A DNA stretch of 64,000 bases from Bugula neritina (lineage: Eukaryota; Animalia; Bryozoa). Made by a program: the position numbers and the translations under genes. This document shows, in pieces, positions 1 to 64,000 of the stretch (within the stretch, counting starts at the first letter, position 1; each line of letters opens with the position of its first letter). Where the stretch lies: contig CAXIUT010000126.1 in NCBI GenBank assembly GCA_964035545.1, positions 273,001-337,000 on the forward strand. Direction: 5' to 3'. Below the pieces are notes generated by a model. The model had not been told where the DNA came from, searched no databases, and saw nothing but the letters and a program-made list of their open reading frames with translations.

Positions 1-3000
1 GTTTCAGTGTGTTGCAGTATATTTCATTTAGTTGCAGTGTATTTCAATTTGTTCCAGTGTATGTCAGTATAATGCAGTATGTTGCAGTGTGTTTCAGTAT
101 GTTACAGTGTATTTCAGTATGTTGCAGTATCTTGCAGTACATTTCAGTATGTTTTATTATGTAGCAGTGTATTTCAGTATGTTGCAATATATTTCAGTAT
201 GTTGCAGTATATTTCAGTGTGTTACTGTTTTTTCCAGTATGTTACAACACATTTCCGTATATTAAACTATATTTCAGCGAGTTACAGTATATTTCAATGT
301 GTTGCAGTGTATTGCAATATGTTACAGCGTATTTCGGTATGTTGCAGTGTGTTGCAGTGTAATTCAGTATATTACATTGTATTTCAGTGTGTTGCAGTTC
401 ATTTCAATATGTAGCAGGGTATTTCAGTATAGTGCAGTGTATTTCAGTATGCTACAGCATATTTCAGTATGTTGCAGTATATTGCAATGTGTCGCAGTAT
501 ATTTCAGTATGTTGCAGTACGTTGCAGTATGTTTCAATATGTTACGGTGTATTTCAGTATGTTGCAGTATTTTTCAATGTGTTAAAGTGTATTTCAGTAG
601 TTTACCATATATTTCGGTATGTTGCAGTATATTTCAATGTGTTGCAGTGTATTTCAATATGTTACAGCGTATTTCAGTATGGTGCAGTGTATTTCAGTAT
701 GCAGCAGGGTATTTCAGTATGTTGCAGTGCATTTCGGTATGCTACAGCATATTTCAGTATGTTGCAGTATATTGCAATGTGTCGCAGTATATTTCAGTAT
801 GTTGCTGTATATTTCAATGTGTTGCAGTATATTTCAGTATGTAGCAGTGTATTTCAGTATGTTGCAGTATATTTCAGTGAGTTGCAGTAAATTTCAGTGT
901 GCTACAACATATTTCAGTGTGTTACAGTATATTGCAATGTGTCGCAGTATATTTCAGTATGTTGCAGTATTGTTCAATGTGTTACAGTATATTTCAGTAG
1001 TTTACCATACATTTCAGGACGTCGCAGTATATTTCAATGTGTTGCAGTGTATTTCAATATGTTACAGTGTATTTCAGTATGTTGTAGTATTTTGCGGCGT
1101 ATTTCAGTATATTGCAGTATCTTGCAGTATATTTCAGCATGTTGCAGTTATTTTCAATGTGTTACAGTATGTTGCAGTATATTTCAATGTGTTGCAGTGT
1201 ATTTCAATATGTTCTTGTGTTTTGCAGTGTATTTCAGTTTGTTACAGTGTATTTCAGTATGTTGCAGTATGTTGCAGTATGTTTCAATATGTTACAGTGT
1301 ATTTCGGCATGTTGCAGTATATTTCAGTGAGTTGCAGTGTATTTCAGTGTGCTACAGCATATTTCAGTATGTTACAGTATATTGCAATGTGTCGCAGTAT
1401 ATTTCAGTATGTTGCAATATTTTTCAATGTGTTACAGTATATTTCATTAGTTTACCATATATTTCGGTGTGTTGCAGTATATTTCAATGTGTTGCAGTGT
1501 ATTTCAATATGTTGTAGTATGTTGCAGTGTATTTCAGTATGTTACAGTGTATTTCAGTATGTTGCAGTATATTTCAGTATGTTACAGTGTATTTCAGTAT
1601 GTTGCAGTATATTTCAGTGTGTTACAGTGTATTTCAGTATGTTGTAGTATATTTCAGTGTGTTACAGTATATTTCAGTATGTTGCAGTATTTTTCAATGT
1701 GTTGCAGTGTATTTCAATATGTTACAGCGTATTTCAGTATGTTGCAGTGTATTTCAGTATGTAGCAGGGTATTTCAGTATGTTGCAGTGCATTTCAGTAT
1801 GCTACAGCATATTTCAGTATGTTGCAGTATATTACAATGTGTCGCAGTATATTTCAGTATGTTACTGTATATTTCAATGTGTTACAGTATATTTCAGTAG
1901 TTTACCATACATTTCGGTACGTTGCAGTATATTTCAATGTGTTGCAGTGTATTTCAGTATTTTGCAGTATGTTTCAATGTGTTACAGTGTATTTCGGTAT
2001 ATTACCGTATATTTAAGTATGTCGCAGTATATTTCAGTATGTTGCCGTATGTTTCAGTGTGTTGCAGTATATTTCATTTAGTTGCAGTGTATTTCAATTT
2101 GTTCCAGTGTATGTCAGTATAATGCAGTATGTTGCAGTGTGTTTCAGTATGTTACAGTGTATTTCAGTATGTTGCAGTATCTTGCAGTACATTTCAGTAT
2201 GTTTTAGTATGTAGCAGTGTATTTCAGTATGTTGCAGTATATTTCAGTATGTTGCAGTATATTTCAGTGTGTTACTGTTTTTTCCAGTATGTTCCAACAC
2301 ATTTCCGTATATTAAACTATATTTCAGCGAGTTACAGTATATTTCAATGTGTTGCAGTGTATTGCAATATGTTACAGCGTATTTCGGTATGTTGCAGTGT
2401 GTTGCAGTGTAATTCAGTATATTACATTGTATTTCAGTGTGTTGCAGTTCATTTCAATATGTAGCAGGGTATTTCAGTATAGTGCAGTGTATTTCAGTAT
2501 GCCACAGCATATTTCAGTATGTTGCAGTATATTGCAATGTGTCGCAGTATATTTCAGTATGTTGCTGTATATTTCAATGTGTTACAGTATATTTCAGTAG
2601 TTTATCATACATTTCGGTACATTGCAGTATATTTCAATGTGTTGCAGTGTATTTCAATATGTTACAGTGTATTTCAGTTTGTTGTAGTATTTTGCCGCGT
2701 ATTTCAGTATGTTGCAGTATCTTGCAGTGTATTTCAGTATGTTGCAGTATTTTTCAATGTGTTACCGTATATTTCAGTATATTACCATATATTTAGGTAT
2801 GTTGCAGTATATTTCAATGTGTTGCAGTGTATTTCAATATGTTCTAGTAATTTGTGGTGTATTTCAGTATGTTACAGTGTATTTCAGTATGTTGCAGTAT
2901 GTTTCAATATGTTACAGTGTATTTCAGTATTTTGCAGTATATTTCAGTGAGTTGCAGTGTATTTCAGTGTGCTACAGCATATTTCAGTATGTTGCAGTAT

Positions 3001-6000
3001 ATTGCAATGTGTCGCAGTATGTTGTAGTATTTTTCAATGTGTTACAGTATATTTCAGTAGTTTACCATATATTTCGGTATGTTGCAGTATATTTCAATGT
3101 GTTGCAGTGTATATCAATATGTTACAGTGTATTTGAGCATGTTGTAGTATTTTGCAGTGTATTTCAGTATGTTACAGTGTATTTCAGTATGTTGCAGTAT
3201 GTTTCAATATGTTACAGTGTATTTCAGTATTTTGCAGTATATTTCAGTGAGTTGCAGTGTATTTCAGTGTGCTACAGCATATTTCAGTATGTTACAGTAT
3301 ATTGCAATGTGTCGCAGTGTATTTCAGTATGTTGCAATATATTTCAGTATGTTGCAGTATATTTCAGTGTGTTACTGTTTTTTCCAGTATGTTACAACAC
3401 ATTTCCGTATATTAAACTATATTTCAGCGAGTTACAGTATATTTCAATGTGTTGCAGTGTATTGCAATATGTTACAGCGTATTTCGGTATGTTGCAGTGT
3501 GTTGCAGTGTAATTCAGTATATTACATTGTATTTCAGTGTGTTGCAGTTCATTTCAATATGTAGCAGGGTATTTCAGTATAGTGCAGTGTATTTCAGTAT
3601 GCTACAGCATATTTCAGTATGTTGCAGTATATTGCAATGTGTCGCAGTATATTTCAGTATGTTGCAGTACGTTGCAGTATGTTTCAATATGTTACGGTGT
3701 ATTTCAGTATGTTGCAGTATTTTTCAATGTGTTAAAGTGTATTTCAGTAGTTTACCATATATTTCGGTATGTTGCAGTATATTTCAATGTGTTGCAGTGT
3801 ATTTCAATATGTTACAGCGTATTTCAGTATGGTGCAGTGTATTTCAGTATGCAGCAGGGTATTTCAGTATGTTGCAGTGCATTTCGGTATGCTACAGCAT
3901 ATTTCAGTATGTTGCAGTATATTGCAATGTGTCGCAGTATATTTCAATATGTTGCTGTATATTTCAATGTGTTGCAGTATATTTCAGTATGTAGCAGTGT
4001 ATTTCAGTATGTTGCAGTATATTTCAGTGAGTTGCAGTAAATTTCAGTGTGCTACAACATATTTCAGTGTGTTACAGTATATTGCAATGTGTCGCAGTAT
4101 ATTTCAGTATGTTGCAGTATTGTTCAATGTGTTACAGTATATTTCGGTAGTTTACCATACATTTCAGGACGTCGCAGTATATTTCAATGTGTTGCAGTGT
4201 ATTTCAATATGTTACAGTGTATTTCAGTATGTTGTAGTATTTTGCGGCGTATTTCAGTATGTTGCAGTATCTTGCAGTATATTTCAGCATGTTGCAGTTA
4301 TTTTCAATGTGTTACAGTATGTTGCAGTATATTTCAATGTGTTGCAGTGTATTTCAATATGTTCTTGTGTTTTGCAGTGTATTTCAGTTTGTTACAGTGT
4401 ATTTCAGTATGTTGCAGTATGTTGCAGTATGTTTCAATATGTTACAGTGTATTTCAGCATGTTGCAGAATTTTTCAATGTGTTGCAGTGTATTTCAATAT
4501 GTTACAGCGTATTTCAGTATGTTGCAGTGTATTTCAGTATGTAGCAGGGTATTTCAGTATGTTGCAGTGCATTTCAGTATGCTACAGCATATTTCAGTAT
4601 GTTGCAGTATATTACAATGTGTCGCAGTATATTTCAGTATGTTGCTGTATATTTCAATGTGTTACAGTATATTTCAGTAGTTTACCATACATTTCGGTAC
4701 GTTGCAGTATATTTCAATGTGTTGCAGTGTATTTCAATATGTTACAGTGTATTTCAGTATGTTGTAGTATTTTGCCGCGTATTTCAGTATGTTGCAGTAT
4801 CTTGCAGTGTATTTCAGTATGTTGCAGTATTTTTCAATGTGTTACCGTATATTTCAGTATATTACCATATATTTAGGTATGTTGCAGTATATTTCAATGT
4901 GTTGCAGTGTATTTCAATATGTTCTAGTAATTTGTGGTGTATTTCAGTATGTTACAGTGTATTTCAGTATGTTGCAATATGTTTCAATATGTTACAGTGT
5001 ATTTCAGTATTTTGCAGTATATTTCATTGAGTTGCAGTGTATTTCAGTGTGCTACAGCATATTTCAGTATGTTGCAAAATATTGCAATGTGTCGCAGTAT
5101 GTTGCAGTATTTTTCAATGTGTTACAGTATATTTCAGTAGTTTACCATATATTTCGGTATGTTGCAGTATATTTCAATGTGTTGCAGTGTATATCAATAT
5201 GTTACAGTGTATTTGAGCATGTTGTAGTATTTTGCAGTGTATTTCAGTATGTTACAGTGTATTTCAGTATGTTGCAGTATGTTTCAATATGTTACAGTGT
5301 ATTTCAGTGTTTTGCAGTATATTTCAGTGAGTTGCAGTGTATTTCAGTGTGCTACAGTATATTTCAGTATGTTACAGTATATTGCAATGTGTCGCAGTGT
5401 ATTTCAGTATGTTGCAGTATTTTTCAAGGTGTTACAGTATATTTCAGTAGTTTACCATATATTTCGGTATGTTGCAGTATATTTCAATGTGTTGCAGTGT
5501 ATATCAATATGTTACAGTGTATTTGAGCATGTTGTAGTATTTTGCAGTGTATTTCAGTGTGTTGCAGTGTATTTCAGTATTTTGCAGTATTTTTCAATGT
5601 GTTACAGTGTATTTCGGTATATTACCGTATATTTAGGTATGTCGCAGTATATTTCAGTATGTTGCCGTATGTTTCAGTGTGTTGCAGTATATTTCATTTA
5701 GTTGCAGTGTATTTCAATTTGTTCCAGTGTATGTCAGTATAATGCAGTATGTTGCAGTGTGTTTCAGTATGTTACACTGTATTTCAGTATGTTGCAGTAT
5801 CTTGCAGTACATTTCAGTATGTTTTAGTATGTAGCAGTGTATTTCAGTATGTTGCAGTATATTTCAGTATGTTGCAGTATATTTCAGTGTGTTACTGTTT
5901 TTTCCAGTATGTTACAACACATTTCCGTATATTAAACTATATTTCAGCGAGTTACAGTATATTTCAATGTGTTGCAGTGTATTGCAATATGTTACAGCGT

Positions 6001-9000
6001 ATTTCGGTATGTTGCAGTGTGTTGCAGTGTAATTCAGTATATTACATTGTATTTCAGTGTGTTGCAGTTCATTTCAATATGTAGCAGGGTATTTCAGTAT
6101 AGTGCAGTGTATTTCAGTATGCTACAGCATATTTCAGTATGTTGCAGTATATTGCAATGTGTCGCAGTATATTTCAGTATGTTGCAGTACGTTGCAGTAT
6201 GTTTCAATATGTTACGGTGTATTTCAGTATGTTGCAGTATATTTCGGTGAGTTGCAGTGTATTTCAGTGTGCTACAGCATATTTCAGTATGTTACAGTAT
6301 ATTGCAATCTGTCGCAGTATATTTCAGTTTGTTGCAGTGTTTTTCAATGTGTTACAGTATATTTCATTAGTTTACCATATATTTCGGTATGTTGCAGTAT
6401 ATTTCAATATGTTACAGTGTATTTCAGCATGTTGTAGTTTTTTGCAGAATATTTCAGTGTGTTGCAGTGTACTTCAGTATTTTGCAGTATTTTTCAATGT
6501 GTTACAGTATATTTCGGTATATTACCGTATATTTAGGTATGTTTCAGTATATTTCAATCTGTTGCAGTGTATTTCAATATGTTGTAGTATGTTGCAGTGT
6601 ATTTCAGTATGTTACAGTGTATTTCAGTATGTTGCAGTATATTTCAGTATGTTACAGTGTATTTCAGTATGTTGCAGTATATTTCAGTGTGTTACAGTGT
6701 ATTTCAGTATGTTGTAGTATATTTCAGTGTGTTACAGTATATTTCAGTATGTTGCAGTATTTCTCAATGTGTTAAAGTGTATTTCAGTAGTTTACCATAT
6801 ATTTCGGTATGTTGCAGTATATTTCAGTGTGTTGCAGTGTATTTCAATATGTTACAGCGTATTTCAGTATGTTGCAGTGTGTTTCAGTATGTAGCAGGGT
6901 ATTTCAGTATGTTGCAGTGCATTTCAGTATGCTACAGCATATTTCAGTATGTTGCAGTATATTGCAATGTGTCGCAGTATATTTCAGTATGTTGCTGTAT
7001 ATTTCAATGTGTTACAGTATATTTCAGTAGTTTACCATACACTTCGGTACGTTGCAGTATATTTCAATGTGTTGCAGTGTATTTCAATATGTTACAGTGT
7101 ATTTCTGTATGTTGTAGTATTTTGCCGCGTATTTCAGTATGTTGCAGTATCTTGCAGTGTATTTCAGTATGTTGCAGTATTTTTCAATGTGTTACCGTAT
7201 ATTTCAGTATATTACCATATATTTAGGTATGTTGCAGTATATTTCAATGTGTTGCAGTGTATTTCAATATGTTCTAGTAATTTGCAGTGTATTTCAGTAT
7301 GTTACAGTGTATTTCAGTATGTTGCAGTATGTTTCAATATGTTACAGTGTATTTCAGTATTTTGCAGTATATTTCAGTGAGTTGCAGTGTATTTCAGTGT
7401 GCTACAGCATATTTCAGTATGTTACAGTATATTGCAATGTGTCGCAGTGTATTTCAGTATGTTGCAGTATTTTTCAAGGTGTTACAGTATATTTCAGTAG
7501 TTTACCATATATTTCGGTATGTTGCAGTATATTTCAATGTGTTGCAGTGTATATCAATATGTTACAGTGTATTTGAGCATGTTGTAGTATTTTGCAGTGT
7601 ATTTCAGTGTGTTGCAGTGTATTTCAGTATTTTGCAGTATTTTTCAATGTGTTACAGTGTATTTCGGTATATTACCGTATATTTAAGTATGTCGCAGTAT
7701 ATTTCAGTATGTTGCCGTATGTTTCAGTGTGTTGCAGTATATTTCATTTAGTTGCAGTGTATTTCAATTTGTTCCAGTGTATGTCAGTATAATGCAGTAT
7801 GTTGCAGTGTGTTTCAGTATGTTACAGTGTATTTCAGTATGTTGCAGTATCTTGCAGTACATTTCAGTATGTTTTAGTATGTAGCAGTGTATTTCAGTAT
7901 GTTGCAGTATATTTCAGTATGTTGCAGTATATTTCAGTGTGTTACTGTTTTTTCCAGTATGTTACAACACATTTCCGTATATTAAACTATATTTCAGCGA
8001 GTTACAGTATATTTCAATGTGTTGCAGTGTATTGCAATATGTTACAGCGTATTTCGGTATGTTGCAGTGTGTTGCAGTGTAATTCAGTATATTACATTGT
8101 ATTTCAGTGTGTTGCAGTTCATTTCAATATGTAGCAGGGTATTTCAGTATAGTGCAGTGTATTTCAGTATGCCACAGCATATTTCAGTATGTTGCAGTAT
8201 ATTGCAATGTGTCGCAGTATATTTCAGTATGTTGCTGTATATTTCAATGTGTTGCAGTGTATATCAATATGTTACAGTGTATTTGAGCATGTTGTAGTAT
8301 TTTGCGGCGTATTTCAGTATGTTGCAGTATCTTGCAGTATATTTCAGCATGTTGCAGTTATTTTCAATGTGTTACAGTATGTTTCAGTATATTACCGTAT
8401 ATTTAGGTATGTTGCAGTATATTTCAATGTGTTGCAGTGTATTTCAATATGTTCTAGTGTTTTGCAGTGTATTTCAGTTTGTTACAGTGTATTTCAGTAT
8501 GTTGCAGTATGTTGCAGTATGTTTCCATATGTTACAGTGTATTTCAGCATGTTGCAGTATATTTCAGTGAGTTGCAGTGTATTTCAGTGTGCTACAGCAT
8601 ATTTCAGTATGTTACAGTATATTGCAATGTGTCGCAGTATATTTCAGTATGTTGCAGTATTTTTCAATGTGTTACAGTATATTTCATTAGTTTACCATAT
8701 ATTTCGGTGTGTTGCAGTATATTTCAATGTGTTGCAGTGTATTTCAATATGTTACAGTGTATTTCAGCATGTTGTAGTTTTTTGCAGAATATTTCAGTGT
8801 GTTGCAGTGTACTTTAGTATTTTGCAGTATTTTTCAATGTGTTACAGTATATTTCGGTATATTACCGTATATTTAGGTATGTTTCAGTATATTTCAATCT
8901 GTTGCAGTGTATTTCAATATGTTGTAGTATGTTGCAGTGTATTTCAGTATGTTACAGTGTATTTCAGTATGTTGCAGTATATTTCAGTATGTTACAGTGT

Positions 9001-12000
9001 ATTTCAGTATGTTGCAGTATATTTCAGTGTGTTACAGTGTATTTCAGTATGTTGTAGTATATTTCAGTGTGTTACAGTATATTTCAGTATGTTGCAGTAT
9101 TTTTCAATGTGTTGCAGTGTATTTCAATATGTTACAGCGTATTTCAGTATGTTGCAGTGTATTTCAGTATGTAGCAGGGTATTTCAGTATGTTGCAGTGC
9201 ATTTCAGTATGCTACAGCATATTTCAGTATGTTGCAGTATATTGCAATGTGTCGCAGTATATTTCAGTATGTTGCTGTATATTTCAATGTGTTACAGTAT
9301 ATTTCAGTAGTTTATCATACATTTCGGTACGTTGCAGTATATTTCAATGTGTTGCAGTGTATTTCAATATGTTACAGTGTATTTCAGTATGTTGTAGTAT
9401 TTTGCCGCGTATTTCAGTATGTTGCAGTATCTTGCAGTGTATTTCAGTATGTTGCAGTATTTTTCAATGTGTTACCGTATATTTCAGTATATTACCATAT
9501 ATTTAGGTATGTTGCAGTATATTTCAATGTGTTGCAGTGTATTTCAATATGTTCTAGTAATTTGTGGTGTATTTCAGTATGTTACAGTGTATTTCAGTAT
9601 GTTGCAGTATGTTTCAATATGTTACAGTGTATTTCAGTATTTTGCAGTATATTTCAGTGAGTTGCAGTGTATTTCAGTGTGCTACAGCATATTTCAGTAT
9701 GTTGCAGTATATTGCAATGTGTCGCAGTATGTTGCAGTATTTTTCAATGTGTTACAGTATATTTCAGTAGTTTACCATATATTTCGGTATGTTGCAGTAT
9801 ATTTCAATGTGTTGCAGTGTATATCAATATGTTACAGTGTATTTGAGCATGTTGTAGTATTTTGCAGTGTATTTCAGTATGTTACAGTGTATTTCAGTAT
9901 GTTGCAGTATGTTTCAATATGTTACAGTGTATTTCAGTATTTTGCAGTATATTTCAGTGAGTTGCAGTGTATTTCAGTGTGCTACAGCATATTTCAGTAT
10001 GTTACAGTATATTGCAATGTGTCGCAGTGTATTTCAGTATGTTGCAGTATTTTTCAAGGTGTTACAGTATATTTCAGTAGTTTACCATATATTTCGGTAT
10101 GTTGCAGTATATTTCAATGTGTTGCAGTGTATATCAATATGTTACAGTGTATTTGAGCATGTTGTAGTATTTTGCAGTGTATTTCAGTGTGTTGCAGTGT
10201 ATTTCAGTATTTTGCAGTATTTTTTAAATGTGTTACAGTGTATTTCGGTATATTACCGTATATTTAGGTATGTCGCAGTATATTTCAGTATGTTGCCGTA
10301 TGTTTCAGTGTGTTGCAGTATATTTCATTTAGTTGCAGTGTATTTCAATTTGTTCCAGTGTATGTCAGTATAATGCAGTATGTTGCAGTGTGTTTCAGTA
10401 TGTTACAGTGTATTTCAGTATGTTGCAGTATCTTGCAGTACATTTCAGTATGTTTTATTATGTAGCAGTGTATTTCAGTATGTTGCAATATATTTCAGTA
10501 TGTTGCAGTATATTTCAGTGTGTTACTGTTTTTTCCAGTATGTTACAACACATTTCCGTATATTAAACTATATTTCAGCGAGTTACAGTATATTTCAATG
10601 TGTTGCAGTGTATTGCAATATGTTACAGCGTATTTCGGTATGTTGCAGTGTGTTGCAGTGTAATTCAGTATATTACATTGTATTTCAGTGTGTTGCAGTT
10701 CATTTCAATATGTAGCAGGGTATTTCAGTATAGTGCAGTGTATTTCAGTATGCTACAGCATATTTCAGTATGTTGCAGTATATTGCAATGTGTCGCAGTA
10801 TATTTCAGTATGTTGCAGTACGTTGCAGTATGTTTCAATATGTTACGGTGTATTTCAGTATGTTGCAGTATTTTTCAATGTGTTAAAGTGTATTTCAGTA
10901 GTTTACCATATATTTCGGTATGTTGCAGTATATTTCAATGTGTTGCAGTGTATTTCAATATGTTACAGCGTATTTCAGTATGGTGCAGTGTATTTCAGTA
11001 TGCAGCAGGGTATTTCAGTATGTTGCAGTGCATTTCGGTATGCTACAGCATATTTCAGTATGTTGCAGTATATTGCAATGTGTCGCAGTATATTTCAGTA
11101 TGTTGCTGTATATTTCAATGTGTTGCAGTATATTTCAGTATGTAGCAGTGTATTTCAGTATGTTGCAGTATATTTCAGTGAGTTGCAGTAAATTTCAGTG
11201 TGCTACAACATATTTCAGTGTGTTACAGTATATTGCAATGTGTCGCAGTATATTTCAGTATGTTGCAGTATTGTTCAATGTGTTACAGTATATTTCAGTA
11301 GTTTACCATACATTTCAGGACGTCGCAGTATATTTCAATGTGTTGCAGTGTATTTCAATATGTTACAGTGTATTTCAGTATGTTGTAGTATTTTGCGGCG
11401 TATTTCAGTATGTTGCAGTATCTTGCAGCATATTTCAGCATGTTGCAGTTATTTTCAATATGTTACAGTATGTTGCAGTATATTTCAATGTGTTGCAGTG
11501 TATTTCAATATGTTCTTGTGTTTTGCAGTGTATTTCAGTTTGTTACAGTGTATTTCAGTATGTTGCAGTATGTTGCAGTATGTTTCAATATGTTTCAGTG
11601 TATTTCAGCATGTTGCAGTATATTTCAGTGAGTTGCAGTGTATTTCAGTGTGCTACAGCATATTTCAGTATGTTACAGTATATTGCAATGTGTCGCAGTA
11701 TATTTCAGTATGTTGCAATATTTTTCAATGTGTTACAGTATATTTCATTAGTTTACCATATATTTCGGTGTGTTGCAGTATATTTCAATGTGTTGCAGTG
11801 TATTTCAATATGTTGTAGTATGTTGCAGTGTATTTCAGTATGTTACAGTGTATTTCAGTATGTTGCAGTATATTTCAGTATGTTACAGTGTATTTCAGTA
11901 TGTTGCAGTATATTTCAGTGTGTTACAGTGTATTTCAGTATGTTGTAGTATATTTCAGTGTGTTACAGTATATTTCAGTATGTTGCAGTATTTTTCAATG

Positions 12001-14291
12001 TGTTGCAGTGTATTTCAATATGTTACAGCGTATTTCAGTATGTTGCAGTGTATTTCAGTATGTAGCAGGGTATTTCAGTATGTTGCAGTGCATTTCAGTA
12101 TGCTACAGCATATTTCAGTATGTTGCAGTATATTACAATGTGTCGCAGTATATTTCAGTATGTTACTGTATATTTCAATGTGTTACAGTATATTTCAGTA
12201 GTTTACCATACATTTCGGTACGTTGCAGTATATTTCAATGTGTTGCAGTGTATTTCAGTATTTTGCAGTATTTTTCAATGTGTTACAGTGTATTTCGGTA
12301 TATTACCGTATATTTAAGTATGTCGCAGTATATTTCAGTATGTTGCCGTATGTTTCAGTGTGTTGCAGTATATTTCATTTAGTTGCAGTGTATTTCAATT
12401 TGTTCCAGTGTATGTCAGTATAATGCAGTATGTTGCAGTGTGTTTCAGTATGTTACAGTGTATTTCAGTATGTTGCAGTATCTTGCAGTACATTTCAGTA
12501 TGTTTTAGTATGTAGCAGTGTATTTCAGTATGTTGCAGTATATTTCAGTATGTTGCAGTATATTTCAGTGTGTTACTGTTTTTTCCAGTATGTTACAACA
12601 CATTTCCGTATATTAAACTATATTTCAGCGAGTTACAGTATATTTCAATGTGTTGCAGTGTATTGCAATATGTTACAGCGTATTTCGGTATGTTGCAGTG
12701 TGTTGCAGTGTAATTCAGTATATTACATTGTATTTCAGTGTGTTGCAGTTCATTTCAATATGTAGCAGGGTATTTCAGTATAGTGCAGTGTATTTCAGTA
12801 TGCCACAGCATATTTCAGTATGTTGCAGTATATTGCAATGTGTCGCAGTATATTTCAGTATGTTGCTGTATATTTCAATGTGTTGCAGTGTATATCAATA
12901 TGTTACAGTGTATTTGAGCATGTTGTAGTATTTTGCGGCGTATTTCAGTATGTTGCAGTATCTTGCAGTATATTTCAGCATGTTGCAGTTATTTTCAATG
13001 TGTTACAGTATGTTTCAGTATATTACCGTATATTTAGGTATGTTGCAATATATTTCAATGTGTTGCAGTGTATTTCAATATGTTCTAGTGTTTTGCAGTG
13101 TATTTCAGTTTGTTACAGTGTATTTCAGTATGTTGCAGTATGTTGCAGTATGTTTCCATATGTTACAGTGTATTTCAGCATGTTGCAGTATATTTCAGTG
13201 AGTTGCAGTGTATTTCAGTGTGCTACAGCATATTTCAGTATGTTACAGTATATTGCAATGTGTCGCAGTATATTTCAGTATGTTGCAGTATTTTTCAATG
13301 TGTTACAGTATATTTCATTAGTTTACCATATATTTCGGTGTGTTGCAGTATATTTCAATGTGTTGCAGTGTATTTCAATATGTTACAGTGTATTTCAGCA
13401 TGTTGTAGTTTTTTGCAGAATATTTCAGTGTGTTGCAGTGTACTTTAGTATTTTGCAGTATTTTTCAATGTGTTACAGTATATTTCGGTACATTACCGTA
13501 TATTTAAGTATGTCGCAGTATATTTCAGTATGTTGCCGTATGTTTCAGTGTGTTGCAGTATATTTCATTTAGTTGCAGTGTATTTCAATTTGTTCCAGTG
13601 TATGTCAGTATAATGCAGTATGTTGCAGTGTGTTTCAGTATGTTACAGTGTATTTCAGTATGTTGCAGTATCTTGCAGTACATTTCAGTATGTTTTAGTA
13701 TGTAGCAGTGTATTTCAGTATGTTGCAGTATATTTCAGTATGTTGCAGTATATTTCAGTGTGTTACTGTTTTTTCCAGTATGTTACAACACATTTCCGTA
13801 TATTAAACTATATTTCAGCGAGTTACAGTATATTTCAATGTGTTGCAGTGTATTGCAATATGTTACAGCGTATTTCGGTATGTTGCAGTGTGTTGCAGTG
13901 TAATTCAGTATATTACATTGTATTTCAGTGTGTTGCAGTTCATTTCAATATGTAGCAGGGTATTTCAGTATAGTGCAGTGTATTTCAGTATGCCACAGCA
14001 TATTTCAGTATGTTGCAGTATATTGCAATGTGTCGCAGTATATTTCAGTATGTTGCTGTATATTTCAATGTGTTGCAGTGTATATCAATATGTTACAGTG
14101 TATTTGAGCATGTTGTAGTATTTTGCGGCGTATTTCAGTATGTTGCAGTATCTTGCAGTATATTTCAGCATGTTGCAGTTATTTTCAATGTGTTACAGTA
14201 TGTTTCAGTATGTATTTCAATATGTTCTAGTGTTTTGCAGTGTATTTCAGTTTGTTACAGTGTATTTCAATATGTTGCAGTATGTTGCAGT

Positions 14292-14297
14292 ATGTTT
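14292..14297 (+). other. Left target-site duplication ATGTTT (overlaps the tail motif)
   Basis: Identical to 14477-14482. The 185-bp spacing equals 179 bp insert + 6 bp TSD and agrees with the HOR offset arithmetic (5958-5821 = 185-48). Confidence 0.85.
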
Positions 14298-14318
14298 GTT
14301 TGTTTGTTTGTTTGGTTT
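14294..14318 (-). repeat. (AAAC)5 + 1 degenerate unit; 3' microsatellite tail of the retroelement
   Basis: The + strand reads (GTTT)5 G GTTT from 14294. The first unit lies inside the TSD. Confidence 0.9.
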
Positions 14319-14321
14319 ATT
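14316..14321 (-). promoter_or_regulatory. AATAAA polyadenylation-signal-like motif immediately before the tail
   Basis: TTTATT on + at 14316-14321; this position is typical of LINE 3' ends. Confidence 0.6.
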
Positions 14322-14379
14322 TCATCAAAGGTATTTAATAACACAAGGACATTAGAAAATGCCAAGGAGGCGATGATGA

Positions 14380-14418
14380 GGCCCATTGCGCTATAGCCTA
14401 GCTAGTCATGCGCGGGCC
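14380..14418 (-). other. 3'UTR stem-loop, putative RT-recognition hairpin
   Basis: Minus strand GGCCC-GCGC-ATGAC-TAGC-TAG-GCTA-TA-GCGC-AAT-GGGCC gives three nested helices (GGCCC/GGGCC, GCGC/GCGC, TAGC/GCTA). Confidence 0.7.
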
Positions 14419-14476
14419 AACACGAGCTGACAGCGACTCTATCCAGAAAAATACAAAAAAATACAACTATTCTAAC

Positions 14477-14482
14477 ATGTTT
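14477..14482 (+). other. Right target-site duplication ATGTTT
   Basis: tctaac|ATGTTT|ccatatg; the satellite resumes as in the empty-site copies. Confidence 0.85.
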
Positions 14483-17400
14483 CCATATGTTACAGTGCAT
14501 TTCAGCATGTTGCAGTATATTTCAGTGAGTTGCAGTGTATTTCAGTGTGCTACAGCATATTTCAGTATGTTACAGTATATTGCAATGTGTCGCAGTATAT
14601 TTCAGTATGTTGCAGTATTTTTCAATGTGTTACAGTATATTTCATTAGTTTACCATATATTTCGGTGTGTTGCAGTATATTTCAATGTGTTGCAGTGTAT
14701 TTCAATATGTTACAGTGTATTTCAGCATGTTGTAGTTTTTTGCAGAATATTTTAGTGTGTTGCAGTGTACTTTAGTATTTTGCAGTATTTTTCAATGTGT
14801 TACAGTATATTTCGGTATATTACCGTATATTTAGGTATGTTTCAGTATATTTCAATCTGTTGCAGTGTATTTCAATATGTTGTAGTATGTTGCAGTGTAT
14901 TTCAGTATGTTACAGTGTATTTCAGTATGTTGCAGTATATTTCAGTATGTTACAGTGTATTTCAGTATGTTGCAGTATATTTCAGTGTGTTACAGTGTAT
15001 TTCAGTATGTTGTAGTATATTTCAGTGTGTTACAGTATATTTCAGTATGTTGCAGTATTTTTCAATGTGTTGCAGTGTATTTCAATATGTTACAGCGTAT
15101 TTCAGTATGTTGCAGTGTATTTCAGTATGTAGCAGGGTATTTCAGTATGTTGCAGTGCATTTCAGTATGCTACAGCATATTTCAGTATGTTGCAGTATAT
15201 TGCAATGTGTCGCAGTATATTTCAGTATGTTGCTGTATATTTCAATGTGTTACAGTATATTTCAGTAGTTTATCATACATTTCGGTACGTTGCAGTATAT
15301 TTCAATGTGTTGCAGTGTATTTCAATATGTTACAGTGTATTTCAGTATGTTGTAGTATTTTGCCGCGTATTTCAGTATGTTGCAGTATCTTGCAGTGTAT
15401 TTCAGTATGTTGCAGTATTTTTCAATGTGTTACCGTATATTTCAGTATATTACCATATATTTAGGTATTTTGCAGTATATTTCAATGTGTTGCAGTGTAT
15501 TTCAATATGTTCTAGTAATTTGTGGTGTATTTCAGTATGTTACAGTGTATTTCAGTATGTTGCAGTATGTTTCAATATGTTACAGTGTATTTCAGTATTT
15601 TGCAGTATATTTCAGTGAGTTGCAGTGTATTTCAGTGTGCTACAGCATATTTCAGTATGTTGCAGTATATTGCAATGTGTCGCAGTATGTTGCAGTATTT
15701 TTCAATGTGTTACAGTATATTTCAGTAGTTTACCATATATTTCGGTATGTTGCAGTATATTTCAATGTGTTGCAGTGTATATCAATATGTTACAGTGTAT
15801 TTGAGCATGTTGTAGTATTTTGCAGTGTATTTCAGTATGTTACAGTGTATTTCAGTATGTTGCAGTATGTTTCAATATGTTACAGTGTATTTCAGTATTT
15901 TGCAGTATATTTCAGTGAGTTGCAGTGTATTTCAGTGTGCTACAGCATATTTCAGTATGTTACAGTATATTGCAATGTGTCGCAGTGTATTTCAGTATGT
16001 TGCAGTATTTTTCAAGGTGTTACAGTATATTTCAGTAGTTTACCATATATTTCGGTATGTTGCAGTATATTTCAATGTGTTGCAGTGTATATCAATATGT
16101 TACAGTGTATTTGAGCATGTTGTAGTATTTTGCAGTGTATTTCAGTGTGTTGCAGTGTATTTCAGTATTTTGCAGTATTTTTTAAATGTGTTACAGTGTA
16201 TTTCGGTATATTACCGTATATTTAGGTATGTCGCAGTATATTTCAGTATGTTGCCGTATGTTTCAGTGTGTTGCAGTATATTTCATTTAGTTGCAGTGTA
16301 TTTCAATTTGTTCCAGTGTATGTCAGTATAATGCAGTATGTTGCAGTGTGTTTCAGTATGTTACAGTGTATTTCAGTATGTTGCAGTATCTTGCAGTACA
16401 TTTCAGTATGTTTTATTATGTAGCAGTGTATTTCAGTATGTTGCAATATATTTCAGTATGTTGCAGTATATTTCAGTGTGTTACTGTTTTTTCCAGTATG
16501 TTACAACACATTTCCGTATATTAAACTATATTTCAGCGAGTTACAGTATATTTCAATGTGTTGCAGTGTATTGCAATATGTTACAGCGTATTTCGGTATG
16601 TTGCAGTGTGTTGCAGTGTAATTCAGTATATTACATTGTATTTCAGTGTGTTGCAGTTCATTTCAATATGTAGCAGGGTATTTCAGTATAGTGCAGTGTA
16701 TTTCAGTATGCTACAGCATATTTCAGTATGTTGCAGTATATTGCAATGTGTCGCAGTATATTTCAGTATGTTGCAGTACGTTGCAGTATGTTTCAATATG
16801 TTACGGTGTATTTCAGTATGTTGCAGTATTTTTCAATGTGTTAAAGTGTATTTCAGTAGTTTACCATATATTTCGGTATGTTGCAGTATATTTCAATGTG
16901 TTGCAGTGTATTTCAATATGTTACAGCGTATTTCAGTATGGTGCAGTGTATTTCAGTATGCAGCAGGGTATTTCAGTATGTTGCAGTGCATTTCGGTATG
17001 CTACAGCATATTTCAGTATGTTGCAGTATATTGCAATGTGTCGCAGTATATTTCAGTATGTTGCTGTATATTTCAATGTGTTGCAGTATATTTCAGTATG
17101 TAGCAGTGTATTTCAGTATGTTGCAGTATATTTCAGTGAGTTGCAGTAAATTTCAGTGTGCTACAACATATTTCAGTGTGTTACAGTATATTGCAATGTG
17201 TCGCAGTATATTTCAGTATGTTGCAGTATTGTTCAATGTGTTACAGTATATTTCAGTAGTTTACCATACATTTCAGGACGTCGCAGTATATTTCAATGTG
17301 TTGCAGTGTATTTCAATATGTTACAGTGTATTTCAGTATGTTGTAGTATTTTGCGGCGTATTTCAGTATGTTGCAGTATCTTGCAGTATATTTCAGCATG

Positions 17401-20400
17401 TTGCAGTTATTTTCAATGTGTTACAGTATGTTGCAGTATATTTCAATGTGTTGCAGTGTATTTCAATATGTTCTTGTGTTTTGCAGTGTATTTCAGTTTG
17501 TTACAGTGTATTTCAGTATGTTGCAGTATGTTGCAGTATGTTTCAATATGTTTCAGTGTATTTCAGCATGTTGCAGTATATTTCAGTGAGTTGCAGTGTA
17601 TTTCAGTGTGCTACAGCATATTTCAGTATGTTACAGTATATTGCAATGTGTCGCAGTATATTTCAGTATGTTGCAATATTTTTCAATGTGTTACAGTATA
17701 TTTCATTAGTTTACCATATATTTCGGTGTGTTGCAGTATATTTCAATGTGTTGCAGTGTATTTCAATATGTTGTAGTATGTTGCAGTGTATTTCAGTATG
17801 TTACAGTGTATTTCAGTATGTTGCAGTATATTTCAGTATGTTACAGTGTATTTCAGTATGTTGCAGTATATTTCAGTGTGTTACAGTGTATTTCAGTATG
17901 TTGTAGTATATTTCAGTGTGTTACAGTATATTTCAGTATGTTGCAGTATTTTTCAATGTGTTGCAGTGTATTTCAATATGTTACAGCGTATTTCAGTATG
18001 TTGCAGTGTATTTCAGTATGTAGCAGGGTATTTCAGTATGTTGCAGTGCATTTCAGTATGCTACAGCATATTTCAGTATGTTGCAGTATATTACAATGTG
18101 TCGCAGTATATTTCAGTATGTTACTGTATATTTCAATGTGTTACAGTATATTTCAGTAGTTTACCATACATTTCGGTACGTTGCAGTATATTTCAATGTG
18201 TTGCAGTGTATTTCAGTATTTTGCAGTATTTTTCAATGTGTTACAGTGTATTTCGGTATATTACCGTATATTTAAGTATGTCGCAGTATATTTCAGTATG
18301 TTGCCGTATGTTTCAGTGTGTTGCAGTATATTTCATTTAGTTGCAGTGTATTTCAATTTGTTCCAGTGTATGTCAGTATAATGCAGTATGTTGCAGTGTG
18401 TTTCAGTATGTTACAGTGTATTTCAGTATGTTGCAGTATCTTGCAGTACATTTCAGTATGTTTTAGTATGTAGCAGTGTATTTCAGTATGTTGCAGTATA
18501 TTTCAGTATGTTGCAGTATATTTCAGTGTGTTACTGTTTTTTCCAGTATGTTACAACACATTTCCGTATATTAAACTATATTTCAGCGAGTTACAGTATA
18601 TTTCAATGTGTTGCAGTGTATTGCAATATGTTACAGCGTATTTCGGTATGTTGCAGTGTGTTGCAGTGTAATTCAGTATATTACATTGTATTTCAGTGTG
18701 TTGCAGTTCATTTCAATATGTAGCAGGGTATTTCAGTATAGTGCAGTGTATTTCAGTATGCCACAGCATATTTCAGTATGTTGCAGTATATTGCAATGTG
18801 TCGCAGTATATTTCAGTATGTTGCTGTATATTTCAATGTGTTGCAGTGTATATCAATATGTTACAGTGTATTTGAGCATGTTGTAGTATTTTGCGGCGTA
18901 TTTCAGTATGTTGCAGTATCTTGCAGTATATTTCAGCATGTTGCAGTTGTTTTCAATGTGTTACAGTATGTTTCAGTATATTACCGTATATTTAGGTATG
19001 TTGCAATATATTTCAATGTGTTGCAGTGTATTTCAATATGTTCTAGTGTTTTGCAGTGTATTTCAGTTTGTTACAGTGTATTTCAGTATGTTGCAGTTTG
19101 TTGCAGTATGTTTCCATATGTTACAGTGTATTTCAGCATGTTGCAGTATATTTCAGTGAGTTGCAGTGTATTTCAGTGTGCTACAGCATATTTCAGTATG
19201 TTACAGTATATTGCAATGTGTCGCAGTATATTTCAGTATGTTGCAGTATTTTTCAATGTGTTACAGTATATTTCATTAGTTTACCATATATTTCGGTGTG
19301 TTGCAGTATATTTCAATGTGTTGCAGTGTATTTCAATATGTTACAGTGTATTTCAGCATGTTGTAGTTTTTTGCAGAATATTTCAGTGTGTTGCAGTGTA
19401 CTTTAGTATTTTGCAGTATTTTTCAATGTGTTACAGTATATTTCGGTATATTACCGTATATTTAAGTATGTCGCAGTATATTTCAGTATGTTGCCGTATG
19501 TTTCAGTGTGTTGCAGTATATTTCATTTAGTTGCAGTGTATTTCAATTTGTTCCAGTGTATGTCAGTATAATGCAGTATGTTGCAGTGTGTTTCAGTATG
19601 TTACAGTGTATTTCAGTATGTTGCAGTATCTTGCAGTACATTTCAGTATGTTTTAGTATGTAGCAGTGTATTTCAGTATGTTGCAGTATATTTCAGTATG
19701 TTGCAGTATATTTCAGTGTGTTACTGTTTTTTCCAGTATGTTACAACACATTTCCGTATATTAAACTATATTTCAGCGAGTTACAGTATATTTCAATGTG
19801 TTGCAGTGTATTGCAATATGTTACAGCGTATTTCGGTATGTTGCAGTGTGTTGCAGTGTAATTCAGTATATTACATTGTATTTCAGTGTGTTGCAGTTCA
19901 TTTCAATATGTAGCAGGGTATTTCAGTATAGTGCAGTGTATTTCAGTATGCCACAGCATATTTCAGTATGTTGCAGTATATTGCAATGTGTCGCAGTATA
20001 TTTCAGTATGTTGCTGTATATTTCAATGTGTTGCAGTGTATATCAATATGTTACAGTGTATTTGAGCATGTTGTAGTATTTTGCGGCGTATTTCAGTATG
20101 TTGCAGTATCTTGCAGTATATTTCAGCATGTTGCAGTTATTTTCAATGTGTTACAGTATGTTTCAGTATATTACCGTATATTTAGGTATGTTGCAGTATA
20201 TTTCAATGTGTTGCAGTGTATTTCAATATGTTCTAGTGTTTTGCAGTGTATTTCAGTTTGTTACAGTGTATTTCAGTATGTTGCAGTATGTTGCAGTATG
20301 TTTCCATATGTTACAGTGTATTTCAGCATGTTGCAGTATATTTCAGTGAGTTGCAGTGTATTTCAGTGTGCTACAGCATATTTCAGTATGTTACAGTATA

Positions 20401-23400
20401 TTGCAATGTGTCGCAGTATATTTCAGTATGTTGCAGTATTTTTCAATGTGTTACAGTATATTTCATTAGTTTACCATATATTTCGGTGTGTTGCAGTATA
20501 TTTCAATGTGTTGCAGTGTATTTCAATATGTTACAGTGTATTTCAGCATGTTGTAGTTTTTTGCAGAATATTTTAGTGTGTTGCAGTGTACTTTAGTATT
20601 TTGCAGTATTTTTCAATGTGTTACAGTATATTTCGGTATATTACCGTATATTTAGGTATGTTTCAGTATATTTCAATCTGTTGCAGTGTATTTCAATATG
20701 TTGTAGTATGTTGCAGTGTATTTCAGTATGTTACAGTGTATTTCAGTATGTTGCAGTATATTTCAGTATGTTACAGTGTATTTCAGTATGTTGCAGTATA
20801 TTTCAGTGTGTTACAGTGTATTTCAGTATGTTGTAGTATATTTCAGTGTGTTACAGTATATTTCAGTATGTTGCAGTATTTTTCAATGTGTTGCAGTGTA
20901 TTTCAATATGTTACAGCGTATTTCAGTATGTTGCAGTGTATTTCAGTATGTAGCAGGGTATTTCAGTATGTTGCAGTGCATTTCAGTATGCTACAGCATA
21001 TTTCAGTATGTTGCAGTATATTGCAATGTGTCGCAGTATATTTCAGTATGTTGCTGTATATTTCAATGTGTTACAGTATATTTCAGTAGTTTATCATACA
21101 TTTCGGTACGTTGCAGTATATTTCAATGTGTTGCAGTGTATTTCAATATGTTACAGTGTATTTCAGTATGTTGTAGTATTTTGCCGCGTATTTCAGTATG
21201 TTGCAGTATGTTGCAGTGTATTTCAGTATGTTGCAGTATTTTTCAATGTGTTACCGTATATTTCAGTATATTACCATATATTTAGGTATTTTGCAGTATA
21301 TTTCAATGTGTTGCAGTGTATTTCAATATGTTCTAGTAATTTGTGGTGTATTTCAGTATGTTACAGTGTATTTCAGTATGTTGCAGTATGTTTCAATATG
21401 TTACAGTGTATTTCAGTATTTTGCAGTATATTTCAGTGAGTTGCAGTGTATTTCAGTGTGCTACAGCATATTTCAGTATGTTGCAGTATATTGCAATGTG
21501 TCGCAGTATGTTGCAGTATTTTTCAATGTGTTACAGTATATTTCAGTAGTTTACCATATATTTCGGTATGTTGCAGTATATTTCAATGTGTTGCAGTGTA
21601 TATCAATATGTTACAGTGTATTTGAGCATGTTGTAGTATTTTGCAGTGTATTTCAGTATGTTACAGTGTATTTCAGTATGTTGCAGTATGTTTCAATATG
21701 TTACAGTGTATTTCAGTATTTTGCAGTATATTTCAGTGAGTTGCAGTGTATTTCAGTGTGCTACAGCATATTTCAGTATGTTACAGTATATTGCAATGTG
21801 TCGCAGTGTATTTCAGTATGTTGCAGTATTTTTCAAGGTGTTACAGTATATTTCAGTAGTTTACCATATATTTCGGTATGTTGCAGTATATTTCAATGTG
21901 TTGCAGTGTATATCAATATGTTACAGTGTATTTGAGCATGTTGTAGTATTTTGCAGTGTATTTCAGTGTGTTGCAGTGTATTTCAGTATTTTGCAGTATT
22001 TTTTAAATGTGTTACAGTGTATTTCGGTATATTACCGTATATTTAGGTATGTCGCAGTATATTTCAGTATGTTGCCGTATGTTTCAGTGTGTTGCAGTAT
22101 ATTTCATTTAGTTGCAGTGTATTTCAATTTGTTCCAGTGTATGTCAGTATAATGCAGTATGTTGCAGTGTGTTTCAGTATGTTACAGTGTATTTCAGTAT
22201 GTTGCAGTATCTTGCAGTACATTTCAGTATGTTTTAGTATGTAGCAGTGTATTTCAGTATGTTGCAATATATTTCAGTATGTTGCAGTATATTTCAGTGT
22301 GTTACTGTTTTTTCCAGTATGTTACAACACATTTCCGTATATTAAACTATATTTCAGCGAGTTACAGTATATTTCAATGTGTTGCAGTGTATTGCAATAT
22401 GTTACAGCGTATTTCGGTATGTTGCAGTGTGTTGCAGTGTAATTCAGTATATTACATTGTATTTCAGTGTGTTGCAGTTCATTTCAATATGTAGCAGGGT
22501 ATTTCAGTATAGTGCAGTGTATTTCAGTATGCTACAGCATATTTCAGTATGTTGCAGTATATTGCAATGTGTCGCAGTATATTTCAGTATGTTGCAGTAC
22601 GTTGCAGTATGTTTCAATATGTTACGGTGTATTTCAGTATGTTGCAGTATTTTTCAATGTGTTAAAGTGTATTTCAGTAGTTTACCATATATTTCGGTAT
22701 GTTGCAGTATATTTCAATGTGTTGCAGTGTATTTCAATATGTTACAGCGTATTTCAGTATGGTGCAGTGTATTTCAGTATGCAGCAGGGTATTTCAGTAT
22801 GTTGCAGTGCATTTCGGTATGCTACAGCATATTTCAGTATGTTGCAGTATATTGCAATGTGTCGCAGTATATTTCAGTATGTTGCTGTATATTTCAATGT
22901 GTTGCAGTATATTTCAGTATGTAGCAGTGTATTTCAGTATGTTGCAGTATATTTCAGTGAGTTGCAGTAAATTTCAGTGTGCTACAACATATTTCAGTGT
23001 GTTACAGTATATTGCAATGTGTCGCAGTATATTTCAGTATGTTGCAGTATTGTTCAATGTGTTACAGTATATTTCGGTAGTTTACCATACATTTCAGGAC
23101 GTCGCAGTATATTTCAATGTGTTGCAGTGTATTTCAATATGTTACAGTGTATTTCAGTATGTTGTAGTATTTTGCGGCGTATTTCAGTATGTTGCAGTAT
23201 CTTGCAGTATATTTCAGCATGTTGCAGTTATTTTCAATGTGTTACAGTATGTTGCAGTATATTTCAATGTGTTGCAGTGTATTTCAATATGTTCTTGTGT
23301 TTTGCAGTGTATTTCAGTTTGTTACAGTGTATTTCAGTATGTTGCAGTATGTTGCAGTATGTTTCAATATGTTACGGTGTATTTCAGTATGTTGCAGTAT

Positions 23401-26231
23401 ATTTCAGTGAGTTGCAGTGTATTTCAGTGTGCTACAGCATATTTCAGTATGTTACAGTATATTGCAATCTGTCGCAGTATATTTCAGTATGTTGCAATAT
23501 TTTTCAATGTGTTACAGTATATTTCATTAGTTTACCATATATTTCGGTGTGTTGCAGTATATTTCAATGTGTTGCAGTGTATTTCAATATGTTGTAGTAT
23601 GTTGCAGTGTATTTCAGTATGTTACAGTGTATTTCAGTATGTTGCAGTATATTTCAGTATGTTACAGTGTATTTCAGTATGTTGCAGTATATTTCAGTGT
23701 GTTACAGTGTATTTCAGTATGTTGTAGTATATTTCAGTGTGTTACAGTATATTTCAGTATGTTGCAGTATTTTTCAATGTGTTGCAGTGTATTTCAATAT
23801 GTTACAGCGTATTTCAGTATGTTGCAGTGTATTTCAGTATGTAGCAGGGTATTTCAGTATGTTGCAGTGCATTTCAGTATGCTACAGCATATTTCAGTAT
23901 GTTGCAGTATATTACAAGGTGTCGCAGTATATTTCAGTATGTTGCTGTATATTTCAATGTGTTACAGTATATTTCAGTAGTTTACCATACATTTCGGTAC
24001 GTTGCAGTATATTTCAATGTGTTGCAGTGTATTTCAGTATTTTGCAGTATTTTTCAATGTGTTACAGTGTATTTCGGTATATTACCGTATATTTAAGTAT
24101 GTCGCAGTATATTTCAGTATGTTGCCGTATGTTTCAGTGTGTTGCAGTATATTTCATTTAGTTGCAGTGTATTTCAATTTGTTCCAGTGTATGTCAGTAT
24201 AATGCAGTATGTTGCAGTGTGTTTCAGTATGTTACAGTGTATTTCAGTATGTTGCAGTATCTTGCAGTACATTTCAGTATGTTTTAGTATGTAGCAGTGT
24301 ATTTCAGTATGTTGCAGTATATTTCAGTATGTTGCAGTATATTTCAGTGTGTTACTGTTTTTTCCAGTATGTTACAACACATTTCCGTATATTAAACTAT
24401 ATTTCAGCGAGTTACAGTATATTTCAATGTGTTGCAGTGTATTGCAATATGTTACAGCGTATTTCGGTATGTTGCAGTGTGTTGCAGTGTAATTCAGTAT
24501 ATTACATTGTATTTCAGTGTGTTGCAGTTCATTTCAATATGTAGCAGGGTATTTCAGTATAGTGCAGTGTATTTCAGTATGCCACAGCATATTTCAGTAT
24601 GTTGCAGTATATTGCAATGTGTCGCAGTATATTTCAGTATGTTGCTGTATATTTCAATGTGTTGCAGTGTATATCAATATGTTACAGTGTATTTGAGCAT
24701 GTTGTAGTATTTTGCGGCGTATTTCAGTATGTTGCAGTATCTTGCAGTATATTTCAGCATGTTGCAGTTATTTTCAATGTGTTACAGTATGTTTCAGTAT
24801 ATTACCGTATATTTAGGTATGTTGCAGTATATTTCAATGTGTTGCAGTGTATTTCAATATGTTCTAGTGTTTTGCAGTGTACTTCAGTTTGTTACAGTGT
24901 ATTTCAGTATGTTGCAGTATGTTGCAGTATGTTTCCATATGTTACAGTGTATTTCAGCATGTTGCAGTATATTTCAGTGAGTTGCAGTGTATTTCAGTGT
25001 GCTACAGCATATTTCAGTATGTTACAGTATATTGCAATGTGTCGCAGTATATTTCAGTATGTTGCAGTATTTTTCAATGTGTTACAGTATATTTCATTAG
25101 TTTACCATATATTTCGGTGTGTTGCAGTATATTTCAATGTGTTGCAGTGTATTTCAATATGTTACAGTGTATTTCAGCATGTTGTAGTTTTTTGCGGAAT
25201 ATTTCAGTGTGTTGCAGTGTACTTTAGTATTTTGCAGTATTTTTCAATGTGTTACAGTATATTTCGGTATATTACCGTATATTTAGGTATGTTTCAGTAT
25301 ATTTCAATCTGTTGCAGTGTATTTCAATATGTTGTAGTATGTTGCAGTGTATTTCAGTATGTTACAGTGTATTTCAGTATGTTGCAGTATATTTCAGTAT
25401 GTTACAGTGTATTTCAGTATGTTGCAGTATATTTCAGTGTGTTACAGTGTATTTCAGTATGTTGTAGTATATTTCAGTGTGTTACAGTATATTTCAGTAT
25501 GTTGCAGTATTTTTCAATGTGTTGCAGTGTATTTCAATATGTTACAGCGTATTTCAGTATGTTGCAGTGTATTTCAGTATGTAGCAGGGTATTTCAGTAT
25601 GTTGCAGTGCATTTCAGTATGCTACAGCATATTTCAGTATGTTGCAGTATATTGCAATGTGTCGCAGTATATTTCAGTATGTTGCTGTATATTTCAATGT
25701 GTTACAGTATATTTCAGTAGTTTATCATACATTTCGGTACGTTGCAGTATATTTCAATGTGTTGCAGTGTATTTCAATATGTTACAGTGTATTTCAGTAT
25801 GTTGTAGTATTTTGCCGCGTATTTCAGTATGTTGCAGTATCTTGCAGTGTATTTCAGTATGTTGCAGTATTCTTCAATGTGTTACCGTATATTTCAGTAT
25901 ATTACCATATATTTAGGTATGTTGCAGTATATTTCAATGTGTTGCAGTGTATTTCAATATGTTCTAGTAATTTGTGGTGTATTTCAGTATGTTACAGTGT
26001 ATTTCAGTATGTTGCAGTATGTTTCAATATGTTACAGTGTATTTCAGTATTTTGCCGTATATTTCAGTGAGTTGCAGTGTATTTCAGTGTGCTACAGCAT
26101 ATTTCAGTATGTTGCAGTATATTGCAATGTGTCGCAGTATGTTGCAGTATTTTTCAATGTGTTACAGTATATTTCAGTAGTTTACCATATATTTCGGTAT
26201 GTTGCAGTATATTTCAATGTGTTGCAGTGTA

Positions 26232-29200
26232 AAATATACTGCAACATACTGAAATACACTGCTACATACTGAAATATACTGCAACACATTGAAATATACA
26301 GCAACATACTGAAATATACTGCGACACATTGCAATATACTGCAACATACTGAAATATGCTGTAGCATACCGAAATGCACTGCAACATACTGAAATACCCT
26401 GCTGCATACTGAAATACACTGCACCATACTGAAATACGCTGTAACATATTGAAATACACTGCAACACATTGAAATATACTGCAACATACCGAAATATATG
26501 GTAAACTACTGAAATACACTTTAACACATTGAAAAATACTGCAACATACTGAAATATACTGTAACACACTGAAATATACTACAACATACTGAAATACACT
26601 GTAACACACTGAAATATACTGCAACATACTGAAATACACTGTAACATACTGAAATATACTGCAACATACTGAAATACACTGTAACATACTGAAATACACT
26701 GCAACATACTACAACATATTGAAATACACTGCAACAGATTGAAATATACTGAAACATACCTAAATATACGGTAATATACCGAAAAATACTGTAACATATT
26801 GAAACATACTGCAATATACTGAAATACACTGTAACATACTGAAATACACTGCAAATTACTAGAACATATTGAAATACACTGCAACACATTGAAACATACT
26901 GCAACATACCTAAATATATGGTAATATACTGAAAAACACTGTAACACATTGAAATATACAGCAACATACTGAAATATACTGCGACACATTGCGATATACT
27001 GCAACATACTGAAATATGCTGTAGCATACTGAAATGCACTGCAACATACTGAAATACCCTGCTACATACTGAAATAAACTGCAACATACTGAAATACAAT
27101 GTAATATACTGAACTACACTGCAACATACTGCAACATACTGGAATATGCTGTAACATATTGAAATACACTGCAACACATTGAAATATACTGCAAGTCGCT
27201 GAAATATAGTGTAATATACGGAAATGTACTGTAACATACTGGAGTAAACTGTAACACACTGAAATACACTGCAACATACTGAAATACACTGTAACTCACT
27301 GAAATATACTGCAACATACTGCAACATACTGAAATACACTGTAACATATTGAAATACACTGCAACACATTGAAATATACTGCTACATACCGAAATATATG
27401 GTAAACTACTGAAATACACTTTAACACATTGAAAAATACTGCAACATACTGAAGTATACTGTAACACACTGAAATATACTACAACATACTGAAATACACT
27501 GTAACACACTGAAATATACTGCAACATACTGGAATACACTGTAACATACTGAAATATACTGCAACATACTGAAATACACTGTAACATACTGAAATACACT
27601 GCAAAAAACTACAACATGCTAAAATACACTGCAACACATTGAAATATACTGCAACATACCGAAATATATGGTAAACTAATGAAATATACTGTAACACATT
27701 GAAAAACACTGCAACAAACTGAAATATACTGCGACAGATTGCAATATACTGTAACATACTGAAATATGCTGTAGCACACTGAAATACACTGCAACTCACT
27801 GAAATATACTGCAACATACTGAAATACACCGTAACATATTGAAACATACTGCAACGTACTGCAACATACTGAAATATACTGCGACACATTGCAATATACT
27901 GCAACATACTGAAATATGCTGTAGCATACTGAAATACACTGCACTATACTGAAATACCCTGCTACATATTGAAATGAACTGCAACACACTGAAATACAAT
28001 GTAATATACTGAATTACACTGCAACACACTGCAACATACCGAAATACGCTGTAACATATTGCAATACACTGCAACACATTGAAATATACTGTAACTCGCT
28101 GAAACATAGTTTAATATACGGAAATGTGTTGTAACATACTGGAAAAAACAGTAACACACTGAAATATACTGCAACATACTGAAATATACTGCAACATACT
28201 GAAATACACTGCTACATACTAAAACATACTGAAATGTACTGCAAGATACTGCAACATACTGAAATACACTGTAACATACTGAAACACACTGCAACATACT
28301 GCATTATACTGACATACACTGGAACAAATTGAAATACACTGCAACTAAATGAAATATACTGCAACACACTGAAACATACGGCAAAATACTGAAATATACT
28401 GCGACATACCTAAATATACGGTAATATACCGAAATACACTGTAACACATTGAAAAATACTGCAAAATACTGAAATACACTGCAACACACTGAAATACACT
28501 GCAAAATACTACAACATGCTCAAATACACTGTAACATATTGATATACACTGCAACACATTGAAATATACTGCAACATACCGAAATATATGGTAAACTACT
28601 GAAATATACTGTAACACCTTGAAAAATACTGCAACATACTGAAATACACTGCGACACATTGCAATATACTGTAACATACTGAAATATACTGTAGCACACT
28701 GAAATACACTGCAACTCACTGAAATATACTGCAAAACACTGAAATACACTGTAACATATTGAAACATACTGCAACATACTGAAATACACTGTAACATACT
28801 GAAATACACTGCAAAATACTACAACATGCTCAAATACACTGTAACATATTGATATACACTGCAACACATTGAAATATACTGCAACATACCGAAATATATG
28901 GTAAACTACTGAAATATACTGTAACACATTGAAAAATACTGCAACATACTGCGACACATTGCAATATTTTGCAACATACTGAAATATGCTGTAGCACACT
29001 GAAATACACTGCAACTCACTGAAATATACTGCAAAATACTGAAATACACTGTAACATATTGAAACATATTGCAACATACTGAAATACACTGTAACATACT
29101 GAAATACACCACAAATTACTAGAACATATTGAAATACACTGCAACACATTGAAATATACTGCAACATACCTAAATATATGGTAATATACTGAAATATACG

Positions 29201-32200
29201 GTAACACATTGAAAAATACTGCAACATACTGAAATACACTGCAAGATACTGCAACATACTGAAATACGCGGCAAAATACTACAACATACTGAAATACACT
29301 GTAACATATTGAAATACACTGCAACACATTGAAATATACTGCAACGTACCGAAATGTGTGGTAAACTACTGAAATATACTGTAACACATTGAAATATACA
29401 GCAACATACTGAAATATACTGCGACACATTGTAATATACTGCAACATACTGAAATATGCTGTAGCATACTGAAATGCACTGCAACATACTGAAATACCCT
29501 GCTACATACTGAAATACACTGCAACATACTGAAATACGCTGTAACATATTGAAATACACTGCAACACATTGAAAAATACTGCAACATACTGAAATATACT
29601 GTAACACACTGAAATATACTACAACATACTGAAATACACTGTAACACACTGAAATATACTGCAACATACTGAAATACACTGTAACATACTGAAATATACT
29701 GCAACATACTGAAATACACTGTAACATACTGAAATACACTGCAACATACTACAACATATTGAAATACACTGCAACACATTGAAATATACTGCAACACACC
29801 GAAATATATGGTAAACTAATGAAATATACTGTAACACATTGAAAAATACTGCAACATACTGAAATATACTGCGACACATTGCAATATACTGTAACATACT
29901 GAAATATGCTGTAGCACACTGAAATACACTGCAACTCACTGAAATATACTGCAACATGCTGAAATACACTGTAACATATTGAAACATACTGCAACATACT
30001 GCAACATACTGAAATACACTGTAACAAACTGAAATACACTGCAAAACACAAGAACATATTGAAATACACTGCAACACATTGAAATATACTGCAACATACT
30101 GTAACACATTGAAAATAACTGCAACATGCTGAAATATACTGCAAGATACTGCAACATACTGAAATACGCCGCAAAATACTACAACATACTGAAATACACT
30201 GTAACATATTGAAATACACTGCAACACATTGAAATATACTGCGACGTCCTGAAATGTATGGTAAACTACTGAAATATACTGTAACACATTGAACAATACT
30301 GCAACATACTGAAATATACTGCGACACATTGCAATATACTGTAACATACTGAAATATGCTGTAGCACACTGAAATACACTGCAACTCACTGAATTATACT
30401 GCAAAATACTGAAATACACTGTAACATATTGAAACATACTGCAACATACTGAAATACACTGTAACATACTGAAATACACTGCAAATTACTAGAACATATT
30501 GAAATACACTGCAACACATTGAAATATACTGCAACATACCTAAATATATGGTAATATACTGAAATATACGGTAACACATTGAAAAATACTGCAAAATACT
30601 GAAATACACTGCAAGATACTGCAACATACTGAAATACGCGGCAAAATACTACAACATACAGAAATACACTGTAACATATTGAAATACACTGCAACACATT
30701 GAAATATACTGCAACGTACCGAAGTGTATGGTAAACTACTGAAATATACTGTAACACATTGAAATATACAGCAACATACTGAAATATACTGCGACACATT
30801 GCAATATACTGCAACATACTGAAATATGCTGTAGCATACTGAAATGCACTGCAACATACTGAAATACCCTGCTACATACTGAAAAACACTGCAACATACT
30901 GAAATACGCTGTAACATATTGAAATACACTGCAACACACTGAAATATACTGCAACATACCGAAATATATGGTAAACTACTGAAATACACTTTAACACATT
31001 GAGAAATACTGCAACATACTGAAATATACTGTAACACACTGAAATATACTACAACATACTGAAATACACTGTAACACACTGAAATATACTGCAACATACT
31101 GAAATACACTGTAACATACTGAAATATACTGCAACATACTGAAATACACTGTAACATACTGAAATACACTGCAACATACTACAACATATTGAAATACACT
31201 GCAACAGATTGAAATATACTGAAACATACCTAAATACACGGTAATATACCGAAATATACTGTAACACATTGAAAAATACTGCAAAATACTGAAGTACACT
31301 GCAACACACTGAAATATTCTGCAAAAAACTACAACATGCTGAAATACACTGTAACATATTGAAATATACTGCAACATACCGAAATATATGGTAAACTAAT
31401 GAAATATACTGTAACACATTGAAAAACACTGCAACAAACTGAAATATACTGCGACAGATTGCAATATACTGTAACATACTGAAATATGCTGTAGCACACT
31501 GAAATACACTGCAACTCACTGAAATATACTGCAACATACTGAAATACACCGTAACATATTGAAACATACTGCAACGTACTGCAACATACTGAAATATACT
31601 GCGACACATTGCAATATACTGCAACATACTGAAATATGCTGTAGCATACTGAAATACACTGCACTATACTGAAATACCCTGCTACATATTGAAATGAACT
31701 GCAACACACTGAAATACAATGTAATATACTGAATTACACTGCAACACACTGCAACATACCGAAATACGCTGTAACATATTGCAATACACTGCAACACATT
31801 GAAATATACTGTAACTCGCTGAAATATAGTTTAATATACGGAAATGTGTTGTAACATACTGGAAAAAACAGTAACACACTGAAATATACTGCAACATACT
31901 GAAATATACTGCAACATACTGAAATACACTGCTACATACTAAAACATACTGAAATGTACTGCAAGATACTGCAACATACTGAAATACACTGTAACATACT
32001 GAAACACACTGCAACATACTGCATTATACTGACATACACTGGAACAAATTGAAATACACTGCAACTAAATGAAATATACTGCAACACACTGAAACATACG
32101 GCAACATACTGAAATATACTGCGACATACCTAAATATACGGTAATATACCGAAATACACTGTAACACATTGAAAAATACTGCAAAATACTGAAATACACT

Positions 32201-35200
32201 GCAACACACTGAAATACACTGCAAAATACTACAACATGCTCAAATACACTGTAACATATTGATATACACTGCAACACATTGAAATATACTGCAACATACC
32301 GAAATATATGGTAAACTACTGAAATATACTGTAACACCTTGAAAAATACTGCAACATACTGAAATACACTGCGACACATTGCAATATACTGTAACATACT
32401 GAAATATACTGTAGCACACTGAAATACACTGCAACTCACTGAAATATACTGCAAAACACTGAAATACACTGTAACATATTGAAACATACTGCAACATACT
32501 GAAATACACTGTAACATACTGAAATACACTGCAAAATACTACAACATGCTCAAATACACTGTAACATATTGATATACACTGCAACACATTGAAATATACT
32601 GCAACATACCGAAATATATGGTAAACTACTGAAATATACTGTAACACATTGAAAAATACTGCAACATACTGCGACACATTGCAATATTTTGCAACATACT
32701 GAAATATGCTGTAGCACACTGAAATACACTGCAACTCAATGAAATATACTGCAAAATACTGAAATACACTGTAACATATTGAAACATATTGCAACATACT
32801 GAAATACACTGTAACATACTGAAATACACCACAAATTACTAGAACATATTGAAATACACTGCAACACATTGAAATATACTGCAACATACCTAAATATATG
32901 GTAATATACTGAAATATACGGTAACACATTGAAAAATACTGCAACATACTGAAATACACTGCAAGATACTGCAACATACTGAAATACGCGGCAAAATACT
33001 ACAACATACTGAAATACACTGTAACATATTGAAATACACTGCAACACATTGAAATATACTGCAACGTACCGAAATGTATGGTAAACTACTGAAATATACT
33101 GTAACACATTGAAATATACAGCAACATACTGAAATATACTGCGACACATTGTAATATACTGCAACATACTGAAATATGCTGTAGCATACTGAAATGCACT
33201 GCAACATACTGAAATACCCTGCTACATACTGAAATACACTGCAACATACTGAAATACGCTGTAACATATTGAAATACACTGCAACACATTGAAAAATACT
33301 GCAACATACTGAAATATACTGTAACACACTGAAATATACTACAACATACTGAAATACACTGTAACACACTGAAATATACTGCAACATACTGAAATACACT
33401 GTAACATACTGAAATATACTGCAACATACTGAAATACACTGTAACATACTGAAATACACTGCAACATACTACAACATATTGAAATACACTGCAACACATT
33501 GAAATATACTGCAACACACCGAAATATATGGTAAACTAATGAAATATACTGTAACACATTGAAAAATATTGCAACATACTGAAATATACTGCGACACATT
33601 GCAATATACTGTAACATACTGAAATATGCTGTAGCACACTGAAATACACTGCAACTCACTGAAATATACTGCAACATGCTGAAATACACTGTAACATATT
33701 GAAACATACTGCAACATACTGCAACATACTGAAATACACTGTAACAAACTGAAATACACTGCAAAACACAAGAACATATTGAAATACACTGCAACACATT
33801 GAAATATACTGCAACATACTGTAACACATTGAAAATAACTGCAACATGCTGAAATATACTGCAAGATACTGCAACATACTGAAATACGCCGCAAAATACT
33901 ACAACATACTGAAATACACTGTAACATATTGAAATACACTGCAACACATTGAAATATACTGCGACGTCCTGAAATGTATGGTAAACTACTGAAATATACT
34001 GTAACACATTGAACAATACTGCAACATACTGAAATATACTGCGACACATTGCAATATACTGTAACACACTGAAATATGTTGTAGCACACTGAAATTTACT
34101 GCAACTCACTGAAATATACTGCAACATACTGAAATACACTGCTACATACTGAAATATACTGCAACACATTGAAATATACAGCAACATACTGAAATATACT
34201 GCGACACATTGCAGTATACTGCAACATAGTGAAATATGCTGTAGCATACCGAAATGCACTGCAACATACTGAAATACCCTGCTGCATACTGAAATACACT
34301 GCACCATACTGAAATACGCTGTAACATATTGAAATACACTGCAACACATTGAAATATACTGCAACATACCGAAATATATGGTAAACTACTGAAATACACT
34401 TTAACACATTGAAAAATACTGCAACATACTGAAATACACCGTAACATATTGAAACATACTGCAACGTACTGCAACATACTGAAATATACTGCGACACATT
34501 GCAATATACTGCAACATACTGAAATATGCTGTAGCATACTGAAATACACTGCACTATACTGAAATACCCTGCTACATATTGAAATGAACTGCAACACACT
34601 GAAATACAATGTAATATACTGAATTACACTGCAACACACTGCAACATACCGAAATACGCTGTAACATATTGCAATACACTGCAACACATTGAAATATACT
34701 GTAACTCGCTGAAATATAGTTTAATATACGGAAATGTGTTGTAACATACTGGAAAAAACAGTAACACACTGAAATATACTGCAACATACTGAAATATATT
34801 GCAACATACTGAAATACACTGCTACATACTAAAACATACTGAAATGTACTGCAAGATACTGCAACATACTGAAATACACTGTAACATACTGAAACACACT
34901 GCAACATACTGCATTATACTGACATACACTGGAACAAATTGAAATACACTGCAACTAAATGAAATATACTGCAACACACTGAAACATACGGCAACATACT
35001 GAAATATACTGCGACATACCTAAATATACGGTAATATACCGAAATACACTGTAACACATTTAAAAAATACTGCAAAATACTGAAATACACTGCAACACAC
35101 TGAAATACACTGCAAAATACTACAACATGCTCAAATACACTGTAACATTTTGATATACACTGCAACACATTGAAATATACTGCAACATACCGAAATATAT

Positions 35201-38200
35201 GGTAAACTACTGAAATATACTGTAACACCTTGAAAAATACTGCAACATACTGAAATACACTGCGACACATTGCAATATACTGTAACATACTGAAATATGC
35301 TGTAGCACACTGAAATACACTGCAACTCACTGAAATATACTGCAAAATACTGAAATACACTGTAACATATTGAAACATACTGCAACATACTGAAATACAC
35401 TGTAACATACTGAAATACACTGCAAAATACTACAACATGCTCAAATACACTGTAACATATTGATATACACTGCAACACATTGAAATATACTGCAACATAC
35501 CGAAATATATGGTAAACTACTGAAATATACTGTAACACATTGAAAAATACTGCAACATACTGCGACACATTGCAATATTTTGCAACATACTGAAATATGC
35601 TGTAGCACACTGAAATACACTGCAACTCACTGAAATATACTGCAAAATACTGAAATACACTGTAACATATTGAAACATATTGCAACATACTGAAATACAC
35701 TGTAACATACTGAAATACACCACAAATTACTAGAACATATTGAAATACACTGCAACACATTGAAATATACTGCAACATACTGAAATATACTGCGACACAT
35801 TGTAATATACTGCAACATACTGAAATATGCTGTAGCATACTGAAATGCACTGCAACATACTGAAATACCCTGCTACATACTGAAATACACTGCAACATAC
35901 TGAAATACGCTGTAACATATTGAAATACACTGCAACACATTGAAAAATACTGCAACATACTGAAATATACTGTAACACACTGAAATATACTACAACATAC
36001 TGAAATACACTGTAACACACTGAAATATACTGCAACATACTGAAATACACTGTAACATACTGAAATATACTGCAACATACTGAAATACACTGTAACATAC
36101 TGAAATACACTGCAACATACTACAACATATTGAAATACACTGCAACACATTGAAATATACTGCAACACACCGAAATATATGGTAAACTAATGAAATATAC
36201 TGTAACACATTGAAAAATACTGCAACATACTGAAATATACTGCGACACATTGCAATATACTGTAACATACTGAAATATGCTGTAGCACACTGAAATACAC
36301 TGCAACTCACTGAAATATACTGCAACATGCTGAAATACACTGTAACATATTGAAACATACTGCAACATACTGCAACATACTGAAATACACTGTAACAAAC
36401 TGAAATACACTGCAAAACACAAGAACATATTGAAATACACTGCAACACATTGAAATATACTGCAACATACTGTAACACATTGAAAATAACTGCAACATGC
36501 TGAAATATACTGCAAGATACTGCAACATACTGAAATACGCCGCAAAATACTACAACATACTGAAATACACTGTAACATATTGAAATACACTGCAACACAT
36601 TGAAATATACTGCGACGTCCTGAAATGTATGGTAAACTACTGAAATATACTGTAACACATTGAACAATACTGCAACATACTGAAATATACTGCGACACAT
36701 TGCAATATACTGTAACATACTGAAATATGCTGTAGCACACTGAAATACACTGCAACTCACTGAATTATACTGCAAAATACTGAAATACACTGTAACATAT
36801 TGAAACATACTGCAACATACTGAAATACACTGTAACATACTGAAATACACTGCAAATTACTAGAACATATTGAAATACACTGCAACACATTGAAATATAC
36901 TGCAACATACCTAAATATATGGTAATATACTGAAATATACGGTAACACATTGAAAAATACTGCAACATACTGAAATACACTGCAAGATACTGCAACATAC
37001 TGAAATACGCGGCAAAATACTACAACATACAGAAATACACTGTAACATATTGAAATACACTGCAACACATTGAAATATACTGCAACATACCGAAATATAT
37101 GGTAAACTACTGAAATACACTTTAACACATTGAAAAATACTGCAACATACTGAAATATACTGTAACACACTGAAATATACTACAACATACTGAAATACAC
37201 TGTAACACACTGAAATATACTGCAACATACTGAAATACACTGTAACATACTGAAATATACTGCAACATACTGAAATACACTTTAACATACTGAAATACAC
37301 TGCAACATACTACAACATATTGAAATACACTGCAACAGATTGAAATATACTGAAACATACCTAAATATACGGTAATATACCGAAAAATACTGTAACATAT
37401 TGAAACATACTGCAACATACTGAAATACACTGTAACATACTGAAATACACTGCAAATTACTAGAACATATTGAAATACACTGCAACACATTGAAACATAC
37501 TGCAACATACCTAAATATATGGTAATATACTGAAAAACACTGTAACACAATGAAATATACAGCAACATACTGAAATATACTGCGACACATTGCGATATAC
37601 TGCAACATACTGAAATATGCTGTAGCATACTGAAATGCACTGCAACATACTGAAATACCCTGCTACATACTGAAATAAACTGCAACATACTGAAATACAA
37701 TGTAATATACTGAACTACACTGCAACATACTGCAACATACTGGAATATGCTGTAACATATTGAAATACACTGCAACACATTGAAATATACTGCAAGTCGC
37801 TGAAATATAGTGTAATATACGGAAATGTACTGTAACATACTGGAGTAAACTGTAACACACTGAAATACACTGCAACACACTGAAATACACTGTAACTCAC
37901 TGAAATATACTGCAACATACTGCAACATACTGAAATACACTGTAACATACTGAAACACACTGCAACACACTGCATTATACTGACATACACTGGAACAAAT
38001 TGAAATACACTGCAACTAAATGAAATATACTGCAACACACTGAAACATACGGCAAAATACTGAAATATACTGCGACATACCTAAATATACGGTAATATAC
38101 CGAAATACACTGTAACACATTGAAAAATACTGCAAAATACTGAAATACACTGCAACACACTGAAATACACTGCAAAATACTACAACATGCTCAAATACAC

Positions 38201-41200
38201 TGTAACATATTGATATACACTGCAACACATTGAAATATACTGCAACATACCGAAATATATGGTAAACTACTGAAATATACTGTAACACCTTGAAAAATAC
38301 TGCAACATACTGAAATACACTGCGACACATTGCAATATACTGTAACATACTGAAATATACTGTAGCACACTGAAATACACTGCAACTCACTGAAATATAC
38401 TGCAAAACACTGAAATACACTGTAACATATTGAAACATACTGCAACATACTGAAATACACTGTAACATACTGAAATACACTGCAAAATACAACAACATGC
38501 TCAAATACACTGTAACATATTGATATACACTGCAACACATTGAAATATACTGCAACATACCGAAATATATGGTAAACTACTGAAATATACTGTAACACAT
38601 TGAAAAATACTGCAACATACTGCGACACATTGCAATATTTTGCAACATACTGAAATATGCTGTAGCACACTGAAATACACTGCAACTCACTGAAATATAC
38701 TGCAAAATACTGAAATACACTGTAACATATTGAAACATATTGCAACATACTGAAATACACTGTAACATACTGAAATACACCACAAATTACTAGAACATAT
38801 TGAAATACACTGCAACACATTGAAATATACTGCAACATACCTAAATATATGGTAATATACTGAAATATACGGTAACACATTGAAAAATACTGCAACATAC
38901 TGAAATACACTGCAAGATACTGCAACATACTGAAATACGCGGCAAAATACTACAACATACTGAAATACACTGTAACATATTGAAATACACTGCAACACAT
39001 TGAAATATACTGCAACGTACCGAAATGTGTGGTAAACTACTGAAATATACTGTAACACATTGAAATATACAGCAACATACTGAAATATACTGCGACACAT
39101 TGTAATATACTGCAACATACTGAAATATGCTGTAGCATACTGAAATGCACTGCAACATACTGAAATACCCTGCTACATACTGAAATACACTGCAACATAC
39201 TGAAATACGCTGTAACATATTGAAATACACTGCAACACATTGAAAAATACTGCAACATACTGAAATATACTGTAACACACTGAAATATACTACAACATAC
39301 TGAAATACACTGTAACACACTGAAATATACTGCAACATACTGAAATACACTGTAACATACTGAAATATACTGCAACATACTGAAATACACTGTAACATAC
39401 TGAAATACACTGCAACATACTACAACATATTGAAATACACTGCAACACATTGAAATATACTGCAACACACCGAAATATATGGTAAACTAATGAAATATAC
39501 TGTAACACATTGAAAAATACTGCAACATACTGAAATATACTGCGACACATTGCAATATACTGTAACATACTGAAATATGCTGTAGCACACTGAAATACAC
39601 TGCAACTCACTGAAATATACTGCAACATGCTGAAATACACTGTAACATATTGAAACATACTGCAACATACTGCAACATACTGAAATACACTGTAACAAAC
39701 TGAAATACACTGCAAAACACAAGAACATATTGAAATACACTGCAACACATTGAAATATACTGCAACATACTGTAACACATTGAAAATAACTGCAACATGC
39801 TGAAATATACTGCAAGATACTGCAACATAATGAAATACGCCGCAAAATACTACAACATACTGAAATACACTGTAACATATTGAAATACACTGCAACACAT
39901 TGAAATATACTGCGACGTCCTGAAATGTATGGTAAACTACTGAAATATACTGTAACACATTGAACAATACTGCAACATACTGAAATATACTGCGACACAT
40001 TGCAATATACTGTAACATACTGAAATATGCTGTAGCACACTGAAATACACTGCAACTCACTGAATTATACTGCAAAATACTGAAATACACTGTAACATAT
40101 TGAAACATACTGCAACATACTGAAATACACTGTAACATACTGAAATACACTGCAAATTACTAGAACATATTGAAATACACTGCAACACATTGAAATATAC
40201 TGCAACATACCTAAATATATGGTAATATACTGAAATATACGGTAACACATTGAAAAATACTGCAAAATACTGAAATACACTGCAAGATACTGCAACATAC
40301 TGAAATACGCGGCAAAATACTACAACATACAGAAATACACTGTAACATATTGAAATACACTGCAACACATTGAAATATACTGCAACGTACCGAAGTGTAT
40401 GGTAAACTACTGAAATATACTGTAACACATTGAAATATACAGCAACATACTGAAATATACTGCGACACATTGCAATATACTGCAACATACTGAAATATGC
40501 TGTAGCATACTGAAATGCACTGCAACATACTGAAATACCCTGCTACATACTGAAAAACACTGCAACATACTGAAATACGCTGTAACATATTGAAATACAC
40601 TGCAACACACTGAAATATACTGCAACATACCGAAATATATGGTAAACTACTGAAATACACTTTAACACATTGAGAAATACTGCAACATACTGAAATATAC
40701 TGTAACACACTGAAATATACTACAACATACTGAAATACACTGTAACACACTGAAATATACTGCAACATACTGAAATACACTGTAACATACTGAAATATAC
40801 TGCAACATACTGAAATACACTGTAACATACTGAAATACACTGCAACATACTACAACATATTGAAATACACTGCAACAGATTGAAATATACTGAAACATAC
40901 CTAAATACACGGTAATATACCGAAATATACTGTAACACATTGAAAAATACTGCAAAATACTGAAGTACACTGCAACACACTGAAATATTCTGCAAAAAAC
41001 TACAACATGCTGAAATACACTGTAACATATTGAAATATACTGCAACATACCGAAATATATGGTAAACTAATGAAATATACTGTAACACATTGAAAAACAC
41101 TGCAACAAACTGAAATATACTGCGACAGATTGCAATATACTGTAACATACTGAAATATGCTGTAGCACACTGAAATACACTGCAACTCACTGAAATATAC

Positions 41201-44200
41201 TGCAACATACTGAAATACACCGTAACATATTGAAACATACTGCAACGTACTGCAACATACTGAAATATACTGCGACACATTGCAATATACTGCAACATAC
41301 TGAAATATGCTGTAGCATACTGAAATACACTGCACTATACTGAAATACCCTGCTACATATTGAAATGAACTGCAACACACTGAAATACAATGTAATATAC
41401 TGAATTACACTGCAACACACTGCAACATACCGAAATACGCTGTAACATATTGCAATACACTGCAACACATTGAAATATACTGTAACTCGCTGAAATATAG
41501 TTTAATATACGGAAATGTGTTGTAACATACTGGAAAAAACAGTAACACACTGAAATATACTGCAACATACTGAAATATACTGCAACATACTGAAATACAC
41601 TGCTACATACTAAAACATACTGAAATGTACTGCAAGATACTGCAACATACTGAAATACACTGTAACATACTGAAACACACTGCAACATACTGCATTATAC
41701 TGACATACACTGGAACAAATTGAAATACACTGCAACTAAATGAAATATACTGCAACACACTGAAACATACGGCAACATACTGAAATATACTGCGACATAC
41801 CTAAATATACGGTAATATACCGAAATACACTGTAACACATTGAAAAATACTGCAAAATACTGAAATACACTGCAACACACTGAAATACACTGCAAAATAC
41901 TACAACATGCTCAAATACACTGTAACATATTGATATACACTGCAACACATTGAAATATACTGCAACATGCCGAAATATATGGTAAACTACTGAAATATAC
42001 TGTAACACCTTGAAAAATACTGCAACATACTGAAATACACTGCGACACATTGCAATATACTGTAACATACTGAAATATACTGTAGCACACTGAAATACAC
42101 TGCAACTCACTGAAATATACTGCAAAACACTGAAATACACTGTAACATATTGAAACATACTGCAACATACTGAAATACACTGTAACATACTGAAATACAC
42201 TGCAAAATACTACAACATGCTCAAATACACTGTAACATATTGATATACACTGCAACACATTGAAATATACTGCAACATACCGAAATATATGGTAAACTAC
42301 TGAAATATACTGTAACACATTGAAAAATACTGCAACATACTGCGACACATTGCAATATTTTGCAACATACTGAAATATGCTGTAGCACACTGAAATACAC
42401 TGCAACTCAATGAAATATACTGCAAAATACTGAAATACACTGTAACATATTGAAACATATTGCAACATACTGAAATACACTGTAACATACTGAAATACAC
42501 CACAAATTACTAGAACATATTGAAATACACTGCAACACATTGAAATATACTGCAACATACCTAAATATATGGTAATATACTGAAATATACAGTAACACAT
42601 TGAAAAATACTGCAACATACTGAAATACACTGCAAGATACTGCAACATACTGAAATACGCGGCAAAATACTACAACATACTGAAATACACTGTAACATAT
42701 TGAAATACACTGCAACACATTGAAATATACTGCAACGTACCGAAATGTATGGTAAACTACTGAAATATACTGTAACACATTGAAATATACAGCAACATAC
42801 TGAAATATACTGCGACACATTGTAATATACTGCAACATACTGAAATATGCTGTAGCATACTGAAATGCACTGCAACATACTGAAATACCCTGCTACATAC
42901 TGAAATACACTGCAACATACTGAAATACGCTGTAACATATTGAAATACACTGCAACACATTGAAAAATACTGCAACATACTGAAATATACTGTAACACAC
43001 TGAAATATACTACAACATACTGAAATACACTGTAACACACTGAAATATACTGCAACATACTGAAATACACTGTAACATACTGAAATATACTGCAACATAC
43101 TGAAATACACTGTAACATACTGAAATACACTGCAACATACTACAACATATTGAAATACACTGCAACACATTGAAATATACTGCAACACACCGAAATATAT
43201 GGTAAACTAATGAAATATACTGTAACACATTGAAAAATATTGCAACATACTGAAATATACTGCGACACATTGCAATATACTGTAACATACTGAAATATGC
43301 TGTAGCACACTGAAATACACTGCAACTCACTGAAATATACTGCAACATGCTGAAATACACTGTAACATATTGAAACATACTGCAACATACTGCAACATAC
43401 TGAAATACACTGTAACAAACTGAAATACACTGCAAAACACAAGAACATATTGAAATACACTGCAACACATTGAAATATACTGCAACATACTGTAACACAT
43501 TGAAAATAACTGCAACATGCTGAAATATACTGCAAGATACTGCAACATACTGAAATACGCCGCAAAATACTACAACATACTGAAATACACTGTAACATAT
43601 TGAAATACACTGCAACACATTGAAATATACTGCGACGTCCTGAAATGTATGGTAAACTACTGAAATATACTGTAACACATTGAACAATACTGCAACATAC
43701 TGAAATATACTGCGACACATTGCAATATACTGTAACACACTGAAATATGTTGTAGCACACTGAAATTTACTGCAACTCACTGAAATATACTGCAACATAC
43801 TGAAATACACTGCTACATACTGAAATATACTGCAACACATTGAAATATACAGCAACATACTGAAATATACTGCGACACATTGCAGTATACTGCAACATAG
43901 TGAAATATGCTGTAGCATACCGAAATGCACTGCAACATACTGAAATACCCTGCTGCATACTGAAATACACTGCACCATACTGAAATACGCTGTAACATAT
44001 TGAAATACACTGCAACACATTGAAATATACTGCAACATACCGAAATATATGGTAAACTACTGAAATACACTTTAACACATTGAAAAATACTGCAACATAC
44101 TGAAATACACCGTAACATATTGAAACATACTGCAACGTACTGCAACATACTGAAATATACTGCGACACATTGCAATATACTGCAACATACTGAAATATGC

Positions 44201-47200
44201 TGTAGCATACTGAAATACACTGCACTATACTGAAATACCCTGCTACATATTGAAATGAACTGCAACACACTGAAATACAATGTAATATACTGAATTACAC
44301 TGCAACACACTGCAACATACCGAAATACGCTGTAACATATTGCAATACACTGCAACACATTGAAATATACTGTAACTCGCTGAAATATAGTTTAATATAC
44401 GGAAATGTGTTGTAACATACTGGAAAAAACAGTAACACACTGAAATATACTGCAACATACTGAAATATATTGCAACATACTGAAATACACTGCTACATAC
44501 TAAAACATACTGAAATGTACTGCAAGATACTGCAACATACTGAAATACACTGTAACATACTGAAACACACTGCAACATACTGCATTATACTGACATACAC
44601 TGGAACAAATTGAAATACACTGCAACTAAATGAAATATACTGCAACACACTGAAACATACGGCAACATACTGAAATATACTGCGACATACCTAAATATAC
44701 GGTAATATACCGAAATACACTGTAACACATTTAAAAAATACTGCAAAATACTGAAATACACTGCAACACACTGAAATACACTGCAAAATACTACAACATG
44801 CTCAAATACACTGTAACATTTTGATATACACTGCAACACATTGAAATATACTGCAACATACCGAAATATATGGTAAACTACTGAAATATACTGTAACACC
44901 TTGAAAAATACTGCAACATACTGAAATACACTGCGACACATTGCAATATACTGTAACATACTGAAATATGCTGTAGCACACTGAAATACACTGCAACTCA
45001 CTGAAATATACTGCAAAATACTGAAATACACTGTAACATATTGAAACATACTGCAACATACTGAAATACACTGTAACATACTGAAATACACTGCAAAATA
45101 CTACAACATGCTCAAATACACTGTAACATATTGATATACACTGCAACACATTGAAATATACTGCAACATACCGAAATATATGGTAAACTACTGAAATATA
45201 CTGTAACACATTGAAAAATACTGCAACATACTGCGACACATTGCAATATTTTGCAACATACTGAAATATGCTGTAGCACACTGAAATACACTGCAACTCA
45301 CTGAAATATACTGCAAAATACTGAAATACACTGTAACATATTGAAACATATTGCAACATACTGAAATACACTGTAACATACTGAAATACACCACAAATTA
45401 CTAGAACATATTGAAATACACTGCAACACATTGAAATATACTGCAACATACTGAAATATACTGCGACACATTGTAATATACTGCAACATACTGAAATATG
45501 CTGTAGCATACTGAAATGCACTGCAACATACTGAAATACCCTGCTACATACTGAAATACACTGCAACATACTGAAATACGCTGTAACATATTGAAATACA
45601 CTGCAACACATTGAAAAATACTGCAACATACTGAAATATACTGTAACACACTGAAATATACTACAACATACTGAAATACACTGTAACACACTGAAATATA
45701 CTGCAACATACTGAAATACACTGTAACATACTGAAATATACTGCAACATACTGAAATACACTGTAACATACTGAAATACACTGCAACATACTACAACATA
45801 TTGAAATACACTGCAACACATTGAAATATACTGCAACACACCGAAATATATGGTAAACTAATGAAATATACTGTAACACATTGAAAAATACTGCAACATA
45901 CTGAAATATACTGCGACACATTGCAATATACTGTAACATACTGAAATATGCTGTAGCACACTGAAATACACTGCAACTCACTGAAATATACTGCAACATG
46001 CTGAAATACACTGTAACATATTGAAACATACTGCAACATACTGCAACATACTGAAATACACTGTAACAAACTGAAATACACTGCAAAACACAAGAACATA
46101 TTGAAATACACTGCAACACATTGAAATATACTGCAACATACTGTAACACATTGAAAATAACTGCAACATGCTGAAATATACTGCAAGATACTGCAACATA
46201 CTGAAATACGCCGCAAAATACTACAACATACTGAAATACACTGTAACATATTGAAATACACTGCAACACATTGAAATATACTGCGACGTCCTGAAATGTA
46301 TGGTAAACTACTGAAATATACTGTAACACATTGAACAATACTGCAACATACTGAAATATACTGCGACACATTGCAATATACTGTAACATACTGAAATATG
46401 CTGTAGCACACTGAAATACACTGCAACTCACTGAATTATACTGCAAAATACTGAAATACACTGTAACATATTGAAACATACTGCAACATACTGAAATACA
46501 CTGTAACATACTGAAATACACTGCAAATTACTAGAACATATTGAAATACACTGCAACACATTGAAATATACTGCAACATACCTAAATATATGGTAATATA
46601 CTGAAATATACGGTAACACATTGAAAAATACTGCAACATACTGAAATACACTGCAAGATACTGCAACATACTGAAATACGCGGCAAAATACTACAACATA
46701 CAGAAATACACTGTAACATATTGAAATACACTGCAACACATTGAAATATACTGCAACATACCGAAATATATGGTAAACTACTGAAATACACTTTAACACA
46801 TTGAAAAATACTGCAACATACTGAAATATACTGTAACACACTGAAATATACTACAACATACTGAAATACACTGTAACACACTGAAATATACTGCAACATA
46901 CTGAAATACACTGTAACATACTGAAATATACTGCAACATACTGAAATACACTTTAACATACTGAAATACACTGCAACATACTACAACATATTGAAATACA
47001 CTGCAACAGATTGAAATATACTGAAACATACCTAAATATACGGTAATATACCGAAAAATACTGTAACATATTGAAACATACTGCAACATACTGAAATACA
47101 CTGTAACATACTGAAATACACTGCAAATTACTAGAACATATTGAAATACACTGCAACACATTGAAACATACTGCAACATACCTAAATATATGGTAATATA

Positions 47201-50200
47201 CTGAAAAACACTGTAACACAATGAAATATACAGCAACATACTGAAATATACTGCGACACATTGCGATATACTGCAACATACTGAAATATGCTGTAGCATA
47301 CTGAAATGCACTGCAACATACTGAAATACCCTGCTACATACTGAAATAAACTGCAACATACTGAAATACAATGTAATATACTGAACTACACTGCAACATA
47401 CTGCAACATACTGGAATATGCTGTAACATATTGAAATACACTGCAACACATTGAAATATACTGCAAGTCGCTGAAATATAGTGTAATATACGGAAATGTA
47501 CTGTAACATACTGGAGTAAACTGTAACACACTGAAATACACTGCAACACACTGAAATACACTGTAACTCACTGAAATATACTGCAACATACTGCAACATA
47601 CTGAAATACACTGTAACATATTGAAATACACTGCAACACATTGAAATATACTGCTCCATACCGAAATATATGGTAAACTACTGAAATACACTTTAACACA
47701 TTGAAAAATACTGCAACATACTGAAGTATACTGTAACACACTGAAATATACTACAACATACTGAAATACACTGTAACACACTGAAATATACTGCAACATA
47801 CTGGAATACACTGTAACATACTGAAATATACTGCAACATACTGAAATATGCTGTAGCATACTGAAATACACTGCACTATACTGAAATACCCTGCTACATA
47901 TTGAAATGAACTGCAACACACTGAAATACAATGTAATATACTGAATTACACTGCAACACACTGCAACATACCGAAATACGCTGTAACATATTGCAATACA
48001 CTGCAACACATTGAAATATACTGTAACTCGCTGAAATATAGTTTAATATACGGAAATGTGTTGTAACATACTGGAAAAAACAGTAACACACTGAAATATA
48101 CTGCAACATACTGAAATATACTGCAACATACTGAAATACACTGCTACATACTAAAACATACTGAAATGTACTGCAAGATACTGCAACATACTGAAATACA
48201 CTGTAACATACTGAAACACACTGCAACATACTGCATTATACTGACATACACTGGAACAAATTGAAATACACTGCAACTAAATGAAATATACTGCAACACA
48301 CTGAAACATACGGCAACATACTGAAATATACTGCGACATACCTAAATATACGGTAATATACCGAAATACACTGTAACACATTGAAAAATACTGCAAAATA
48401 CTGAAATACACTGCAACACACTGAAATACACTGCAAAATACTACAACATGCTCAAATACACTGTAACATATTGATATACACTGCAACACATTGAAATATA
48501 CTGCAACATACCGAAATATATGGTAAACTACTGAAATATACTGTAACACCTTGAAAAATACTGCAACATACTGAAATACACTGCGACACATTGCAATATA
48601 CTGTAACATACTGAAATATACTGTAGCACACTGAAATACACTGCAACTCACTGAAATATACTGCAAAACACTGAAATACACTGTAACATATTGAAACATA
48701 CTGCAACATACTGAAATACACTGTAACATACTGAAATACACTGCAAAATACTACAACATGCTCAAATACACTGTAACATATTGATATACACTGCAACACA
48801 TTGAAATATACTGCAACATACCGAAATATATGGTAAACTACTGAAATATACTGTAACACATTGAAAAATACTGCAACATACTGCGACACATTGCAATATT
48901 TTGCAACATACTGAAATATGCTGTAGCACACTGAAATACACTGCAACTCACTGAAATATACTGCAAAATACTGAAATACACTGTAACATATTGAAACATA
49001 TTGCAACATACTGAAATACACTGTAACATACTGAAATACACCACAAATTACTAGAACATATTGAAATACACTGCAACACATTGAAATATACTGCAACATA
49101 CCTAAATATATGGCAATATATTGAAATATACGGTAACACATTGAAAAATACTGCAACATACTGAAATACACTGCAAGATACTGCAACATACTGAAATACG
49201 CGGCAAAATACTACAACATACTGAAATACACTGTAACATATTGAAATACACTGCAACACATTGAAATATACTGCAACGTACCGAAATGTGTGGTAAACTA
49301 CTGAAATATACTGTAACACATTGAAGTATACAGCAACATACTGAAATATACTGCGACACATTGTAATATACTGCAACATACTGAAATATGCTGTAGCATA
49401 CTGAAATGCACTGCAACATACTGAAATACCCTGCTACATACTGAAATACACTGCAACATACTGAAATACGCTGTAACATATTGAAATACACTGCAACACA
49501 TTGAAAAATACTGCAACATACTGAAATATACTGTAACACACTGAAATATACTACAACATACTGAAATACACTGTAACACACTGAAATATGCTGCAACATA
49601 CTGAAATACACTGTAACATACTGAAATATACTGCAACATACTGAAATACACTGCAACATACTACAACATATTGAAATACACTGCAACACATTGAAATATA
49701 CTGCAACACACCGAAATATATGGTAAACTAATGAAATATACTGTAACACATTGAAAAATACTGCAACATACTGAAATATACTCCGACACATTGCAATATA
49801 CTGTAACATACTGAAATATGCTGTAGCGCAACTGAAATACACTGCAACTCACTGAAATATACTGCAACATGCTGAAATACACTGTAACATATTGAAACAT
49901 ACTGCAACATACTGCAACATACTGAAATACACTGTAACAAACTGAAATACACTGCAAAACACAAGAACATATTGAAATACACTGCAACACATTGAAATAT
50001 ACTGCAACATACTGTAACACATTGAAAATAACTGCAACATGCTGAAATATACTGCAAGATACTGCAACATACTGAAATAGGCCGCAAAATACTACAACAT
50101 ACTGAAATACACTGTAACATATTGAAATACACTGCAACACATTGAAATATACTGCGACGTCCTGAAATGTATGGTAAACTACTGAAATATACTGTAACAC

Positions 50201-53200
50201 ATTGAACAATACTGCAACATACTGAAATATACTGCGACACATTGCAATATACTGTAACATACTGAAATATGCTGTAGCACACTGAAATACACTGCAACTC
50301 ACTGAATTATACTGCAAAATACTGAAATACACTGTAACATATTGAAACATACTGCAACATACTGAAATACACTGTAACATACTGAAATACACTGCAAATT
50401 ACTAGAACATATTGAAATACACTGCAACACATTGAAATATACTGCAACATACCTAAATATATGGTAATATACTGAAATATACGGTAACACATTGAAAAAT
50501 ACTGCAACATACTGAAATACACTGCAAGATACTGCAACATACTGAAATACGCGGCAAAATACTACAACATACAGAAATACACTGTAACATATTGAAATAC
50601 ACTGCAACACATTGAAATATACTGCAACGTACCGAAGTGTATGGTAAACTACTGAAATATACTGTAACACATTGAAATATACAGCAACATACTGAAATAT
50701 ACTGCGACACATTGCAATATACTGCAACATACTGAAATATGCTGTAGCATACTGAAATGCACTGCAATATACTGAAATACCCTGCTACATACTGAAATAC
50801 ACTGCAACATACTGAAATACGCTGTAACATATTGAAATACACTGCAACACACTAAAATATACTGCAACATACCGAAATATATGGTAAACTACTGAAATAC
50901 ACTTTAACACATTGAGAAATACTGCAACATACTGAAATATACTGTAACACACTGAAATATACTACAACATACTGAAATACACTGTAACACACTGAAATAT
51001 ACTGCAACATACTGAAATACACTGTAACATACTGAAATATACTGCAACATACTGAAATACACTGTAACATACTGAAATACACTGCAACATACTACAACAT
51101 ATTGAAATACACTGCAACAGATTGAAATATACTGAAACATACCTAAATACACGGTAATATACCGAAATATACTGTAACACATTGAAAAATACTGCAAAAT
51201 ACTGAAGTACACTGCAACACACTGAAATATTCTGCAAAAAACTACAACATGCTGAAATACACTGTAACATATTGAAATATACTGCAACATACCGAAATAT
51301 ATGGTAAACTAATGAAATATACTGTAACACATTGAAAAACACTGCAACAAACTGAAATATACTGCGACAGATTGCAATATACTGTAACATACTGAAATAT
51401 GCTGTAGCACACTGAAATACACTGCAACTCACTGAAATATACTGCAACATACTGAAATACACCGTAACATATTGAAACATACTGCAACGTACTGCAACAT
51501 ACTGAAATATACTGCGACACATTGCAATATACTGCAACATACTGAAATATGCTGTAGCATACTGAAATACACTGCACTATACTGAAATACCCTGCTACAT
51601 ATTGAAATGAACTGCAACACACTGAAATACAATGTAATATACTGAATTACACTGCAACACACTGCAACATACCGAAATACGCTGTAACATATTGCAATAC
51701 ACTGCAACACATTGAAATATACTGTAACTCGCTGAAATATAGTTTAATATACGGAAATGTGTTGTAACATACTGGAAAAAACAGTAACACACTGAAATAT
51801 ACTGCAACATACTGAAATATACTGCAACATACTGAAATACACTGCTACATACTAAAACATACTGAAATGTACTGCAAGATACTGCAACATACTGAAATAC
51901 ACTGTAACATACTGAAACACACTGCAACACACTGCATTATACTGACAGACACTGGAACAAATTGAAATACACTGCAACTAAATGAAATATACTGCAACAC
52001 ACTGAAACATACGGCAACATACTGAAATATACTGCGACATACCTAAATATACGGTAATATACCGAAATACACTGTAACACATTGAAAAATACTGCAAAAT
52101 ACTGAAATACACTGCAACACACTGAAATACACTGCAAAATACTACAACATGCTCAAATACACTGTAACATATTGATATACACTGCAACACATTGAAATAT
52201 ACTGCAACATACCGAAATATATGGTAAACTACTGAAATATACTGTAACACCTTGAAAAATACTGCAACATACTGAAATACACTGCGACACATTGCAATAT
52301 ACTGTAACATACTGAAATATACTGTAGCACACTGAAATACACTGCAACTCACTGAAATATACTGCAAAACACTGAAATACACTGTAACATATTGAAACAT
52401 ACTGCAACATACTGAAATACACTGTAACATACTGAAATACACTGCAAAATACTACAACATGCTCAAATACACTGTAACATATTGATATACACTGCAACAC
52501 ATTGAAATATACTGCAACATACCGAAATATATGGTAAACTACTGAAATATACTGTAACACATTGAAAAATACTGCAACATACTGCGACACATTGCAATAT
52601 TTTGCAACATACTGAAATATGCTGTAGCACACTGAAATACACTGCAACTCAATGAAATATACTGCAAAATACTGAAATACACTGTAACATATTGAAACAT
52701 ATTGCAACATACTGAAATACACTGTAACATACTGAAATACACCACAAATTACTAGAACATATTGAAATACACTGCAACACATTGAAATATACTGCAACAT
52801 ACCTAAATATATGGTAATATACTGAAATATACGGTAACACATTGAAAAATACTGCAACATACTGAAATACACTGCAAGATACTGCAACATACTGAAATAC
52901 GCGGCAAAATACTACAACATACTGAAATACACTGTAACATATTGAAATACACTGCAACACATTGAAATATACTGCAACGTACCGAAATGTATGGTAAACT
53001 ACTGAAATATACTGTAACACATTGAAATATACAGCAACATACTGAAATATACTGCGACACATTGTAATATACTGCAACATACTGAAATATGCTGTAGCAT
53101 ACTGAAATGCACTGCAACATACTGAAATACCCTGCTACATACTGAAATACACTGCAACATACTGAAATACGCTGTAACATATTGAAATACACTGCAACAC

Positions 53201-55377
53201 ATTGAAAAATACTGCAACATACTGAAATATACTGTAACACACTGAAATATACTACAACATACTGAAATACACTGTAACACACTGAAATATACTGCAACAT
53301 ACTGAAATACACTGTAACATACTGAAATATACTGCAACATACTGAAATACACTGTAACATACTGAAATACACTGCAACATACTACAACATATTGAAATAC
53401 ACTGCAACACATTGAAATATACTGCAACACACCGAAATATATGGTAAACTAATGAAATATACTGTAACACATTGAAAAATATTGCAACATACTGAAATAT
53501 ACTGCGACACATTGCAATATACTGTAACATACTGAAATATGCTGTAGCACACTGAAATACACTGCAACTCACTGAAATATACTGCAACATGCTGAAATAC
53601 ACTGTAACATATTGAAACATACTGCAACATACTGCAACATACTGAAATACACTGTAACAAACTGAAATACACTGCAAAACACAAGAACATATTGAAATAC
53701 ACTGCAACACATTGAAATATACTGCAACATACTGTAACACATTGAAAATAACTGCAACATGCTGAAATATACTGCAAGATACTGCAACATACTGAAATAC
53801 GCTGCAAAATACTACAACATACTGAAATACACTGTAACATATTGAAATACACTGCAACACATTGAAATATACTGCGACGTCCTGAAATGTATGGTAAACT
53901 ACTGAAATATACTGTAACACATTGAACAATACTGCAACATACTGAAATATACTGCGACACATTGCAATATACTGTAACACACTGAAATATGTTGTAGCAC
54001 ACTGAAATTTACTGCAACTCACTGAAATATACTGCAACATACTGAAATACACTGCTACATACTGAAATATACTGCAACACATTGAAATATACAGCAACAT
54101 ACTGAAATATACTGCGACACATTGCAATATACTGCAACATACTGAAATATGCTGTAGCATACCGAAATGCACTGCAACATACTGAAATACCCTGCTGCAT
54201 ACTGAAATACACTGCACCATACTGAAATACGCTGTAACATATTGAAATACACTGCAACACATTGAAATATACAGCAACATACCGAAATATATGGTAAACT
54301 ACTGAAATACACTTTAACACATTGAAAAATACTGCAACATACTGAAATACACCGTAACATATTGAAACATACTGCAACGTACTGCAACATACTGAAATAT
54401 ACTGCGACACATTGCAATATACTGCAACATACTGAAATATGCTGTAGCATACTGAAATACACTGCACTATACTGAAATACCCTGCTACATATTGAAATGA
54501 ACTGCAACACACTGAAATACAATGTAATATACTGAATTACACTGCAACACACTGCAACATACCGAAATACGCTGTAACATATTGCAATACACTGCAACAC
54601 ATTGAAATATACTGTAACTCGCTGAAATATAGTTTAATATACGGAAATGTGTTGTAACATACTGGAAAAAACAGTAACACACTGAAATATACTGCAACAT
54701 ATTGAAATATATTGCAACATACTGAAATACACTGCTACATACTAAAACATACTGAAATGTACTGCAAGATACTGCAACATACTGAAATACACTGTAACAT
54801 ACCGAAACACACTGCAACATACTGCATTATACTGACATACACTGGAACAAATTGAAATACACTGCAACTAAATGAAATATACTGCAACACACTGAAACAT
54901 ACGGCAACATACTGAAATATACTGCGACATACCTAAATATACGGTAATATACCGAAATACACTGTAACACATTTAAAAAATACTGCAAAATACTGAAATA
55001 CACTGCAACACACTGAAATACACTGCAAAATACTACAACATGCTCAAATACACTGTAACATATTGATATACACTGCAACACATTGAAATATACTGCAACA
55101 TACCGAAATATATGGTAAACTACTGAAATATACTGTAACACCTTGAAAAATACTGCAACATACTGAAATACACTGCGACACATTGCAATATACTGTAACA
55201 TACTGAAATATGCTGTAGCACACTGAAATACACTGCAACTCACTGAAATATACTGCAAAATACTGAAATACACTGTAACATATTGAAACATACTGCAACA
55301 TACTGAAATACACTGTAACATACTGAAATACACTGCAAAATACTACAACATGCTCAAATACACTGTAACATATTGAT
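26232..55377 (-). repeat. Same satellite in inverted orientation (ATACTGCAAC ATACTGAAAT on +); 29,146-bp inverted block
   Basis: The sequence switches abruptly to the reverse complement at 26232 (gttgcagtgta|aaatatactgcaac) and back at 55378 (catattgat|cagtgagttgcag). The ORF track flips to the minus strand over this interval. Confidence 0.98.
28250..47600 (-). repeat. Tandem duplication of a 9671-bp unit (~28250-37920 and ~37921-47600); boundaries approximate
   Basis: Constant 9671 offset in the ORF track (28304/37975, 31682/41353, 34914/44585, 37663/47334) and shared rare variants. Confidence 0.9.
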
Positions 55378-58300
55378 CAGTGAGTTGCAGTAAATTTCAG
55401 TGTGCTACAACATATTTCAGTGTGTTACAGTATATTGCAATGTGTCGCAGTATATTTCAGTATGTTGCAGTATTGTTCAATGTGTTACAGTATATTTCAG
55501 TAGTTTACCATACATTTCAGGACGTCGCAGTATATTTCAATGTGTTGCAGTGTATTTCAATATGTTACAGTGTATTTCAGTATGTTGTAGTATTTTGCGG
55601 CGTATTTCAGTATGTTGCAGTATCTTGCAGTATATTTCAGCATGTTGCAGTTATTTTCAATGTGTTACAGTATGTTGCAGTATATTTCAATGTGTTGCAG
55701 TGTATTTCAATATGTTCTAGTGTTTTGCAGTGTATTTCAGTTTGTTACAGTGTATTTCAGTATGTTGCAGTATGTTGCAGTATGTTTCAATATGTTACAG
55801 TGTATTTCAGCATGTTGCAGTATATTTCAGTGAGTTGCAGTGTATTTCAGTGTGTTACAGCATATTTCAGTATGTTACAGTATATTGCAATGTGTCGCAG
55901 TATATTTCAGTATGTTGCAGTATTTTTCAATGTGTTACAGTATATTTCATTAGTTTACCATATATTTCGGTGTGTTGCAGTATATTTCAATGTGTTGCAG
56001 TGTATTTCAATATGTTGTAGTATGTTGCAGTGTATTTCAGTATGTTACAGTGTATTTCAGTATGTTGCAGTATATTTCAGTATGTTACAGTGTATTTCAG
56101 TATGTTGCAGTATATTTCAGTGTGTTACAGTGTATTTCAGTATGTTGTAGTATATTTCAGTGTGTTACAGTATATTTCAGTATGTTGCAGTATTTTTCAA
56201 TGTGTTGCAGTGTATTTCAATATGTTACAGCGTATTTCAGTATGTTGCAGTGTATTTCAGTATGTAGCAGGGTATTTCAGTATGTTGCAGTGCATTTCAG
56301 TATGCTACAGCATATTTCAGTATGTTGCAGTATATTGCAATGTGTCGCAGTATATTTCAGTATGTTGCTGTATATTTCAATGTGTTACAGTATATTTCAG
56401 TAGTTTACCATACATTTCGGTACGTTGCAGTATATTTCAATGTGTTGCAGTGTGTTTCAATATGTTACAGTGTATTTCAGTATGTTGTAGTATTTTGCCG
56501 CGTATTTCAGTATGTTGCAGTATCTTGCAGTGTATTTCAGTATGTTGCAGTATTTTTCAATGTGTTACCGTATATTTCAGTATATTACCATATATTTAGG
56601 TATGTTGCAGTATATTTCAATGTGTTGCAGTGTATTTCAATATGTTCTAGTAATTTGTGGTGTATTTCAGTATGTTGCAGTGTATTTCAGTATGTTGCAA
56701 TATGTTTCAATATGTTACAGTGTATTTCAGTATTTTGCAGTATATTTCAGTGAGTTGCAGTGTATTTCAGTATGTTGCAGTATTTTTCAAGGTGTTACAG
56801 TATATTTCAGTAGTTTACCATATATTTTGGTATGTTGCAGTATATTTCAATGTGTTGCAGTGTATATCAATATGTTACAGTGTATTTGAGCATGTTGTAG
56901 TATTTTGCAGTGTATTTCAGTGTGTTGCAGTGTATTTCAGTATTTTGCAGTATTTTTCAATGTGTTACAGTGTATTTCGGTATATTACCGTATATTTAGG
57001 TATGTCGCAGTATATTTCAGTATGTTGCCGTATGTTTCAGTGTGTTGCAGTATATTTCATTTAGTTGCAGTGTATTTCAATTTGTTCCAGTGTATGTCAG
57101 TACAATGCAGTATGTTGCAGTGTGTTTCAGTATGTTACAGTGTATTTCAGTATGTTGCAGTATCTTGCAGTACATTTCAGTATGTTTTAGTATGTAGCAG
57201 TGTATTTGAGTATGTTGCAGTATATTTCAGTATGTTGCAGTATATTTCAGTGTGTTACTGTTTTTTCCAGTATGTTACAACACATTTCCGTATATTAAAC
57301 TATATTTCAGCGAGTTACAGTATATTTCAATGTGTTGCAGTGTATTGCAATATGTTACAGCGTATTTCGGTATGTTGCAGTGTGTTGCAGTGTAATTCAG
57401 TATATTACATTGTAATTCAGTGTGTTGCAGTTCATTTCAATATGTAGCAGGGTATTTCAGTATAGTGCAGTGTATTTCAGTATGCTACAGCATATTTCAG
57501 TATGTTGCAGTATATTGCAATGTGTCGCAGTATATTTCAGTATGTTGCAGTACGTTGCAGTATGTTTCAATATGTTACGGTGTATTTCAGTATGTTGCAG
57601 TATATTTCAGTGAGTTGCAGTGTATTTCAGTGTGCTACAGCATATTTCAGTATGTTACAGTATATTGCAATCTGTCGCAGTATATTTCAGTTTGTTGCAG
57701 TGTTTTTCAATGTGTTACAGTATATTTCATTAGTTTACCATATATTTCGGTATGTTGCAGTATATTTCAATGTGTTGCAGTGTATTTCAGCATGTTGTAG
57801 TTTTTTGCAGTGTATTTCAGTATGTTACAGTGTATTTCAGTATGTTGCAGTATATTTCAGTATGTTACAGTGTATTTCAGTATGTTGCAGTATGTTTCAG
57901 TGTGTTACAGTGTATTTCAGTATGTTGTAGTATATTTCAGTGTGTTACAGTATACTTCAGTATGTTGCAGTATTTTTCAATGTGTTAAAGTGTATTTCAG
58001 TAGTTTACCATATATTTCGGTATGTAGCAGTATATTTCAATGTGTTGCAGTGTATTTCAGTATGTTACAGTGTATTTCAGTATGTTGCAGTATGTTGCAG
58101 TATATTTCAGTGAGTTACAGTGTATTTCAGTATGTTGCAGTGTATTTCAGTGTGTTACAGTTTACTCCAGTATGTTACAGTACATTTCCGTATATTACAC
58201 TATATTTCAGCGACTTGCAGTATATTTCAATGTGTTGCAGTGTATTTCAATATGTTACAGCATATTCCAGTATGTTGCAGTATGTTGCAGTGTAATTCAG

Positions 58301-61300
58301 TATATTACATTGTATTTCAGTATGTTGCAGTTTATTTCAGTATGTAGCAGGGTATTTCAGTATGTTGCAGTGCATTTCAGTATGCTACAGCATATTTCAG
58401 TATGTTGCAGTATATCGCAATGTGTCGCAGTATATTTCGGTACGTTGCAGTATATTTCAATGTGTTGCAGTGTATTTCAATATGTTACAGTGTATTTCAG
58501 TATGTTGTAGTATTTTGCCGCGTATTTCAGTATGTTGCAGTATCTTGCAGTGTATTTCAGTATGTTGCAGTATTTTTCAATGTGTTACCGTATATTTCAG
58601 TATATTACCATATATTTAGGTATGTTGCAGTATATTTCAATGTGTTGCAGTGTATTTCAATATGTTCTAGTAATTTGTGGTGTATTTCAGTATGTTACAG
58701 TGTATTTCAGTATGTTGCAATATGTTTCAATATGTTACAGTGTATTTCAGTATTTTGCAGTATATTTCAGTGAGTTGCAGTGTATTTCAGTGTGCTACAG
58801 CATATTTCAGTATGTTGCAAAATATTGCAATGTGTCGCAGTATGTTGCAGTATTTTTCAATGTGTTACAGTATATTTCAGTAGTTTACCATATATTTCGG
58901 TATGTTGCAGTATATTTCAATGTGTTGCAGTGTATATCAATATGTTACAGTGTATTTGAGCATGTTGTAGTATTTTGCAGTGTATTTCAGTATGTTACAG
59001 TGTATTTCAGTATGTTGCAGTATGTTTCAATATGTTACAGTGTATTTCAGTGTTTTGCAGTATATTTCAGTGAGTTGCAGTGTATTTCAGTGTGCTACAG
59101 TATATTTCAGTATGTTACAGTATATTGCAATGTGTCGCAGTGTATTTCAGTATGTTGCAGTATTTTTCAAGGTGTTACAGTATATTTCAGTAGTTTACCA
59201 TATATTTCGGTATGTTGCAGTATATTTCAATGTGTTGCAGTGTATATCAATATGTTACAGTGTATTTGAGCATGTTGTAGTATTTTGCAGTGTATTTCAG
59301 TGTGTTGCAGTGTATTTCAGTATTTTGCAGTATTTTTCAATGTGTTACAGTGTATTTCGGTATATTACCGTATATTTAGGTATGTCGCAGTATATTTCAG
59401 TATTTTGCCGTATGTTTCAGTGTGTTGCAGTATATTTCATTTAGTTGCAGTGTATTTCAATTTGTTCCAGTGTATGTCAGTATAATGCAGTATGTTGCAG
59501 TGTGTTTCAGTATGTTACAGTGTATTTCAGTATGTTGCAGTATCTTGCAGTACATTTCAGTATGTTTTAGTATGTAGCAGTGTATTTCAGTATGTTGCAG
59601 TATATTTCAGTATGTTGCAGTATATTTCAGTGTGTTACTGTTTTTTCCAGTATGTTACAACACATTTCCGTATATTAAACTATATTTCAGCGAGTTACAG
59701 TATATTTCAATGTGTTGCAGTGTATTGCAATATGTTACAGCGTATTTCGGTATGTTGCAGTGTGTTGCAGTGTAATTCAGTATATTACATTGTATTTCAG
59801 TGTGTTGCAGTTCATTTCAATATGTAGCAGGGTATTTCAGTATAGTGCAGTGTATTTCAGTATGCTACAGCATATTTCAGTATGTTGCAGTATATTGCAA
59901 TGTGTCGCAGTATATTTCAGTATGTTGCAGTACGTTGCAGTATGTTTCAATATGTTACGGTGTACTTCAGTATGTTGCAGTATATTTCAGTGAGTTGCAG
60001 TGTATTTCAGTGTGCTACAGCATATTTCAGTATGTTACAGTATATTGCAATCTGTCGCAGTATATTTCAGTTTGTTGCAGTGTTTTTCAATGTGTTACAG
60101 TATATTTCATTAGTTTACCATATATTTCGGTATGTTGCAGTATATTTCAATATGTTACAGTGTATTTCAGCATGTTGTAGTTTTTTGCAGAATATTTCAG
60201 TGTGTTGCAGTGTACTTCAGTATTTTGCAGTATTTTTCAATGTGTTACAGTATATTTCGGTATATTACCGTATATTTAGGTATGTTTCAGTATATTTCAA
60301 TCTGTTGCAGTGTATTTCAATATGTTGTAGTATGTTGCAGTGTATTTCAGTATGTTACAGTGTATTTCAGTATGTTGCAGTATATTTCAGTATGTTACAG
60401 TGTATTTCAGTATGTTGCAGTATATTTCAGTGTGTTACAGTGTATTTCAGTATGTTGTAGTATTTTGCCGCGTATTTCAGTATGTTGCAGTGTATTTCAG
60501 TATGTTGCAATATGTTTCAATATGTTACAGTGTATTTCAGTATTTTGCAGTATATTTCAGTGAGTTGCAGTGTATTTCAGTATGTTGCAGTATTTTTCAA
60601 GGTGTTACAGTATATTTCAGTAGTTTACCATATATTTTGGTATGTTGCAGTATATTTCAATGTGTTGCAGTGTATATCAATATGTTACAGTGTATTTGAG
60701 CATGTTGTAGTATTTTGCAGTGTATTTCAGTGTGTTGCAGTGTATTTCAGTATTTTGCAGTATTTTTCAATGTGTTACAGTGTATTTCGGTATATTACCG
60801 TATATTTAGGTATGTCGCAGTATATTTCAGTATGTTGCCGTATGTTTCAGTGTGTTGCAGTATATTTCATTTAGTTGCAGTGTATTTCAATTTGTTCCAG
60901 TGTATGTCAGTACAATGCAGTATGTTGCAGTGTGTTTCAGTATGTTACAGTGTATTTCAGTATGTTGCAGTATCTTGCAGTACATTTCAGTATGTTTTAG
61001 TATGTAGCAGTGTATTTCAGTATGTTGCAGTATATTTCAGTATGTTGCAGTATATTTCAGTGTGTTACTGTTTTTTCCAGTATGTTACAACACATTTCCG
61101 TATATTAAACTATATTTCAGCGAGTTACAGTATATTTCAATGTGTTGCAGTGTATTGCAATATGTTACAGCGTATTTCGGTATGTTGCAGTGTGTTGCAG
61201 TGTAATTCAGTATATTACATTGTAATTCAGTGTGTTGCAGTTCATTTCAATATGTAGCAGGGTATTTCAGTATAGTGCAGTGTATTTCAGTATGCTACAG

Positions 61301-64000
61301 CATATTTCAGTATGTTGCAGTATATTGCAATGTGTCGCAGTATATTTCAGTATGTTGCAGTACGTTGCAGTATGTTTCAATATGTTACGGTGTATTTCAG
61401 TATGTTGCAGTATATTTCAGTGAGTTGCAGTGTATTTCAGTGTGCTACAGCATATTTCAGTATGTTACAGTATATTGCAATCTGTCGCAGTATATTTCAG
61501 TTTGTTGCAGTGTTTTTCAATGTGTTACAGTATATTTCATTAGTTTACCATATATTTCGGTATGTTGCAGTATATTTCAATGTGTTGCAGTGTATTTCAG
61601 CATGTTGTAGTTTTTTGCAGTGTATTTCAGTATGTTACAGTGTATTTCAGTATGTTGCAGTATATTTCAGTATGTTACAGTGTATTTCAGTATGTTGCAG
61701 TATGTTTCAGTGTGTTACAGTGTATTTCAGTATGTTGTAGTATATTTCAGTGTGTTACAGTATACTTCAGTATGTTGCAGTATTTTTCAATGTGTTAAAG
61801 TGTATTTCAGTAGTTTACCATATATTTCGGTATGTAGCAGTATATTTCAATGTGTTGCAGTGTATTTCAGTATGTTACAGTGTATTTCAGTATGTTGCAG
61901 TATGTTGCAGTATATTTCAGTGAGTTACAGTGTATTTCAGTATGTTGCAGTGTATTTCAGTGTGTTACAGTTTACTCCAGTATGTTACAGTACATTTCCG
62001 TATATTACACTATATTTCAGCGACTTGCAGTATATTTCAATGTGTTGCAGTGTATTTCAATATGTTACAGCATATTCCAGTATGTTGCAGTATGTTGCAG
62101 TGTAATTCAGTATATTACATTGTATTTCAGTATGTTGCAGTTTATTTCAGTATGTAGCAGGGTATTTCAGTATGTTGCAGTGCATTTCAGTATGCTACAG
62201 CATATTTCAGTATGTTGCAGTATATCGCAATGTGTCGCAGTATATTTCGGTACGTTGCAGTATATTTCAATGTGTTGCAGTGTATTTCAATATGTTACAG
62301 TGTATTTCAGTATGTTGTAGTATTTTGCCGCGTATTTCAGTATGTTGCAGTATCTTGCAGTGTATTTCAGTATGTTGCAGTATTTTTCAATGTGTTACCG
62401 TATATTTCAGTATATTACCATATATTTAGGTATGTTGCAGTATATTTCAATGTGTTGCAGTGTATTTCAATATGTTCTAGTAATTTGTGGTGTATTTCAG
62501 TATGTTACAGTGTATTTCAGTATGTTGCAATATGTTTCAATATGTTACAGTGTATTTCAGTATTTTGCAGTATATTTCAGTGAGTTGCAGTGTATTTCAG
62601 TGTGCTACAGCATATTTCAGTATGTTGCAAAATATTGCAATGTGTCGCAGTATGTTGCAGTATTTTTCAATGTGTTACAGTATATTTCAGTAGTTTACCA
62701 TATATTTCGGTATGTTGCAGTATATTTCAATGTGTTGCAGTGTATATCAATATGTTACAGTGTATTTGAGCATGTTGTAGTATTTTGCAGTGTATTTCAG
62801 TATGTTACAGTGTATTTCAGTATGTTGCAGTATGTTTCAATATGTTACAGTGTATTTCAGTGTTTTGCTGTATATTTCAGTGAGTTGCAGTGTATTTCAG
62901 TGTGCTACAGTATATTTCAGTATGTTACAGTATATTGCAATGTGTCGCAGTGTATTTCAGTATGTTGCAGTATTTTTCAAGGTGTTACAGTATATTTCAG
63001 TAGTTTACCATATATTTCGGTATGTTGCAGTATATTTCAATGTGTTGCAGTGTATATCAATATGTTACAGTGTATTTGAGCATGTTGTAGTATTTTGCAG
63101 TGTATTTCAGTGTGTTGCAGTGTATTTCAGTATTTTGCAGTATTTTTCAATGTGTTACAGTGTATTTCGGTATATTACCGTATATTTAGGTATGTCGCAG
63201 TATATTTCAGTATTTTGCCGTATGTTTCAGTGTGTTGCAGTATATTTCATTTAGTTGCAGTGTATTTCAATTTGTTCCAGTGTATGTCAGTATAATGCAG
63301 TATGTTGCAGTGTGTTTCAGTATGTTACAGTGTATTTCAGTATGTTGCAGTATCTTGCAGTACATTTCAGTATGTTTTAGTATGTAGCAGTGTATTTCAG
63401 TATGTTGCAGTATATTTCAGTATGTTGCAGTATATTTCAGTGTGTTACTGTTTTTTCCAGTATGTTACAACACATTTCCGTATATTAAACTATATTTCAG
63501 CGAGTTACAGTATATTTCAATGTGTTGCAGTGTATTGCAATATGTTACAGCGTATTTCGGTATGTTGCAGTGTGTTGCAGTGTAATTCAGTATATTACAT
63601 TGTATTTCAGTGTGTTGCAGTTCATTTCAATATGTAGCAGGGTATTTCAGTATAGTGCAGTGTATTTCAGTATGCTACAGCATATTTCAGTATGTTGCAG
63701 TATATTGCAATGTGTCGCAGTATATTTCAGTATGTTGCAGTACGTTGCAGTATGTTTCAATATGTTACGGTGTACTTCAGTATGTTGCAGTATATTTCAG
63801 TGAGTTGCAGTGTATTTCAGTGTGCTACAGCATATTTCAGTATGTTACAGTATATTGCAATCTGTCGCAGTATATTTCAGTTTGTTGCAGTGTTTTTCAA
63901 TGTGTTACAGTATATTTCATTAGTTTACCATATATTTCGGTATGTTGCAGTATATTTCAATATGTTACAGTGTATTTCAGCATGTTGTAGTTTTTTGCAG
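55378..64000 (+). repeat. Same satellite, + orientation; right arm (open at window end)
   Basis: Same monomers and variant blocks as the left arm. It starts cagtgagttgcagtaaatttcag, which matches positions 875 onward. Confidence 0.98.
56662..64000 (+). repeat. Tandem duplication of a 3810-bp unit (56662-60471; second copy from 60472, truncated by the window end)
   Basis: Constant 3810 offset (56905/60715, 58040/61850, 59492/63302, 59800/63610). Both copies share rare variants such as tacaatgcag and tatattttgg. Confidence 0.9.

What the first reader, a model, noticed from the sequence alone, without database searches (positions are those of the whole stretch)
26232..55377. A single, base-resolved reciprocal 29-kb inversion inside the satellite array
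Seen in sequence: using intact HOR copies as templates, the left arm ends at 26231 (= 9821, the first A of atatcaatat). The far end of the inverted block, 55377, corresponds to 9823. The near end, 26232, corresponds to 874 (gttgcagtatattt|), and the right arm starts at 55378 = 875 (cagtgagttgcagtaa). Flipping 26232-55377 therefore restores both contexts, losing only one T (9822 equivalent). There is at most 1 bp of microhomology. Inference: two double-strand breaks were rejoined by end-joining, not by recombination between pre-existing inverted copies. The junctions are single-copy in this window, so the event is probably recent and possibly polymorphic.
Basis: partly seen in the sequence, partly recalled or inferred. 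Interest (0 to 1): 0.8.

Follow-up and report, generated by a model that had tools for sequence, protein, structure and literature searches.

The report
Clean 29-kb inversion inside a satellite
A 29,146-base stretch of a simple 10/20-base satellite repeat lies flipped end to end with only one base lost, which looks like two chromosome breaks rejoined the wrong way round: a clean but ordinary kind of rearrangement, and no sequencing read has yet confirmed it.

Summary
The whole window is one 10/20-bp satellite. Its strand switches at only two places, 26231|26232 and 55377|55378. Reverse-complementing 26232-55377 restores both contexts.

- **Join 1:** the restored join aligns collinearly over 4,666 bp at 99.66% to intact copies. 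The single gap is the missing T that corresponds to position 9822.
- **Join 2:** the restored join matches seven templates almost perfectly, from 318 nt on one side to at least 1,072 nt on the other, with no gap at the join.
- **Variant phase:** six diagnostic variant sites keep the same haplotype across join 1.
- **No homology at the breaks:** the two break sites show no inverted homology (score 10; background 9.8 +/- 0.8). Microhomology is 0 bp at the left join and at most 1 bp at the right.
- **Not a fold-back:** the arms are not mirror images (74-85% identity).

This fits a reciprocal two-break inversion sealed by end joining.

The inversion is younger than the split of repeat copies that differ by about 0.3%.

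This is a known kind of event and of modest interest.

The parts
1..26231 (+). Left arm: satellite (10-bp unit, 20-bp dimer) in plus orientation, with HOR periods of about 5.8-5.96 kb. It ends at the base equivalent to 9821, 15779 and 21600.
26231..26232 (.). J-left: a zero-spacer join of A-left (..gttgcagtgta) to rc(B-left) (aaatatactgcaac..). It has 0 bp of microhomology. The junction 22-mer is unique in the window.
26221..26245 (.). Local palindrome created by the join: an 11-bp stem with one G-T pair and a loop AAA at 26232-26234. A 140-nt DNA fold gives -36.1 kcal/mol, z -9.9.
26232..55377 (-). Inverted block of 29,146 bp, all satellite in minus orientation. Once flipped it holds most of three HOR copies of about 9.7-10.2 kb.
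55377..55378 (.). J-right: a join of rc(A-right) (..catattgat) to B-right (cagtgagttgcag..). Microhomology is at most 1 bp (the T at 55377). The junction 19-mer is unique in the window.
55378..64000 (+). Right arm: satellite in plus orientation, with a 3.81-kb HOR from 56502. It starts at the base equivalent to 875.
9821..9823 (+). Intact template of break site A (gtgta|T|atcaat). Equivalent intact copies lie at 15779-15781 and 21600-21602. In the block they lie at 35464 and 45135, in minus orientation.
874..875 (+). Intact template of break site B (gtatattt|cagtgag). Equivalent copies lie at 11175/6, 17133/4 and 22954/5. In the block they lie at 34111/2, 43782/3 and 54024/5.

Best explanation
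The array was once a head-to-tail satellite in a single orientation. It suffered two double-strand breaks about 29 kb apart. One fell at ..GTGTA|T|ATCAAT.. (site A) and the other at ..GTATATTT|CAGTGAG.. (site B). The excised segment was religated in reverse orientation by classical, homology-independent end joining, with the loss of a single T.

Shown: the geometry, the reciprocity, the 1-bp loss and the lack of homology at the breaks.

Inferred:
- The repair pathway itself.
- The consequences. The flip creates head-to-head satellite arms that can form hairpins at the joins. It also isolates the block from unequal exchange with its flanks.
- The timing. The event is younger than the duplication that separated the junction-bearing HOR copy from its nearest relatives, which now differ from it by about 0.3%.
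For: - Both joins use the same two sites to the base.
- The restored J1 aligns over 4,666 bp at 99.66% with a single 1-bp gap, and over 7.9 kb at 99.3% to block-internal copies.
- Six of six diagnostic variant sites keep the left-arm haplotype on both sides of J1.
- The restored J2 matches seven templates with 0-2 differences per 100 nt across the join.
- Site A against the reverse complement of site B scores 10, the same as background (9.8 +/- 0.8).
- The arms are only 74-85% mirror-identical, which is the generic similarity of satellite monomers.
- There are no N gaps, no other switches in the window and no foreign sequence at the joins.
- De novo inversions without homology but with short deletions have been read as end joining in mutation-accumulation lines (PMC9977147).
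Against: - No raw read or contig was shown to cross either join. Only 45-90-nt unitigs were available, and none listed bridges 26231|26232.
- The metagenome scan for the J-left 26-mer found nothing. That collection appears to lack the satellite altogether, so the blank says little.
- A perfectly reciprocal flip with an off-by-one loss is also what an editing step in assembly curation could produce.
- The repair pathway is inferred from the junction signature alone.
Confidence: 0.75

Rival explanations
1. Assembly or curation artefact. The block was flipped in silico, or mis-oriented by the assembler, and no such molecule exists.
For: - The read check was inconclusive.
- Exact reciprocity with a one-base loss resembles a coordinate off-by-one.
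- Other notes of this scan report many orientation flips in satellites of this assembly.
Against: - There are no Ns at either join.
- The joins share no overlap or homology that a string graph could mis-thread.
- Chimeric long reads give mirror-image fold-backs, and these arms are not mirror images.
- Two independent chimeras would not be reciprocal to the base.
Confidence: 0.12
2. Real inversion, but neither single nor recent. Either the same roughly 29.1-kb inverted module occurs at least twice on this chromosome because the inverted structure was later duplicated, or breakage recurs at preferred sites.
For: - Ours is 29,146 bp, one 20-bp dimer shorter.
- Note s1-440080 reports rearrangement junctions recurring near ACTGCTACAT on another piece. 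That motif lies at 26258-26267, 26 nt inside the block.
Against: - These are unchecked notes, and the other sequence could not be read here.
- Within the window the junction k-mers are unique.
- The ends of HOR structural blocks do not pile up at A-type or B-type sites.
Confidence: 0.3
3. Replication-based template switching or a fold-back inverted duplication (as in FoSTeS/MMBIR or breakage-fusion-bridge), not breakage and rejoining.
For: - J-left folds into a strong hairpin (-36.1 kcal/mol, z -9.9).
- Satellites are difficult to replicate (general knowledge).
Against: - The two joins are reciprocal and conservative. Nothing is duplicated and 1 bp is lost.
- Microhomology is 0-1 bp.
- The arms are not mirror copies.
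- Any head-to-head join of this satellite would form such a hairpin.
Confidence: 0.05
4. Non-allelic homologous recombination between pre-existing inverted repeats, or a transposon- or recombinase-mediated inversion.
For: After the event the window is full of inverted copies that are 99.6-99.7% identical.
Against: - Before the event the array was unidirectional. Site A against rc(site B) scores at background.
- There is no element, inverted repeat or target duplication at the joins.
- The only non-satellite island is at 14287-14502, far from both joins.
Confidence: 0.03

Closest known systems
Strand switches and inversions inside human centromeric and pericentromeric satellite arrays (beta-satellite, HSat3 and active alpha-satellite HOR arrays, such as the CEN01 inversion)
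   Same: The orientation flips within a single satellite array with no spacer. In the human arrays such switches number in the hundreds, are spread along the arrays and are often polymorphic (10.64898/2026.07.22.740206).
   Different: - This is a 10/20-bp satellite of a marine organism whose name is coded in the tools.
- Both joins can be resolved to one base and shown to be reciprocal, because kilobase-scale HOR variants give unique context.
De novo two-break inversions repaired by non-homologous end joining (for example Chlamydomonas mutation-accumulation lines)
   Same: [quoted passage not shown]
   Different: Those events were seen arising in the laboratory, in mostly unique sequence. Here the event is inferred from a single assembly, inside a satellite.
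Staggered-break inversions that leave inverted duplications at their ends (described for Drosophila; from my own knowledge, not checked here)
   Same: Two breaks, with the segment rejoined in reverse orientation.
   Different: No duplication flanks this block. At most 1 bp could be shared between the two joins.
Fold-back (palindromic) junctions of inverted duplications
   Same: A zero-spacer head-to-head join that can fold into a hairpin.
   Different: The arms are only 74-85% mirror-identical, and a reciprocal second join exists.

Membership tests
Simple reciprocal two-break inversion sealed by end joining | Both joins map to the same two break sites, so that flipping the block restores both contexts | tested here: met
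Simple reciprocal two-break inversion sealed by end joining | Little or no homology at the joins, with small losses or gains only | tested here: met
   0 bp at J-left, at most 1 bp at J-right, and 1 bp lost. The inverted-homology score is at background.
Simple reciprocal two-break inversion sealed by end joining | The joins exist in real DNA molecules | tested here: inconclusive
   Only unitigs of 45-90 nt were available, and none listed bridges 26231|26232. The metagenome scan was uninformative.
Simple reciprocal two-break inversion sealed by end joining | Dependence on the end-joining machinery (Ku, ligase IV) | not testable with these tools
   The pathway is inferred from the junction signature only.
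Inversion by homologous recombination between inverted repeats | Inverted homologous segments at both breakpoints before the event | tested here: not met
   Site A +/-300 against rc(site B +/-300) gives local score 10, against a background of 9.8 +/- 0.8 and a direct control of 221.
Fold-back inverted duplication | Arms that mirror each other at near-identity around a single join, with a gain of copies | tested here: not met
   Mirror identity is 0.74-0.85 at J-left and 0.52-0.76 at J-right (ungapped, over 20-2,000-nt arms), and 0.84 and 0.80 gapped. A reciprocal second join is present.
Staggered-break inversion with flanking inverted duplications | The same sequence present at both ends of the block in opposite orientation | tested here: not met
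   At most 1 bp is shared between the joins.
Transposon- or recombinase-mediated inversion | Element ends, recognition sites or target duplications at the joins | tested here: not met
   The joins are pure satellite. The only foreign island is at 14287-14502.

The most novel reading that the evidence does not exclude
The 29.1-kb inverted block is not a one-off. The same module, or the same pair of break sites, recurs upstream on the same chromosome (29,166 bp against 29,146 bp). In that case the array would carry a higher-order pattern of alternating orientation. That pattern could have arisen by duplication of an already inverted structure, or by breakage that prefers particular variant monomers.
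Probability: 0.25. Interest if true: 0.5.

Novelty: new member of a known kind. Interest (0 to 1): 0.3.

Why it matters
Rearrangements inside satellites can rarely be read to the base, because the copies are too alike. Here kilobase-scale repeat variants give unique context, so both joins of an inversion can be seen. The signature is blunt, free of homology and short by one base. It suggests that breaks in this repeat-dense region were mended by end joining, although kilobases of near-identical template lay nearby.

The flip also makes long inverted arms. These could form hairpins, yield double-stranded RNA if transcribed, and seed further flips by recombination. If the joins prove real and polymorphic, the junction k-mers would be convenient markers for following array haplotypes. 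None of this departs from what is known of satellite arrays in other organisms.

Tried and rejected
- **Reads.** One run search and one laying of four runs on 25732-26731. Only Logan unitigs of 45-90 nt came back, and no listed piece crosses the left join, so the result is inconclusive.
- **Metagenome scans.** The J-left 26-mer gave 0 hits. A control 20-mer from the block side of J-right, which intact copies of site A also carry, gave six chance hits, none of them satellite. The collection therefore lacks this satellite and the blank means nothing.
- **Literature.** A search for the monomer sequence gave only unrelated primer matches.
- **Rfam.** Nothing on the whole window or on the non-satellite island.
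- **Hotspot idea.** The ends of HOR structural blocks do not pile up at A-type or B-type sites. There are only a few replicated coincidences, at -8 nt and +24 nt.
- **Mutation clustering.** No substitutions cluster at the joins. The nearest private changes are 175 nt and 575 nt from J1.
- **Earlier findings.** The search by sequence was blank.

Full report
**What the window is.** All 64,000 bases are one AT-rich satellite (GC about 0.32, no N). The unit is 10 bp and the dimer 20 bp (TTTCAGTATGTTGCAGTATA). The only stretch that is not satellite is about 14287-14502. The monomers are about 72% alike. They are organised in kilobase-scale higher-order repeats (HORs) whose copies are 98-99.9% identical. 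This gives almost every position a unique long-range context.

**The observation.** Plus-strand motifs (TTCAGT, TGCAGT) run at about 45-50 per 2 kb up to 26 kb. They drop to zero between 28 and 54 kb, where their reverse complements take over, and then return.
- Self-alignments end exactly at 26231 and 55377. Segment 7592-9821 and segment 19371-21600 both align directly to 24002-26231. Segments 9823-12257, 15781-18215 and 21602-24036 all align in reverse to 55377-52943, at 99.6-99.7%.
- The block shares no 14-mer with the flanks in the same orientation.
- 97.6% of its 14-mers occur in the flanks as reverse complement.
- The flanks contain no further inverted 14-mers.

The window therefore holds exactly two switches and one inverted block of 29,146 bp.

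**Reciprocity.** Read directly:
- J-left is ..gttgcagtgta joined to aaatatactgcaac..
- J-right is ..catattgat joined to cagtgagttgcag..
- The intact sites are gtgta|T|atcaat (site A) and gtatattt|cagtgag (site B).

So J-left is A-left plus rc(B-left), and J-right is rc(A-right) plus B-right. The T between the two halves of site A is missing.

I reverse-complemented 26232-55377 in silico and tested both restored joins.
- **J1.** It is crossed by 4,666-bp alignments to 7592-12257 (99.66%) and 19371-24036 (99.53%), each with a single gap. Over 120 nt that gap is the one missing T. J1 is also crossed by 7.5-7.9-kb alignments at 99.3% to two copies inside the block.
- **Variant phase at J1.** In a six-copy alignment, three sites left of J1 and three sites right of it separate left-arm copies from block-internal copies. 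At all six, the copy cut by J1 carries the left-arm state. The flip therefore restores variant phase as well as collinearity.
- **J2.** It is crossed by seven templates with 0-2 differences per 100 nt, from 318 nt on the block side to at least 1,072 nt on the right-arm side, with no gap at the join. Further into the block, the near end belongs to a different HOR sub-block (96% to 46535-47875).

**Chance.** The 15-mer around site A occurs 37 times in the window and the 21-mer around site B 66 times. The named templates are therefore several equivalent copies. By my own rough estimate, an unrelated second switch would land within a base of both reciprocal positions with a probability of about 5e-6. 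The long-range phase agreement lowers this further. The junction 22-mer and 19-mer each occur once.

**Mechanism.**
- *Homologous recombination* between inverted copies needs inverted homology at the two sites before the event. Site A +/-300 nt against the reverse complement of site B +/-300 nt scores 10. Random inverted pairs from the same arm give 9.8 +/- 0.8, and the direct control gives 221.
- *A fold-back duplication* needs mirror-image arms. At J-left mirror identity is 0.74-0.85 (0.84 gapped over 1.4 kb). At J-right it is 0.52-0.76 (0.80 gapped). That is at or near the generic similarity of the monomers (compare 72%).
- *Staggered breaks* would leave inverted duplications, but at most one base (the T at 55377) could belong to both sites.
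- *A mobile element* would leave foreign sequence at the joins, and there is none.

What remains is two breaks and a homology-independent religation with one base lost. The same signature was read as non-homologous end joining for de novo inversions in Chlamydomonas mutation-accumulation lines (PMC9977147). The pathway is an inference; the geometry is shown.

**Consequences of the join.** J-left is a local palindrome (GTTGCAGTGTA, loop AAA, TATACTGCAAC). A 140-nt single strand folds at -36.1 kcal/mol (z -9.9). J-right folds at -24 (z -3.1). The intact sites fold no better than shuffles. Any head-to-head join of this satellite in a similar phase would do this, so I read the hairpin as a result of the event and not as its cause. 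The flip also places 2.4-2.8-kb copies that are 99.6-99.7% identical in inverted orientation. These are substrates for further flips by recombination (inference).

**Age.** Alignments that cross restored J1 must predate the inversion, because they join sequence now on opposite strands.
- The closest such relatives differ by 0.34% (15 mismatches and one gap in 4,666 bp).
- The youngest duplications in the window differ by 0.09% (9,742 bp within the block) and 0.14% (5,693 bp in the left arm).
- The cut copy has five private substitutions, none closer than 175 nt to the join.

The event is therefore younger than the roughly 0.3% layer of array turnover. Nothing sets a lower bound.

After flipping, the array shows three HOR domains: about 5.8-5.96 kb, about 9.7-10.2 kb and 3.81 kb. 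J1 cuts the first 10-kb copy 314 nt from its start.

- The run search found the satellite in runs of a coded organism, in a 2016 symbiont metagenome, and in marine plankton and seawater metagenomes.
- All runs are kept as Logan contigs. On this satellite these are unitigs of 45-90 nt, and none of those listed bridges 26231|26232.
- A scan of JGI metagenome contigs for the J-left 26-mer found nothing. A control 20-mer that intact copies of site A also carry found only six unrelated chance matches, so that blank carries no weight.

Against an artefact:
- There are no Ns.
- The joins share no overlap that could mis-thread an assembly graph.
- The arms are not the mirror images that chimeric reads produce.
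- Two independent errors would not be reciprocal to the base.

For an artefact: an editing flip with an off-by-one would look the same. I put it at about 12%.

**Earlier notes of this scan** (unchecked unless stated).
- Another reader saw the same clean switch at 26200-26300 and judged it not a mirror fold-back. I confirm this.
- A second 'exactly reciprocal' inversion of 29,166 bp is noted more than 110 kb upstream on the same piece, next to an rDNA unit. Ours is 29,146 bp, one dimer shorter. I could not read that sequence. If the joins are the same, the inverted module was duplicated after the event and is not single-copy in the genome.
- Another note reports junctions recurring near ACTGCTACAT on another piece. 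That motif lies 26 nt inside our block. Within this window, the ends of HOR blocks do not gather at A-type or B-type sites.
- A follow-up note calls the genome a ciliate's. This window holds no gene to test that.

**Comparison and verdict.** Strand switches inside satellite arrays are well documented. There are hundreds in human beta-satellite and HSat3 arrays, and some lie in active alpha-satellite HOR arrays (10.64898/2026.07.22.740206). This is a new instance of a known kind. It is unusually clean because both joins can be read to the base. No paper matched the satellite's sequence. Interest is modest (0.3). It would rise if the same module or the same break sites prove to recur along the chromosome.

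Noticed in passing
window 14287-14502 (core about 14296-14478, minus strand): The only non-satellite island in the window. It is a short 3' fragment of a non-LTR-like element with an (AAAC)n tail, seen as (GTTT)n at 14296-14315. It sits exactly between two 5.96-kb HOR copies (8519-14211 and 14477-20169, 99.86% identical). It has no Rfam match.
   Followed up: partly
window, flipped coordinates 1-25900, 25917-53752 and 56502-64000: After the in-silico flip the array shows three HOR domains with different periods: about 5.8-5.96 kb, about 9.67-10.24 kb (three copies) and 3.81 kb. The inverted block nearly coincides with the middle domain.
   Followed up: partly
window 26238 (loose ends in run X20): Seven unitigs of another sample match from 26238 onward but are preceded by TTGCAGCGTACTGAAATTC. 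This is a plus-to-minus switch of the satellite that is absent from this window. Other strand-switch joins of this satellite therefore exist elsewhere in the genome or in other strains.
   Followed up: partly
same piece, more than 110 kb upstream of the window (earlier notes s1-438048 and s1-438135): A second reciprocal inversion of 29,166 bp is reported there, with an rDNA unit at an inversion boundary. Its length differs from ours by one 20-bp dimer.
   Followed up: no
runs X1-X22: The satellite is very abundant in runs of the coded organism and in a 2016 symbiont metagenome. It is present at low depth in marine plankton and seawater metagenomes from several studies.
   Followed up: no
window 25907: All four runs laid show G where the window has A. 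In the likely source run the share is 676,682 of 840,252 summed depth. This probably reflects the majority variant among the many paralogous copies and not an error at this copy.
   Followed up: no
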